Source: an uncultured Acidobacteriota bacterium (lineage in GTDB: Bacteria; Acidobacteriota; Vicinamibacteria; Vicinamibacterales; UBA2999). Taken from it: 64,000 nucleotides of DNA. The DNA lies in contig CAVPRP010000011.1 in NCBI GenBank assembly GCA_963707825.1, forward strand, positions 314,952 to 378,951, in the 5' to 3' direction. The translations under genes and the position numbers were made by a program. Positions 1-64,000 of the stretch are shown one piece after another (within the stretch, counting starts at the first letter, position 1; each line of letters begins with the position of its first letter). A model generated the notes under the pieces. The model was given only the letters and a program-made list of their open reading frames with translations. It ran no database searches and had not been told where the DNA came from.

Positions 1-447
1 ACTCGCCTGCGCATCGACGACAGCGGGGAAGTGCAAGGACGGGAGGTCTTCGGACCGAGCAATCTCGGCCCGGGCGCGTGGCCCGACGGGATCGCGTTCG
101 ACAGCTACGGCAACTTGTGGGGCACGCTGGTCTACTCGGACAAGCTGTTCGTGCTGACGCCGGAAGGGGACCTTCGCATCCTGCTCGATGAAGGCGATCC
201 GGTGAAGGTCGCCGCGCTCGAGCGGGCGATCGCCGAGGGTCAGGTGACCCACGACGTGCTGTTCGCGACCGGCCGTGGCGTGGCCCCGTGGATGGCCAGT
301 GTCACGTTCGGCGGCAGCGATTTGCAGACGGTGTACATCGGATCGCTGAAAGGGGATCGCATCCCGTTCTTTCGCGCGCCGGTGCCGGGCCTGCCGATGG
401 TGCACTGGCACGAGTCCGGCACGCCGTCGAAGCCAAGTTCTGCTTGA
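1..447 (+). CDS. SMP-30/gluconolactonase/LRE-family beta-propeller protein, C-terminal part (5' end upstream of window)
   Basis: The frame is open from base 1 (TRLRIDDSGEV...) to TGA 445-447. The tail (WPDGIAFDSYGNLWGTLVYSDKLFVLTPEGD...GDRIPFFRAPVPGLPMVHWHE) is near-identical to the C-terminus of the complete paralog at 32609-33649. Confidence 0.8.
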   Translation, partial: TRLRIDDSGEVQGREVFGPSNLGPGAWPDGIAFDSYGNLWGTLVYSDKLFVLTPEGDLRILLDEGDPVKVAALERAIAEGQVTHDVLFATGRGVAPWMASVTFGGSDLQTVYIGSLKGDRIPFFRAPVPGLPMVHWHESGTPSKPSSA

Positions 448-476
448 CAACAATTTATGGATACTCGATTATCGAG
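438..476 (+). promoter_or_regulatory. Sigma70-like promoter inside a conserved 37-nt block, with a palindromic candidate operator
   Basis: -35 TTGACA at 444-449, a 17-nt spacer, and -10 GATTAT at 467-472. Palindrome CTCGAT-T-ATCGAG at 464-476. The block TTCTGCTTGACAAC.ATTTA..GATACTCGATTATCG recurs at 38048-38085. Confidence 0.5.
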
Positions 477-713
477 CGCGACTAAGGGCGCACTCGGATG
501 AACTCAGATTCGGCCGTTGCACGGTGAGCTTCACGATTCGACCCACACGTTGCCTACGTGTGGCTGCCGTCGAGTCTACAGGGGACGGTGCAACTGGATC
601 CGTCGGTGCCCCGGGGTTGCGCCGCGCCTCGCGCATGAAGCCCACCGCGGATCGCGTTGCCAAATGTGAACTTTGGCTGATCGACCCAATGGGTCCCCGG
701 CTGGGAGGATAAA

Positions 714-1469
714 TTGCGACTCAAAGACAAAGTGGCCCTCGTCACGGGCGCCAGCCGCGGGATTGGTCGCGGCATCGCCGAGATTTTCGCCGAGGAAGGC
801 GCGCACGTCGCCATCAACTACACGGCGAACGCGAAGGCCGCCGACGAAGTGGCCGCCTGGGTGAAGGGCAAGGGCAGACGCGCGATGACCGCCAAGGCCG
901 ACGTCGCCAACCGCGGCGAGGTCGAGGCGATGGTCGATCGCGTCTGGAACGAACTCGGACCGATCGACATCCTCGTGAACAACGCCGGCATCGAGACGAT
1001 CGTCCCTTTCCTCGAGCTCACCGATGAGCAGTGGACCCGCTTGACCGACGTGAACCTGCGCGGCAACTGGCTCTGCTCGCAGGTCTATTGCCGCCGCGTC
1101 GTCGCCGAGAAGCGGGCCGGCAGCATCGTCAACATCGGATCGATTCAAGCCGCCAAGGTGCTGCCCGGCCGCACGCACTACGCCCCGACGAAGCTGGGCC
1201 TCGAGGCCCTGACCCGCAACATGTCGGCCGAGATGACGCCCCTCGGCATCCGCGTGAACTGCGTGCATCCGGGCCTGATCGAGACCGACATGACCGACTG
1301 GGTCATGAAGAGCCCCGACATCCTGCCGATCGTGCTGTCGCAGATCTCTCTGGGGCGCGCCGGACAGCCGCGCGAAGTGGGTGCGGTCGTCGCCTTCTTC
1401 GCGTCGGACGAGGCGAGCTATCTCACCGGGCAGTCGGTGCACGTGGACGGCGGATGGCAAGGCAAGTGA
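714..1469 (+). CDS. SDR-family oxidoreductase (FabG/glucose-1-dehydrogenase-like)
   Basis: TTG start preceded by GGGAGGA. Carries the TGASRGIG cofactor motif, NNAG, and YAPTK (YxxxK). 251 aa. Confidence 0.9.
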   Translation: MRLKDKVALVTGASRGIGRGIAEIFAEEGAHVAINYTANAKAADEVAAWVKGKGRRAMTAKADVANRGEVEAMVDRVWNELGPIDILVNNAGIETIVPFLELTDEQWTRLTDVNLRGNWLCSQVYCRRVVAEKRAGSIVNIGSIQAAKVLPGRTHYAPTKLGLEALTRNMSAEMTPLGIRVNCVHPGLIETDMTDWVMKSPDILPIVLSQISLGRAGQPREVGAVVAFFASDEASYLTGQSVHVDGGWQGK

Positions 1470-1572
1470 CGTGCTGAAGTTCGCGTTCTGAAGGTTCCAT
1501 TCGTAGTGGGTGACGGGCGGCGGCGAATCGCGCAAGGTTCGCCGTGTGTCTCGTAGTGTCGAGGAGCTGCCG

Positions 1573-2013
1573 ATGAGAACTCCCCTGTTGTTGCTGAGCA
1601 TGTTCCTGGGTGTCGTGCTGACGGTCCACCTGGCGATGAACGGCGCCGTCGGCGCCGCACTGAACAATCCCCGGGTCGGGAACGCGCTGTTCTGGGTCAT
1701 CGGCGCCACCACCGCCCTTCTCATCGGCGCCACCGGATGGCAGGCCGGCGCGCTGAGTGGTGTTGGATCCGTCAATCCAATCATGCTCACCGCGGGTGCA
1801 ATGGGAGCGAGCCTGGTGTTCGGCATCGCCTGGCTGATTCCGCAGGTCGGCGCCGGCCCGTTCACGCTCGCCCTGCTGGTTGGCCAGATATTCAGCGGCA
1901 TGGTCCTGTCGCACTTCGGCTGGCTGGGGTCGCCCCGGCAGCCCATGAACGCCATGAGCCTCATCGGCGTCGTGGTCATGATCATCGGCATCGTGCTGAC
2001 CACCCGGAGATAG
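1573..2013 (+). CDS. Small DMT-superfamily membrane protein (DUF606/YdcZ-like)
   Basis: ATG at 1573 follows GAGGAG. About 146 aa, with 4-5 hydrophobic helices. Lies between two SDR genes in the same strand run. Confidence 0.6.
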   Translation: MRTPLLLLSMFLGVVLTVHLAMNGAVGAALNNPRVGNALFWVIGATTALLIGATGWQAGALSGVGSVNPIMLTAGAMGASLVFGIAWLIPQVGAGPFTLALLVGQIFSGMVLSHFGWLGSPRQPMNAMSLIGVVVMIIGIVLTTRR

Positions 2014-2018
2014 CGGCG

Positions 2019-2798
2019 ATGGCTGTGGACTACGCGGGGTTCGGACTGAGCGGCAAGGTGGCGATCGTGACCGGGCCCTCACAGGGGATCGGCCGGGCGA
2101 TCGCCGTCGGTCTGGCCAAGGCCGGCGCCGACGTGGCGCTGGCGCCGCGCCCCAACCATGATCGGCAGGCGATCACCGGGCTGATCGCGGAGATCGAGGC
2201 GCTCGGTCGCCGCGCTCTGCTCGTGCCGACCGATGTCACGCAGGTGGAGCAGGTGCGGTCGATGGTCGCCAGGACCAAGGATGGCCTGGGCCGAGTCGAC
2301 ATCCTGGTCAACAACGCCGGCTGGACCTGCACCGGCCCGGCGCTCGACGCGACCGAAGACGACTACGACGCCACCTTGGCGGCCACGACCAAAAGCGTCT
2401 TCTTCGCGTGTCAGGCCGCGGCACGCGAGATGATTCCGCAAGGCGGCGGCCGCATCATCAACATCGGATCGAATTTCGCCATCTCGGCCTTCAAGACGCG
2501 GGCGATCTACGGCGCCGCGAAGGCCGCCGTCCATCAGCTCTCGCGGGCGCTGTCGCTCGAGTGGGCCAAGGACAACGTCGTCGTCAACGTGGTGGCGCCG
2601 TGCATTACCGAAACCGAGTCGCGGCGGGCCATTCTCGAGCGTCCTGGCTACAAGGAGTGGGTCGCCGAGAAGCTGCCGATCGGACGGTGGAACCAGCCGG
2701 AGGACATCGTCGGTGCGGTGTTGTTCCTGTGCAGCGACATGGCCCGCCAGGTCGTTGGTCATGTGCTGTACGTGGACGGCGGCTGGACGATTCACTGA
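2019..2798 (+). CDS. SDR-family oxidoreductase
   Basis: Motifs TGPSQGIGRAIA, NNAG and YGAAKAA. ATG at 2019 lies 5 nt after the previous stop. Confidence 0.85.
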   Translation: MAVDYAGFGLSGKVAIVTGPSQGIGRAIAVGLAKAGADVALAPRPNHDRQAITGLIAEIEALGRRALLVPTDVTQVEQVRSMVARTKDGLGRVDILVNNAGWTCTGPALDATEDDYDATLAATTKSVFFACQAAAREMIPQGGGRIINIGSNFAISAFKTRAIYGAAKAAVHQLSRALSLEWAKDNVVVNVVAPCITETESRRAILERPGYKEWVAEKLPIGRWNQPEDIVGAVLFLCSDMARQVVGHVLYVDGGWTIH

Positions 2799-2923
2799 CG
2801 GCGGGGGACCGCCACCCAGGGGAATTGCCGCCCACGCTGTTCGATGCCAAATCTGATTGACGCTGCGAATCCGCATCTGTTAGCGTCATCGGAGCGCAAT
2901 CGACAATCGAGCGCCGAGCTTCT

Positions 2924-3648
2924 ATGGCACATGACAAGAAGAGATTCACGCCGATTCGGCGACGCGTCCTGCGCGAGGAAATCCGCGAGCAGGTGATCGA
3001 CGACATCCTGAGCGGGCGTCTCGCCCCGGTACCCGCATCGTCGAAACCCAGCTGGCAAAACAATTCGGTGTCAGCCAGGCGCCGGTCCGCGAGGCGCTCC
3101 GGGATCTCGCGCTCTTTGGCTTCGTGGTGTGCTCGCCGTTTCGCAGCACCTACGTGCGCGAAATCTCGACCGAGGATCTGGTGAAGAGTTACCCCGTCCG
3201 TGCTGCCCTCGAAAGCGTCGCCGCCCGCGAGGCGGCGGCCGTCATCGACGACGACACCCTCGCCCAGCTGGAAGACCTGATCGTGGCGATGCGCAGGGCC
3301 GCGGAAGCGAACGATTACCGCGCGCACGTCGATGCCGACTTCGCTTTTCACCACACCATCATCAAGGCGGCCGGCAACGACATGCTCGAGCACGTGTGGC
3401 AGTCCATGCGTCTGGCCACCACGACCCTGGTGACCCACTCGATGATCCAGATGACGCACCGGTCGATGGGCGAGATCGGCGAACGGCACGTGGCGGTGCT
3501 CGAAGCGTTGCGGTCGCGCGATCCGCTCGTGGCCGAGACGGCGATGCGCCGGCACATCGAGGAACCGGGCGAGTGGATTCGCGACGCGCTGCGGAAGGAA
3601 GAACTGCAGGCGGCCGTCGATCCGCCCGAGCGCGCCACCGCCGTCTGA
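2924..3648 (+). pseudogene. GntR/FadR-family transcriptional regulator interrupted by a 1-nt deletion near 3022-3028
   Basis: The wHTH N-terminus (RRRVLREEIREQVIDDILSGRLAP) continues in the -1 frame as GTRIVETQLAKQFGVSQAPVREALRDL. The FCD-type C-terminal domain is then in the frame of ORF 3124-3648. Length is 725 nt, which is 2 mod 3. Confidence 0.8.
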
Positions 3649-3692
3649 AGCGTCGCTGCAGCAAGCCGTCGCGTCACCGAGACCCTGCCCTC

Positions 3693-4763
3693 ATGTCAAA
3701 GCAACCTTCCATCATGCGGGCGCTGGTCCTGCGCGCGCCGCGCACCTTCGCGGTCGAAGACGTGCCGCTCCCCGCCGCGCTCGAGCCCGACGAGGTGCTG
3801 TGCCGCGTCGACACCACGTTCATCTGCGGCACCGATCCTCACATCATCAACGGCGATTTCCCGGGTTTCTGGCCGCCGGCGTTTCCGTTCATCCCAGGTC
3901 ACGAGTGGTCGGCCACCATCGTCGACGGTGGCCCGCGTGCGCTCGCCCTGGGCTGGACGCCGGGGCAACGCGTGTGTGCCATCTCACACTGCGGCTGCGG
4001 CTTCTGCGCCAACTGCCTGGCCGGGCGCTACAACCTGTGCCTGAACTACGGGCACCCCGAGCGTGGTCATCGACAGTACGGCCATATCACCCCTGGCGCC
4101 TACGCCGAGTACGTCAGCGCCTCGGTGAAGAGTCTGGTGCGCGTGCCCGAGGGGTTCGATCTGGAGCTGGCGGCATGCGTCGACCCGCTCAGCATCGCCC
4201 TGTACACGGTCAAGCGGAGCCGCCTGCAGCCGGGTGACGACCTGCTGGTCATGGGTACTGGACCGCAGGGGCTGATGGCGATTCTCTGTGCCCAGGCCAT
4301 GGGGGCGGGTCGCGTCATCGCCGTGGGCTCGGGCGAGCGTCTGGCCCTGGCCACGAAGCTCGGCGCGCTGCCCATCGACTATCGGTCCGGCGCCGTGGTG
4401 CAGCAGGTGCGCGACCTCACCGGCGGCCTCGGCGTACCGGCGGTGGTCGAGTGCGCCGGCACGGCAGCGGCGATTCGTGACTGCTGCCTGGCGGCAGCCA
4501 AAGGCGGGGTCGTGTCGGTCATCGGCATCCCTCACGAAGATCCGGTCCTGCCGATGAAGCGCATCGTGCTCGACGAAATCGAGATCATCGGCGACCGCGC
4601 CAACCCGAACACCGCGGAAGAGGCCCTCTCGCTGCTCGTCAACGGACGCGTCGATCTCACACCGCTGCTCACTCATCGGTTCCCGCTGGCTGATTTCGCT
4701 CACGCCCTCGACACCTTCGAGCGACGTCGGGACGGCGCGGTGAAGGTGGCCATCAAGCCGTGA
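3693..4763 (+). CDS. Zinc-dependent alcohol/polyol dehydrogenase (MDR family)
   Basis: GHEWSA catalytic-zinc motif, structural-zinc cysteines [17 protein letters not shown], and Rossmann motif GTGPQG. Confidence 0.85.
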
Positions 4764-5626
4764 CCATGAAGCTGTACAAGACCACGCGGGGCCCGGTGAT
4801 CGAGGCCGACGGATTACGCCACCTGGCGCCGGTGAGCGACTGGGACGCGTTGTTCAATCACGACGACCTGGCCGCCGCGCTCGCCGAGATGACACGGCAT
4901 GCGGCGCCCGTGCCCGCCGATTTCGACCTGGCCACCGAAACGCTGGCGCCCATCGGCCGCCAGGAAGTGTGGGCCGCTGGGGTCACCTACTTCCGCAGCC
5001 GCAGCGCCCGCATCGAAGAATCGAAATCGTCAGGCGGCGGCGACTTCTACGATCGCGTCTACAACGCGCATCGTCCCGAGCTGTTCTTCAAGGCCACAGC
5101 GCATCGTGTGGCGGGGCCGGGGCAGCCGCTTCGCATCCGCCGCGATTCTGCGTGGAACGTGCCAGAGCCCGAGTTGGCGCTGGCCGTGAACTCGCGCGGC
5201 ACGATCATCGGCTACACCATCGGCAACGACATGAGCTCGCGCGACATCGAGGGCGAGAACCCGCTCTATCTGCCGCAGGCCAAGGTCTATGCGCAGTGCT
5301 GCGGGCTTGGACCGGCCTTGTATGTCTCGTCAGAGCCGCTCGCGCCCACGACCGACATCCGGATCGAGATCAGCCGCGCCGGTGAGCGGGCGTTCGAGGG
5401 GCGGTGCCAGTTGGGCAGCATGAAGCGTTCCCCGGTGGAACTGGTCGAGTTCCTGTTTCGCGACAACCCCTTCCCCGAAGGCTGCCTGCTGCTCACCGGC
5501 ACCGGGATCGTTCCGCCCGACGACTTCACGCTGAACGCCGGCGACGAGGTGCGCATCACCATCGACCCGATCGGCACGCTGACCAATACCGTGGTGCAAG
5601 CCACAGACGTAGTGCAGGGCTCATGA
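4760..5626 (+). CDS. FAH-family 2-dehydro-3-deoxy-D-pentonate (D-arabinonate) dehydratase, KdaD-like
   Basis: [36 protein letters not shown] and TGTGIVPP closely mirror the Sulfolobus KdaD sequence as I recall it. GTGA overlap with the upstream stop; ATG 4766 is an alternative start. Confidence 0.8.
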
Positions 5627-7194
5627 CGTTGACAGGCAAGAATTTGATTGCCGGCGCCGAGGTGCCCTCGAACGCCGGCACCTTCGCTGCCGGTTCGGGG
5701 CTGGGTCCCGTCGAGGAGGCCTCGGCCGAGCACATCGGTGCGGCGCTCGAGGCGGCCGATCGCGCCTTCGAACAATACCGCACGGTGCCAGCGGACCAGC
5801 GCGCCGCCCTGCTCGAGCAGATCGCGGTGGAGATCGAAGGGCTTGGCGAAGAACTTCTCGCCGTGGCCCACGCCGAAACGGCGCTGCCCGTGGCCGAGCG
5901 GCTGATTGGCGAACGTGGCCGCACCCTCAAGCAGCTGCGGCTGTTCGCGAGCTTGGCCCGCGAAGGATCGTGGGTGGATGCGCGCATCGACCGCGCCAAT
6001 CCCGATCAGAAGCCGCCCCGCCCGGACATCCGGCGGATGCTCGTCCCGATCGGTCCAGTGGCGGTCTTCAGCGCCAGCAATTTTCCGCTGGCGTTCTCCG
6101 TGGCCGGCACCGACACGGCCTCGGCGCTTGCGGCCGGATGCCCCGTAGTGGTCAAAGGGCATCCGGCGCATCCGGCTACGTCGGAGCTCACGGCGCGGGC
6201 GATCATCCAAGCCATCGAGAAGACGGGCTTGCCCGCCGGGGTCTTTTCGCTGCTGCAGAGCACGCGCAACGACATCGCCGTGGCCTTGGTGCGGCATCGG
6301 CTGACCAGGGCGGTGGCCTTCACTGGAAGTCTTACAGCCGGACGCGCGCTGTTCGACGCGGGCGCGAGCCGGCCGGAACCGATTCCGGTGTATGCCGAGA
6401 TGGGCAGCGTCAACCCGGTATTCGTGCTTCCGGGCGCGCTCGGAGAACGGGCCGAGACCATCGCCGCGGGGCTCGCGCAGTCGGTCACGCTCGGGGTGGG
6501 GCAGTTCTGCACCTGTCCAGGCATCGCCGCCGGCATCGCCGGTGCGGACTTCGACCGGTTCGTCGCCCGTCTGGAGGAGCTGATCGCGAACGCCGGACCC
6601 GGGACGATGCTCTATCCGAGGATCCTGCACTCGTACGAGACGGGCGCGCGGCAGTTGAGCGCGATCGACGGCGTCCGCACGGTGCGTGGCGAGGGCGGAG
6701 CGGACGAGGAGGGCACGCAGGCGCGGCCCACGCTGTTCGTGACCGACGCGGCCACCTTCCTCGGGCATGACGAGCTGCGCCACGAAGTGTTCGGACCCTC
6801 GACCGTCTTGGTACGGTGCGACTCGCCGGAGCAACTGGTGGACGTCGCGCGGGCGCTCGACGGTCAGCTGACGGCCACCATCCATGGCATCACGGCCGAC
6901 TTGACCGCGCACGCCGCCCTGGTCTCGACGCTGGAGCGCAAGGCCGGCCGCCTCATCTTCAACGGCTTCCCGACCGGCGTCGAGGTGTGCTCGGCGATGC
7001 AGCACGGCGGACCGTATCCGGCGACCACCGATGCGCGGTCGACCTCGGTGGGCACGGCGGCGATCGATCGCTTCGCCCGGCCGGTGGCCTACCAGGACTT
7101 CCCGCCGTCGGCGCTGCCGCCCGAGCTGCAAGACGGCAACCCGAAACACGTGTGGCGCTCGGTGGATGGCGAGCGGACCCGCGACGGGTTCTAG
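5623..7194 (+). CDS. Aldehyde dehydrogenase, alpha-ketoglutarate semialdehyde (2,5-dioxovalerate) dehydrogenase type
   Basis: ATGA overlap with the KdaD-like gene. ALDH motifs FTGS, EMGSVNP and QFCTCPG. About 523 aa. Confidence 0.85.
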
Positions 7195-7229
7195 ACGAGC
7201 CGCGGGTCGCGAACGCCGCCGGGTGGTGG

Positions 7230-8162
7230 TCAGGCCAGCTGCATGTACGCCACTGGGTTACCGCGCACCTTCATCCGCACGCGATAGATCGAGGTCGAGC
7301 ACGTGCAGTAGAGGTCGCGCCAGTCGCGCCCGCCCCAGTTCAGGTTGCCGGCGATCTCCGGCATCCCGATGACCCCGAGCCGACGGCCATCCACACCGAG
7401 CACCCAGATGCCGCCCGGCCCGGTCACGTAGATGTTGCCGTGCTCGTCGCACTTCATGCCGTCGACCACGCCGACGGCGTAGTCCCCGGTGCCGACGTCG
7501 GCCGTGAACGTGCGTCCGCCGCTGAGCGAGCCATCCGCGGCGATGTCGAACGCGCGGATGTGGGCGCGCGTCGTGTCGTTCACGTAGAGCGTCCGCTCGT
7601 CCGGCGACAGGCACAGCCCGTTCGGCTGGTCGAAGTCGTCGGCCTCGCAGTGCAGCGTGCCGTCGGTGGCGAGGCGGTAGACACCCTGGAAGCCCAGCTC
7701 GACCGGACGCTCCAGCCCGAACCCGGGCATCCGCCCGTAGGTCGGATCGCTGAAGTAGACGACGCCGTCCGACCGCACGACGACGTCGTTCGGGCTGTTC
7801 AGTGACTTGCCCTGCCAGTGTGTGGCCAACGTCCGCCGCTCGCCGCCGGGCGTCTCCATGACCAGCGAGCTGGTCACGTGCTCGCACACGTAGAGGTTGC
7901 CGGCGCCGTCGTAGGTCATCCCGTTGCACTTGTTGCTCGGGTTGCGCAACTCGACGACGCCGTCCCGGTCGTTCCACCGGCGCCGCACATCGCCGGGCAT
8001 GTCGCTGAAATACAGGGTCTGCTCGCGCGGGTTCCAGATCGGTCCCTCGCAGAACTTGAACCCCGTGCAGACCTGCTCGATCACCACTGCGCGATCGACG
8101 AGCACGAGCATCCCGGGATCGTTGACTTCGACGGCTGCCTCTGACGGACTCTCGCTGCTCAT
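7230..8162 (-). CDS. SMP-30/gluconolactonase/LRE-family lactonase
   Basis: 310 aa. CEGPIW, NSPNDVVV, PNGLCLSPDE and DGMKCDEHGNIY are typical of six-bladed lactonases. Confidence 0.85.
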   Translation of the reverse strand: MSSESPSEAAVEVNDPGMLVLVDRAVVIEQVCTGFKFCEGPIWNPREQTLYFSDMPGDVRRRWNDRDGVVELRNPSNKCNGMTYDGAGNLYVCEHVTSSLVMETPGGERRTLATHWQGKSLNSPNDVVVRSDGVVYFSDPTYGRMPGFGLERPVELGFQGVYRLATDGTLHCEADDFDQPNGLCLSPDERTLYVNDTTRAHIRAFDIAADGSLSGGRTFTADVGTGDYAVGVVDGMKCDEHGNIYVTGPGGIWVLGVDGRRLGVIGMPEIAGNLNWGGRDWRDLYCTCSTSIYRVRMKVRGNPVAYMQLA

Positions 8163-8187
8163 ATCGCCTCCGCCGCGATCGTCGCGG

Positions 8188-8508
8188 TCACCGAATCTCG
8201 AACAGCAGGAAGGCGACGTCGTGCGTCGTCAGGAACGCGTCCAGGGCGCCCCATACCTGCTGGTGCTCCGCCGATGCGACCCACCGCTGCCGCAGCGCTT
8301 CGGTGCTGAAGGAGATCGAGAACCGGTAGTTGACGCCCGGCGGCGCCGACCCGGTCACGGCCTGCTGGAGCTTCAGCAGTTGCAGGTCGATGTAGCCTTC
8401 GAACCCTTGCGCCGTCGGCCGGTAGATCGTCTCGAAATAGTGGAGGGCCTCGGCCTCGCGCGCCGGATCGATGGCCAGATCGCCGTGGACTTGAATTGGA
8501 CGTGACAT
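8188..8508 (-). CDS. Small ABM-like (dimeric alpha/beta barrel) protein, function unknown
   Basis: 106 aa, cytoplasmic. Size and pattern resemble antibiotic-biosynthesis-monooxygenase domains. The assignment is weak. Confidence 0.4.
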   Translation of the reverse strand: MSRPIQVHGDLAIDPAREAEALHYFETIYRPTAQGFEGYIDLQLLKLQQAVTGSAPPGVNYRFSISFSTEALRQRWVASAEHQQVWGALDAFLTTHDVAFLLFEIR

Positions 8509-8611
8509 GCTGCAGGCTCCGGATCCGCGTGATCGTGTTCGTGTGCCACCAGGCGAGAACGCCTTCGTTTGAACGCCGCCATCATGTTCGAACCGGTCCG
8601 GCTCCCCGCAC

Positions 8612-8935
8612 TCAGCGGCGATACGGACGCGGCGGCGGCCCGAACTGCTCGGTCAGGTAGTCGACGACGAGCTTGAGTTCGTCGTCAGACCCTTCGGCGC
8701 CACGCACGACCATCTCCTGGACGACCTGCTGCCAGGCGGCGCGTGACCGGCGCGGGCCGGTCACGGCGTCTTCGGCCGGGTGACACCCGGAACACACTTG
8801 CTGGAACTCCTTTTTCCCCGTGCCGTCCGGCAGCGGCGTCTGTCGCGCGCCGAGCACCGACACGCTCATCACGGTCACGCTGCAGCACAGCAAGAACCCG
8901 AGCGGCGCGCCCCAGATCAACCGCGAGGTGGTCAC
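8612..8935 (-). CDS. Exported monoheme c-type cytochrome
   Basis: GTG start 4 nt after the PQQ-dehydrogenase stop. Hydrophobic signal segment and a single CSGCH heme motif. Confidence 0.75.
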   Translation of the reverse strand: MTTSRLIWGAPLGFLLCCSVTVMSVSVLGARQTPLPDGTGKKEFQQVCSGCHPAEDAVTGPRRSRAAWQQVVQEMVVRGAEGSDDELKLVVDYLTEQFGPPPRPYRR

Positions 8936-8939
8936 TACT

Positions 8940-10659
8940 TTACCGTTCGAGGACGAAGGTCTGCACCCGTCCGGCCACACCCTCGGTCCCGGGCGGCGCA
9001 CCCGACAGCACCGAGACGTACTGGCGTCCGTCGAGCTCGAACGTGATCGGGGCGGCTGGCGCCGGCGCGATCGCGCTCTCCCACAGGACCGCGCCGGTGC
9101 GCGCGTCGTAAGCGACCAGCGCGCCCTGGCGCCGTCCGCCGAAGAGCACGTCGGTGGCGGTGACCAGCACGCCGCCGTTCCAGAACGTGGGCAGCTCGAT
9201 GCGCCATCGATCGCGCTGCGTCGCCGGATCGCGGGCGACCAGGAAGCCCACCGGCTGCGGCGCCGGCGGCGCCGGTACCGTCCCGGGCCCGCGCACCACG
9301 CCGGTGCTGGTCCGCCCGAGCTCGGGGACGTACTCCGAAGCAAGGCGATAGAACGACTGGTTGTTCTGCCCCGGTATGTAGACGAGCCCGGTGCGCGGGC
9401 TGAAGGCCATCGGATGCCAGTTGTGCGCCCCTTGCTGCGCCGGCGAGATCCAGGAGCCAGTGGTGTCGTAGCGCGCGATCTTCGACTCCACGGGCCGCCC
9501 CGTCTTCTTGTCGATGTGGGTCGCCCAGGTGACGTGGTCGGCGAGCTTCTCGGCCGAGATGAGCTGGCCGGTGAGGCGGTCGATCACGTAGAAGAACCCG
9601 TTCTTCGGCGCCTGCATCAACACCTTGCGCGGCTGACCGTCGATGACCAGATCGGCCAGCGTCATGGTCATCGTCGACGTGTAGTCCCAGTTGTCACCCG
9701 GCACGGTCTGGTAGTGCCAGACGTACATCCCCCGTGTCGGCGTTCACGGCGACGATCGAGTTGAGGAAGAGGTTGTCGCCCTCGCCCTTGCTGCGCCAGT
9801 GATGACTCCACGGCGCGCCGTTGCCCGTGCCGATGTAGACGAGGTTGGCTTCGGGATCGTAGGAGAAGCTGTCCCAGGCGTTGCCCCCGCCGCCGTATTT
9901 CCACCACTCGCCGGCCCAGGTCTTGGCCGCCATCTCCATCGCCTTCGACTCGAACGGCTGCGCCGGGTCGCCGGGCACGATGTAGAAGCGCCAGGCTTGG
10001 TCGCCGGTTTCGGCGTCGTATGCGGTCACGTAGCCGCGCACGTTGTGGAACTCGGCGCCGCCGTTGCCGATGATGACCTTGCCTTTGACGATGCGCGGCG
10101 CGCCGGTGACCACGTATTCCGAGTTGCCGTAGGGGATGGTCATCCGCACCCACACCACGGCGCCGGTGGCCGCGTCGAGGGCGACGAGGCGGCCGTCCTG
10201 CAGGCCGGCGTAGACCTTGCCGTTGTAGAGCGCGACGCCGCGATTGGGCGCTCCGTTGATCACCGTCTGGCCGCCGGCGGCGCGGCCGCCCCGGATGATG
10301 CCCGGGTCCCACTTCCACTTCAGCGCGCCGGTGCGCGCGTCGAGCGCGAAGATCACGCTCCAGGTGCCGCTCGCGTAGAGCACGCCGTCGTGGACGAGCG
10401 GGGTCGCTTCAATCTGGCCGCTGCCGCCGGGGATGTCCCACGCCCACGCGCTCTTGAGGTTCTTGACGTTCTCGGGGGTGATGCGGGTGAGGGGACTGAA
10501 CCGCGTCTCGGCGTGGTCGAGGCCGTAGGTCAGCCATTCCCCTGGTGGGGACTGGCGCAGCCGCTCAGTGGTGACGGGGGCCGCGGCCGGTGATTGCGCG
10601 CCACTGGTGTCGAGCGACAGGGTCACCAGCACGAAAATCGGGAAATACCAACGCTGCAT
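8940..10659 (-). pseudogene. PQQ-dependent dehydrogenase (methanol/ethanol family) with a single 1-nt insertion near 9727-9731
   Basis: Signal peptide MQRWYFPIFVLVTLSL. The N-terminal part is in ORF 9694-10698 and the C-terminal part in ORF 8940-9728. The junction ...AVNADTG|MYVWHYQTVPGDNWDY is restored by removing one base from a 5-nt C run (a G run on the coding strand). Confidence 0.85.
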
Positions 10660-10764
10660 AGTGGGACCGAAGTGCCTGGCGCCGGGCGACGCCGGCACAC
10701 GCTGTGGGTTGCCGTTTCGCTCGCCGTGACGGACCAGGCGTGCGGTCGCGCGCGGACTATAACA

Positions 10765-10779
10765 TGAAACATCGTTTCA
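10765..10779. promoter_or_regulatory. Perfect palindrome TGAAAC-ATC-GTTTCA in a divergent intergenic region
   Basis: Lies between the PQQ-dehydrogenase start (10659, minus) and the GguC-like start (10819, plus), in a locally AT-rich context. A TAGAAT -10-like box sits at 10805-10810. Confidence 0.35.
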
Positions 10780-10818
10780 CTATACGAGCCCCGCGGGCAG
10801 CGTGTAGAATGCCGTGCC

Positions 10819-11814
10819 GTGAGCCGCTTGGTCCAGATTCGCAATGCGCACGAACGTCGTGTCGCCGTCGTCGATGAACCCCACTTGCGTCTGCTGGACG
10901 GCATCGATTCGGTCTACGCCCTCGCCCGCGAAGCGCTGGCGCACGGCCGCCCGCTCGACGACGTGATAGCGGCGCGCACCGGACCGGAGTTGCTGCTCTA
11001 CGACGAGGTCTACGCCGGCACGTCGCCCTGGCGGCTGACGGCGCCGGTCGATCATCCCGAGCCGGCGCACTGCCTCGTCTCCGGCACCGGGCTCACGCAT
11101 CTGGGCAGCGCCGCGCATCGCCAGGCGATGCACGGCAAGGACGACGCCGACCTCACCGACAGCATGCGGATGTTCCGATCCGGGCTCGAGGGCGGACGCC
11201 CCGAGGCCGGCGTGGCCGGCGCGGCGCCCGAGTGGTTCTTCAAGGGGACCGGCGCCATCCTGCGTGGGCCGGGCGACGCGCTCGACCTGCCGCCGTTCGC
11301 GAGCGACGGCGGCGAGGAAGCCGAGCTGGCCGGGGTCTACCTCATCGACGCCGGGGGGCAGCCGCGCCGCATCGGCATGGCCACGGCCAACGAGTTCTCC
11401 GACCACGCCCTCGAGAAGACCAACTACCTGAATCTCGCGGCCTCGAAGCTGCGCACCTGCGCCCTCGGGCCCGAGGTCGTCACGAATCCCGGCTTCGATC
11501 TGGTGCCGGGCGAGGTGGCCATCGAGCGTGGGGGCGCGCGAATCTGGACCAAGGCGATCGCCACCGGCGATGGCGCCATGTGCCACAGCCTCGCCAACCT
11601 CGAGCACCATCACTTCAAGTACGACGCGCATCGGCAACCCGGCGACCTCCACGTCCACTTCTACGGCGCCGACAGCCTGAGCTTCGGCGCCGGCCTCACA
11701 CTGATGGACGGGGACGTGATGGTCGTCCAGTTCGAAGGCTTCGGGCGGGCACTGCGCAACCCGCTGAGCGTCGCGGCGCCGAGCCGCGCCGCCGTTACGG
11801 TGAGTCCGCTTTGA
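10819..11814 (+). CDS. FAH-superfamily GguC/AraD1-like protein (putative 2-keto-3-deoxy sugar-acid converting enzyme)
   Basis: 331 aa with a GTG start. The overall pattern (PEWFFKG, EAELAGVY) recalls GguC proteins from arabinose/galactose clusters. The specific function is not established. Confidence 0.5.
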   Translation: MSRLVQIRNAHERRVAVVDEPHLRLLDGIDSVYALAREALAHGRPLDDVIAARTGPELLLYDEVYAGTSPWRLTAPVDHPEPAHCLVSGTGLTHLGSAAHRQAMHGKDDADLTDSMRMFRSGLEGGRPEAGVAGAAPEWFFKGTGAILRGPGDALDLPPFASDGGEEAELAGVYLIDAGGQPRRIGMATANEFSDHALEKTNYLNLAASKLRTCALGPEVVTNPGFDLVPGEVAIERGGARIWTKAIATGDGAMCHSLANLEHHHFKYDAHRQPGDLHVHFYGADSLSFGAGLTLMDGDVMVVQFEGFGRALRNPLSVAAPSRAAVTVSPL

Positions 11815-11882
11815 CCGGGTGTCCGGGGTGAATTGTCCGTCCGAGCGTCGCTAGCCCGAGCGCTCATCTCCAGGAGCAGTCC

Positions 11883-12794
11883 ATGCGAGGATTCGCGATC
11901 GTCGCGCTGGTAGTCGGTTCGGGGGTCGTCTCGGCCCTCGTGGCTCAGGATGCACAGCCGCGGCCGCTGGCGGAGCGCATCGTCCACACCGACCCGGCGA
12001 AATACCGGCCGAGCCCGGCGGTGCACGGCGGGCCCGGCCAACTCAACTACACGGCCCTGCTCGATCACACGTCGCTCGACACCAACCTGTTCTTCCTGCA
12101 CCGCGGCGTCATCCAGCCGAAGAGCGGCATCGGCGCGCACTTCCACAACCAGTGCGAGGAGATGTTCGTGATCCTCGATGGGGAAGCCCAGTTCACCGTC
12201 GACGGGCGGACCTCGGTGCTCAAGGGGCCGGCCGGCGCGCCGGTGCGCATGGGCCACTCCCACGCCATCTACAACCACACCGACCAGCCGGTCCAGTGGA
12301 TGAACATCAACGTCTCGGCCGTCAAGGCGGTCTACGACGCCTTCGACCTCGGCGACCCGCGCGTCGGCGTGCCGCTCGATCCGATTCCCGTGTTCATGAC
12401 CATGCGTCTCGACAAGGCCCTGCTGCGGCCCGTCGAGGCGATGCTCGGCGGCAAGGGCGCCGTGCAGTACCGGCGCGCCCTGGGGCCGTCCGTGTTCCTC
12501 GGGCCCTGGGCCTATGTCGACCACGTAGTGCTGCCGCCCGGGGCCACGGTGGGTCCCAACACGGATGCGGATTTCGGCGCCTTCTACTACGTGCTCGACG
12601 GCGCGGGCCGGGTCACCATCGGCAGCGAGAGCGCGCCGATCGTCCGCGGCGACGCCATTCCATTGCAGCTGAAGGTGGCGAAGAGCTTCGAGAACACGGG
12701 CACGACCCCACTCGAGCTGCTCGTCGTCGGCGTCGCCAGCGACCCGCAGAAGAAGGACGACCTGCTGGTGCGGCGGCCGCCACCGCGCAGCTGA
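11883..12794 (+). CDS. Secreted bicupin-domain protein
   Basis: Sec-type signal MRGFAIVALVVGSGVVSALVAQ. Two cupin-like segments: GIGAHFHNQCEEMFVILDGEA and a second one near GAFYYVLDGAGRV. Confidence 0.6.
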   Translation: MRGFAIVALVVGSGVVSALVAQDAQPRPLAERIVHTDPAKYRPSPAVHGGPGQLNYTALLDHTSLDTNLFFLHRGVIQPKSGIGAHFHNQCEEMFVILDGEAQFTVDGRTSVLKGPAGAPVRMGHSHAIYNHTDQPVQWMNINVSAVKAVYDAFDLGDPRVGVPLDPIPVFMTMRLDKALLRPVEAMLGGKGAVQYRRALGPSVFLGPWAYVDHVVLPPGATVGPNTDADFGAFYYVLDGAGRVTIGSESAPIVRGDAIPLQLKVAKSFENTGTTPLELLVVGVASDPQKKDDLLVRRPPPRS

Positions 12795-12806
12795 GCCCCG
12801 TAGCGC

Positions 12807-12831
12807 AGCGGCGGGCGGACCTACCGCCGCT
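12807..12831. terminator. Candidate bidirectional hairpin between convergent genes
   Basis: AGCGGCGG-(9 nt)-CCGCCGCT gives a perfect 8-bp stem. The right arm overlaps the last codons of the minus-strand MFS gene. There is no T tract. Confidence 0.35.
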
Positions 12832-14086
12832 GGCCGCCGCTCGCCGGGTCGGAGATCGACACCGCGCGGTAGCCGCCGCGGCTGCGGAAGTACACCCACA
12901 CGCCCACGAACACCACCGTCAGCACGGCGGCGACGCCGGCCACCATCTGCAGCGCCGCGCCCGGGCCGGCGCTGTCGATCCGCGCACCCATGAGCGGCAG
13001 CGTTACGGCGACTGACAGGAAGCCGCCGCCGCCCATCAGCGACATCAGCAAGGCTCCGCCACGAGGGAACTGCTCGGCCGTGATGCCAATCATCGTCGGC
13101 CACAGGAAGGTCTTGCCGACGCCGAACACCGTGGCAGCCAGCAGCGCGACGGGGGCGCTCGAGCCCTTGTCGAGCGAGCCGAGCCAGTACAACCCGAGGG
13201 CGCTCAGGCCCGCGCTGCCGGCCATGGTCAGAATCGGCGCCTTGTGGGTGAGGGCGCTGCCCCAGACGCGGAGCACGAACATCAGTCCGCCGGTGTAGAC
13301 GAGGAACAGCACGCCGCTGCCGGCGTCGGGGCTGAGTTGCGGCACCAGATCGCCCATCACGCGGGGAAACCACTGATCGGGTCCCATCTCGGTTGCCGCG
13401 GTCATCCACATGCACACCATCAGCACGAGGAACAGGGGCCGCCCGGCCTGCCGCCACATCTCGGCCGCGGGCACGTTCGAGGCCGCGCGCTCGGTCTGCG
13501 GATAACGCAGCGACAGCGCCATCACGAGGTAGACCAGCGCCGGCACGAGCACCAGGCCGAGCTTGGCCTGCCAGGGGATCCCCGCTCTGGTCATGGCCAC
13601 GGTGAGCAACCCGCCAATCACCAGTCCGGCCGGCCACCACGCATGGACGGAGGTGATCCGGCGGGTCTTCTCGGCGGTGTAGAGCGAGGCCATCAGCGGG
13701 TTGATCACGCCCTCGACCAGGCCGTGCGACAACCCGAACATGAAGAAGCCGGCGTAGAGCATGACCGTGCCGGGGTGGTCGAGCAGCGACGCCACCGGCC
13801 CCTCCGGCCGAGGCGCGAGGCCGATGAGCGCGACGCCGGTGATGAAGCCGGCCGCCGAGAGCACGTGGAGCCGCCGCATGCCGACGATGTCGATGAGGCT
13901 GCCGCTGATGAAGATGGCCATCGTGAACGCCCAGAAGGCCGGACTGAAGATCAGTCCCATCTGCTCGTTGGTGATGTGGAACGCCTGAGTCAGCGAGCCG
14001 GCGATGTCGCCGCGGATGGCGAACACGACCGAGGCGGTCGCGATCGACAGACAGCTGGCGACGAACAGTCTCTGCGGGTTCATCAA
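12821..14086 (-). CDS. MFS transporter
   Basis: 421 aa with about 12 hydrophobic helices, in a sugar-acid gene context. Confidence 0.85.
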   Translation of the reverse strand: MMNPQRLFVASCLSIATASVVFAIRGDIAGSLTQAFHITNEQMGLIFSPAFWAFTMAIFISGSLIDIVGMRRLHVLSAAGFITGVALIGLAPRPEGPVASLLDHPGTVMLYAGFFMFGLSHGLVEGVINPLMASLYTAEKTRRITSVHAWWPAGLVIGGLLTVAMTRAGIPWQAKLGLVLVPALVYLVMALSLRYPQTERAASNVPAAEMWRQAGRPLFLVLMVCMWMTAATEMGPDQWFPRVMGDLVPQLSPDAGSGVLFLVYTGGLMFVLRVWGSALTHKAPILTMAGSAGLSALGLYWLGSLDKGSSAPVALLAATVFGVGKTFLWPTMIGITAEQFPRGGALLMSLMGGGGFLSVAVTLPLMGARIDSAGPGAALQMVAGVAAVLTVVFVGVWVYFRSRGGYRAVSISDPASGGQRR

Positions 14087-14285
14087 GCACCTTTCGACGA
14101 CGGGGGCCTGCGCGGGTGCCGCCCGCGAGCCACGGGCGGCGTCAGATCGCGCACCGGCGCGCGGCCTCGCGCCACTCGGATCGGCGCGGCAAGTATACGC
14201 GTGGTTTCATCTGGCAGACAGCGATGCCGGATCGTGGAACCGGTCAGGTGCGAACCGATCTGATAACATCCCGCCGGTGCCGCGC

Positions 14286-15152
14286 GTGACCCGCCCTCGA
14301 GTCCGGCCACCCGCCGCGGACGATCTGGCGGGCCGCTACCGCATCCAGGTGCTCGACCGCGCGGTGGCGGTGCTGCGCAGTCTGGCCGAGGCCGACCGCG
14401 AGCTCACCGCGGTCGAGATCGCGAGGTCCGCGAGTCTGCACAAGAGCACGCTGCACCGGCTGCTCGCCGTTCTCGAGCACCACCGGCTGGTCCAGAAGGG
14501 CCCGGGCACGTACCGGCTGGGCACCGTCCTGATCGAACTCGGCGAAAAGGCGTCGGCGCGGCTCACCCTCGGTGAACGGGCCGGGTCGTATCTTCGCGAG
14601 CTTTCGGCGCAGACCGGCGAGGGTGCCCACGTCACCGTGCTCAGCGACACGGAGATGCTGGCGATCGCGCACGTCGAAGGGCGCTGGAACGTGCAGTCGC
14701 TCACCAGGACCGGACTGCGGACGCAGATTCACTGCACGGCCGCGGGCAAGGCGGTGCTCGCGTTCCTCCCGCCCGAGACCTGCGACCGCCTGCTCGCCCG
14801 GTTGCCGTTCACCCGGCTGACGCGCCGCACGATCGTCACCCCGGCCGCATTCAAGCTGGCGCTCGTGCGCGTTCGCGCCGCCGGCTACGCGATGGATGAC
14901 GAGGAGTTCGAGGACGGGCTGCGCTGTGTCGGCGCGCCGATCTTCGACCATCGCGGCCATCCCGTCGCGTCGATCAGCGTGGCCGCGCCGGTTTTCCGGC
15001 TGGGCCGCGACCGGCTCGCGCTCGTCGTCCGCACGGTGCTCGACGTGGCGCAACGCCTGTCCGCTGAGATCGGCTATCAGGGCCCGGCCCGGCCGCAGCC
15101 GCCAGCGGCACGCGCCACCAAGCCCGCGCGGCCGCGTTCCCGTCGCAGCTGA
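14286..15152 (+). CDS. IclR-family transcriptional regulator
   Basis: IQVLDRAVAVLRSLA...ELTAVEIARSASLHKSTLHRLL forms the HTH, followed by an IclR effector domain (GLRCVGAPIFDHRGHPVASISVAAP). The GTG 14286 start is uncertain. Confidence 0.85.
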   Translation: MTRPRVRPPAADDLAGRYRIQVLDRAVAVLRSLAEADRELTAVEIARSASLHKSTLHRLLAVLEHHRLVQKGPGTYRLGTVLIELGEKASARLTLGERAGSYLRELSAQTGEGAHVTVLSDTEMLAIAHVEGRWNVQSLTRTGLRTQIHCTAAGKAVLAFLPPETCDRLLARLPFTRLTRRTIVTPAAFKLALVRVRAAGYAMDDEEFEDGLRCVGAPIFDHRGHPVASISVAAPVFRLGRDRLALVVRTVLDVAQRLSAEIGYQGPARPQPPAARATKPARPRSRRS

Positions 15153-15208
15153 TCGTCTTCGGCGCTCGCGCCGGCCCGATTCGCCAACACCGGCCGGCGC
15201 GGCCGGGT

Positions 15209-17009
15209 TCAGTGGTTGTCGCGCGGGATGCCGCTGGTCTGCGCGATCCGCTGGAACTTCTCGCTGCCTTCGAGGATCGCGCCGCTCGCCAGCTGCCCGA
15301 CCAGCGAACGCTGGATCTCCTGCCACGGCGTCTGCGACGGCGGATACGCATAGCCGCCCTGCGCCTCGAGCTGCGCGTCGCCGCGCGGCCAGTTCGTCGT
15401 CGCCAATCAGCACGTTCACGGTGCGCGCGTTGAGGTCGATCCGCACGCGGTCGCCGGTCTCGAGCAGCGCGAGCCCGCCCATCGGCCGCGGCTTCGGGCG
15501 AGGCGTTGAGGATCGACGGGCTGGCGCTGGTGCCCGACTGGCGCCCGTCGCCGATGCAGGGCAGGGCGCTGACGCCCTCGGTGATCAGGTAGGCCGGCGG
15601 CCGCATGTTCACGACTTCGGCGGCGCCGGGATAGCCGATCGGCCCGGTGCCGCGCATGAACAGCAAGGTGGCGGGCGTGATGCCGAGCGCCGGATCGTCG
15701 ATGCGGCGGTGATAGTCCTCCGGTCCGTCGAACACGACAATCGGCCCTTCGAACGCTTCGGGATCGTCGGATTGGAGAGATAGCGGGCGCGGAACTCTTC
15801 GCCGATCACGCTGGTCTTCATGATCGCGGCGTCGAACAGATTGCCGCTGAGCACCAGGAACCCGGCGTCTGCCACCAGCGGTTGATCGAACGGGCGGATG
15901 ACCCGGTCGTCGACGATCGCCGCGTCGCGGCAGTTGTCGCCGATGGTCCGGCCGTTGACGGTGAGCGTGCCCTCGCGGATCAGCCCGGCGCTCATGAGCT
16001 GAGCGACCACCGCCGGCACGCCGCCGGCCCGGTAGTAGTCCTCGCCGAGATACTCGCCGGCGGGCTGCAGGTTGACGAGCAGCGGCACGCGGTGCCCGAC
16101 GGTTTCCCAGTCCTTGAGCGGCACGTCGACCCCGACATGGCGGGCGATCGCCGTGAGATGGATCGGCGCGTTGGTCGAGCCGCCGATCGCGGAGTTGACC
16201 ACGATCGCATTGAGGAAGGCGTCTCTGGTCAGGATGTCCGACGGCTTGAGGTCTTCCGCGACCATCTCGACGATGCGCCGGCCGGTGCGATACGCCGCTT
16301 CCTGCCGGTCGCGATAGGGCGCGGGGATCGCCGCCGAACCGGGCAGCAACATGCCCAGCGCTTCGGCGAGGCTGTTCATCGTCGTGGCCGTGCCCATCGT
16401 GTTGCAGTAGCCGGTCGAGGGCGCCGACGACGCCACCAGCTTGATGAAGCCGTCGTCGTCGATCGTCGCCCGCGGCCAGCATCTCGCGCGCCTTCCAGAC
16501 GATCGTGCCCGACCCGGTGCGCTCGCCCTTGTGCCAGCCGTTCAGCATCGGCCCGACCGAGAGCGCGATGGCCGGGATGTTCACCGTCGCCGCGGCCATC
16601 AGGCAGGCGGGCGTGGTCTTGTCGCACCCGATGGTCAGCACCACGCCGTCGATCGGATAGCCGTAGAGCGACTTCGACCAGGCCGAGATACGCGAGGTTG
16701 CGATCGAGCGCCGCGGTCGGCCGCTTGCCGGTTTCCTGGATCGGATGCACCGGGAATTCGAGCGCGAATGCCGCCCATTTCGCGGATGCCGTCGCGCACC
16801 CGCTCGGCCAGCACCAGGTGGTGACGGTTGCACGGCGACAGGTCGCTGCCGGTCTGCGCGATGCCGATGATCGGCCGGCCCGACCGCAGTTCCTCGAGAC
16901 TCAGACCGAAGTTGAGGTAGCGCTCCAGATAGAGCGCGGTCATGTCGATGTTGGCGCGGTTGTCGAACCAGGCGCGCGAGCGCAGCCGGCCGGGTGTCGG
17001 GCCGCTCAT
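15209..17009 (-). pseudogene. IlvD/Edd-family aldonate (L-arabinonate/D-xylonate type) dehydratase with at least 6 frame disruptions
   Basis: Conserved pieces occur in four ORF-track fragments. They include [15 protein letters not shown]...[54 protein letters not shown] and the C-terminal tail YAYPPSQTPWQEIQR...PRDNH. Frame switches lie near 16768, 16690, 16478, 15775, 15487 and 15393. ATGA overlap with the mutarotase stop. Confidence 0.85.
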
Positions 17010-18160
17010 CGGGCGGCCCTGCACGACAGGCGGTAGACCATCGCATGGTGGTAGGGCCGACCCGGATCGACCCGCGCCGACACGAAGGTCGGATGATTGG
17101 GCGCGTCGGGGAATTTCTGTGGCTCGAGCGCGATGCCGTCGCCCATCCGGTAGATGTGCCCGGACTTGCCGACGTAGGTGCCGTCGAGGAAGTTGCCGGC
17201 GTAGACCTGCACGCCGGGCTCGGTGGTGAGCACCTCGAGCACCCGGCCTGAGCCCGGATCCTCGAGCCGCGCCGCCAGTTCGGGCGCGGCGGTCAGGCCC
17301 TTGTCGAGGGCGAAGTTGTGATCGTAGCCGCGGCCGAAGCGCACTTGTTCATCGCGCCCGTCGCGAATCTCCTGCGCGATGCGCCGGGGGGTGCGAAAGT
17401 CGAACGGCGTGCCCGCGACCGGCCGCAGTTCGCCGGTCGGGATGAGATCGGCGCTCACCGGCGTGTAGGCGCGCGCCGGCACCGTGAGGAGTTGATCGAG
17501 CGCGCCGCCGGGCGCGCCTTCGCCGGCGAGGTTGAAGATGGCGTGATTGGTCAGGTTGAGAATCGTCGAGCGATCGGTCGTCGCGTCGAAGGTGATCGCC
17601 AGCGCACCCTGCGCGTCGAGCGCATAGGTGACCGTCACGTCGAGCCGGCCGGGGTAGCCGGACTCGCCCTCGGGGCTCGTGTGCGCGAGCACGACCCGAG
17701 GCTGCGGCGCGCTCTGGAGCGAGACGACCTTCCAGGCCACCTTGTCGAAGCCGCGCCCGCCGCCGTGCAGCGAGTTGGGCCCGTTGTTGGTGGGCAGCTG
17801 GTAGCGCGTCCCGTCGAGGACGAAGCTGCCGCCCGCGATGCGATTGGCGTATCGGCCCACCGTCACGCCGAAGAAGTTGGGACGGTCCACATACGAGGCC
17901 AGGTCGTCGGCGCCCAGCACGACGTCGGCGAGCCGGCCGCCGCAGTCCGGCGCCAGCAGCGACTGGAGCGTCGCGCCGTAGGTGAGGATCCGGGCCGAGA
18001 CCCCGCGGTCGTTCGACAGCGTGATCATCTCGATTGCCGTGCCGTCGGCGAGCGTGCCGGCCGGCGCGCGCAGCGCCTGGGGCGCCGCGGCCACCGCCGG
18101 GGCCGCGCCCGCCGCCAGCCCGGCGCACAGGATCGCCGCGAACCAATTCACCTGTCGCAC
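17006..18160 (-). CDS. galM: Aldose 1-epimerase (mutarotase), exported
   Basis: GTG 18160 follows GGAGG. Signal peptide [22 protein letters not shown]. Motifs [17 protein letters not shown] and GYDHNF. Confidence 0.85.
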
Positions 18161-18285
18161 TGCACAGCCTCCAGACGGGCGCAGTCGCGCGCCGCGGACT
18201 TGTTTATACTCCGACAAATAAACCGGCCGCAAGCAGTCAACTGGACCCGCGGCCGAGACGACCGACCTGCCTGAACGGGGGACTT

Positions 18286-19587
18286 GTGGCCAGCGAGACA
18301 GCGCCGAACGACACGACGGATGCCAGGGGAGAGGGCGGGGACTACCGGTCCGCGCTCACGCTGCTGGCCAGCCTCTTCTTCATGTGGGGCTTCATCACGG
18401 TCATCAACAACACGCTCCTGCCACACCTGCGCAGCGTATTCGAACTCGACTACACCGACACCACCCTGATCGAATCGGTCTGGTTCATCGCCTATTTCGT
18501 CGCCTCGATCCCGTCGGCCAAGTTGATCGAGCGCGTCGGCTATCAGCGGTCGCTCGTGGCCGGGCTGGTGGTGATGGCGGCGGGGTCGGCGGGCATGATG
18601 CTGGCGGCCAGTCTGCCGTCGTACGGCGTGACGCTGGTGATGCTGTTCGCGATCGCCAGCGGCATCACGCTGCTGCAGGTCGCGGCCAACCCCTACGTGG
18701 CGGTGGTCGGCCGGCCCGAGACCGCGTCGTCGCGACTGAACCTGGTGCAGGCGATGAATTCGGCCGGGACCATGCTGGCGCCGCTCTTCGGCGCCTACCT
18801 GATCCTCGGACGGTCGAAGGGCGGCACCGCCGAGGCCGGCACGGTGCTGACGGCGGCCGAACGGCTGACCGACGCGCAATCGGTGGTGCTGCCATACGGG
18901 CTGGTCGCGGTCGTGCTCGTCGTGCTGGCGGTGGTCATCTCCCGGTACCCTCTGCCGGCCATGGGCGCGGCCTCCCGGCGCGCCGCCAAGGCAGAGCGGC
19001 GGCACCATTCGCTGTGGCGCCATCGCAACCTCGTGTTCGGCGTGCCCGCCATCTTCATCTATCTCATCGCGGAGATCGGCGTCGCCAACTTGTTCGTCAA
19101 CTTCGTGAGCCAGCCCGACATCGCCAACCTCACGCACGAGCAGGCCGGGCGCTACCTCACGTTCCTGTGGGGCGGCATGATGGTCGGCCGCTTCCTCGGC
19201 TCGGCACTCATGCAGCGCGTCCGTGCCGAAACGGTGCTGGCGGCCTTTTCGATCGGCGCGTTCATCGTGATGCTGGTCACGGTCACCACGACTGGCCCGC
19301 TGGCGATGTGGGCGCTCATCCTCGTCGGGTTCTTCCACTCGATCATGTTCCCGACCATCTTCACGCTCGGCATCAAGGGGCTCGGGCCGCTCACGGAAGA
19401 AGGATCGGGCCTGCTCATCATGGCCATCGCCGGCGGCGCCCTGGTGGTGGTGCAGGGCTGGCTGGCCGACCGCTATGGCCTGCAGCTGTCGTTCCTGCTC
19501 ACCGCGGCCTGCGAGCTCTATGTGCTCTTCTACGCCCTCTGGGGCGCCAAACCGACCGGCGCCGTGGCCGATGGACGCGCCGACTGA
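18286..19587 (+). CDS. FucP/GluP-type MFS sugar:H+ symporter (fucose/glucose/galactose family)
   Basis: LFFMWGFITVINNTLLPHL, LLQVAANPY and FHSIMFPTIF are typical of this family. GTG start. Confidence 0.85.
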   Translation: MASETAPNDTTDARGEGGDYRSALTLLASLFFMWGFITVINNTLLPHLRSVFELDYTDTTLIESVWFIAYFVASIPSAKLIERVGYQRSLVAGLVVMAAGSAGMMLAASLPSYGVTLVMLFAIASGITLLQVAANPYVAVVGRPETASSRLNLVQAMNSAGTMLAPLFGAYLILGRSKGGTAEAGTVLTAAERLTDAQSVVLPYGLVAVVLVVLAVVISRYPLPAMGAASRRAAKAERRHHSLWRHRNLVFGVPAIFIYLIAEIGVANLFVNFVSQPDIANLTHEQAGRYLTFLWGGMMVGRFLGSALMQRVRAETVLAAFSIGAFIVMLVTVTTTGPLAMWALILVGFFHSIMFPTIFTLGIKGLGPLTEEGSGLLIMAIAGGALVVVQGWLADRYGLQLSFLLTAACELYVLFYALWGAKPTGAVADGRAD

Positions 19588-19597
19588 GCGCGACCGA

Positions 19598-20389
19598 TCA
19601 GTCCACGTCGCCCAGCAGTTCGCTCGTGTCCGCGAGCGCCAGCTCCACGAGCGCACGCATCGCCTGGGTCGCGCCGGAAACGTCACGCGCAGCGATGGCG
19701 TCGAAGACGCGCACGTGATCCGGAATCGGGTTGCGCGGCAGCGCCCGTGACCGTTGCTTGTACTGCGTCGTCCAGTTCACGGCCGCGCCGATCCCGGCGC
19801 CCAGGGTCTGCAGCGCTTCGTTCCTGGTCGCGGCCAGGACGGCGAGGTGGAAGTCGCGGTCGGCCGCGCGCCCTTGCTCCGTCGCCAGGGTGTGACGGCG
19901 CATGCGCGCGAGCGAGTCCTTGAGCGATCGGAGGTCGGCCTGATCGCGCCGCTGCGCCGCGAGAGCGGCGGCGGCAGGTTCGACGATCGCGCGCAGCTCG
20001 AACAGGTCGCGGACCAACTGCGTGTCCGGCTCGCCGGCAAATGCCCACGCGAGCACCTCGGGATCGAGCAGGTTCCAGCGGTGGCGAGGCAGGACGCGCG
20101 TGCCCGCCTTGGTGCGGCTCTCGACCAGCCCCTTCGCGGTCAGCACCTGCACCGCCTCGCGATAGGCGCTGCGCGACACGTTCAGGGCTTCGGCGAACGC
20201 GACCTCACCCGAGAGCGTGGCGCCCGGGGCGTACTGGCCCGACACAATCGCCACGCCCAGTTTCCGGGCAATGGCGCCATGCAGCCGCCGTCCCGGCCCG
20301 CGCGAGTCGGCGGGCGCCGTCACGGCTCCGGGCGTCTTCGGTTGTCGCAGACTGCCGCTCGGCATGCGCCGACCTCCCTTGATCACCAA
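19598..20389 (-). CDS. GntR/FadR-family transcriptional regulator
   Basis: wHTH segment LSGEVAFAEALNVSRSAYREAVQVLTAKGLVESR plus an FCD domain. ATG 20365 is an alternative start. Confidence 0.85.
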   Translation of the reverse strand: MVIKGGRRMPSGSLRQPKTPGAVTAPADSRGPGRRLHGAIARKLGVAIVSGQYAPGATLSGEVAFAEALNVSRSAYREAVQVLTAKGLVESRTKAGTRVLPRHRWNLLDPEVLAWAFAGEPDTQLVRDLFELRAIVEPAAAALAAQRRDQADLRSLKDSLARMRRHTLATEQGRAADRDFHLAVLAATRNEALQTLGAGIGAAVNWTTQYKQRSRALPRNPIPDHVRVFDAIAARDVSGATQAMRALVELALADTSELLGDVD

Positions 20390-20478
20390 CCGGCCGACGA
20401 CCGTGTCACGTCATCGCCGCCGCTTGCGTCCCCTCGTATATTATGTCGGCGTAATCACGGTCCCCGCCGCGAGCCACC

Positions 20479-21426
20479 ATGTCCAATTCCCGCCCTGATG
20501 CCCCCGTCCGGATTGCGGTGGTGGGCCTGGGCAAAGTGGCCCGCGACCAGCACCTGCCGGCGCTCCTGGCCGATGGCCGGTTCGCGCTGGTCGCCACGGT
20601 CAGCCCCGAGGCCGGCGGGGTCGAGGGCGTCGCGCATTTCGCGAGCCTCGAGGCCGTGCTCGAACGCGGTCCGGTGCTCGATGCGGTGGCGCTCTGCACG
20701 CCGCCACAGGTGCGTCACGGCCTGGCCGCTCGAGCCATCGCGGCCGGCCTCCACGTGCTGCTCGAGAAGCCGCCGGGGGCCACGCTGGCGGAGGTCGAGG
20801 GGCTGAGGTCCCAGGCCGCTCGCGCCGGCACGACCGTCTTCGCCGCCTGGCACTCACGCTTCGCGTCGGGCGTGGCTCCGGCCCGCGAGTGGTTGACCGG
20901 CCGCGCCGTGCGCAGCGTCGCGATCGTCTGGCGCGAAGACGTTCGCACCTGGCACCCGGGTCAGGACTGGATCTGGGAACCGGGCGGCCTGGGCGTGTTC
21001 GATCCAGGCATCAACGCGCTGTCCATGGCGACCGCCATCCTGCCGAGCCCGATCGTCGTCGCAGCGGCGAGACTCGTCGTCCCCGCGAATCGTGCGGCGC
21101 CGATCGCCGCCGAGCTCGGGCTGCGCGGCGCTGACGGCATCCCGATCACGATGGATCTCGACTGGCGGCAGACCGGACCACAGACGTGGGACATCAGCGT
21201 GGAGACTGACGAGGGCCGGCTCCTGCTGGCGCGGGGCGGCGCCAGTCTGTCGCTGCCGCACGGCGCGACGGCGCACTTCGAGGACCACGAGTATCCGCAG
21301 CTCTACGCCAGGTTCCACGAGCTGATCCGGCGCGGCGACAGCGATGTCGACATCGCGCCGTTCCGGCTGGTGGCCGATGCGTTCCTGCTCGGCCGGCGCG
21401 AAGCGACGGAGGCGTTCGTCGACTGA
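20479..21426 (+). CDS. Gfo/Idh/MocA-family L-arabinose 1-dehydrogenase / D-galactose 1-dehydrogenase
   Basis: GLGKVARDQHLPAL, LEKPPGATLAEVE, WHSRFASGVAPAREWL and WHPGQDWIWEPGGLGVFDPGINALS closely match the Azospirillum L-arabinose 1-dehydrogenase as I recall it. Confidence 0.85.
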   Translation: MSNSRPDAPVRIAVVGLGKVARDQHLPALLADGRFALVATVSPEAGGVEGVAHFASLEAVLERGPVLDAVALCTPPQVRHGLAARAIAAGLHVLLEKPPGATLAEVEGLRSQAARAGTTVFAAWHSRFASGVAPAREWLTGRAVRSVAIVWREDVRTWHPGQDWIWEPGGLGVFDPGINALSMATAILPSPIVVAAARLVVPANRAAPIAAELGLRGADGIPITMDLDWRQTGPQTWDISVETDEGRLLLARGGASLSLPHGATAHFEDHEYPQLYARFHELIRRGDSDVDIAPFRLVADAFLLGRREATEAFVD

Positions 21427-21462
21427 CGGCCGCTGGCTCGGGCCGTCCGGCCACCGGCGCCG

Positions 21463-23106
21463 TCAGAGCGCCACGTGCAACACCGAATAGGAGCGCGGCG
21501 GCAGCGTGAGCGTCATCCGGCTGCCGGGCGCCGGGGCGGCGAGCGGGTGCGGGATCACCCGCCGCGGCTCCTCGAAGGTGTTGAAGGCCTTCAGGTCCGG
21601 ACCGGTGAGCGTCTCGCACGTGAGCACCCGCGTCGGCGCGACGTCCGTCCATTCCAGCACCACCTCGCGTTCGGCATCGAGGTCGCGATTGAGCAACAGC
21701 ACGGCCGCCTGCCGGGCCGGCTCGTCGATGGTGGCGACGAGGTCGACAAACGGCACGACGCCGGTGCGGGCGAAGTCGGACTGCAGTCCGGTGCCGACGA
21801 TCGGATAGGTTTCCGACTCCACGCGAAGATCGAGCACCCGGCCGCGCGCGTAGCGGAGCGCCCAGGCATAGGGGTAATAGGTGCTCTGCCGCAGCACGGC
21901 GCGTTCATTGGTCACGAGCGGGGCGATGACGTTGACGAGCTGCGCCAGGCACGCCACCCGCACCCGATCCGAATTGCGCAGCAGCGTGTTGACGAAGCCG
22001 CCGACGAGCAGCGCGTCTTCGAGGTTGTAGACCTCTTCGAGCAGCCGCGGCGCGGCCGCGCGTTTGCCGTCGGTGGCCTGTTCGTCGCGGGCGCGGTACC
22101 ACACGTTCCATTCGTCGAACGACAGCCACAGGCGCTTGCTCGAGCGCTGCAGGCCCTGCACGTAGTCGCAGACCGCCGCCACTTCGTGGATGTGGCGGTC
22201 CATGTCGAGATTCATCGCCAGGTAGCGGGCGGTGCTGTTGCCCGACCAGCGCGCGGTGTTGCCGTAATAGGCGTGGAGCGAGAGACCGTCGACCTGGTCG
22301 TAGCACTCCTCGAGCACCTCGCGGTCCCACGCCAGATACCCCGGCATGAACGTCCCGCTCGACCCGCACGCGATCAACTGCAGGTCGTGATCGACGGTCC
22401 GCATCTGCTTGGCCGCATCGCGCGCCTTGCGGCCGTACTCTCGCGCCTGCAATTGCCCGATCTGCCACGGGCCGTCCATCTCGTTGCCGAGGCACCAGTA
22501 GCGCACATTGTGCGGGCGCTCGTAGCCGTGCGACCGCCGCAGGTCGCTCCAGCGGGTGCCGCGATCGAGGTTGCAATACTCGACGTAGGCCAGCGCCGTC
22601 TCGACACTGCCGGTACCGAAGTTCATGCCGAGCAGCGGCTCGGCGCCGACCACGGCGCACCACTCGATGAAGTCGTTGGTGCCGAACTGGTTCGACTCGA
22701 GTGAGTTCCACGCGCGATCGAGCACGGTTGGTCGCGCGGCCTTCGGACCGACCCCGTCGAGCCAGTTGTAGCCGGAGACGAAGTTGCCGCCCGGATAGCG
22801 GACGATCGGCACGCCGAGTTCTTTCACCTCGCGGGCCACATCGGTACGGAATCCCTTCGCGTCGGCCAGCGGCGACCCCGGCTGGTAGACGCCGGTGTAG
22901 ACGGCGCGGCCCAGGTGTTCGAGGAACGATCCCAGCACGCGCCGATCGAACTCGCCGCGCCCCGGGGCACGCCGCAGGAAAGCGCGGGCTGGCCCGCGAC
23001 TCTGGGCGTAACCAATCGTCTCGAGCCAGGAACCGCGGGCGGCCAGCGCGCCGACGCCGCCCAGGCCGGCGAGGAACGCGCGTCGCGTCGTCATCGTCGA
23101 TGTCAT
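21463..23106 (-). CDS. abfA: GH51 alpha-L-arabinofuranosidase with a Tat-type signal
   Basis: MTSTMTTRRAFLAGLGG twin-arginine motif. GGNFVSGYNW, CLGNEMDGPWQIG and SFDEWNVWY. ATGA overlap with the upstream gene. Confidence 0.9.
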   Translation of the reverse strand: MTSTMTTRRAFLAGLGGVGALAARGSWLETIGYAQSRGPARAFLRRAPGRGEFDRRVLGSFLEHLGRAVYTGVYQPGSPLADAKGFRTDVAREVKELGVPIVRYPGGNFVSGYNWLDGVGPKAARPTVLDRAWNSLESNQFGTNDFIEWCAVVGAEPLLGMNFGTGSVETALAYVEYCNLDRGTRWSDLRRSHGYERPHNVRYWCLGNEMDGPWQIGQLQAREYGRKARDAAKQMRTVDHDLQLIACGSSGTFMPGYLAWDREVLEECYDQVDGLSLHAYYGNTARWSGNSTARYLAMNLDMDRHIHEVAAVCDYVQGLQRSSKRLWLSFDEWNVWYRARDEQATDGKRAAAPRLLEEVYNLEDALLVGGFVNTLLRNSDRVRVACLAQLVNVIAPLVTNERAVLRQSTYYPYAWALRYARGRVLDLRVESETYPIVGTGLQSDFARTGVVPFVDLVATIDEPARQAAVLLLNRDLDAEREVVLEWTDVAPTRVLTCETLTGPDLKAFNTFEEPRRVIPHPLAAPAPGSRMTLTLPPRSYSVLHVAL

Positions 23107-24170
23107 CGAGTCACTCCTGGAGCGATCGTTCCCTGCGCCGGCGACGTGATCCGATACTCCGTGGTGGAGCGGAACACCTCCCCGGGGCGGAGCCACGTGG
23201 ATGGAAATGCCGGCTGATTCGGACTGTCGGGGTAGTGCTGGGTCTCGAGGCACAGCCCCGCGTGCTTCCGCGATGTGAGCGGGGCCGCTACCGGCAGCCC
23301 TTCGACCAGGTGATTGCCGGAGTAGAACTGGATGCCAGGCTCGGTGGTGCGGCACTGCAGACGGCGACCCGAGCCGGGGTCGAGCAGATCGGCAGCGACG
23401 GCCAGCGCGGAATCGCGATGAGGGCGATCGAGCACGAAGTTGTGGTCGTAGCCGCCGCCAGGCACGGACGCGAGGTCCGCGATCCGCTCGCCGATTCGAC
23501 GCGGGTGTCCGGTGAAGTCGAGCGGCGTCCCGCTCACCGGCGCGATCGCGCCCGTGGGGATCTGGGTCGCGTCAACCGGCGTATACCGGCCGGCGAACAA
23601 CTGGAGCTCGTGCGCGAGGATGTCGCCGCGGCCGGCAAGATTGAAGTAGCTGTGATTGGAAAGGTTGACGACCGTCGGCGCCGACGCCGTCGCGTGGTAG
23701 TCGATGCGCAGGGTGCCGTCGTCGGCCAGCGTGAACTGGGTGCTGACGTCGAGCGCCCCGGGATAGCCTTCGTCGCCGTCGGGGCTGTGCAAACGGAAGC
23801 GCACGCCGTCGTCGGTCGCGTGCCCCTGCCACAGGCGCTGGTCGAACCCGGCGATCCCGCCGTGCAGGTGATGCAGTCGGTCGTTGCAAGCCAGTTGCAC
23901 GACGCGATCGTCGAGCACGAAGCGTCCGTGCGCGATGCGGTTGGCGTACCGTCCAACCGTGCAGCCGAAGTACGGCGGACGTGCCAGATAGGGCGGCAGG
24001 GTGTCGTAGCCCAGCACCACGTTCACGGGCGAGGCTTCGGCGGCCGGCACCAGCCACCGCACGAGGGTGGCGCCCCACTCGATGAGCGTGACCTCCATCC
24101 CGCCGGTGTTCCGCAAGACGAAGGCCGCGACGGGCCGGCCGTCGGGCAGCCAGCCGAAGGGCGCGGTCAC
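23103..24170 (-). CDS. galM: Aldose 1-epimerase (mutarotase), cytoplasmic
   Basis: [26 protein letters not shown] and ETQHYPDSPN. GTGA overlap with the transporter stop. Confidence 0.85.
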   Translation of the reverse strand: MTAPFGWLPDGRPVAAFVLRNTGGMEVTLIEWGATLVRWLVPAAEASPVNVVLGYDTLPPYLARPPYFGCTVGRYANRIAHGRFVLDDRVVQLACNDRLHHLHGGIAGFDQRLWQGHATDDGVRFRLHSPDGDEGYPGALDVSTQFTLADDGTLRIDYHATASAPTVVNLSNHSYFNLAGRGDILAHELQLFAGRYTPVDATQIPTGAIAPVSGTPLDFTGHPRRIGERIADLASVPGGGYDHNFVLDRPHRDSALAVAADLLDPGSGRRLQCRTTEPGIQFYSGNHLVEGLPVAAPLTSRKHAGLCLETQHYPDSPNQPAFPSTWLRPGEVFRSTTEYRITSPAQGTIAPGVTR

Positions 24171-25562
24171 CCCGGCATCTCCTCGAGTTCCTTGCCCTTG
24201 GTTTCCACCAGGAACGCCTTCACGAGGAAGAAGGAGATGACCGCCGACACGGCGTAGAAGCTGTAGCTCACCGCCAGGCCGAGCGACGCCGCCATGATCG
24301 GAAAGCTCTGCGCAATCAGGTAATTCGAGAACCACTGCGCGAAGCCGCACACGGCCAGCGCCGAACCGCGAATCTGGTTCGGGAACATCTCGCCGAGCAT
24401 CACCCACATCACCGGGCCCCAACTGATGTTGAAGAAGATGACGTAGAGATTGGCGCTCACGAGCGCCACCGTGCCGAGCTGCGGTGACAGTCGCAGCGCG
24501 CCGTCCACCAGGTCGCCGTTCCCGAAGGCGTAGACCAGGCCGAACAGCGTGGCCGCCATCCCGGCCGACCCGATGAGGAGCAACGGCTTGCGGCCGATGC
24601 GGTCGACCAGCGCCACCGTGACGAAGCAGGCCAGGATCGACATCACTCCGGAGACGATGTTGATGATCAGCGCGTCGCCTTCGGTGAACCCAGCCAACTG
24701 CCACAGTGTGGCGCCGTAGTAGAAGATGACGTTGATGCCGACCAGTTGCTGGAACACCGCCAGCAGCAGGCCCGCCCATACGATCGGGCGCACGCCGCCG
24801 CGGACCGGATCGATCAGGTCGCGCAGGCGCGGGCGGTGCCCCTCGTTGAAGCTGGCGCGGATGGCTGTCGAGCCTGACGGCGGCCACCCGCTCGCCGAAC
24901 AGGGTTCGCAGCACGCCCGCGGCCGCCTCCAGTTGTCCCCTGGACACGAGATACCGCGGGCTCTCGGGAATGAACAGCAGCGCGACCAGGAAGATCGCCG
25001 CGGGCGCGGCCTGCATCAGATACATCCACCGCCACGCCTCGATGCCGCCCCAGAAGCTGTTGGTCGACGCTCCGGCGGCCTGCGCCAGCACGTAGTTGAC
25101 GACGAAGGCGGCGGTCAGGCCGGTGATGATCATGACTTGCTGCATCGTCGCGAGCCGGCCGCGGATCTCGGCCGGGGCCACCTCGGAGATGTAGGCAGGG
25201 GACAGCACGCTGGCGGCGCCGACGGCCATGCCGCCGCAGAATCGCGCCAGTACGAAGAGCCAGTGCGCATGCGCGAAGCCCTGCACGAGCGCGCCGGCGA
25301 GAAACGCCACGGCGGCCAGCATCATCACCTTCCGGCGGCCCAGGAGATCGGCCAGCCGTCCCGCGAGGAAGGCGCCGATGAAGCAGCCAATCAGCAGCGA
25401 GCCGACCGTGAAGCCCAGCCCGGCGTCGCTCAACGCGAAAGCCGTCTTCAATCCGTCCTGTGTGCCGTTCACGGCGCCGCTGTCGTAGCCGAACAGCAGT
25501 CCGCCGATGGTCGCCACGGCGACGATCATGGCGACCACGCCGCGGTTCCCCGTGTCTTCCAT
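24167..25562 (-). pseudogene. Sugar-porter MFS transporter (XylE/AraE/GalP type) with a 1-nt insertion near 24863-24866
   Basis: The N-terminal half (MEDTGNRGVV...GLLFGYDSGAVNG...PESPRYL) lies in the frame of ORF 23103-26150. The C-terminal half (ORF 24167-24793) carries PVMWVMLGEMFPNQIRG. The junction VRLDS|IRASFNEGHRP is restored by deleting one base. Confidence 0.85.
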
Positions 25563-25606
25563 CGCGGTTGTCTCCCTCTGCCGAATGGGCCGGAACTGCG
25601 GCCGGC

Positions 25607-26479
25607 TCAGATGCCATGCTGAATCTCCGCGCCGGCCAGGCCGCGCACCGGCGCCGGCCAGGCGAAGAGTCCGCCGGCCAGGGGCTGGCGAGTCAACGCG
25701 TCCGCGCTGAGCTTCTGCGCCGCCGTCGTCGCGAACAGCGTGCGCCGGTCGGCGCCTCCGAAGGCGAGCTTGGTGATGTTGGCGACGGGCAGGGCGACCG
25801 TGTCCATCAATAGACCTCCTGGCGAATAGCGCCGCGCGCACCAGCCGCCGTAGAGGCCGATCCAGACGCAGCCCTCCTCGTCCACCGTGGGACCATCCGG
25901 ATAGCCGGGACCGTCGTCCATGTTCGCAAACAGACGCGCGCCGTCCACATGGCCCTGGGCGTCGACGCCGTAGGTCCAGACCTTGCGGTCGAGCGTATCG
26001 ACGAAGTAGCCGGTGCGGCCGTCGGGACTGAACGCCGGTCCGTTGGTGATCGGGCACCGGAACGCGCGCGCGCGGACTTGCCCGTCGTCGTCCAGCCGGT
26101 AGAAGGTGCCGCTCGCCGACTGCTCGGCGTCGTCCATCGAACCGAACCACAGATATCCGCGCGGATCGACGATGCCGTCGTTCAGCCGGTTGCCGGGCAC
26201 ACCCGTCTCGACCGGCACCAGCAGTTCGAACGTCTCAGTGTCCGGGTCGAAGCGGTAGAGGCCGCCCTGCACTCCGGCGATGAACTTGCCGTCGGCGCTC
26301 GGCAGCAGGAACCCGCACTGGCCCGGAGCCGCGACGCTGGTCTTGCTGTCGGTGGCGGGGTCGTATCGGTGCAACCGGTGGCGCTTGATGTCGACGAACC
26401 ACAGGGCGTCGTCGCGCGCGATCCACACCGGACCTTCGCCCAGCGACGCGTGGAGATCCCAGCGGCACTCGACCGTCAC
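25607..26479 (-). CDS. SMP-30/gluconolactonase/LRE-family lactonase
   Basis: GTG start overlaps the SDR stop (GTGA). LGEGPVW, NRLNDGIVDPRGYLWFG, NGPAFSPDG and YPDGPTVDEEGCVW. Confidence 0.8.
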   Translation of the reverse strand: MTVECRWDLHASLGEGPVWIARDDALWFVDIKRHRLHRYDPATDSKTSVAAPGQCGFLLPSADGKFIAGVQGGLYRFDPDTETFELLVPVETGVPGNRLNDGIVDPRGYLWFGSMDDAEQSASGTFYRLDDDGQVRARAFRCPITNGPAFSPDGRTGYFVDTLDRKVWTYGVDAQGHVDGARLFANMDDGPGYPDGPTVDEEGCVWIGLYGGWCARRYSPGGLLMDTVALPVANITKLAFGGADRRTLFATTAAQKLSADALTRQPLAGGLFAWPAPVRGLAGAEIQHGI

Positions 26480-27274
26480 CGCCAGCCTGCGTCCACGAAG
26501 TAGTTGTGGCCCGTGCACAGCCGGGCGTCGTCGGATGCCAGGAACAGCGTCATCGCCGCCACATCCTGCGGCAGGACCCGATCCTTCAGGCACTGCTGGG
26601 CCACCATGCGCGCTTCCTCGGCCTGGTCGTGCCAGAGCGCCACCTGGCGCGGCGTGCGGACGCCGCCGGGCACGACGCAGGTGACGCGGATGCCGTCGCC
26701 GCCGAGGTCGCGCGCCAGCGCGCGCGTCAGGCCCTCGATGCCGGCCTTGCGCGGTCTGGTAGACGGCGATCTCGGGCAGCGCGAGGTGCCAGGAGATCGA
26801 GCCGACGTTGACGACCACGCCCTTGCCGGCGGCCTTCATCGACGGCAGCACCGACTGGGCACAGAAGAAGTAGTGCCGCAGATTCACGGCCAGCCGCGCA
26901 TCCCAGTATTCGCGCGTGATGTCGGCCACGCGGTGGCGGTCGTCGTTGGCGGCGTTGTTGACCAGGATGTCCATGCCGCCCCAGTCCTCGCACAGGCCGG
27001 CAATCGCCGCCTGCGTGCCCTCGATGTCGGTGAGGTCTTGATGGATGAAGCGCACCGCGTGCGGGCTGGGGGCGAGACGCGAGAGCAGGGCCTGAGAGGG
27101 ATCGGCCTGGATGTCGATGAACGCCACGCGCGCGCCTTGCGCGGCGAACGCCTCGACGATGAACTCGCCGATGCCGGTGCCGCCGCCGGTAATCAACACG
27201 CGCTTGTCGCGCAGCGACGGGTAGCGCGCGCTCCAGCGGGCATCCGCGGAGAGCCTCGAGTCAGCGTCCGCCAT
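26476..27274 (-). pseudogene. SDR-family dehydrogenase with a 1-nt insertion near 26748-26752
   Basis: N-terminus ITGGGTGIG...NNAAN...VYQT, then a frame switch to AKAGIEGLTRALARDLGGDGIRV...LFLASDDARLCTGHNYFVDAGWR (ORF 26476-26673). Confidence 0.8.
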
Positions 27275-27381
27275 AGTCCAGCGTCCTCATCATTGGTCCT
27301 TGCTTCAGTAGCGGGCACATGATAATCGATTGTCGCTTGCCGCCACCCTGACCGTTCAACGGGTCGGCGACCTTGGACGGG

Positions 27382-29319
27382 ATGGAACTCATGCAGCGAC
27401 ACATTAGCGCCGGCCTCATGCTCGGCGCGACCCTGCTCGCGACGCTGGTGACCGCGCAGGGGCCGGCGACAGATTTCAAGCCGGATACGGTCTTCGCCGG
27501 CAGCGGCCTGGGCGCGTGGACGGTGGTCGGAGACGGCGCCTGGACGGCCGAGAAGGGCGAGGTGACGGGGAAGGCCGGGCCCGGTGGGAGTTGGCTCGTG
27601 CTCGACCGCCCCTATCAGGACCTGAACTTCTTCTCGCGCTTCCGATGTTCGTCGCCCTGCGACGCCGGTGTGCTCTTTCGGGTGCAGGCCACCGCGGGCG
27701 GCCGCACCGGCATCCTGGTCTCGCTCAAGGACAGCGACCTGGGCACCTATCGCGTCACACTGGATGCGGCCGGGCGTCAGCTGAGCCGCGATCGCCTGCG
27801 GGCCGTGGGGCCGTTCGTGCGCAGCGCCCCGCCGGTCAGCCAGGATGGTGCGAAGCCGCCTGCGATTCAAACGGTCGGGGCCGGGCTGGGCGGTGCTCCA
27901 ATGACGTTGCCAACACCGCTGCCCGACCTGGATCCGCCCGCGCCGGGCGTGCGGCCGAACGACTGGAATCTGCTCAGCGTCGCCATCGACTCCGACGTCA
28001 TCCGTCCGACGCTGAATCACGGCATCGACTTCAGGGCCGGGGCCACCGAAGACCGCATGGGTTTCGGCCCAATCGCGCTCTACGTGAGCTCGGGCGAGGT
28101 GCGATTCAAGGACCTGGCCTTCAAGGATCTCCACGTCAAGACATTGGCGGCCGAAGCCGTTTCGCCCCGCTTCCGCATGCAGCGGCTCGACGACTTCTAC
28201 TATGCGTGGGGCGCCGGCGCCGGCGACTTCAATCGCGACGGCGTGCTCGACGTCGTGTCGGGCCCGTACTACTACCTCGGCCCCGCCTACACCACGCGCC
28301 ACGAGTTGTACGTGGCGCCGGCGCAGAGTCCCACCGCGAACTTCGCGCCGACCTGGACCGATTACGCGTTCGATTTCACCGGCGACGGCTGGACCGACGT
28401 CCTCACCGGCGAGAGCCGGCCGATGACGCTCTACGTCAACCCCAGGGGCGAGAATCGCCGCTGGGTGGGCCACAAGGTGCTGCCCCAGATCACCGGCGAG
28501 TTCACGGCGATGCAGGATCTCGATGGCGATGGCACGCCCGAGATCCTCTTCGTCACGGGCGGCTCCGGCGGAGCGGGCGGCACCATCTCCTATGCCAAGG
28601 TTCATCCCACCGACCCCACCCAGCCCTGGCCGGTGGTCGCGATCTCCGCCCCCGGGCTCGCTCACGGCCACGGCCTGGGGACCGGCGACATCAACGGCGA
28701 CGGTCGCAGCGACGTCGTGCAGGCGGCAGGGTGGTGGGAGCAGCCGGCGCAGGGCGCCGCCGGCCCGTGGCCCTATCACCCCGTGGCATTCGGCCGTTGG
28801 GGCCGGGCCGAAGGCGCCGGCGGGGCGCTGATGGCCGTCTATGACGTGAACGGCGACGGGCTGAACGACGTCGTGACCGGGCTGAACGCCCACGGGTTCG
28901 GCCTGGCCTGGTTCGAGCAAAAGCGCAACGCCGGCGGCGCGATTTCGTTCGTGCGCCACATGATCATCGACGACTACTCGACCAGGAACGCTGGCGGCGT
29001 CACCCTGTCGGAGATGCACGCGGCCGCTGTGGCCGACGTGGATGGCGACGGCATTCCCGACTTCATCACCGGTAAGCGGGTGTTCTCCCACCAGGAGAGC
29101 TACGTCGATCCGGATCCGTACGGCCTGCCGGCGTTGTACTGGTTCAGAACCGTGCGGAACCCCGCGGCGCCGGGCGGCGCCGAGTTCGTGCCCGAGTTGA
29201 TCCACAACCGCTCGGGCGTGGGCGCGCAGTTCACCGCCGTGGACCTCGACAAGGACGGCCGGGTGGACATCGTCACGGCGACCAATCGCGGCACGTTCAT
29301 CTTCTTCGGCACCCGGTAA
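27382..29319 (+). CDS. Exported DUF1080 (3-keto-disaccharide-hydrolase-like) + seven FG-GAP/VCBS repeat protein
   Basis: Has a signal peptide. The N-terminal about 230 aa end in GPIALYVSSGEVRFKDLAFKDL, a DUF1080-like pattern. Seven DxDGDG-type repeats follow (GDFNRDGVLDVV, DFTGDGWTDVL, DLDGDGTPEIL, GDINGDGRSDVV, YDVNGDGLNDVV, ADVDGDGIPDFI, VDLDKDGRVDIV). The start may be ATG 27382 or 27391; the track uses TTG 27373. Confidence 0.7.
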   Translation: MELMQRHISAGLMLGATLLATLVTAQGPATDFKPDTVFAGSGLGAWTVVGDGAWTAEKGEVTGKAGPGGSWLVLDRPYQDLNFFSRFRCSSPCDAGVLFRVQATAGGRTGILVSLKDSDLGTYRVTLDAAGRQLSRDRLRAVGPFVRSAPPVSQDGAKPPAIQTVGAGLGGAPMTLPTPLPDLDPPAPGVRPNDWNLLSVAIDSDVIRPTLNHGIDFRAGATEDRMGFGPIALYVSSGEVRFKDLAFKDLHVKTLAAEAVSPRFRMQRLDDFYYAWGAGAGDFNRDGVLDVVSGPYYYLGPAYTTRHELYVAPAQSPTANFAPTWTDYAFDFTGDGWTDVLTGESRPMTLYVNPRGENRRWVGHKVLPQITGEFTAMQDLDGDGTPEILFVTGGSGGAGGTISYAKVHPTDPTQPWPVVAISAPGLAHGHGLGTGDINGDGRSDVVQAAGWWEQPAQGAAGPWPYHPVAFGRWGRAEGAGGALMAVYDVNGDGLNDVVTGLNAHGFGLAWFEQKRNAGGAISFVRHMIIDDYSTRNAGGVTLSEMHAAAVADVDGDGIPDFITGKRVFSHQESYVDPDPYGLPALYWFRTVRNPAAPGGAEFVPELIHNRSGVGAQFTAVDLDKDGRVDIVTATNRGTFIFFGTR

Positions 29320-29335
29320 ACGAGGTGCGCCGGGC

Positions 29336-29385
29336 TTGACAACACCCAATAGAGTCACTAGAGTGCCGGTGGATCATCGATAATC
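29336..29385 (+). promoter_or_regulatory. Candidate promoter plus TCGATAATC site upstream of the TIM-barrel gene
   Basis: -35 TTGACA at 29336-29341, a 17-nt spacer, and -10 TAGAGT at 29359-29364. TCGATAATC at 29377-29385 is the reverse complement of GATTATCGA. Confidence 0.35.
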
Positions 29386-29408
29386 TATAAACATCGGTAC
29401 CAAACGCT

Positions 29409-30341
29409 ATGACCATTACTCGTCGCACCTTCTCACGCACTGTTGCCCTGGGTCTGGTCGGCGCAGCGCTGCCCGCGGCGGCTCAGCGCAAGTTGAACGT
29501 CAAGGTCGGGCACACCGGCATCACCTGGGCTTGGGGTAATGGCCCTCGGGGTGGCCCGGCCGGGCTCATCAGTCCGGATCCCATCATCGAGGTCGTCCGC
29601 GACGTCTCGGGCCTCGGCTTCCAAGGCCTCGAGTTGTTCGGCTGGCAGATCGAGGGGATGGAGAAGTTCGGCGGCCTTGGGCCGGTTCTGGAGAAATACA
29701 AGCTCCCGCTCGTCTCGAGCTACACCGGCGTCAACCTGACCGACCCGGCCCAGCGGCAGGCGACCATTGCCGCGGCTGTCACCACCGGCAAGCTCGTCAA
29801 GAAGCTCGGCGGCACAGTCATCGTCATCGGCCCCAACGGCGTGCCCCGCGACACCTACGATTTTGCCGCCAACAAGGCCAACATCCTCAGCGCGCTCAAC
29901 GAGGTGGGCCGGGCCTTGACCGACCTCGGGCCTGACGCCGGCCCTGCACCAGCACACCGGCACCTGCATCGAGATCGCGCGACGAGACCTACGCGTCATG
30001 GAGAGCGGTCGACACGCGGTACGTGAAGTTCGGGCCCGACATCGGCCAGCTTCAGAAGGGCGGCTCCGATCCGGTGCAGGTCGTCAAGGACTTCCTGCCG
30101 CTCGTCCATCACATGCACCTCAAGGACTACAGCGGCGGCGAGGCTTTCCTGGGCTACTGCCCGCTCGGCGAGGGCAAGGTCAACATGCCGGCGATCCTCG
30201 ACATGATGGACGGCAAGAAGATCGACGGCATGGTCATGGTCGAACTCGACGGCGGCCCGAACCAGCCGATTGCCGCCAAGGAGACGGCGACGATCGCCAA
30301 GGCCTATCTGGAGAAGCAGGGCGTCGTCACTGCGCGCCTGA
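29409..30341 (+). pseudogene. Tat-signal xylose-isomerase-like TIM-barrel protein (sugar phosphate isomerase/epimerase family) with about 3 frame disruptions
   Basis: MTITRRTFSRTVALGLVGAALPAAAQ is a twin-arginine signal. The body switches frame near 29928 and near 29975 (GLTPALHQHTGTCIE, then RDETYA..VDTRYVKFGPDIGQLQKGG...HMHLKDY). The only suitable stop before the next gene is TGA 30339-30341, in a third frame. The 3' end is uncertain. Confidence 0.65.
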
Positions 30342-30365
30342 GCGCGACCGAGGGGAGGCTCGTCG

Positions 30366-32612
30366 ATGCGCCGGTTCTACGCGATTCTCGCTGTCCTTGT
30401 GCTCGTCGTGGCCGCGCCGGCATTCGCGTACAACGCCAGCCCACCAACTGGAAGGACTACGGGGGCGCGCCGGACAACGCTCGCACTATGTCGCGCTCGA
30501 CCCAGATCACCAACGCTTCGAACTGTCAGCAAGCTCGACGTGGCCTGGTCGCTACCCCGAGCCGGACACGATTCGTACGTCTTCAATCCGCTCGTCGTCG
30601 ACAACGTCGCGTACGTGCTGGCCGCGCAACAACTCGCTCGTCGCCTCGACGCGACCACCGGCAAGGAGCTCTGGATCCACGAGCACCTGCGCGGCATCGC
30701 GCCGCGCGGCATCAACTACTGGGAGAGCAAGGACCGACGGACCGCCGGCTGCTGTTCCAGATGAACAGCTACCTGCAGGCGATCGATGCCCGACGGGCAA
30801 GTCGATCACGACGTTCGGCATCGACGGCGTGGTCAACCTTCGCGAAGGACTGCGGCGCGACCCGGCCGACGCTGGTGAAGGTGCAGTCGTCGAATCCCGG
30901 CAAGATTTTCGAGAACCTGATCATCCTCGGGTCCGCCCCCGGCGAAGGCTACCTGGCGCCGCCGGGCGACCTCCGCGCCTTCGACGTGCGTCACCGGCAA
31001 GCTGGCGTGGCAGTTCCACACCGTGCCGCACCCGGGCGAGTTCGGCTACGACACGTGGCCGAAGGACGCCTGGAAATACATCGGCGGCGCGAACAACTGG
31101 GGCGAGATCATCGATCGACGCGGAGCGCGGCATCGCCTACTTCCCGACCGGCTCGCCCACGTACGACTACTACGGCGCCGATCGCCTGGGCGCCAATCTC
31201 TTCGGCACGTCGCTGGTCGCGCTCGACGCGCGCACCGGCAAGCGGCTGTGGCACTTCCAGATGGTGCATCACGATCTCTGGGACTACGACAACACCGCCG
31301 CGCCGCAGCTGGCGACGGTCACGCACGACGGCAAGCCGATGGACATCGTCGCGCAGGCGGCGAAGACCGGATTCCTGTATGTGTTCGACCGCGTCACCGG
31401 CGAGCCGATCTGGCCCATCGAGGAGCGGCCGGTTCCGAAAGCGACGTGCCGGGCGAGAAGACCTGGCCGACGCAGCCGATTCCCACCATGCCGCCGCCGT
31501 TCGCCCGTCAGTCGCTCACCGCCGCCGACATCAATCCGTACATTCTCACCGGCAGGCAGCGTACCGAGTGGGAGAAGCGCATCGGCAGTGCGCGCAACGA
31601 GGGCCTCTTTACGCCACCCTCGTTCCGCGACACCGTATCGATCCCCGGCGCGCAAGGCGGCGCCAATTGGGGTACTACGGCGGCCGACCCTGCCCGTGGG
31701 CTCGTGTACGTCCTGAGCATCAACGTCCCGTCCATCTACAAGCTGAGCGCCGAAGCGCCACGCCCGGGAGGCCTGGCGCCGGTGGGACCGGCCGAAATCG
31801 CCGCGGGGCGCGCGCTCTACGAGCAGCGCTGTCAGTCGTGCCACGGCGGCAACATGATGGGTGGCGGCAACTATCCGTCGCTCGTCGATGTCGTCGGACG
31901 CCTGGGGGCCGACGGCGTGCGCGAGAAGATCAGCGGCGGCGGCCCCGGCATGCCGCCGAGCAACGATTTGACCGAGCCGCAGCTCGCGTCGCTGGTCGGG
32001 TTCCTCGCCAGCCCCTCGGGCATGCGGTCCGGCGGTTCCACGGATGGCGCGCCGGCGATGCCGCCGGGCCCCGTGGTCGCCTCGGGCGGTGCGCCGGCCG
32101 GCCAGAAGGTCCCGGAAGGGCGACCCGGTGGAATGGTCGGCCCCGATTACCCCAGCGGCATTCCCGTGCCCGAGGTGCGGATGTACACCGGCTATGGAAT
32201 GAACGGCACCATCGTCAAGCCGCCGTACTCCACCCTCACCGCGTACGACCTCAACACCGGGGCGATCAAGTGGCAGGTGCCGGCCGGCGGCGACGACGCC
32301 CGCGCGATCTCGGAGGGCGCCAAGGACACCGGCTACATCTTCCAGCGCACCGGGATCATCACCACGCCAACGGGGTTGCTGTTCCAGGCGGGCGGGGACG
32401 GCACGCTGCGCGTCTACGACTCCGACACCGGCCAGGTGCTGTGGACGGCATCACTGCCGGCCGGGTCGCGCGGGATCCCGGCGATGTACGAAGCCAACGG
32501 GCGCCAGTTCTTCCTGGTGAACGCGACCTCGAGCCAGGGTGGCGGCCCCGCTCGCACGCCGGCAGTGCCCGCCTACGTGGCGTTCGCGCTGCCTGAGGCC
32601 GTCGCGAAATGA
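30366..32612 (+). pseudogene. Exported PQQ-dependent dehydrogenase (glucose/quinate/shikimate family) with an internal cytochrome c domain; at least 12 frame disruptions in the first 1.1 kb
   Basis: RBS GAGGGGAGG and signal peptide MRRFYAILAVLVLVVAAPAFA. Conserved pieces alternate among all three frames between 30437 and 31450 ([94 protein letters not shown]...HHDLWDYD). One frame runs from 31450 to the end and includes CQSCH. Paralog of 47596-49858. Confidence 0.8.
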
Positions 32613-33649
32613 GCCGCAATCCGATTCTGGATTTTGGCATCGACCGGACGGCGCTCGGCTACATCGGCGAAGGCCTGCAACGTCCCGAGTGCATCCTCGC
32701 CGAGCCAGAGGGCACGCTGTGGTCGGCCGATGCCCGCGGCGGTGTCGTCCGCCTCGCCGACGGCGGTCAGCACCTGATCGCACAGGCGCACTCCGATCAC
32801 TTCCGGCAGGCGTCGTCGGAGGCGAGCCGCTATCTGGAAGGCACGCTCCCCAACGGCCTGGCCTTCGCCCGCAACGGCGACATCCTGATCTCCAACTTCG
32901 GGACCGATCGCCTGGAGGTGATGTCGCGCGACGGCCGATCGAACGTGCTCGCTGACAGCGTCAACGGGAAACCGGTCGGGAAGGTCAACTTCGTCCTGCG
33001 CGATTCCAAGGATCGCATCTGGGTGACCGTGTCGACGCGGGTCACCAACTGGATGCACGCGCTCCGGCTCGACCTCGCGGACGGCTACCTCGCGCGCCTC
33101 GACAACGGCACGCTGCGGATCGTGGCCGACGGCTTCCACTTCACCAACGAGATCCGGTTCGACGCCAAGGAGGAGTTCCTCTACGTCGTCGAGACGACCG
33201 GCGGCCGGATCACCCGCCTGCGCATCGACCCCTGCGGGGAAGTGAAGGAGCGCGAGATCTTCGGGCCGAGCAAACTCGGTTCGGGGGCGTGGCCGGACGG
33301 GATCGCGTTCGACAGCTACGGCAACTTGTGGGGCACGCTGGTCTATTCGGACAAGCTGTTCGTGCTGACGCCCGAGGGCGACATGCGCGTGCTGCTCGAT
33401 GAAGGCGATCCGGTGAAGGTCGCCGCGCTGGAGCAGGCGATCGCCGAGAATCGCGTCACCCACGACGTGTTGTTCGCCACCGGCCGGGGCGTCGCGCCGT
33501 GGATGGCCAGCGTGACGTTCGGCGGCCGGGATCTGCAGACGGCCTACATCGGCTCGCTGAAGGGGGATCGCATCCCGTTCTTCCGCGCTCCGGTGCCGGG
33601 TCTGCCGATGGTGCACTGGCACGAGGCCGCCAGCACGCCTTCGACGTAG
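32609..33649 (+). CDS. SMP-30/gluconolactonase/LRE-like beta-propeller protein
   Basis: ATGA overlap with the PQQ gene stop. 346 aa with no obvious signal peptide. The C-terminal 145 aa are near-identical to the fragment at 1-447. Confidence 0.85.
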   Translation: MSRNPILDFGIDRTALGYIGEGLQRPECILAEPEGTLWSADARGGVVRLADGGQHLIAQAHSDHFRQASSEASRYLEGTLPNGLAFARNGDILISNFGTDRLEVMSRDGRSNVLADSVNGKPVGKVNFVLRDSKDRIWVTVSTRVTNWMHALRLDLADGYLARLDNGTLRIVADGFHFTNEIRFDAKEEFLYVVETTGGRITRLRIDPCGEVKEREIFGPSKLGSGAWPDGIAFDSYGNLWGTLVYSDKLFVLTPEGDMRVLLDEGDPVKVAALEQAIAENRVTHDVLFATGRGVAPWMASVTFGGRDLQTAYIGSLKGDRIPFFRAPVPGLPMVHWHEAASTPST

Positions 33650-33689
33650 TGAAGCTCGCACCAACCAGTTGCACTGGAGGAGGATTTCG

Positions 33690-35651
33690 ATGACGCGTGG
33701 ACTCGGACGCTTCGCCGTACTTGCTGTGATACTCGTGTTCGGCGCGTTCGACCCGCCTGGTCTCATCGGCCAGCAAAGCCGCCACGAGCCTGGGGTTGCC
33801 GCCAACTTCGCCGCCGACGGCGCCTTCACTGGATCGAGCCTCACCGGCTGGCGTCCGGTGGGCGGCGCCACCTGGCGCGCCGAGAACGGCGAGATCATCG
33901 CCACGCCCGGGGCCACGGGCGGCTGGCTGCTCGCGGACAAGGCCTACGAAGACGTCTCCATGGTGGCCTCGTTCCGCTGCACCGGCGCCTGCACCACCGG
34001 CCTGCTGGTGCGGGCCGAGCCGACCCCGGGCGGCGGCACGAAGGGCATCCTGGTGTCCGTCACCGCCGAGGAGCGCGCGTTGTATCACGTCACGCTCGAC
34101 GCACAGGGCCGCGAGACGTCGCGGGATCGGCTGAGAGCACCGGCTCCCGGCCAGTTGCGCGTCGCGCCGCCAGCCCCGGCGACCCCGCCAACGCCACCTC
34201 CCGGCGGCGGCCGCGGGCCCGGTGGTCCGCCCCCGATGCCCGGAGGCATGGCGTCACCGATCGCGCGGCCCGAGAACACCGTCAAGGCCGGCGAGTGGAA
34301 CACCATCGAAGTGGCGCTCGACGCCAATATCGTGCGCGCCTTCCTGAACGACGCCGGCGGCATCCGCGACGGCGTGGCCGACCCCGAGTTCGGCGAGTTC
34401 GGGGCGATCGGGCTCTATGCCGGCGGCGCCGGCGAGGTGCGGTTCCGCAAGGTCGCCTACAAGAACCTGCACTCGCGGGTGGTGCCCACCGAACACCTGT
34501 CGAGCAAGTTCCGGCTCCAGGGCCTGACCAACTTCTACTACTCCTGGGGGCCCGCGATCGCCGACTTCAACAAGGACGGCTCGCCTGACATCGTCTCGGG
34601 TCAGTACTACTATCTTGGGCCCAACTACACCGAGGCGCGCCAGATCTACATTCGCGGCACGATCGACCCCGGGACTCAGTACTTCAACGGCCTGCAGTAC
34701 GCCTATGACTTCACCGGCGACGGCTGGCCGGACGTCCTGAACGCCGAGTTCACGCGGCCGGCGGTGCTGTTCGTGAACCCGAAGGGCGAGTCGCGCCGCT
34801 GGGAGACCTACACGGTCACCGACGTGATGTCGTGCGAATTCGTGCTGCTCAAGGACATCGACGGCGATGGCACGTCCGAGTTCCTGTTCAAGGACAGCGA
34901 GAACAAGTTCGTCTATGCCAAGCCCGACCCGGCGAATCCGACCGGGATGTGGATCAAGACCGCCATCAGCGAGCCAGGGCCGTGGGCCAACCACGGCATG
35001 GGCACCGGTGACATCAACGGCGACGGCCGCATCGACTTCGTCAACGCGTTCGGGTGGTGGGAACAGCCGGCGGCCAAGGGTCCGACCTGGACCTATCATC
35101 CGGCGGCGTTCGGCCGCTGGTCGCGGTCGAGCCCAGGCGGCGCCGAAATCGCCGTCTACGACGTCAACGGCGACGGCCTGAACGACGTCGTCACCTCGCT
35201 CCAGGCGCACGGCTGGGGCCTGTCGTGGTTCGAGCAGAAGAAGGCGGCCGACGGCACCCGGTCGTTCGTCGAGCACCAGATCATGGGCGACTTCTCGACG
35301 GTCAACGCCGGCGGGGTGACGTTCTCGGAGCTCCACGGCGCGACCTTCGCGGACATGGACGGCGACGGCCTGCCGGACTTCATCACCGGCAAGCGCCTCT
35401 GGGCCCACCTCGACACGTTCCTCGACCCCGACCCGCAAGGCGAGCCGGTGTTGTACATTTACCGCACGGTCCGCAATCCCAAGGCGCCCGGCGGGGCGGA
35501 GTTCGTCCCCGAGCTGGTGCACAATCGCTCGGGCGTCGGCTCACATGTCGCCGTCGCCGACTTGAACAAGGACGGCGCCCCCGAGATCATCACTGGCACG
35601 AAACTCGGGACGTTCATCTTCTGGAACCAGTGGAAGGGCGCCCGCCGCTGA
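33690..35651 (+). CDS. Exported DUF1080-like + FG-GAP/VCBS repeat protein (paralog of 27382-29319)
   Basis: RBS GGAGGAGG. Same architecture as the paralog: DUF1080-like part ending GAIGLYAGGAGEVRFRKVAYKNL, a Pro/Gly-rich linker, then seven DxDGDG repeats. Confidence 0.7.
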   Translation: MTRGLGRFAVLAVILVFGAFDPPGLIGQQSRHEPGVAANFAADGAFTGSSLTGWRPVGGATWRAENGEIIATPGATGGWLLADKAYEDVSMVASFRCTGACTTGLLVRAEPTPGGGTKGILVSVTAEERALYHVTLDAQGRETSRDRLRAPAPGQLRVAPPAPATPPTPPPGGGRGPGGPPPMPGGMASPIARPENTVKAGEWNTIEVALDANIVRAFLNDAGGIRDGVADPEFGEFGAIGLYAGGAGEVRFRKVAYKNLHSRVVPTEHLSSKFRLQGLTNFYYSWGPAIADFNKDGSPDIVSGQYYYLGPNYTEARQIYIRGTIDPGTQYFNGLQYAYDFTGDGWPDVLNAEFTRPAVLFVNPKGESRRWETYTVTDVMSCEFVLLKDIDGDGTSEFLFKDSENKFVYAKPDPANPTGMWIKTAISEPGPWANHGMGTGDINGDGRIDFVNAFGWWEQPAAKGPTWTYHPAAFGRWSRSSPGGAEIAVYDVNGDGLNDVVTSLQAHGWGLSWFEQKKAADGTRSFVEHQIMGDFSTVNAGGVTFSELHGATFADMDGDGLPDFITGKRLWAHLDTFLDPDPQGEPVLYIYRTVRNPKAPGGAEFVPELVHNRSGVGSHVAVADLNKDGAPEIITGTKLGTFIFWNQWKGARR

Positions 35652-35663
35652 CGGCGCCCAGGA

Positions 35664-38012
35664 TTGGACTACGGACGATTGGCAGACCCCGCTCGCCCGC
35701 GACGGGCACCGTGGCTGCTGCTGGCGGCCGCCGCAGGCCTGCTCGTGCTGGGCCTCGTCTACGCGAGGTTCGGCGGCTGGGGAGCCGCTGAGCAGCCTCT
35801 AGCGCCACCAGGCGAACGCGCCAACGGCGGCGGCCACCGCTATGCCGATCCGGCATCGTGTGCCGGCTGCCATGGCGGGATCGCGAGTACGTATGCGCTG
35901 ACCGGCATGGCCCGATCGCTCTCCAAGGTCGCGGCCGGGTCCGGTACGTCGCTGCCGGGAGTCACGGGAGGGCGCCTCTATCACGCCGCGTCCGATCGTC
36001 ACTACACGGTGACGCAGCGCGACGGGTCTCTGGTGCAACGCCGCCACCAGCTCGGGCCCGGCGGAGCCGAGGTGAACGTCCTCGAGGCCGCTGCCGACTA
36101 CGTGATTGGTTCCGGCAACCACGCGCGGACGTTCGTGAGCCGCGCGGCCGACGGCCGGCTGATGCAACTGCCTCTGAGCTGGTATGCCGAACGGGGCGGG
36201 CAGTGGGCGATGAGTCCCGGCTACGACCGGCCGGCCCACCTCGACTTCCGTCGCGTCATCGACGACGGCTGCATGTCGTGCCACAACGGCTATCCGCGCG
36301 AGGCCATTCGCGACAACGGGACCGGTCCGACGTTCCCCGCCGCGCTGCCCGAAGGCATCGATTGCCAGCGCTGTCATGGCCCCGGGCAGGAGCATGTCGA
36401 GGCGATGACCGCGGGCGATGTGGACCGCGGCCGGCGCGCCATCGTGAATCCGGGCACGCTCGGCCGTGACCGGCAGCTCGAGGTCTGCCTGCAGTGCCAC
36501 CTCGAGCCGACCAGCAGTCCGTTGCCGTTCCAGCTCCGCCGCGTCGGCCGGCCGCCGCTGTCGTATGTGCCGGGAACGCCGCTCGGGGACACGTTCATCT
36601 ACTTCGATCATGCGTCGACCCCGGCCCCGAACGATCGGCTGACCGACAAGTTCGAGATCGCCGGGTCCGCGTATCGGCTGGCGAAGTCGGCGTGCTTCCA
36701 GGGCAGTCAGATGACCTGCCTCACGTGCCACAACCCGCACGACGTGCCCCGCGGCGACGCCGCCGTGCAGCACTACACCAACGCCTGCCGGAGCTGCCAC
36801 CAGACGGTGCACGACACCGGCACTCCTCGGGTCGCCGGCGCCGGACCGCGCGCGACCTGCATCGACTGCCACATGCCGCGCCGCCGGACCGAGGATGCCG
36901 TCCACGTGGTGATGACGGATCACTTCATCCAGCGCGTCCGGCCAGCTCGCGACCTGACGGCGCCGCTCGAGGAAGCCGTGACCCTGGCCGCCAGTCGCTA
37001 CCAGGGCGAGGTGGCGCTGTACTATCCAGCGGCGCTGCCGCCGACGCCGGAATCCGAGCTCTATCTGGCGCTGGCCCAGGTGCAGCAGGGCGCCAACCTG
37101 GCCGCCGGCATCCCCCGGCTGCAGAAGGCCATCGAGAGTGCCGCCCCGGCGCCGGTCGAGTTCTACTACGAGCTGGCCCGCGCGCACGCCAAGGCCGGCA
37201 ACCAGGCGGAGGTCATCCGCTGGTCCGAGGCCGCGCTCTCCCGGGACGCCTCATTCGCCCCGGCGTTGAAGGAACTGGCCGGCGCGGCGACCGCACTCGG
37301 CCAGGGGGATCGCGCAATCGCTGCGCTGCAGCGCGCCGTGACGCTGCGGCCCAGTGACAGCCACGCGCTCGCCGACCTCGGCAATGTCTATCTCCAGCGG
37401 CAACGGCTCGCCGAAGCCGTGACGACCCTCGAGCGCGCCCTGGCGCTCGACGCCAGCCTGCCTCGCGCGAACAACAGCCTCGGCCTGGCGGTCATGGCGC
37501 TGGGCGATCGCGTCCGGGCGGAGCAGCAGTTTCGAGAAGCGATCCGCATCCAGCCCGACCTGGCCGAGGCGCACAGCAACCTCGCGAATCTGCTGGCCGG
37601 ACGTCACGCCTACGCTGAGGCCGCCGCGCACTTCGAGCAGGCCCTCCGCGCCGATCCGAATTACGCGGCAGCCCATCACGGCTATGGCCTGGTTCTGGCG
37701 CTGACGAAGCAGAATGCCCGCGCGGTGGCGGCGCTGCGCACCGCGGCCCGGCTGGAGCCGACGCGCGAACGGCTCCACACGGACATCGCCGACGTCCTGG
37801 CCGCCGCGGGAAATTCTCGCGAGGCGATGGCGGAGTACGGGCTGGCGCTCGAGGCGGACCCGAACGACTTCGATGCCCACTTCGGCCTGGCGGAACTACT
37901 GCTCGTTCAGGGCCGGACTGCACAGGCGATCCCGCATCTGCAGGCGGCTGCCACGAGCCCCGACAGGGCGCTGAGCGAGGCGGCCAAGGCGCGTCTATCC
38001 GCGTTTCGGTAG
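35664..38012 (+). CDS. Membrane-anchored multiheme c-type cytochrome (7 CxxCH) fused to a C-terminal TPR array
   Basis: N-terminal helix WLLLAAAAGLLVLGLVY. Heme motifs CAGCH, CMSCH, CQRCH, CLQCH, CLTCH, CRSCH and CIDCH. About 330 aa of TPR-like repeats follow. TTG start at 35664 (or 35679), 12 nt after the upstream stop. Confidence 0.8.
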   Translation: MDYGRLADPARPRRAPWLLLAAAAGLLVLGLVYARFGGWGAAEQPLAPPGERANGGGHRYADPASCAGCHGGIASTYALTGMARSLSKVAAGSGTSLPGVTGGRLYHAASDRHYTVTQRDGSLVQRRHQLGPGGAEVNVLEAAADYVIGSGNHARTFVSRAADGRLMQLPLSWYAERGGQWAMSPGYDRPAHLDFRRVIDDGCMSCHNGYPREAIRDNGTGPTFPAALPEGIDCQRCHGPGQEHVEAMTAGDVDRGRRAIVNPGTLGRDRQLEVCLQCHLEPTSSPLPFQLRRVGRPPLSYVPGTPLGDTFIYFDHASTPAPNDRLTDKFEIAGSAYRLAKSACFQGSQMTCLTCHNPHDVPRGDAAVQHYTNACRSCHQTVHDTGTPRVAGAGPRATCIDCHMPRRRTEDAVHVVMTDHFIQRVRPARDLTAPLEEAVTLAASRYQGEVALYYPAALPPTPESELYLALAQVQQGANLAAGIPRLQKAIESAAPAPVEFYYELARAHAKAGNQAEVIRWSEAALSRDASFAPALKELAGAATALGQGDRAIAALQRAVTLRPSDSHALADLGNVYLQRQRLAEAVTTLERALALDASLPRANNSLGLAVMALGDRVRAEQQFREAIRIQPDLAEAHSNLANLLAGRHAYAEAAAHFEQALRADPNYAAAHHGYGLVLALTKQNARAVAALRTAARLEPTRERLHTDIADVLAAAGNSREAMAEYGLALEADPNDFDAHFGLAELLLVQGRTAQAIPHLQAAATSPDRALSEAAKARLSAFR

Positions 38013-38047
38013 GGCTCCATGACGTCCGCAGGTGGGATGACGTTAGA

Positions 38048-38086
38048 TTCTGCTTGACAACGATTTAACAGATACTCGATTATCGG
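38048..38086 (+). promoter_or_regulatory. Sigma70-like promoter in a conserved block (second copy of 438-476)
   Basis: -35 TTGACA at 38054-38059, an 18-nt spacer, and -10 GATTAT at 38078-38083. Matches the 438-474 block at 34 of 38 aligned positions. Lies 60 nt upstream of the TonB-receptor start. Confidence 0.5.
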
Positions 38087-38142
38087 TCGCCGTTACTGCC
38101 CGGGTGTTGCCACGCCGGGATTTGACATTTTTAGGAGGGCGC

Positions 38143-41100
38143 GTGCTGAAGAGATTTGGCGTCTCGACTCGGCTGGCTTTGCTAGCCGCTCTGCTGCTGT
38201 GGGCCGCCCCTGTGATGGCCCAGAGTTTCTACGGAGGGTTGGTGGCGGTGGTGAAAGACGACCAAGGCGGCGTCCTTCCCGGCGTCACCGTCGTCGTCGT
38301 CAATCAGTCCACTGGCGAGCGACGCGATGCGGTCAGCGCCGTGGATGGCAGCGCGCGCTTCACCAACCTGGTGCCCGGCCCGTATCGGGTCGAAGCGGAG
38401 CTCACGGGCTTCCAGCGCTTCGTGCGCGAAGGTATCGCGGTCAACGTCCAGACCAATCCTCTCATCGACATCACGCTGGCGCTCGGCAGCCTCTCGGAGA
38501 CGCTGACGGTCACTGGTCAGTCGCCGCTCCTGCAAACGCAGAACGCGTCGGTCGCCACGACGGTCGGCGCCCGGGCCGTGCAGGAGATGCCGCTGAACGG
38601 CCGCAACGTGCTCAACCTCATCTCGCTGGCCCCGTCGGTGGTCCCGCAGGGCGGCGCCGACGGCAGTCTGACCGGCAAGAACGTCTTTGCTGCCGGCAAC
38701 TACCAGATTGGTGGCGGCACGGCCAACCAGAGCGCGTCGTTCTTCGACGGCGTAACGGTGCAGGACACCGCCTACGGCAACATCGTGGTGCTGACGCCGA
38801 GTCCCGACTCGGTCGCGGAGTTCAGCGTCCAGACCAACAGCAGCAGCGCCGAGTTCGGCCGCTTCACCGGCGGCGTCGTCAACATGGCCTCGCGCTCGGG
38901 CTCCAACGCTTTCCGCGGCAGCATGTTCGAGTACCACCGCAACCGGGAACTCAACTCCAACACCTACTTCGGCGAGAAGGCCGGTCTGGACAAGCCGCCC
39001 TTCACCCAGAACAACTTCGGCGCTACATTCGGCGGTCCGATCAAGCAAAACAAGTTGTTCTTTTTCTCGAGCTACGAGGGCTACCGCAACCAGGAAGGCA
39101 TTCTGCTGCGCCGCACCGTGCCGACGGCGGCGATGACCGCGGGCGACTTCTCCGACTTCCGCAACCAGACCACCGGGGCAGTCGTGCCGATCTACGACCC
39201 GTGGACGCAGTGCGGCATCAACAACCCCGGGTCGGGAGCCTACAACGGCGATTGCGGCACGGTGCCGAACCGCCTCCAGTTCCCCGGCAACATCATCCCG
39301 TCCAACCGCATCAACCCGATCGCCCGCTCGTTGCTGGCCTTCCCGATCTACGCCGCCCCGACCGTCTCGGGCCCGTGGCGCAACAACAACTACGAGACGA
39401 ACGCCCAGATCGGCGGCGACAACAACCAGCTGAATCTCCGCGGTGACTACAACGCCAGCCAGAACGTCCGCATGATCGGCCGGTACACCCGGATGGACTC
39501 GACCAACGCCCCGGTCGATCTCTACGGCAACGGCCAGTTGAACGGCGACCCGTATTCGCCCGAACACTTCATCACCACCCAGGCGATGCTGGCCAGCACC
39601 TGGACCATCAACTCGAGCACGGTGTTCGACGCCCGCGTCGGGTTCCTGCGCTGGGACTACGACCGCGAGCCGGGCAACCTTGGCATCAACCTCACGCAGC
39701 AGTTCGGTTTCGCGCAGACGCCGTACGGCGAGATCTCCCAGCGCAGTGGCATCCCGGGGATGGAGACGATTCCCAGCATCGCGGTCACCAACAACAACAC
39801 GATCAACACCGGCCTGATCTACGCCGACGACCGCACCTACACGATCACGCCGACGCTGACGAAGATCAAGGGCGACCACACGCTCAAGGTGGGCGCCAAC
39901 TGGCTGCGCGGCGAAGTCAACTACTTCCAGAACAACAATCCTGGCGGCACGTTCAACTTCACCAACGCGCCGACGGCGCTCGACGGCACCAACCCCGGCA
40001 GCACGGGCGACGGGTTCGCGGCGTTGCTGCTCGGGCTGCCCACCGGCGGCACCTACCAGTCCTCGAGCTACACCTACGGTCGCTCCGTCTACCAGGCCTA
40101 CTTCGCCGAAGACTCCTGGCAGGTGAGCAACAAACTGACCGTGAACCTCGGGCTGCGCTGGGAGATTCCCGGCGTCTTCACAGAGAGAGACGACAACCTG
40201 AGCACGTTCAATCCCGACGTGGTCAACCCGCTGCTGACCGGGATCATGAATCCGGTCACCGGGCAGCCGTTCCTTGGTGCCTTCGAGCTGGTGAACACCC
40301 CAGAGCGGCCCGGTCGAGGCATGCGGCACAACCCGCTCGATCAGTTGGCGCCGCGCGTCGGCTTCGCGTATCAGCTCACCCCCAGCACGGTGATCCGCGG
40401 TGGCGGCGGCAAGTTCATCATCCCCTCGACGGTGCGGTTCCCCGACGGCCCGACCGGACACGGCATCAACCAGCGCGTCAACAACATGCAGCCCAGTGTC
40501 GACAACAACCGGACATTCGTCGCCGACCTGACCAACCCGTTCCCGAACGGCGTGGAGAACTACCCCGGCCGCAGCGACAACTTCCAGCAGGTGCTGCTGG
40601 GCGGCGGCGCCAACCAGTTCATCTACGACCCCGCCGGTTACCCTGGTTCCGCGTATCAGTGGAACATCGCGGTACAGCACCAGTTCGGCAGCGACTTCTC
40701 GGTGGAGGCCACCTACACGGGTCTCGACGGCAACCATCTGCCGAACACCCTCAACTACAACCAGCTCGGGCTGGAGCACGTCAACCGCGCCGCCAACGAC
40801 ACGTTCGGTGTGCAGTCTGACGAACAACGTGATCATCCCGTTCGGCGCGGACGGCTACGCCTCGAACCAGCGCGACACCTGCTACGGCGCCTACCTGCGC
40901 CAGCAGGTGCCCAATCCCTTCGTCGGCCTGATTCGCGAGGGGTCGCTGGCCACGGCCACCGTCCAGCGCGCCCTGCTCCTGTTGCAGTTTCCGCAGTATG
41001 CGTCGGCCAATCAGCCCGGTTACGACGGCAAGAGCCGCTACAACGCACTGCAGCTGCGCGCCGACAAACGCTTCGGTGCCGGCAGCATCATCAGCGCCAA

Positions 41101-41836
41101 CTACACCTTCTCGCAGAACCTGACCAACGCTGAGACGGTGACCAACTGGCTCGAATCCGGCGCCGGGAATCCGACGGCCGGCTACCAGACCAACGATCTC
41201 GACAAGGAATACTCGCTGAGCGGCTTCGACGCCCGGCACCGTGCCGTGCTCAACTATGTCCTCGACCTGCCCTTCGGCCCGGGCCGTCGCTACTTCGGCG
41301 ACACCAGCGGGTTCGTCGGCGCACTCGTCGGCGGCTGGAGCGTCAACGGCGTCACCACTCTCCAGGCCGGCTTGCCCCTCGCGTTCTCCGCCACGCCGAA
41401 TCTCGTCGGCTTCGGCTACGGCCTGCGCCCGAACGTCGTCGAAGGCTGCGACAAGAGCGTCTCGGGGTCGGAAGAAGAACGGCTCAACCAGTGGTTCAAC
41501 ACCGCCTGCTATGTGGTGCCGAACGCCGGGTTCGTCGCCGCCGATCCGGCGAGCGACCCGCGGCAGCGCTGGGCTCTCGGCAATGCGGAGCGCGTCGATC
41601 CCGATCTGCGCGCCCACGGCGTCCACAACTGGAACTTCGCCGTGTCGAAGCAGACGCGCCTGGGTGGCCAGGTCAACCTGACCCTGCGCGCTGAGGCGTT
41701 CAACCTGTTCAACCGGGTGCAATTCGGCCCGCCCAACACCACGGCGAGCACCGCCGCAACAGCGAACTTCGGCCAGGTGACGACCCAGGCCAATCAACCG
41801 CGCCTCATCCAGATTGCCGCGCGGTTGTCGTTCTAG
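38143..41836 (+). pseudogene. TonB-dependent receptor with N-terminal CarboxypepD_reg domain; single frame disruption near 40806-40812
   Basis: GTG follows AGGAGGG, with signal peptide LLAALLLWAAPVMAQ. GVTVVVVNQSTGERRDAVSAVDGSARFTNLVPGPYRV is the CarboxypepD_reg domain. A plug and barrel follow, and the C-terminus ...RLIQIAARLSF ends in Phe. The N-terminal part ends at ...AANDTFG and continues in ORF 40808-41836. Length is 1 mod 3. Confidence 0.85.
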
Positions 41837-41908
41837 AATGTCTCTGCGGGTTCCACCTCGGGCTGCCGGTGAGCCCGTCGGCCACTGCGCAGTCGAGGCG
41901 AAATTCGG

Positions 41909-44066
41909 ATGAGCTCAGGTTCAGCGGAACTCAGGCCGCGCCACGGAGTCGGTCGTGGCGCGGCTGACGACGACCACCTGCGTCGTCAAAGCATTCTCGG
42001 GCTGCTCGCACTGAAGGACTCCGATGTCCGGATTGCGACGCTCGAGCAGTGCCGCGATGCCGTCGACAAGAGCCTGCACGCCGGCGGCGCCTTCTCGGCG
42101 ACGATTCCGCTGGTTGCGCTCTACTACGGCGGCTTCATGGACATCGATGTGGTCGATCCCACGAAGCGCGGCCAGGACCTGTTCGTCCTCAGCAAGGGCC
42201 ACGCCGTGGCGGCGCTGGCCTCCATCTACGCCGACCTCGGCTACTTCGACCGCTCACTCCTCCGCAACTCGCGGTCCCATCACAGCATCCTGAACGGGCA
42301 CCCGGGGCCGGTGCTCCCGGGCGTCCACCTCGCTACCGGGCCGATGGGGCAGGGCCTCTCGGTCGCGCAAGGGCTGGCGCTGGCTGGCCGTCACGCCCCG
42401 ACCTACGACTGCTACTGCGTGTGCGGAGACGGCGAGCTTCAGGAGGGCCCGATCTGGGAAGGCGTGATGTACGCCGGCCAGGCCCACCTCGACAACCTGT
42501 GCGTGATGGTCGACCACAATCACGGGCAGCTCGACCTGGCGAACCGCATGGTGTTCACCATGCCGCACCTGGAGACGGTGTTCGAGTCGTTCGGCTGGGA
42601 GGCCATCAGCGTAGACGCCACCCAGTACGACGGCATCTACCGCGCCCTCGAGCACTTCCGCTACCGGCCGCGCACCGGCCGGCCGCTGGCGATCATCTGC
42701 CGCACCACGAAGGGCCACGGCGCGTTGTCCGACGCGCTGAACAAGCACAAGGTGACGGTGCCGGACTCGCTCATCGAACAGGAGATCGGCCTGCAACGCC
42801 AGCAGCGCCGCGACCGCGAGCTCGAGCTCAGCCGGTTCCACCGCTCGCTCGCCGATCATGCCCAGGGGCGCGCGCTTCAGGAGGCGCTCGTCGACAACGC
42901 CCGGGCGATGCATCTCGACGTCGTCCGCGGCGCCGACGGTGAGCTGTCGCTGCCGGCAGCGGCCTCGATCGTGCACACGCGAAGGGTGCCGCCGCGCGAC
43001 AAACGCATCCGCTACGAGCCGGCGCAGCTGCCGAAGATCGACCGGGCCAAGCAGTACTCGGCCGCCGAGATCGTCACCGCGGCCATGAAGGTCTTCGCAA
43101 AAGACCCGAACGTCGTCTCGGTCGACGCCGACCTCGCCTCGACCAGCGGGCTGGAGGCGGGCGTGGCCGCCGTCGATCAGCGGCGGGCGCTGAACGTCGG
43201 CGTGGCCGAAGCCAACATGTTGTGCATCGGCGAAGGCTACGCCATCCAGGGCTTCAACGCCTGGGTCAGCACCTTCTGCCCGTTCTTCGACTGGAAGGTG
43301 ATGCGGCGCGTGGCCGTCGGCCACCAGGAGCGCCTCGAAGCGATTGCCGCCGCGGACGGCTGGCTGTCGGAGGGCCACGGACTCGACCTCACGATGCTGG
43401 CCACCGCGGCCAACTTCGAGACCCGCACCAACGGTGCCACCCACATGGGCAACGACGACAACACGATGTTCGATGGCCTGGCCCATCTGAAGATCGTCGA
43501 CTCGTCGTGCCCGCAGCAGATGCTCGCCATCATGCGCTGGATCATGGAGGGCAACCGCGGACTCGTCTACCTGCGGGTCATGCGCACGCCCTCGGCGGTG
43601 CTCTATCCCGCCGACTACGCGTTCGAGTTCGGCAAGGCCGTGGCGGTGCACGACCCGGCCGACGCCGCGGCGGTCATCGTCAGCAGCGGCCGCGGTGTGC
43701 ACGAGGCACTGGCGGCAGCGACGGCGTGCGCCGCGCAGGGCATCAGCGTCGGCGTCGTCGACATGTCGTCGATCGACGAAGACCGGTTGGTCGAGCTGTG
43801 CCGGTCCGGGCGGCTGATCTGCCTGGCCGAACAGAACAACGGCTACATCCTGCAGAATCTCCTCAAGGTGGTCTATCGGCGCTGTCCCGACGTGGCCACG
43901 GCCGCGCTTCAGCGCGTCGTCGCCATCAACACGCTCGGCGAGGGACGGGCGGCCCGCCTACATCCACTCGGCGACCTACGAGGAACTGATCGAGGCCTAC
44001 GGGCTCACGCCGGCGGCGATCGCCGGCGCCGTGCGGCAGGGGCTCGCAGCAGGAGAGGCGCGATGA
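41909..44066 (+). pseudogene. Single-chain transketolase-like TPP enzyme (N-terminal, Pyr and C-terminal domains fused through a roughly 100-aa linker); frame disruption near 43945
   Basis: TPP motif CGDGELQEGPIWE...VMVDHNHGQ. The Pyr domain carries NVGVAEANM. The natural tail [38 protein letters not shown] is in the +1 frame, and its stop overlaps the cupin ATG (ATGA at 44063-44066). Confidence 0.7.
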
Positions 44067-44449
44067 GCGTACCGGCGATCCACGAAGGCGACGTCGAGGC
44101 GCTCAGCCTGGGCGGCCGCGATCTTCGCTGGCTGGTGGCACCCGGTGCGATCCAGGCCAACCACTGCTCGACCTGCGTGATCGTGGTGCCGCCCGGCGAA
44201 CGGGTGCGCCCGGCGCACTCGCATCCGAACGGCGAAGAGGTCATCTACATCATCCGCGGGTCGGGACGTGTGCTCGTCGGCGGCGACGTGAGCCCGGTGC
44301 GCGAGGGCACGGCCGTGTTGTTCCCGCAGGGCGTGGTGCACATGCTTCACAACACGGGCGAGGACGAGATGAAGGTGGTGTGCTTTTTCGCCCCACCCAC
44401 TGGACTCGACAACTACGTCATGCACGAAGGCGTGGACTTTCCCGACTGA
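44063..44449 (+). CDS. Small cupin-domain protein
   Basis: 128 aa. [25 protein letters not shown]...[10 protein letters not shown] matches the cupin metal motifs. Translationally coupled to the upstream gene. Confidence 0.7.
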
Positions 44450-44508
44450 CGGGCGCGCGACCGAACCAGCGGCGCCGCCTCGGTTTATTTCCGCGAGGTC
44501 ACCACATC

Positions 44509-46056
44509 ATGTCCGCATCGAAGAGCTCTACCGCCGACGTCCAGCCCACCACATCCGCCGAGACCACGCTCCCGCTCACGACGCATTTCATCGGCGGGCA
44601 GGCCCATGAAGGCACGTCGGGCCGCTTCGGCGACATCTACAACCCGGCCACGGGTCGGCTGGCGCGACGGGTCTCCATGGCGAATACCGCTGACGTGCAC
44701 GCGGCCGTCGCGGCGGCCGCGGCGGCGTTCCCGGCGTGGGCGGCAGCGCCCCCGCTGCGGCGTGCGCGCGTGCTGAACCGGTTCCGCGATCTGGTCGAGA
44801 AGAACCTCACGTCGCTGGCGGCCATCGTCACGTCGGAGCACGGCAAGGTGGCGTCGGATGCCGCCGGCGAGGTGCAGCGCGGCAACGAGGTGGTCGAGTT
44901 CGCGACCGGCATCCCGCAGCTCCTCAAGGGCGAGTTCACCGAGGAGGTCGGCACCGGCGTCGACAGCTATTCGATGCGCCAGCCGCTCGGGGTCGTGGCC
45001 GGCATCACGCCCTTCAACTTCCCGGCGATGGTGCCGATGTGGATGTTCCCGGTGGCCCTCGCGTGCGGCAACACGTTCGTGCTGAAACCCAGTGAGAAGG
45101 ACCCCACGACCAGCCTCGAGCTGGCGAAGCTGCTGAAGGAAGCCGGCCTGCCCGACGGCGTGTTCAACGTCGTCCACGGCGACAAGGAAGCGGTGGACGC
45201 GCTCATCGACGACCCGCGCATCGCGGCGCTCAGCTTCGTCGGGTCGACGCCGATCGCCGAGTACATCTACTCGCGCGGCACCGCCACCGGCAAGCGGGTG
45301 CAGGCGCTGGGCGGCGCCAAGAACCACATGGTCGTCATGCCCGATGCCGACCTCGATCAGGTCACCGACGCGCTGGTCGGTGCGGCCTACGGATCCGCCG
45401 GGGAACGCTGCATGGCCATTTCGGTGGCGGTGGCGGTTGGTGATGCCGTCGCCGACGAGGTCGTGTCGCGCATCACGCAGCGTCTGGCGACGCTCAAGGT
45501 CGCGCCCGGCGACGAACCGGGCGCCGAAATGGGTCCGCTCGTCACCGGGGCCCACCTCGAGCGGGTGCGGGGCTACGTCAATCTCGGGGTGAAGGAGGGC
45601 GCGGAACTGGTCGTCGACGGCCGCGAGGCGCCGTGCCCGGACGGGTTCTTCATCGGGGCCACCCTGTTCGATCGCGTCACGCCGGACATGCGGATCTATC
45701 AGGAAGAGATCTTCGGGCCCGTGCTGTCGGTGGTGCGCGTCCGCGACTTCGAAGCCGCGCTGGCGCTGGTCAACGACCACGAGTTCGGCAACGGCACCGC
45801 CATCTTCACGCGCGACGGCGACACCGCCCGCGCCTACAGCAGCCGCGTCAAGGCCGGCATGGTCGGCGTGAACGTGCCGATTCCGGTGCCGATGGCCTTC
45901 CACTCGTTCGGCGGCTGGAAGCGGTCGCTGTTCGGCGACCACTACGTGCACGGGCCAGAAGGGGTGCGGTTCTATACCCGGCTCAAGACGATCTCGTCGC
46001 GCTGGCCGACCGGCATTCGCAAGGGCGCCGAGTTCAAGATGCCGGTGCTCAGTTGA
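44509..46056 (+). CDS. mmsA: CoA-acylating methylmalonate-semialdehyde dehydrogenase
   Basis: [54 protein letters not shown] and the C-terminal RWP...F.MP are typical of MmsA/IolA. Confidence 0.9.
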
Positions 46057-46182
46057 GCACCGCGAGGCCGCGGTCGCTCCAGGATTGCCTTCGGTGATCG
46101 CCGTGACGAACGTGAGCCGCGACTCTTCGACGTTGCCACAGTGACGACCAACGACGGAGCGGCCGGCCGTGAGGTGCGCGAC

Positions 46183-47542
46183 ATGCCGGCACCGCCAGCG
46201 AACTACTGGCGGCTGGTGGGCCCGGGCATCGTGGCCGGAGGCGTCGGTTTGTCGTCGGGCGAGTTCATCCTATGGCCGTTCATCGCCTCGCAGGTCGGGT
46301 TGGTCCTGTTGTGGGGCGCCCTCGTGGGCGTCGTCACGCAGTTCTTCCTGAACATGGAAGTGGAGCGCTACACCCTGGCCACCGGCGAAACGGCGGTCAG
46401 CGGCTTCAACCGCCTGTGGCGACACTGGGGGCTGGTGTTTGCGGTGCTCGCGTATCTCGGTAATCTCTGGCCGGGGTGGGCGATCAGCGCCGCCACGCTG
46501 ACCAGCTATCTCTTCGGCGGCAACCCCACGTTCATCGCGGTCGGGATGCTGCTGGTCGTGGGGCTGTCGCTGACCTTCGCGCCCGTGGTCTACGTGGCGC
46601 TCGAGCGGCTCATCTTCGTCAAGGTCGCGGCCGTGCTCATCCTGGTGCTGCTCGGCGTCACCCTGGCGGTCGACGGGGCGTCGTGGCGGGCGCTGGGAGC
46701 GGGCTTCGCCAGCGTCGGCACCTTCCCCGACGGCCTGGGGATCGCGCTGGTGTTCGGCGCCATCGCTTATGCCGGTGCCGGCGGCGCGCAGAACCTGTGC
46801 CAGAGCAACTGGATTCGCGACAAGGGCTTCGGCATGGGGCGTTACGTGCCGCGCCTGGTGAGTCCGATCACCGGCGCCGCCGAGGCCACCGGCACGACCG
46901 CCACGACCTACATGTTCGAGCCGACGCCAGAGAACATGCTGCGGTGGCGCAGCTGGTGGCGCTTCGCGAACCTCGAGCAGGCGCTGAGCTTCGGCCTGGT
47001 CACGGTCGTGACGATTGCGCTGATGTCACTGATGGCCTATGCCACGCTCTTCGGACAGCCGGGGCTGCCCAACGACGTGTCGTTCCTGCGCCTCGAGGCG
47101 CAGCATCTGCGGGCGAGTGTGGGCTCGTGGTTCGGCGCGCTGTTCCTGGGCGTCGGCGCCTTTTCGCTGTTCGGCACGGCCATGGGCATCATCGACTACA
47201 CGAGCCGCCTGGCGGCGGACGTGCTGAAGACGAGATACGTGCCGGACGCGTCCGAGAGCCAGATGTACTTCCGCCTCGTCTGGGGCATGGTGACGCTGGG
47301 CGGCGGTGATCCTTTTGGCGGGCCTGTCGCAGCCGATGACGCTGCTCGTCATCTCGGCTTCGACGGCGGGCACCATGATGTGCATCTATTCCTGGCTGCT
47401 CATCGTGCTCAACCGGCGGATGCTGCCGGCGCCCATCCGCATCGGCCCTGGCCGCACGGTGGTGCTGGTCTGGTCGACGCTGCTGTTCGGCGCGCTCGCG
47501 GCCGTCACCATTCGCACCCAGCTGCAGGCCTTGTTCCGATGA
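46183..47542 (+). pseudogene. Nramp-like divalent-metal transporter family protein; frame disruption near 47300
   Basis: GPGIVAGGVGLSSGEF and YAGAGGAQN motifs with about 11 helices. The C-terminal helices continue in ORF 47306-47542. In the ORF track the gene is artificially fused to the next gene. Length is 1 mod 3. Confidence 0.65.
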
Positions 47543-47595
47543 CTCTGCCTCTTCGCCTCTCGCAACGTGAGTTCCATCCTTCAGGAGTGTCTCGT

Positions 47596-49858
47596 ATGGC
47601 TCGATTCCGGCATCGTCTGCCCGCCACCCTCGTCGGCGCGCTCGCCTTCGGTCTGGCCGTAGCCCTCACCAGCGCGTTTCCGCTCGCCCGGCAGGCGGCA
47701 CCGGATCGGCCGTGGATCGGCTTCTCCGGCGCGGCAGACGGCTCGCGTTACTTCCCGAACAGCCAGATCAACAAGACGAACGTCGGTCGCCTCGAAGTGG
47801 CCTGGACGTATCCGTTCAGCGACACGGTGTTCACGCCGATGACGGCGCGCGGGATGATCTTCGGCCGCGGGCGCAACGGCGCCCTGGTGGCGGTGGACGC
47901 CCGGACGGGCAAGGAGATCTGGGTGCGCGATGGCATGGACGGCATGACCCAGCGTGGCATCAACTACTGGGAGAACGCCGACGGGTCGGACCGCCGGCTG
48001 CTGTTCGCGATGAATGACTACCTCCAGGCGGTCGACGCCCGCACCGGCAAGCTGATTACCACCTTCGGCGACAACGGCGCCGTCGACCTGCGCGACGGAC
48101 TGGGCCGCGACCCGGCCACGATCGCGCGCATCCAGTCGCAGACGCCGGGCCAGGTGTTCGAGAACCTGCTCCTGCTGGGCTCGGCGCCCGGCGAGGGCTA
48201 CATGTCGGCACCCGGGCACGTCCGCGCGTTCGACGTGATCACCGGCAAGCAGGTGTGGCGGTTCAACACGATTCCGCAGCCGGGTGAGTTCGGCTACGAC
48301 ACCTGGCCGAAGGACGCCTACAAGTACATCGGCGCGGTCAACACCTGGGGCGAGCTGTCGGTGGACACGGCGCGCGGCATCGCCTTCTTCCCGACCGGGT
48401 CGCCCACCTACGACTACTACGGCGCGGATCGACTCGGCGCCAACCTGTACGGCACCAGCCTGCTTGCGCTCGACGCCCGTACCGGCAAGCGGATCTGGCA
48501 CTTCCAGCTCGTGCACCACGACCTCTGGGATTACGACACCAGCTCGGCGCCGCAGCTCATCACCATCCAGTACAAGGGCAAGCCCCGCGATGTGGTGGCG
48601 CTGGCCGGCAAGTCTGGCTTCCTGTACGTGTTCGACCGGGTGACTGGCGAGCCGGTCTGGCCGATCGAAGAACGGCCCGTGCCGATCAGCGGCATGCCGG
48701 GCGAGAAGAGCTGGCCGACGCAGCCGTTCCCCACCATGGTGCCGCCCTTCAGCAAACTGACCTTCACCGAAGACGACATCAATCCGTTCAACAACATCAC
48801 GCCCGAGGAGCGCGAGGCGTTCCGCGAGAAGGTGCGCGGCACGAAGAACCTGGGGATGTTCACCCCGATCGACTTCATCGACACAATGCACCTCCCGGGC
48901 AGCAACGGCGGCTCGGTGTTCGGCACGGCCGCGTCCGAGCCCGGCACCGGCATGGTCTACGTGATCGGCCAGAACAACCCCGGCATCCTCCGGCTGATGC
49001 GCACCGGCGAGCCGCGCAACCGGTTCGGCGGAGCGGCCACACCAGGCGAGGTCGTCTACCAGCGGGATTGCGCGAGCTGCCACGGGCCGAATCGCGCCGG
49101 CACCGACAGCGTGCCGTCGCTCGCCGGCGTGGCCGAACGGCTCGACCAAGCGGTGCTTCGCTCCACGGTGACGAACGGCAAGGGCCGCATGCCGGCGTTC
49201 CCGCACCTCACCGATGTCGAGATGGCCGAGGTGCTGGTCTTCCTGCGCACGCCGGCGCCTGGAGCGCGCGGTCGCGCGGCGCTCCCCGCCGCCGGTGTAT
49301 CCCCCGGGGCCGGTCGTCGGCAGCGGCGGGGCTCGCACTCGCACGGCCACTGGCCGCGGGGGTGTTCCGGGACGCCCGGTGGAGACACCGTATCCCGAAG
49401 GCGTGACCGACTCGCCGCAGTACACCATCAACGAGTACGGCACCATCGGCAAGCGGATGAAGCCGCCCTACACGACGATCACCAAGTACGACCTCAACAT
49501 CCCGGCGATCATCTGGCAGGTGGGTTTCGGCGACGACCCGGAGCTGGCTGAGAAGGGAATGACGGGCACCGGCATGCCGCAGATGCGCAACGGCGCGGTG
49601 GTGACCGACACGGGCCTCTACTTCGCGGCCGGTGGCGACAACAAGATCCGCGCCTACGACACCGCCAACGGGACGGTGCTGTGGACGGGTCACTACAGCG
49701 GCACCTACCGGGGCACGCCGATCATGTATGCGCTGGATGGGCGGCAGTACCTGCTGGTGCCGGCCGCCGGCGACCAGCTGCCCGCGGGCAACCAGGTGGC
49801 GCCGTATGGCAAGCCGTCCGGGCCGCTCGGGTACGTCGCCTTCGCACTGCCGCAATAG
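47596..49858 (+). pseudogene. Exported PQQ-dependent dehydrogenase (glucose/quinate/shikimate family) with an internal cytochrome c domain; single frame disruption near 49275
   Basis: RBS AGGAG and signal peptide [43 protein letters not shown] and the CASCH heme motif. The last propeller blades lie in ORF 49214-49858. Length is 1 mod 3. Confidence 0.85.
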
Positions 49859-50036
49859 GTGCCTGCGACGGCACGCTCCCGGCTCGTGCTGATCGGGGCC
49901 TGACGAGCACGTAGGCTGGGCGATGCCGCAGGGCGGGAACGGGTCGATTCATGCACCCTGCTGGGGTTTGAATTGCTCGCGGCCTTGGGGTATCGTTCGG
50001 CCGCTCGCGGTACTGTTCACGCGATAAAGGAGTGTC

Positions 50037-50255
50037 ATGGCCAAAGCGAAACGCACGACTCATCGAAGTTCGGCCGGGAAAAAGCTGTACGCGGTTCGGG
50101 ATAAGACGGGAAAGTTCAAAGACATCCAGACTTACGAGCGCGCTATGCGCGCCGACTTGACGAAGAAGAGCAAGGCGGAGAAAACGACCGCCGCAAAGAA
50201 GGCCGCAAAGAAGCGGGTCGGGAAAACGGCCAAGAAGGCCGCAAAAAAGCGCTAG
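50037..50255 (+). CDS. Small lysine/alanine-rich basic protein (histone H1-like / nucleoid-associated candidate)
   Basis: 72 aa with RBS AAGGAG. The C-terminal tail has KKAAKK-type repeats. The locus is visibly lower in GC than its flanks. Confidence 0.6.
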   Translation: MAKAKRTTHRSSAGKKLYAVRDKTGKFKDIQTYERAMRADLTKKSKAEKTTAAKKAAKKRVGKTAKKAAKKR

Positions 50256-50399
50256 GAGCGCACGCGAATCCAGCGGGTCTGGCGGTTTGGGAGCGGGTCC
50301 GTCAAGAACGAATCCCACGCTCCCCGCCAACTCACTCGTTCACTTGCTTGCTGGCAGGAGAGGCTGTTCCCCAGGGTTCAGTGCACACTCCAGTCAGGC

Positions 50400-51329
50400 C
50401 TACGACGACGGGCGAGCGTACTGATTGAACCACGCGATCGTCCGGGTCCATGCCTGCGCCGCCGTCTCCTTGTTGTAACGTTCCGGGGTGGCGTCGTTGA
50501 AGAAACCGTGAACCGAATTGGGCCAGATGTGACCCTCGTAGGGGATGTTGTTCTTCTTCAATTCCGCCTCGTACGCCGGATATGCCTTCACGAGCCCCGC
50601 GTCGAGCGCCCCGTGATGCACGAGGATCGCCGCTTTGATCTTCGAAACCTCTTCCGCCGGTGGCGCGCCGCCATAAAACGGTGCGGCTGCCGCCAGATCG
50701 GCGCCCAGTATCGTCGCCAGCGTGTTGGACATCCCACCACCGAAGCAGAAGCCGGTCGCGCAGACTTTGCCGTTGCCGAGCGCGTGGGCCTTGAGCCACT
50801 GAGCGGAGGCCACGAAATCCTGGGTCATCTTCGGGCGATCGATCTTGGCGAACAGTTGGCCGCCTTTGAAGTCGTCGCTCGGATAGCCGCCGACCGAGGT
50901 CAGCGCGTCCGGCGCAAAGGCGATGAAGTTCTCCAGCGCAAACCGCCGCGCCACGTCTTCGGTATGCGGATTGAGACCGCGATTCTCGTGGATCACGAGC
51001 ACCGCAGGCAGTTTGGTGGGCTTTTCGCTCCGGGTTGTCTGGCTGAACGGCCGGACGAAATAGCCGCGAATCTGCCCATTGCCATTGGGTGAAGGTATGG
51101 TCTCGTAGCTGGCCGTGATCCGCTCGTCATCCTTGCGAACCTGCTGCCCCAACGCGTAGTTCGGCATCAGCGCTTCGACGATGGCGGCGGCACTCAAGCC
51201 GGCGACCGCAAAACGATTGATTCCCTTCAGAAAATCGCGCCGACTGACCTCGCCATGAATGTAGCGTGTGTACAGGTCCACGGCTTCGGGAGGAATCCTT
51301 CCCTTCGCCTGTTCGTGATTCTCGTCCAT
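50400..51329 (-). CDS. Dienelactone hydrolase family protein (Tat/Sec-exported)
   Basis: ATG 51329 follows AGGAGG. SRRDFLKG-type signal. VIHENRGLNPH, GFCFGGG and HGFFND. Confidence 0.85.
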   Translation of the reverse strand: MDENHEQAKGRIPPEAVDLYTRYIHGEVSRRDFLKGINRFAVAGLSAAAIVEALMPNYALGQQVRKDDERITASYETIPSPNGNGQIRGYFVRPFSQTTRSEKPTKLPAVLVIHENRGLNPHTEDVARRFALENFIAFAPDALTSVGGYPSDDFKGGQLFAKIDRPKMTQDFVASAQWLKAHALGNGKVCATGFCFGGGMSNTLATILGADLAAAAPFYGGAPPAEEVSKIKAAILVHHGALDAGLVKAYPAYEAELKKNNIPYEGHIWPNSVHGFFNDATPERYNKETAAQAWTRTIAWFNQYARPSS

Positions 51330-51490
51330 CGACACCTCCTGTGACCCGCCGAGGGTATCACTGTGGGTAGCATAATGTGCGCAGCATGCCGGCAAAACGG
51401 TCTAGAAAGCGCGTCGCATCGGTGCGTGAGTACATCGCGTCGAAGCCGAGCGAGTCTCGAGCCAGCCTCGAAGCTTCGGCGTGTTGCCGT

Positions 51491-52009
51491 TCATTGACGA
51501 CCGCCCGCCGTGGTGGGGGTTGATTTCATCGCGATCACGTGCTCCACCAACTGATCGACGGCGATCTCGGTCCCCTGGTAGAAGCCCGACGCTTTGTTGT
51601 TCTCGAGGTCCGCTTCATTCCGGTGCAGCGCCGTAAAGACGTAGCGAGTGCCGGTTCCCACGGGTTCCATCGTCACGATCGCGGTGATTGGAATGTCGTC
51701 AAAGACCGCCGGACGATAGCCGGGGAACAACATGGAGGTCCAGACAAGTCGCTCCATCGGAACAACCTCCAGGAAACAGCCGAGATTTGGCGACTCCTGA
51801 CCGTCCCCCATTGCGATGTCGATGCTGAAGATGCCGCCCGGTCGCACGTCCATTTCGGCTCGCGACACACGCCCCCAGGCCTTGGGCATGTACCACTCCT
51901 TGAGATGCTCCGGTTTCGTCAACGCGTCCCAGACCAGTCGCGTGGGAGCGTCGATGAACCGTTCGATGGCGAAATCAAGTTTCGGATTGAAGGCGAAGTG
52001 CTTGCTCAT
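51491..52009 (-). CDS. SRPBCC / AHSA1-like domain protein
   Basis: ATGA overlap with the ArsR stop. About 172 aa. RFIDAPTRLVWDALTKPEHLKEW is typical of this family. Confidence 0.75.
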   Translation of the reverse strand: MSKHFAFNPKLDFAIERFIDAPTRLVWDALTKPEHLKEWYMPKAWGRVSRAEMDVRPGGIFSIDIAMGDGQESPNLGCFLEVVPMERLVWTSMLFPGYRPAVFDDIPITAIVTMEPVGTGTRYVFTALHRNEADLENNKASGFYQGTEIAVDQLVEHVIAMKSTPTTAGGRQ

Positions 52010-52362
52010 GAGCCTGATTCCTTTTCCTTGAGTTGTTTGACGACCTGGTCGAACCGGTCCAGTCGCGCTTCCCATGACCGGCGACGCGTGGTCAGCCAGT
52101 CTTCAACGACCGCGAACCGTTCGGGTGCGATCTCATACGTCCGCACTCGCCCCCGCTTCTTCGACTTCACCAGTCGGCTCTTTTCGAGCACCGAGAGGTG
52201 CTGCACGAACGAGGGGAGTTGCATGTCGAACGGTGCCGCCAGCTCGCTGACGGTGGCCGGTCCGACCGACAGATGCTCCAGGACCTTCCGCCGAGTCGGG
52301 TTGGACAAGGCGTGAAACACGGCGTCAGCGACTGCAGATTGCACCATCTCGACACTATCCAA
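52006..52362 (-). CDS. ArsR/SmtB-family transcriptional regulator
   Basis: FHALSNPTRRKVLEHLSVGPATVSELAAPFDMQLPSFVQHLSVLEKSRLV forms the wHTH. Confidence 0.85.
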   Translation of the reverse strand: MDSVEMVQSAVADAVFHALSNPTRRKVLEHLSVGPATVSELAAPFDMQLPSFVQHLSVLEKSRLVKSKKRGRVRTYEIAPERFAVVEDWLTTRRRSWEARLDRFDQVVKQLKEKESGS

Positions 52363-52403
52363 GTGCGCGGGTTATCCGATGTGACCGAGGGATCCTACAG
52401 CCG

Positions 52404-52435
52404 TTAAATACTTTTGTAAATACCTAAGTATTAAG
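52404..52435. promoter_or_regulatory. AT-rich imperfect inverted repeat upstream of the ArsR operon (candidate operator)
   Basis: TTAAATACTT (52404-52413) pairs with AAGTATTAAG (52426-52435). Direct repeat TAAATAC at 52405 and 52417. The region lies immediately 5' of the minus-strand ArsR start. Confidence 0.3.
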
Positions 52436-52446
52436 ATCCCTGCAAC

Positions 52447-53388
52447 TCATCGCGTCTGTTGCGCGAACGCGTCCCCGACTCGCTGCGCCAGAGCGGACGT
52501 GTCCGCGTGCGCCATGTTCGACGTGACAGCGACGACGATGCCGCTGTCGCGCTCCGTCATCAGCGACATCACCATGCCGCCGGCGAGTTCACCGTTGACG
52601 CTGCCGGATTTCGTCGCCAGCGCGAAGCGCACGAGATCGGACGGCGTGGAATAGAACGCCATCCCGTTCGCGCAACAGGCCAGGTCGCGCAGGTACATCA
52701 ATCGTCGTCCACGGCCGGGATTGTCATCGGACCTTGGGACGTAGAACGTCGCGCGCCCGCCCGGCAGCGGGTACTCCGCGGGCATGAGGCCGAGCGGCTG
52801 CCAGATGATGTGGCGGAGGAGCGTGAGGGGCGGGAAGTCTTCTCCCTCCTCGCCGATCGCTTCAGGGCTCCATTCTTTCGCCGCATCAGATCCGGTGTTG
52901 GTCAACCGGAGCGACGCGACGGCAGGGATGACTGCGGACGCCGCGGTGCCGATGTTGAACCGCGTGTCCGGCGTGACCGGCGTCCGCGTCGCGACGTCCC
53001 TCCATCCGAACCCTTCGGCCCAGACGAGAGTGCCGCCGGCGCCGACCGCCACCGACACCCCGGGCAGGTGTTGCTCCAATACCGCTGAGCGCACGAGCTC
53101 CCGCGCTCGCTCGACGGCCGCCGTATATTGCGGCGACGGCGCCGAGTCGACGACCGATGGCACCTCCTGCGACCGCGCGAAGAGAGGCGCGGTCACAACG
53201 ACGCCGTGGGTCAGAAATGCCGCGAACGCGGCGACGACGACGCCGACGGCAAGCGCTGTGCGGGCAGCCCACATCGGGAGCCGGTTGCCCGCGGCCCTGA
53301 CGCCGAGCACGACCGCGACCACCATCATGAGCATGCCGATGACCGCGGCCCCTGGCGCATCGTCGGCGGCGGCCACATACATTCCCAT
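52447..53388 (-). CDS. Membrane-anchored beta-lactamase-related serine-hydrolase homolog lacking the SxxK motif
   Basis: LPGVSVAVGAGGTLVWAEGFGWRDVATRTPVTPDTRFNIGTAASAV aligns by pattern with the family block ...F.IGS.SK.F, but reads TAAS at the SxxK position. The protein is shorter than usual. The N-terminus may start further upstream (ATG 53458) via a frameshift. Confidence 0.55.
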   Translation of the reverse strand: MGMYVAAADDAPGAAVIGMLMMVVAVVLGVRAAGNRLPMWAARTALAVGVVVAAFAAFLTHGVVVTAPLFARSQEVPSVVDSAPSPQYTAAVERARELVRSAVLEQHLPGVSVAVGAGGTLVWAEGFGWRDVATRTPVTPDTRFNIGTAASAVIPAVASLRLTNTGSDAAKEWSPEAIGEEGEDFPPLTLLRHIIWQPLGLMPAEYPLPGGRATFYVPRSDDNPGRGRRLMYLRDLACCANGMAFYSTPSDLVRFALATKSGSVNGELAGGMVMSLMTERDSGIVVAVTSNMAHADTSALAQRVGDAFAQQTR

Positions 53389-53584
53389 GGCCGCGACAGT
53401 CAGGCCGAGGGCGACAAGAGCGAATGGCCTTCGCCCGGGCCATCACAGTGGTCTTCATGCCCGCAGTGTGACCGAGGCCCGGTCGGCGGAGTCCTCACCA
53501 AACGTGAGCGGTCGATGAGATCTAAGTGAGACGTCGAGTGTTTCCGCCAGCAGGCCCTGGGACGGAACGTATGATGAGGACTTC

Positions 53585-55204
53585 ATGGATGCTACGGACG
53601 GCGCCACCGATCACGCCTTGAGACAATTTCGCCTCTCCAGGTTCGGGCTGGCGCTGGCCGTGATGAGCCTTGGCTTCGTCGCCGCCAACTTCTTGCTGTC
53701 CCTGTGGCTGGGGCGACTCTCGTTTAACCGCAATAGCGTATTGCTGTTGGTGGCGAGTGCGGCCTTCGGCATGTTGTGGCTGCTGATGCGTGGGGCACCC
53801 CGGTCGCCTCGATTCGTGCGCACCGTGGAACTGTCGACACTGTTCGTGGGCACGGCCGCGTTCTCGGCCACGGCGCTGGTCATGGACATGTTGGCGAACC
53901 CCGACATGTTCGTGCGCACACTGTTGACGTACATGCTGCTGGTGTACGCCGTGTACGTGCCGTCCACAGCCAGGCACACACTACTGGTCGCCGGGCTGAT
54001 GACGCCGCCGCTTCTTGGCAGTATCTTTCTCGCGTTCCGCGCCTGGGACCCCGCCCTGCACGATCCGCCTGCCGCGCCGTGGCCCAAAGGGCAAGTCGGT
54101 GACATGGCCTACCCGGCAACGCTGGTGACCGCCTTCTTCTGGGCGATCGTCGTCGCCATGGCCGCCAGCTTCTCGCAGACGATCTATGGACTGCGCAAGG
54201 CCGTGAATGACAGTCGCAAGCTGGGGCAATACACACTCGAAGAAAAGCTCGGTGAAGGCGGCATGGGCGTCGTGTACCGCGCGTCGCATGCCATGCTGCG
54301 GCGCCCCACCGCGATCAAGCTGCTACTACCCGACCGCGCCGGACCTGAGGCGTTGAGCCGCTTCGAGCGCGAGGTGCGCCGCACGGCGATGCTCACGCAT
54401 CCCAATACGGTGACGGTCTTCGATTACGGCCAGACCACAGAGGGAGTGTTCTACTACGCCATGGAATTGCTGGAGGGCGCGTCCCTTCAGGAGATGGTCG
54501 AAGTCGACGGTCCGCAGTCCGCTGAGCGGGTCATCCATCTTCTGGAGCAGGTCGCGGGTTCACTGGCAGAAGCACACGGCGCAGGGCTGATTCATCGCGA
54601 CATCAAGCCTGGCAACATCCTGGTCGTCGATCGTGGCGGCATCTCCGACCTCGTCAAGGTCGTCGACTTCGGCCTGGTGAAGGACGTGCGTGGCGGCGCA
54701 GCTGCCGATGCCACGCTGACCTCTGTCGACTCCATCACCGGCACGCCGCACTACATGGCGCCCGAGACCATCAGCGCGCCCGACACGGTGGATGCACGCA
54801 CCGACATTTATGCGCTTGGCGCCGTCGGATACTGGTTGCTGACAGGCACACACGTCTTCCGCGGGAACACTGTGATGGATGTGCTGGCGCACCATCTGCA
54901 TTCCGCACCAGAGCCTCCCTCGGTTCGACTGAATGCTCCGGTTGAACGCGATCTGGAGAAGCTGTTGCTCGCGTGCCTTGCCAAACAGCCGGCCGATCGT
55001 CCGGAGTCGGCGCAGGTGCTGCGCGACCAATTGCGCGCATGTCACGCAGCGCGCCTCTGGACCAACCATCGTGCTGCGGCGTGGTGGACATTGCACCGCC
55101 ATCAGCTGCACTCAGCGCATTCGGCAACGAAGGATGCGATTGACGTGAGTGCCTCGCACCTGATCGTGACTCGCATTCCTGACCCATCCTCGCCGCCACA
55201 ATAA
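53585..55204 (+). CDS. Ser/Thr protein kinase with an N-terminal multi-helix membrane domain
   Basis: LGEGGMGVVYRA, AIKLL, HRDIKPGNILV, DFGLVK and GTPHYMAPE. Confidence 0.9.
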   Translation: MDATDGATDHALRQFRLSRFGLALAVMSLGFVAANFLLSLWLGRLSFNRNSVLLLVASAAFGMLWLLMRGAPRSPRFVRTVELSTLFVGTAAFSATALVMDMLANPDMFVRTLLTYMLLVYAVYVPSTARHTLLVAGLMTPPLLGSIFLAFRAWDPALHDPPAAPWPKGQVGDMAYPATLVTAFFWAIVVAMAASFSQTIYGLRKAVNDSRKLGQYTLEEKLGEGGMGVVYRASHAMLRRPTAIKLLLPDRAGPEALSRFEREVRRTAMLTHPNTVTVFDYGQTTEGVFYYAMELLEGASLQEMVEVDGPQSAERVIHLLEQVAGSLAEAHGAGLIHRDIKPGNILVVDRGGISDLVKVVDFGLVKDVRGGAAADATLTSVDSITGTPHYMAPETISAPDTVDARTDIYALGAVGYWLLTGTHVFRGNTVMDVLAHHLHSAPEPPSVRLNAPVERDLEKLLLACLAKQPADRPESAQVLRDQLRACHAARLWTNHRAAAWWTLHRHQLHSAHSATKDAIDVSASHLIVTRIPDPSSPPQ

Positions 55205-55218
55205 GTCGTTTATCAAGG

Positions 55219-55458
55219 ATGGACCAGGACCAGCTGGACCACTTACTCGTGCCTCGCCCGGACGACATCGTCGACCGTAAGTATCGCGTGCGCGAGCGAA
55301 TCGGCACCGGCGGCATGGCCCCCCTTTACTCGGTCATGGAAGATTTCTTCCCACCAGTTGCCGCGTCAGGGAAATACCTCATCTGCACGAGGCCCCCGGA
55401 TTACCGGATGTTTTGCGCGTTGGCAGGAATAGTGCTGATACCAAGCCAAGCGGGCTGA
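55219..55458 (+). pseudogene. Remnant of a second Ser/Thr kinase gene (N-terminal about 35 codons only)
   Basis: The ORF begins ...DDIVDRKYRVRERIGTGGMAPLYSV, a glycine-loop-like segment, then loses all kinase similarity. Confidence 0.35.
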
Positions 55459-55493
55459 TTCTCAGCCCATCCGTTCATTTGGGAGGAATACTC

Positions 55494-55886
55494 ATGCTGC
55501 GATTCATCAGCTCAACCGCCTTCGCCCTCGCCGTCACGGCGAGCGTGTTCGCGCAAGAGCCGGCGCCCGCTTCACCGCAACCGGAGAAAGCGCAAGCTCC
55601 CAAGGAGACGCTCACCGGCTGTGTCATCGAGGCCAAGACAACGGACGGCGGCAAGGCTTACGTGCTGAACAATGCCGAAGGGGGATCGGCCACGATGTAC
55701 GTGCTCGCAGGAGCATCGCAGTCCGAGGTCGCGACCAACGTCAACAAGAAGGTCGAAGTGACGGGTCCGGTGCAGCAGCCCAGTGCGCCGCCGGCCGAGG
55801 ACGGGGCCGCGGCCAACCCGAAGGTGCTGCGCCCGCCGCTGGTGGATGTCGAAACCGTAAAGGTGCTGGCTGAAACCTGCAAGTAA
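55494..55886 (+). CDS. Small secreted hypothetical protein
   Basis: RBS GGGAGG and signal peptide MLRFISSTAFALAVTASVFAQ. 130 aa with two cysteines, one near each end. Confidence 0.55.
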   Translation: MLRFISSTAFALAVTASVFAQEPAPASPQPEKAQAPKETLTGCVIEAKTTDGGKAYVLNNAEGGSATMYVLAGASQSEVATNVNKKVEVTGPVQQPSAPPAEDGAAANPKVLRPPLVDVETVKVLAETCK

Positions 55887-55895
55887 TCGCCTCGT

Positions 55896-55926
55896 GGTCT
55901 GCCCCTCGCGCGGCGCGGGGCAGACC
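55896..55926. terminator. Bidirectional intrinsic-terminator-like hairpin
   Basis: GGTCTGCCCC-(11 nt)-GGGGCAGACC gives a perfect 10-bp GC-rich stem. It lies between convergent genes ending at 55886 and 55973. Confidence 0.6.
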
Positions 55927-55972
55927 GCTCACATCGAAGGCGCTGTGCCGGGCGCCGCGGTCCCGATCGACA

Positions 55973-58619
55973 TCAGGACGAGCGCAGGGTCTGAATCGGG
56001 TCCACTCGCATGGCTCGGCGGGCCGGCGCAAAGGCGGCGACAGCAGCCACCCCGAGAAGCACGACAGCCACCGTGGCATACGTCGATAGGCCGGGCCGCG
56101 GCACAAAATCCAGGACGGCCATCATGACGCCGGCGAGTGCAATGGCGGCGGCCACGCCAAGCAGGACCCCGCTGCCGACCAGTGTCAATGCTCCCTTTAG
56201 AACCGTCGTAAAGATGGCGCGGGGCGTGGCGCCAAGCGCGACGCGCACGCCAAATTCATGCGTGCGTTCGGTCACGCCATAAGCGATCACGCCGTACAAG
56301 CCGATCGCCGTGAGCAGCAGCCCGAGTCCCGCAAACAGCGCCAACAGGAACGTCGTAAAGCGCTGGTTGGCCATCGAGTTGTTCAGCCGATCCTGTAGCG
56401 TCCGAACATCGTAGATGGCAAGCTCGGGGTCGGCCGCCGCCACAGCCTGGCGGACCAATTCCGGCATCGCATCGACCGACCCTGCGGCGCGCACGACAAT
56501 GTGCGGCGTCGTAATCATTCCCTGGGCATGCGGCACGAAATAGGCGGGGCTTGGCGCTTCGTTCAGCGTTTCCTGTTTGACATCGCTCACGACCCCGACA
56601 ACTTCGCGCCACGGTGTTTCCGGCTCGCCCGTGCTCAATCCCGGCTTGATGCGCTTGCCAAGCGGATTCTCGCCAGGGAAGTACTGCCGCGCGAAGCTTT
56701 CGTTGATCACGACCGTCCGCGGAGAGGTCTCAGTGTCGGCCGAGGTGAACTCGCGGCCCTGCCGGACCGGAATGCGCATCGTTCGGAAGTATCCGGGGCT
56801 GACAAAGGCAAACCCGGCGTTGAGGCGCGTTGCGGCCTTCACCGCCACCGGTCCCCGGAAGTTCAAAGCCGATGGTGTACCGCGAGCCGGATAGCGGCAG
56901 GGGGCCGACGATCGCTGCCCCCTCGACGCCTGGGAGGCGCGACAGCTCGGGCAGCAGTTGATCGTAGAACGCCACCTGCTTGGTGAATGGATAGCGGCTA
57001 TCAGGCAGGCTCACGCGCATGGTCGCGACCTGGGTCGTGTCGAAACCCGGTTCGATCCGAGTGAGCCGGTTCAGCCCGGCGATGACCAGCGTTGCCGCCA
57101 CCAGCAGCACGACGCCCAGGGCCGTCTCGGTCACGATCAGGCCGTTGAGCCAACGGCGCTGCGAACGAGTGCCGGTCGTCGTCCGCGTCGAGCCCAAATC
57201 GTGGCGCAAATTCCCGCGCGTGGCGCGTAGGGCTGGTGCCAGCCCGATCAGCAGCGCGCAGACCGCAGCCGTCAGCGCGGTGTAGGCCAACACCACCGTA
57301 TCGATCGAGACATCGCCAAGGCCCGGAATGCCGCGCGGCGCCAGACCGACGAGCAGATCGAGCGACCACCATGCGATGACCACGCCAACGACAGACGACG
57401 CGGTCGCCACGACCACAGCCTCAGCCAGCAGCAGGCGAACGACTCGCGATCGCGAGGCGCCCAGTGCCACCCGAAGCGCGAGCTCAGGCTGGCGTGAGAT
57501 CCCGCGCGACGTCATCAGATTGGCGAGATTGACGCACGCAATCAAGAACACGCAGATGACTGCCGCCAGCAGCAGGAGCAACGGCCGCTTTGCGCTGCCG
57601 ACAATGGCGTCGTGCTGCAATCTGACGAGTGAGCTGCGGTGGGCATGGTCTTCGACGTCAGCCCGAGCCAGCGCCGCAGCCAGGCCCTTGAACTCGGCTT
57701 GAACACGTGACAAAGCGACGCCGGCGCGCATGCGTCCGACAACCTGGATGAAATGGGCGCCCCGCTGTTCCGTCATCGGCGTGTCCGCGGCTGTCTCCAC
57801 TCGCGCGTCCTCGGCCATCGTGACCCACAGCTGGGTGGGCGGAGACGTGACGGGGAAGTTGAAGCCTGGCGGGGTGATGCCGATAATCGTGAAGCTCCGC
57901 CCGTTCACGGCCAGCGGGCTGCCGATCGGATTCATCACGCCTTCCAGATAGCTCCGCCGGAAGTCCTCGCTGATCACAACGACATCGGAACCGGGATGCT
58001 CTTCGTCGTTGCGGAATCCCCGCCCCGGCGATGGCTCGACACCGAGCGTGGAGAACAAATTCGCAGAGACGACAGCGCCGGGGACGTGTCGAGACGGCCC
58101 CAGTCCGGTGACGGTGAAATTTGACGTGTGATAGCCGGCCATCGACTCGAGCGTGTGCGTGCCTCTGCGCCAATCGAAGAAGTCCGGCCACGAGGCCGAC
58201 AGGGCACGCGGCGTGCCGCTGCGCAGGTCGGTTTCATTCACCGCCACGAGCCGATCGGGCTCGGCATATGGCAAGGGTCGCAGGATCACGGCCTGTACGA
58301 CGCTGAACATCGCAGTGTTCGCGCCGACACCAAGGCTGAGCGTCAAGACCGCGGCAATGGTGAATGCCGGCGCCCTCCACAACGCGCGAGTGGCGTAGCC
58401 GAGGTCCTGCCAGAAATGCTCGATCGGCTTCCACCCCCACGTGTCGGTCACCTCTTCTCTGAGGAGCAGCACGTTGCCGAACTCCCGGCGCGCGGCGTCG
58501 GCCGCCTGCTCGGGCGACTCGCCCCGGTCGACCCGATCCTGGATCGCCAGTTCCAGATGGCTGCGCAACTCGTCGTCGAGCTGTCGATCCTGGTGTCGAT
58601 GCCAGAGAGGCCACTTCAT
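55973..58619 (-). pseudogene. ADOP-type duplicated FtsX/MacB-like ABC permease; single frame disruption near 56860
   Basis: The N-terminus MKWPLWHR...DELRSHLE...REFGNV is typical of acidobacterial duplicated orphan permeases. It has two FtsX modules. The pieces are in ORFs 56730-58679 and 55973-56866. ATGA overlap with the PadR stop. Length is 1 mod 3. Confidence 0.85.
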
Positions 58620-58987
58620 GTTTCGCTCGGCCGGGTCCGGTTCAAGACGCCGGCGATGGCGGCTGACAACTGTTCCCACTTCGATCGCTCACCGGCCAGA
58701 TGCCGGCGTCCACGCGGGGTTAGCCGGTAGACACGAGTTCGCTGTTTCCGTTCGGAAATCGCCCATTGCGCGCGCAGCAGGCCTTGGCGTTCCAGGCGAT
58801 GGAGGGCGGGGTACAGCGAACCAGCATCCGCGCGCAACACGTCGCCCGAATGGAGACGGATCGCCTGGCTCAGCCCGTAGCCATGGCTGGGGGCCCAGCG
58901 CAGCTGTTCCAGGATCAGCAAATCGAGAGTGCCTTGCAGCAGGTCGATGCGATTCTTCTGTCGTGGCAGGGGCATGGGTGTCGGCAT
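58616..58987 (-). CDS. PadR-family transcriptional regulator
   Basis: LLQGTLDLLILEQLRWAPSHGYGLSQAI...GSLYPALHRLERQGLL...RVYRLTPRG. TTG 59014 is an alternative start. Confidence 0.85.
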   Translation of the reverse strand: MPTPMPLPRQKNRIDLLQGTLDLLILEQLRWAPSHGYGLSQAIRLHSGDVLRADAGSLYPALHRLERQGLLRAQWAISERKQRTRVYRLTPRGRRHLAGERSKWEQLSAAIAGVLNRTRPSET

Positions 58988-59116
58988 CCTATAGCCGTGG
59001 GTAAAGAGTGTCAATATCCTTGGGTTCCAGGGCCTCCAGGGCCTCTGAACAGCAAGCCGTGGCGAATGCCAGCCTGGAGGCGACCTGGCTCGTTTCGTGC
59101 TCTACGATTAACCGCA

Positions 59117-61440
59117 ATGAACAGTGCCCACTATTGCGGTCAGCACCATTGTTAATTCCCATCGTCGCCGTATGGCTGTTTCTGCCGCTCGCCGCTTCCG
59201 CCCAGCCTGGGACCGGCGTGTCACCGGCACCATCGTCGAAGCCAGGACCGGCGTGCCGCTCGCGGCGGTGCTCGTGAAGGTCCAATCGACGGGCCAGCAG
59301 GCGTTCTCTGACGCCGACGGCCGTTTCGAGATCGCTCGACGTTCCCGCCGGACCACAAGTCGTGCTCGTCTCCGTTGTTGGATTCGGGCTGGTGAGACGG
59401 GACGTCGCGGTCGCCGCTGGCGAAGCGGTGGACGTCAGGATTGCGGTGGCGGAAGGGGCGAGCACCTACGTCGAAGACGTCGCCGTCGCGCGGCACCGCA
59501 TTCCGCGAGGCGGAGCCGGGTGTTGCCAGTCAGTTCGTGCTGGGCAGCCGCGATCTCCTCGCCCTCCGCGGGCTCGTGGCCGACGATCCGTTCCGGGCCG
59601 TGCAGGTCCTTCCCGGCGTGGCCACCGGCGACGACTTCCGCGCCGAGTTCGCCGTGCGTGGCCTTGGACCGTCGAACATCGGGATCGCGGTGGATGGCGT
59701 CGACAGCCCGCTGTTGTTCCACACCGTCCGCGGCGTGCAGGACACCGGCTCGCATCGGCCTGATCAACAGCGACATCATCGAATCGGCGACGCTGCTTCG
59801 CCGGCGCGCATCCGCAGCGTCTGAATTCGCATCTCGGCTCGCGTCTCGACTTCACCACGCGTGACGGCTCGCGCGAGCGCCTGACGGTCCGTGGCCTCGT
59901 TGAGCGCATCGGCAGCGAGCACCGTCTGGGAAGGCCCGCTCGGCCGCAGCAAGCGCGCGAGCTGGCTGGTGGCGGTGCGCAAGAGCTACATCGACTGGCT
60001 GCTCCGGCAGATCGATTCGACCACCGACACCACCTTCGGCTTCACCGACGCGCAGGGCAAGGTCAGCGTCGATCTCTCTCCGCGCCAGACGCTGCGCGTG
60101 TCGATGATCGCCGGTCGATCCGTCCTGCGCGAAGAGGAAGCGGATCCTCGGACCCAACACGCTCGACCGCGCGCAGGCCACACACGCTGATCGGCAACGT
60201 GCAGTGGCGCTTCACGCCATCAGCCACGTTGACGATCTCGCAGCAGGCCTACGTCCTCCACGCGCGATTATTCCAATCAGGTCGTCGACGGCCGCACCCG
60301 CGAAGAGGGCAGCGACCTCGATCTGACCTGGCGCGGCGGCGCGGAGTGGAATCCGAAGACCGCGGCCACCTCATCGAGTTCGGTGCCAACGCGCAGACGC
60401 TCGACGCCGAGCGCATCGACCGCCGATTCACGGCTCAGTCCGAGCACGACCCTGCTCGATGCCACCGGCGATGCCCGGTCGGCGGCAGGCTGGGTGCAGT
60501 ATCGATGGACGCCGACCGCCCGCTTCTCGGTCACCCCGGGCGTTCGCGTTGAACACTGGCGCGCTCCACGCAACTCGCAGAATACCGGGGACACGAGCAC
60601 AGGCAGCAGCTACACGAGAGCGTCGCCGTGGCTCCTCACCGAACTCGAGATCCGGCCCGGGACTGCGGGCCCGCTTCGGCGCCGGTATCCAGCACCAGGC
60701 GCCGACGATCGATCAGTCGATCTACGCGCGACCCGGCCACGATCTGCTGCCGGAAAGCGCGCCGCAACCATCGAGGGCGGTCTCGAGCAGCGCGTTCGGC
60801 GCCGCCTGGCGAGTCGCGGGCACGGTGTATCACCGCAAAGATCGGGACGGGTTCCGCTTCGCGCAACGCCGAGGTGCGCATCGTCAACAATCAACGTGGT
60901 GTTGCCGACCGGTCCCGTATCTCGCCAACGTGCTCACCGGCGACACGCGCGGCGCCGAGCTGGTGCTGGAGCGACGCTCGGTCAACGGCCTGAACGGATG
61001 GCTGTCCTATGCGTGGAACAAGTCAACGCTCAGTGACGGCACCGAATCATTCCCGTCGGACTACGACCAGCGCCACACCGTCAACGCCTACGTCGTGTAT
61101 CGCTGGTCCGGCCGAACCAGCCTCTCGGCGCGGATGCGATACGGATCGAACTTTCCCATTGCCGGCTACATCGAGGAGGTGCCCGACGGCTACGCTCTGA
61201 GCGAGCAGCGCAACGGCGCGCGCCTGCCGGCCTATTCGCGCCTCGACCTGCGCGCCGACCGGACGTTCACCTATCCGCAAGAGCCGCCTGACGCTGTTCG
61301 TGGAAGTGGTGAACGCCATGAATCGCGACAACTATCGCCCGAACAGTCCGTTCTTCAACATCACCACGCGACGAGTGTTCGAGCCGACCGAGAAGCTGTT
61401 CCCGTTGCTGCCGGTCGCGGGAGTGCTGATCGAGTTCTGA
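59117..61440 (+). pseudogene. TonB-dependent receptor (CarboxypepD_reg + plug + barrel), heavily frame-disrupted (about 10 or more switches)
   Basis: Recognisable pieces are spread over all three frames. They are the signal IPIVAVWLFLPLAASAQ, VTGTIVEARTGVPLAAVLVKV, DPFRAVQVLPGVATGDDFRAEFAVRGLGPSNIGIAVDGVDSPLLFH, LDFTTRDGSRERL, WLVAVRKSYIDWLL and the C-terminal ...LFPLLPVAGVLIEF-TGA (61438-61440). The start is uncertain. Confidence 0.7.
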
Positions 61441-61508
61441 CGCATCTGGCAGCACGCTGACCAAGAGGACTCGGAGGTCGGAAGGGCGCCCTGCTAGACT
61501 GCCTCGCC

Positions 61509-62032
61509 ATGGCGAGTGATGCCTACACGCTGCGCGGCATCTGGACCGCGGCTCTCACCGGTCTTTGCCTGATCGCGCTTGCCTGTGGATTTCAGGCGGC
61601 GTTCTCCCCGACCGTTCGTGTGTCGTGCCCGGCGCGAACCTCGGCGGCGCCCGATTGCGACCTCCGCTGGCTCGTCGCCTTCGACATCGTCACCATACGG
61701 CATACGCCACTGCCGGCACTGGAGTCCGTCAGCGAAATCGAGCAGACGGCGAGGAGCCGCAGCGGCGGCGCCACCACGCTGTACCTGAACACCGCGCGGG
61801 CGCGTGCGGACGATCATGTGGGGCGGCGACCACGTTGAGCTGCAAGGGCTCCGAGATCCGCTGCGGGCCTACCTCGCTGACGCGCAAGCACCAGCCGCTG
61901 GAAGTGACGATGTGGCCGACCACGGCACCGGTGCGATTGATCGCGAACGCGATCGTTTGTGTGGGATTGCTGTTCTGGATCTGGTTGCCCGTGCAGGTCG
62001 CGATGGTTGTCGCGCGTCGAATTCGCTCCTAG
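61509..62032 (+). pseudogene. Hypothetical two-helix membrane protein, apparently with two +1 frame switches
   Basis: An N-terminal hydrophobic segment (IWTAALTGLCLIALACGF) and a C-terminal one (LIANAIVCVGLLFWIWLPVQVAMVVA) lie in different frames, linked by ORF 61804. The reconstruction is tentative. Confidence 0.3.
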
Positions 62033-62130
62033 CCATTCGTTGTCCGCTTTTCACGGATTGGTCAGGCAAATCGGCGCCACGACTTCGTCCGGGCCGAAGC
62101 GAGACTACGCTCACTTCCGAGGGCGCGAGC

Positions 62131-63459
62131 TTACCGCCGTGAACCGTCGATTGTCGTTTCCTGGCAGCGATCGAGCGGCGCGACGAGATGAACGACGGAA
62201 GACAGGCCGTCAGGGTCGACACGAACGGCTGGCGTATGCAGGCTCGTGACGCCGATCTCTCGTCCGGTTGCGTCGCGCGCAGGCACCAGCACTTGTCCGT
62301 GAACGTCGTACGACACTCCCTGGATCACTGTGAGGCGCAAGCGCCCGTCGACACGTTCATACGTCGACTCGCTGAAGTAGCCGCGATCGTCAGCCTGTTT
62401 CGCGTAGAGGAAACCAGAACGTGGCAGCGAGCCGTCGCGGCACACAATCTCGGCCTGTATGGTCGTGCGAGGGAGCGTCCGCTTCGGCGCAAACGGCTCC
62501 GAGGCCGATACACGACCTTGACTCACCTCGATCACCACCGCGTCCTCGCGCCGTTCCACACCAGGGTAGTACGACGGTGCAAACGGCTGGCTGACCCGGG
62601 GTGGGCTGACGACGTTGACCGTGACGAGATACCGTCCCGGCTTCACGGCGTCGAAGGTGAAGACACCGTCGTCGCCCACGGTCGTACTTCGCGAGTCCGA
62701 CAGGTCGGGCTTCGTCCAGTCATGCGTGACTGGCACCGCAACGAGCTCGACGCCGCGGGCGAACACCCCCTCCGCGGGCGCGAACGTGCCGCTGAGGTGG
62801 CCGGCGGGCCGCGGGATGATCACCACGTCACCGCAATCAGCCGACGAACGCAGGCCTACTCGCGTCAGACCCTCGAACGCCGGGCCCACGTCGGCGTGGA
62901 CCACATGGACGCCCTGCGGCACGCCGTCGAGGATGAACCCACCGTTGTTGTCGGCACGCGTCTCGAGCAGACGGCCGCCCGCCTCGAGCCAGACGCGCAC
63001 GCCGGCCATCGGCGCCGTGATGTCCGCCTGGTTGGTGAACGACTCGTTGAGGCGCAGAACCGAGCCGGTCACACGTCCACCTGGAGGTGGCAGGGCCGGT
63101 TCTGGATCGCCGGCGCGTAGCGAGCCGCCTCCCGCGCACATGTGTGTGCGAAACGTGCCTTTGCCACCGGCGCCATACGCGAGGAATCGCTCTCCGACCC
63201 GAAAGTCGAACGAGCAACTAGTGCCGGCTTCATTGCTGACCGTAACAACCGGATCGACCGTGCCTTTCCAGACACGGCTGACCTCGATGCGGGCGACGTT
63301 GACAGGTCCTTCCCGTCTTACCTCCAACACTCGACCCAGGAAGATGGCTTCAGTGGCGGCGTAGCTGCCGCATGGAGACAGTCGAGCGCACGAGCACGCC
63401 CAGACGTCTTCGGCGGTGCCGAGGGCGAGCAACACGGCGATCCAGCAGGCGGCTCTCAT
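62131..63459 (-). CDS. Secreted protein with a TIMP/NTR-like CxC N-terminal module followed by two CarboxypepD_reg-like beta-sandwich domains
   Basis: Signal peptide MRAACWIAVLLALGTAEDVWA. The predicted mature N-terminus is CSCARLSPCGSYAATEAIFLGRVLEV. GRVTGSVL...GVRVWL and GHLSGTF...GRYLVTVN are CarboxypepD_reg-like segments. Confidence 0.55.
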   Translation of the reverse strand: MRAACWIAVLLALGTAEDVWACSCARLSPCGSYAATEAIFLGRVLEVRREGPVNVARIEVSRVWKGTVDPVVTVSNEAGTSCSFDFRVGERFLAYGAGGKGTFRTHMCAGGGSLRAGDPEPALPPPGGRVTGSVLRLNESFTNQADITAPMAGVRVWLEAGGRLLETRADNNGGFILDGVPQGVHVVHADVGPAFEGLTRVGLRSSADCGDVVIIPRPAGHLSGTFAPAEGVFARGVELVAVPVTHDWTKPDLSDSRSTTVGDDGVFTFDAVKPGRYLVTVNVVSPPRVSQPFAPSYYPGVERREDAVVIEVSQGRVSASEPFAPKRTLPRTTIQAEIVCRDGSLPRSGFLYAKQADDRGYFSESTYERVDGRLRLTVIQGVSYDVHGQVLVPARDATGREIGVTSLHTPAVRVDPDGLSSVVHLVAPLDRCQETTIDGSRR

Positions 63460-63514
63460 TCGCCCATAGTTTCGCCGCGGACGGCCAGAATCAACGGTAA
63501 ACAACTGCACCGCG

Positions 63515-64000
63515 CTAGCGAGAGGGGTTCTGCCCTGCACTCGCGGTCGTGGCAGTGTCCGGCATGCGTTCGAGCCCGACCAGCTTCCAGCTGCCTCCAT
63601 CCCTGTTGAAGTAGACGCGCACGGGCTTCTTCCACGTCGGGTACGCCTCACTGTCCGCGGCGATGTCGATGGCCACGAAACCCGTCGACGGGAGATCGGT
63701 CGGCGTCGCGATCGTCGTCGTCTCGCTCTTTGTCTCCGCCAGCGGCCGCGTTCCGCCGGTCGCGTTGTCGAAGACCATCCACGAGGCGCGGTACGCGACG
63801 GCGCCCTGGGCGACGCCGCCGGCGACGGCGGCGTTCTCAAACGTGAGTCCCTTGGCATCGAGGCGCGGGTTGACGATGGGATTCACCTGCGTCAGGTAAA
63901 TTCTCTTGATCGTGTCCCGACGCTGGATCAGCACATCGGCGAGGTACTTCTCGGCCGCTGGATCGCTGAACTGCCCGGTGTGGACCACGGTCCGGATCCT
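63515..64000 (-). CDS. Hypothetical protein, C-terminal part (5' end beyond window end)
   Basis: The frame is open to the window edge with coding-like codon usage. I recognise no family. Confidence 0.4.
   Translation of the reverse strand, partial: RIRTVVHTGQFSDPAAEKYLADVLIQRRDTIKRIYLTQVNPIVNPRLDAKGLTFENAAVAGGVAQGAVAYRASWMVFDNATGGTRPLAETKSETTTIATPTDLPSTGFVAIDIAADSEAYPTWKKPVRVYFNRDGGSWKLVGLERMPDTATTASAGQNPSR

What the first reader, a model, noticed from the sequence alone, without database searches (positions are those of the whole stretch)
27275..38012. Candidate periplasmic PQQ/cytochrome-c-linked glycoside oxidation module
One strand carries the following genes back to back:
- an exported DUF1080-like + 7x FG-GAP protein
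- a Tat-signal xylose-isomerase-like TIM barrel
- an exported PQQ propeller with a built-in cytochrome c
- an SMP-30 propeller (ATGA-coupled to the PQQ gene)
- a second DUF1080+FG-GAP paralog
- a membrane-anchored 7-heme cytochrome-TPR protein
A TonB-dependent receptor follows immediately.

Pfam family PF06439 (DUF1080) is named 3-keto-disaccharide hydrolase. Xylose-isomerase-like TIM barrels supply the eliminating or lyase step in known 3-keto-glycoside and C-glycoside cleavage routes. In those routes the oxidase is a Gfo/Idh/MocA or FAD/GMC enzyme. Here that position appears to be filled by a PQQ-cytochrome c enzyme, with a plausible electron sink in the multiheme protein.

I do not know of a described system with this composition. 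The functional link between these genes is inference only.
Basis: partly seen in the sequence, partly recalled or inferred. Interest (0 to 1): 0.78.

Follow-up and report, generated by a model that had tools for sequence, protein, structure and literature searches.

The report
Conserved periplasmic PQQ sugar-oxidation gene module

Summary
All seven genes exist at the stated coordinates. The XI-like TIM barrel, the PQQ-cytochrome c gene and the outer-membrane receptor carry single-base frameshifts. These are assembly noise: a 96-98% identical contig has different indels, and a cleaner relative has every gene intact in the same order.

Neighbourhood conservation (80 species-level genome loci):
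- The DUF1080+FG-GAP gene lies within 2.5 kb of the PQQ-cyt c gene in 15 loci (17 near, 0 far; P=6e-10). These include Vicinamibacterales, Acidobacteriaceae, Chitinophaga, a flavobacterial SusC/SusD locus and Rhodothermales.
- Signal-bearing XI-like TIM barrels of two unrelated subfamilies, and ThuA, also recur next to it.
- The SMP-30 protein has no signal peptide.
- The multihaem-TPR gene was found only in Vicinamibacterales-type relatives.

Best reading (about 0.5): PQQ-cyt c oxidises a ring hydroxyl of a TonB-imported carbohydrate, the exported TIM barrel then performs an elimination, and a dedicated cytoplasmic route degrades the product. Plain aldose C1 oxidation remains a serious rival. 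No description of this module was found in the literature searched. I rate it a new variant of known 3-keto-glycoside systems.

The parts
27373..29319 (+). Exported DUF1080-like + 7-bladed FG-GAP propeller protein (copy A)
   Evidence: PF06439 at 40.2 bits, FG-GAP and FG-GAP_3. Seven DxDxDG loops. N-terminal hydrophobic signal. Intact 640-aa ortholog in L164.
29409..30341 (+). Tat-signal xylose-isomerase-like TIM barrel (IolE-like); frameshifted in this assembly
   Evidence: PF01261, E=9e-20. Frameshifts at 29928, 29974 and 30326. Intact at 308-309 aa in L001 and L164. An RRxF motif is present in 7 of 8 aligned orthologs (the eighth has RREV), and H180, H182, D210, H236 and E278 are invariant. 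Best PDB profile match is IolE 3cny, 6.7e-15.
30366..32612 (+). Exported PQQ-dependent dehydrogenase (8-bladed, mGDH-like) with a cytochrome c domain inserted in the propeller; 12 frameshifts in this assembly
   Evidence: GC3 frame plot. Frameshift-aware alignment gives 747 aa. TIGR03074 at 355 bits, below its cutoff. PDB quinohaemoprotein ADH 1yiq, 4.6e-41. Gcd residues D466, K493, W404 and D730 are conserved. Intact 749-aa ortholog in L164.
32609..33649 (+). SMP-30/gluconolactonase-family protein; start overlaps the PQQ stop (ATGA); no signal peptide
   Evidence: PF08450, E=6.7e-20. ATGA junction. Orthologs are 67-79% identical across phyla, and none of the six with an unambiguous start has a signal peptide.
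33669..35651 (+). Exported DUF1080-like + FG-GAP propeller protein (copy E)
   Evidence: PF06439 at 57.3 bits, FG-GAP. Seven DxDxDG loops. More than 2600 homologs with E<=1e-20. AF2 model plus Foldseek: FG-GAP propeller (ITFG2), DUF1080 structures and CBM66.
35664..38012 (+). Membrane-anchored heptahaem c-type cytochrome with C-terminal TPR domain
   Evidence: Seven CXXCH motifs at residues 66-399. Paired_CXXCH, Cytochrome_C7 and TPR families. Present in relatives L001-L004, L164 and L166 only.
38104..41836 (+). TonB-dependent-receptor-type outer-membrane barrel (frameshift near 40800)
   Evidence: CarboxypepD_reg, OMP_b-brl_4 (446 + 229 bits) and TonB_dep_Rec_b-barrel. Intact at 1206 aa in L164. 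The equivalent position holds SusC/SusD in L008.
41909..44062 (+). Transketolase-like ThDP enzyme (conserved module member)
   Evidence: Transketolase_N, _pyr and _C. NF004559 at 275 bits, below its cutoff. 52-73% identical copies in L008, L010, L012, L016, L024 and L044. 718 aa in L164.
44063..44449 (+). Small cupin protein (read as fused to the transketolase-like ORF in this assembly)
   Evidence: Cupin_2 at residues 758-826 of the fused ORF. A separate 127-aa gene in L164.
44509..46056 (+). CoA-acylating (methyl)malonate-semialdehyde dehydrogenase-type ALDH (conserved module member)
   Evidence: TIGR01722 at 688 bits, above its cutoff of 448.5. The L010 ortholog scores 553 bits. Also present in L003, L004, L008, L012, L044 and L045.
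46183..47500 (+). Polytopic membrane protein, probable transporter (no Pfam match; 3' end uncertain because of a frameshift)
   Evidence: Translation shows multiple hydrophobic segments. No Pfam hit.
47596..49858 (+). Second PQQ-cytochrome c dehydrogenase paralog
   Evidence: tblastn: 54% identity to the reference PQQ-cyt c. PQQ and Cytochrome_CBB3 families.

Best explanation
This is a periplasmic 'oxidise, then eliminate' carbohydrate-catabolic module, wired to the respiratory chain and followed by a dedicated cytoplasmic route.

Proposed sequence (all enzyme steps are inferred):
1. A TonB-dependent outer-membrane transporter imports a glycoside, oligosaccharide or related ring polyol. In Bacteroidota the transporter is SusC/SusD.
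2. The exported PQQ dehydrogenase oxidises a secondary ring hydroxyl to a ketone. It passes the electrons through its built-in cytochrome c domain to periplasmic acceptors.
3. The Tat-exported, metal-dependent XI-like TIM barrel (IolE-like) removes the proton next to the new ketone. It then eliminates the neighbouring leaving group, either an aglycone or water.
4. The exported DUF1080-like/FG-GAP protein, the most faithful neighbour of the PQQ gene, binds or further processes the carbohydrate.
5. The keto product is taken up by YdcZ or another permease. It is then degraded by the SMP-30-like hydrolase, SDR/Zn-ADH, a transketolase-like ThDP enzyme and a CoA-acylating (methyl)malonate-semialdehyde dehydrogenase.

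Shown: gene content, export signals, domain families, conserved catalytic-type residues, and conserved linkage across phyla.

Inferred: every enzymatic step, the position of oxidation, and the substrate.
For: Linkage to DUF1080+FG-GAP:
- It lies within 2.5 kb of the PQQ-cyt c gene in 15 of 80 species-level genome loci: 17 near, 0 far, P=6e-10 against position within the flanks.
- It is adjacent in 6 of 13 full-length loci found by searching from the DUF1080+FG-GAP side.
- It is still adjacent where the PQQ protein is only 42% identical.

XI-like TIM barrels:
- Two non-orthologous PF01261 subfamilies sit beside the PQQ gene.
- Positional enrichment is 9 near, 6 far, P=0.011.
- Seven of the eight aligned subfamily-1 proteins carry an RRxF Tat motif, the eighth has RREV, and the subfamily-2 protein of L014 has RRTF. 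H, H, D, H and E metal/catalytic-type residues are invariant.
- The profile is closest to IolE, a dehydratase of a ring ketone.

Other partners:
- ThuA genes are adjacent in L007, L010, L015 and L092.
- A more distant PQQ-cyt c locus has two PF01261 genes plus a single-domain DUF1080.

Whole-module conservation:
- Autumnicola psychrophila has ECF sigma, FecR, SusC, SusD, PQQ-cyt c, DUF1080+FG-GAP, YdcZ, XI-TIM, ALDH, SGL, Zn-ADH, SDR and TK in one direction.
- The same set occurs in L010, L012 and L164.

Literature:
- XI-like TIM barrels and DUF1080 proteins act on 3-keto-glycosides in the periplasm. Cytochrome c-dependent periplasmic glycoside 3-dehydrogenases (LacABC, ThuAB) exist.

PQQ enzyme:
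- It keeps Gcd catalytic residues D466, K493, W404 and D730 but not H262, which I recall (not checked here) as linked to glucose affinity.
- Its family also includes quinate/shikimate dehydrogenases, which oxidise secondary ring alcohols (established knowledge).
Against: - No activity data exist for any member.
- The best family match of the PQQ enzyme is the glucose/quinate/shikimate group, and sources name homologs 'quinoprotein glucose dehydrogenase'. C1 oxidation of free aldoses is therefore plausible.
- The PQQ gene is translationally coupled to an SMP-30/lactonase-family gene. The window is also rich in oxidative (Weimberg-type) pentose genes and a GH51 arabinofuranosidase.
- The DUF1080-like domain appears to lack the GNSG and E-x-Q motifs of ordinary single-domain DUF1080 proteins (alignment tentative) and resembles CBM66.
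- The XI-TIM profile matches IolE far better than 8tct (2.7e-4), which I infer, without proof, to be the characterised 3-keto-glucoside lyase.
- 57 of 80 loci with a PQQ-cyt c homolog have none of the three partners within 2.5 kb.
Confidence: 0.5

Rival explanations
1. Plain periplasmic aldose oxidation. The PQQ-cyt c enzyme is a soluble glucose/xylose/arabinose 1-dehydrogenase that makes a sugar lactone. The lactone, or the aldonate derived from it, is imported and hydrolysed by the co-translated SMP-30 lactonase. It then feeds the Weimberg-type genes elsewhere in the window. The DUF1080/FG-GAP protein is a glycan-binding or glycan-cleaving helper for the TonB system, and the TIM barrel is an unrelated sugar isomerase.
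For: - TIGR03074 is the best family hit, and homologs are named 'quinoprotein glucose dehydrogenase'.
- D466, K493 and W404 of E. coli Gcd are conserved.
- The PQQ stop overlaps the SGL start (ATGA). The SGL ortholog co-occurs in L003, L004, L008, L012, L024, L044, L045 and L095.
- The window holds GH51, aldose epimerases, SDR+SGL, IlvD/Edd, FAH and ALDH.
- L086 places DUF1080+FG-GAP with GH3, SGL and two enolase-type dehydratases, with no PQQ gene.
Against: - None of the six SGL orthologs with an unambiguous start has a signal peptide, while the PQQ enzyme is exported.
- In L010 a cyclase-family hydrolase sits where other loci have the SGL gene.
- An aldose-to-aldonate route does not explain three things: the recurrent signal-bearing XI-like TIM barrels of two subfamilies, ThuA, or the conserved transketolase-like enzyme plus (methyl)malonate-semialdehyde dehydrogenase.
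- Gcd H262, which I recall as linked to glucose affinity, is Gly here.
Confidence: 0.25
2. Cyclitol (inositol-like) or other non-glycosidic ring-polyol catabolism. The PQQ enzyme makes an inosose-type ketone, as membrane PQQ quinate and inositol dehydrogenases do. The IolE-like TIM barrel dehydrates it to a diketone. The transketolase-like ThDP enzyme plays the ring-cleaving role of IolD and the cupin that of IolB. The MMSDH (IolA-type) converts malonate semialdehyde to acetyl-CoA.
For: - The best hits for XI-TIM are IolE: TIGR04379 at 68-80 bits, and PDB 3cny at 6.7e-15.
- The ALDH passes the MMSDH/IolA-type model (688 bits, above 448.5).
- The Zn-ADH hits the IolM model at 179 bits.
- A ThDP enzyme and a cupin are conserved next to the ALDH.
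- The PQQ family includes quinate/shikimate dehydrogenases.
Against: - The IolE score is far below the equivalog cutoff of 290.
- BT2156 of the known 3-keto-glycoside operon is likewise described as 'IolE-like', so the IolE resemblance does not discriminate.
- IolD belongs to a different ThDP family from transketolase (established knowledge).
- No IolC kinase or IolJ aldolase was seen in the genes scanned.
- SusC/SusD and TonB import, the lectin-like DUF1080/FG-GAP partner and ThuA point to glycans rather than small cyclitols.
Confidence: 0.15
3. Cofactor or metal supply rather than catabolism. The TonB-type receptor and the Ca2+-loop-rich FG-GAP protein import or chaperone PQQ or lanthanide/calcium for the neighbouring PQQ dehydrogenases.
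For: - Each DUF1080+FG-GAP protein has seven DxDxDG metal-binding-type loops.
- The PQQ enzyme has the D-x-D motif (WDYD) that a 2026 preprint treats as lanthanide-type. The same preprint proposes periplasmic lanthanide-binding proteins working with TonB transporters.
- DUF1080+FG-GAP is sometimes adjacent to the receptor alone (L086-L088).
Against: - The lanthanide cargo protein proposed in that preprint is a small protein of about 120 aa, unrelated to FG-GAP.
- E. coli Gcd, which to my knowledge is not a lanthanide enzyme, also has D-x-D.
- This reading does not explain the XI-TIM, ThuA, SGL, TK and MMSDH partners, or the SusC/SusD plus ECF/anti-sigma context.
Confidence: 0.05

Closest known systems
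BT2156-BT2160 / AL1-AL4 3-keto-glycoside pathway of Bacteroides and Alistipes (Liu 2021, PMC8121099; Nasseri 2024, bioRxiv 10.1101/2024.03.25.586180)
   Same: Both use periplasmic enzymes. Both include an exported XI-like ('IolE-like') TIM barrel with His/Asp/His metal ligands and a catalytic Glu, and an exported DUF1080 protein. The logic is oxidation followed by elimination and hydration.
   Different: In the known system the oxidase is a Tat-exported Gfo/Idh/MocA enzyme with tightly bound NAD, re-oxidised by reducing the 3-keto product. Here that place is taken by a PQQ-cytochrome c enzyme. The DUF1080 domain is fused to an FG-GAP propeller and lacks canonical motifs. The module also has extra cytoplasmic genes (TK-like, MMSDH).
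LacABC + DUF1080 (Caulobacter) and ThuAB (Agrobacterium/Sinorhizobium) periplasmic glycoside 3-dehydrogenases
   Same: Glycosides are oxidised in the periplasm with electrons passed to cytochrome c. DUF1080 genes lie nearby in the LacABC systems, and ThuA-family genes lie beside some PQQ-cyt c loci.
   Different: According to the papers cited, LacABC and ThuAB are dehydrogenases of other kinds: LacABC is membrane-bound, and ThuAB is unrelated to LacABC. Neither is described as a PQQ enzyme. No PQQ enzyme has been reported in this role in the literature searched.
Membrane-bound PQQ glucose/quinate/shikimate dehydrogenases (TIGR03074; E. coli Gcd)
   Same: Both have the 8-bladed PQQ propeller, with D466, K493, W404, T424 and D730 conserved. 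This is the best family match, at 355 bits.
   Different: This enzyme has no N-terminal 5-helix membrane anchor and has a signal peptide instead. H262 and H775 are missing. A cytochrome c domain is inserted in the propeller, so electrons go to cytochromes rather than ubiquinone. The score is far below the family cutoff of 832.
Type II quinohaemoprotein alcohol dehydrogenases (PDB 1yiq, 1kv9, 1kb0)
   Same: Both are soluble periplasmic PQQ propellers with a covalently attached cytochrome c. These are the best solved-structure matches, at 4.6e-41.
   Different: Their cytochrome domain is C-terminal, not inserted. The match covers only the N-terminal half. The vicinal Cys-Cys of alcohol dehydrogenases is absent here (GIAPRG instead).
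Fungal AA12 pyranose dehydrogenase (Coprinopsis cinerea PDH; PMC4332668)
   Same: It is a quinohaemoprotein that carries PQQ, a cytochrome and a carbohydrate-binding domain.
   Different: It has a six-bladed sGDH-type fold, a cytochrome b domain and a CBM1, all in one eukaryotic secreted protein. It is not homologous to the 8-bladed enzyme here.

Membership tests
BT2156-2160 / AL1-4 type 3-keto-glycoside cleavage system | Exported Gfo/Idh/MocA oxidoreductase that makes the 3-keto-glycoside | tested here: not met
   No Gfo/Idh/MocA gene lies in 27.3-41.9 kb. The only one nearby (20455-21426) has no Tat or Sec signal.
BT2156-2160 / AL1-4 type 3-keto-glycoside cleavage system | Exported XI-like TIM barrel with His/Asp/His metal site and catalytic Glu (AL1/BT1) | tested here: inconclusive
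   PF01261 with a Tat motif. H180, H182, D210, H236 and E278 are invariant in 8 orthologs, paralleling AL1 H178, H180, D211, H237 and E272. However, the profile match to 8tct (presumed AL1/BT1) is only 2.7e-4, against 6.7e-15 for IolE.
BT2156-2160 / AL1-4 type 3-keto-glycoside cleavage system | DUF1080 enzyme with the conserved BT2 channel residues (E103, N134, E164, Q166, Y190, K245, Q273, H275) | tested here: inconclusive
   The domain passes the PF06439 threshold (40-62 bits). In a MAFFT alignment the GNSG and E-x-Q motifs seen in ordinary single-domain DUF1080 proteins are replaced (C-x-T/A-G and L/V-x-S). The correspondence of these motifs to BT2 N134 and E164/Q166 is my inference. The alignment is weak, and the model has pLDDT 60.
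BT2156-2160 / AL1-4 type 3-keto-glycoside cleavage system | Demonstrated turnover of 3-keto-glycosides | not testable with these tools
   Needs enzyme assays.
Membrane-bound PQQ glucose/quinate/shikimate dehydrogenase (TIGR03074) | Score above the curated cutoff and an N-terminal multi-helix membrane anchor | tested here: not met
   355 bits against a cutoff of 832.65. The match covers profile positions 150-613 only. The N-terminus is a cleavable-type signal.
Membrane-bound PQQ glucose/quinate/shikimate dehydrogenase (TIGR03074) | Catalytic and PQQ-site residues of E. coli Gcd | tested here: inconclusive
   D466, K493, W404, T424 and D730 are conserved. H262 is Gly, H775 is absent, and D354/N355 are E/G.
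Type II quinohaemoprotein alcohol dehydrogenase | Vicinal Cys-Cys ring over PQQ and a C-terminal cytochrome c domain | tested here: not met
   No CC pair at the aligned position. The cytochrome domain (about residues 470-550) is followed by about 200 residues of propeller.
myo-Inositol catabolic (iol) pathway | IolE, IolA, IolD, IolG, IolC and IolJ equivalogs | tested here: not met
   Only the IolA-type MMSDH passes its model (688 bits, above 448.5). IolE scores 68 against a cutoff of 290. The ThDP enzyme is of the transketolase family, not IolD-type. No IolG-type enzyme is exported. IolC and IolJ were not seen in the ORFs scanned.
TonB-dependent outer-membrane transporter | Barrel plus plug domains | tested here: inconclusive
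   OMP_b-brl_4 (446 + 229 bits), TonB_dep_Rec_b-barrel (3.8e-8) and CarboxypepD_reg were found. No Plug domain was reported at E<=0.01.

The most novel reading that the evidence does not exclude
The mGDH-like PQQ-cytochrome c proteins of this clade are a new, widespread class of periplasmic glycoside (ring-hydroxyl) dehydrogenases. With exported XI-like TIM barrels and DUF1080/FG-GAP proteins they would form a respiratory-chain-coupled, non-Koshland route of glycoside cleavage in soil Acidobacteriota and Bacteroidota. The resulting keto-sugar would be consumed by a previously unknown transketolase-like / malonate-semialdehyde pathway instead of being reduced back to a common sugar.
Probability: 0.3. 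Interest if true: 0.8.

Novelty: new variant of a known kind. Interest (0 to 1): 0.62.

Why it matters
Non-hydrolytic glycoside cleavage through 3-keto intermediates was only recently worked out, and only with NAD- or flavin-type oxidases. If a PQQ/cytochrome c enzyme does this job, three things follow:
- Abundant soil bacteria (Vicinamibacterales, other Acidobacteriota, Chitinophaga, flavobacteria) would gain respiratory energy directly from the first step of glycan breakdown.
- Thousands of genes now auto-named 'quinoprotein glucose dehydrogenase' would be misread. That name is used as a marker of phosphate solubilisation in soil metagenomics.
- A large family of unannotated DUF1080/FG-GAP proteins would gain a context.

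The module is present in cultured strains, so the question can be tested directly.

Tried and rejected
Methods that failed or were replaced:
- Plain tblastn with a composite reference did not resolve the frames of the PQQ gene. I replaced it with a frameshift-aware dynamic-programming alignment. The first run used a wrong-frame reference and was redone.
- The permitted alignment gave only pLDDT 60, so the Foldseek matches are domain-level only.
- Looking up PDB codes 8V31 and 8TCT in the papers gave nothing. That these entries are the AL2 and AL1/BT1 structures remains my inference.

Literature:
- Searches for PQQ with 3-keto-glycosides, PULs, quinohaemoproteins in Acidobacteria, or DUF1080/FG-GAP found no description of this module.

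Hypotheses rejected:
- Pseudogenes. The indels differ between 96-98% identical contigs, and the genes are intact in L164.
- The multihaem-TPR protein as a general electron sink. It was found only in Vicinamibacterales-type relatives. There, in L003, L004 and L166, it follows a PQQ dehydrogenase paralog (no cytochrome c domain recorded in L166) that the window lacks.
- An entirely periplasmic aldose-lactone-aldonate route served by the SMP-30 protein. That protein has no signal peptide.

Full report
**The sequence itself**

The window is about 68% G+C. Between 27.3 and 41.9 kb the + strand carries seven genes, separated by 89, 24, -4, 19, 12 and 91 nt.

- PF06439 (40.2 and 57.3 bits; cutoff 26.8) plus FG-GAP in 27373-29319 and 33669-35651.
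- PF01261 in 29409-30341.
- SGL in 32609-33649.
- Paired-CXXCH, cytochrome c7 and TPR in 35664-38012.
- CarboxypepD_reg, OMP_b-brl_4 and TonB_dep_Rec barrel in 38104-41836.

Further details:
- Each DUF1080/FG-GAP protein has exactly seven DxDxDG loops.
- The cytochrome has seven CXXCH motifs behind an N-terminal hydrophobic anchor.
- The PQQ stop and the SGL start overlap as ATGA.
- The XI-like protein begins MTITRRTFS, a twin-arginine motif.
- The SGL protein has no room for a signal peptide. An in-frame stop lies 12 nt upstream of its ATG.

**Frameshifts**

A GC3 frame plot and three-frame translation show the reading frame jumping repeatedly between 29.9 and 31.5 kb. A frameshift-aware alignment recovers a 309-aa TIM barrel with net shifts at 29928, 29974 and 30326. 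It also recovers a 747-aa PQQ-cytochrome c protein with 12 shifts between 30424 and 31439.

These are assembly errors, not decay:
- Contig L001 is 96-98% identical in DNA and carries different indels. Its TIM barrel is intact, while both of its DUF1080/FG-GAP genes are split.
- In a cleaner relative (L164, NCBI GCA_050250955.1) every gene is intact in the same order. Sizes are DUF1080/FG-GAP 640 aa, TIM barrel 308, PQQ-cyt c 749, SGL 346 (again overlapping), DUF1080/FG-GAP 636, multihaem-TPR 780, receptor 1206, transketolase-like 718, cupin 127, then ALDH.

**The PQQ enzyme**

- Its best curated family is the membrane-bound glucose/quinate/shikimate group (TIGR03074, 355 bits, far below the cutoff of 832). 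The match covers only the periplasmic propeller.
- The best solved structures are type II quinohaemoprotein alcohol dehydrogenases, over the N-terminal half only.
- Against E. coli Gcd, residues D466, K493, W404, T424 and D730 are conserved. H262 is Gly, H775 is absent, and there is no membrane anchor.
- A cytochrome c domain of about 90 residues (CQSCH) is inserted before the last blades.
- The enzyme is therefore a soluble, cytochrome-linked relative of mGDH with a different substrate pocket.
- Sources name its homologs 'quinoprotein glucose dehydrogenase'.

**Conservation seen from the PQQ gene**

A scan of one genome per species returned 80 loci. I mapped neighbours by tblastn and by HMMs on six-frame translations.
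- DUF1080+FG-GAP lies within 2.5 kb of the PQQ gene in 15 loci and never further out: 17 near, 0 far, P=6e-10 given that the near zone is 29% of the flank bases.
- The carriers are Vicinamibacterales, Acidobacteriaceae, other Acidobacteriota, Chitinophaga and Chitinophagaceae, the flavobacterium Autumnicola psychrophila and a Rhodothermales MAG.
- XI-like TIM barrels are enriched near the gene (9 near, 6 far, P=0.011).
- They belong to two non-orthologous PF01261 subfamilies. One is the window's type. The other sits between the PQQ and DUF1080/FG-GAP genes in Chitinophaga and matches an uncharacterised planctomycete structure, 4ovx.
- Seven of the eight aligned members of the window's subfamily carry an RRxF motif, the eighth has RREV, and the L014 protein of the second subfamily begins MQRRTFL.
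- ThuA genes flank the PQQ gene in L007, L010, L015 and L092.
- Pfam-annotated contigs for more distant homologs agree. L171 (42% identity) has DUF1080/FG-GAP immediately upstream plus a receptor. L168 (44%) has two PF01261 genes and a single-domain DUF1080.
- In a rough NJ tree the linked genes fall in several subclades of one large clade. They are absent from a separate clade, mostly Bacteroidota, at 37-42% identity.

**Conservation seen from the DUF1080/FG-GAP gene**

- Of 13 full-length metagenome loci, 6 have the PQQ-cyt c gene adjacent.
- Others sit next to a receptor or to single-domain DUF1080 genes.
- One (L086) lies among GH3, SGL, SDR and two enolase-type dehydratases.
- The link is therefore frequent but not obligatory.

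**The wider module**

Autumnicola psychrophila has, in one direction: ECF sigma, FecR, SusC, SusD, PQQ-cyt c, DUF1080/FG-GAP, YdcZ, XI-TIM, ALDH, SGL (67% identical to the window's), Zn-ADH, SDR and a transketolase-like gene. The same cytoplasmic set recurs in L010, L012, L024 and L044 and in the window.
- The window's ALDH passes the CoA-acylating (methyl)malonate-semialdehyde dehydrogenase model (688 bits, cutoff 448.5). The L010 ortholog scores 553 bits.
- The transketolase-like protein is 52-73% identical across phyla and is nearest to human-type and split-chain transketolases in the PDB.
- In L010 a cyclase-family hydrolase sits where other loci have the SGL gene.
- The SGL orthologs with an unambiguous start, and the SDRs, lack signal peptides.

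The multihaem-TPR gene is different. It was found only in Vicinamibacterales-type relatives (L001-L004, L164, L166). In L003, L004 and L166 it follows a PQQ dehydrogenase paralog (no cytochrome c domain recorded for the L166 copy) that the window lacks.

**Comparison with known systems**

- In Bacteroides and Alistipes, an exported Gfo/Idh/MocA enzyme oxidises glycosides at C3. An exported XI-like ('IolE-like') TIM barrel then eliminates the aglycone from beta-anomers. An exported DUF1080 protein eliminates alpha-anomers and hydrates the glycal.
- In Caulobacter, the cytochrome c-dependent LacABC works with DUF1080 proteins. ThuAB is another cytochrome-dependent periplasmic 3-dehydrogenase.
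- The present module has three partner families linked to that chemistry but no exported Gfo or GMC enzyme. The only Gfo gene nearby is cytoplasmic.
- The window's TIM barrel keeps H180, H182, D210, H236 and E278, which parallel AL1 H178, H180, D211, H237 and E272.

Points against a straight transfer of function:
- The TIM-barrel profile matches IolE (6.7e-15) far better than 8tct (2.7e-4), which I infer to be AL1/BT1.
- The DUF1080-like domain seems to have lost the GNSG and E-x-Q motifs. Its modest model also resembles CBM66.

**Weighing the readings**

The recurrent signal-bearing TIM barrels, ThuA and the DUF1080 fold argue that the PQQ product is a ring ketone processed in the periplasm. 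Outer-membrane import through TonB or SusC/SusD argues for a glycoside or oligosaccharide. The TK-like and MMSDH pair argues that the product enters a dedicated degradative route. I give this 'oxidise then eliminate' reading about 0.5.

Plain C1 oxidation of aldoses (about 0.25) is favoured by the family name, the ATGA-coupled lactonase-type gene, and the pentose-oxidation context of the window: GH51, epimerases, SDR+SGL, IlvD/Edd, FAH and ALDH. It does not explain the exported TIM barrels or the cytoplasmic location of the SGL protein.

An inositol-like cyclitol route (about 0.15) is suggested by the combination of IolE-like, IolA-type, ThuDP... correction: ThDP and cupin genes. It fails the iol membership tests.

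A cofactor or metal-supply role (about 0.05) is speculative.

**Novelty**

None of six literature searches found this module. I rate it a new variant of a known kind. The decisive experiment is product analysis of the purified enzyme.

Noticed in passing
window 29928-31439; also 25607-27274 (-), about 40800, 44063, about 47400-47590, about 49300: Single-base indels, not in homopolymer runs, break many genes: SDR/SGL fused, receptor split, transketolase-like and cupin fused, transporter and second PQQ gene shifted. The 96-98% identical contig L001 has different indels, so this is long-read-type assembly noise.
   Followed up: yes
window 47596-49858 (+), preceded by 46183-~47500 (+): A second PQQ-cytochrome c paralog (54% identical to the reference used) lies downstream of the MMSDH gene. 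A polytopic membrane protein with no Pfam match precedes it.
   Followed up: partly
window 8964-10776 (-): A third PQQ dehydrogenase, alcohol-dehydrogenase-like (about 26% identity to the module's enzyme), lies on the minus strand. It also appears frameshifted.
   Followed up: no
window 4694-8228 and 15609-16541, 17006-27274: The window holds a Weimberg-type oxidative pentose set: FAH-family 4694-5626, ALDH 5386-7194, SGL 7230-8228, IlvD/Edd 15609-16541. It also has two aldose epimerases, MFS sugar transporters, IclR and GntR regulators, a cytoplasmic Gfo enzyme, a GH51 arabinofuranosidase and an SDR+SGL pair. The whole window reads as a hemicellulose/pentose island.
   Followed up: partly
window 1-2013: A partial second copy of module genes sits at the window edge. 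The 3' end of an SGL paralog (1-447) is 87% identical in DNA to the module's SGL gene. It is followed by an SDR (681-1469) and a YdcZ transporter (1507-2013).
   Followed up: partly
window 442-486, 29334-29370, 38052-38096: The exact 10-mer GCTTGACAAC occurs three times, each in a + strand intergenic gap of the module or its partial copy. The copies at 442 and 38052 share a motif of about 45 nt (TTCTGCTTGACAAC..ATTTA..GATACTCGATTATCG), with TTGACA and a -10-like element. This is probably a shared promoter/operator. GntR/FCD regulators accompany the module in relatives.
   Followed up: partly
window about 31270-31290 (PQQ residues 302-307, HHDLWDYD): The PQQ enzyme has the D-x-D motif that a 2026 preprint (10.64898/2026.07.10.737718) treats as a lanthanide-binding signature in 8-bladed PQQ 'glucose dehydrogenases'. 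E. coli Gcd has it too (WDMD).
   Followed up: partly
L003 15027-17000, L004 15317-17200, L166 9025-11037: In some Vicinamibacterales-type relatives a PQQ dehydrogenase paralog (no cytochrome c domain on record in L166) sits between the DUF1080/FG-GAP gene and the multihaem-TPR gene. In L166 a YdcZ gene lies between it and the multihaem-TPR gene. This hints that the multihaem protein serves that enzyme. The window lacks this gene.
   Followed up: partly
L045 (CAVZUL010000004.1): A MAG labelled 'uncultured Alphaproteobacteria' carries a locus nearly identical to Vicinamibacterales locus L003. The contig is probably mis-binned or mislabelled.
   Followed up: no
L010 14381-17492; L166 and L171: ThuA followed by a DUF7133/HEAT/cytochrome c protein ('PVC-type haem-binding CxxCH protein') lies next to the module in a Chitinophagaceae MAG. 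DUF6807 genes lie next to it in two Acidobacteriota contigs. These are further uncharacterised families that travel with this module.
   Followed up: no
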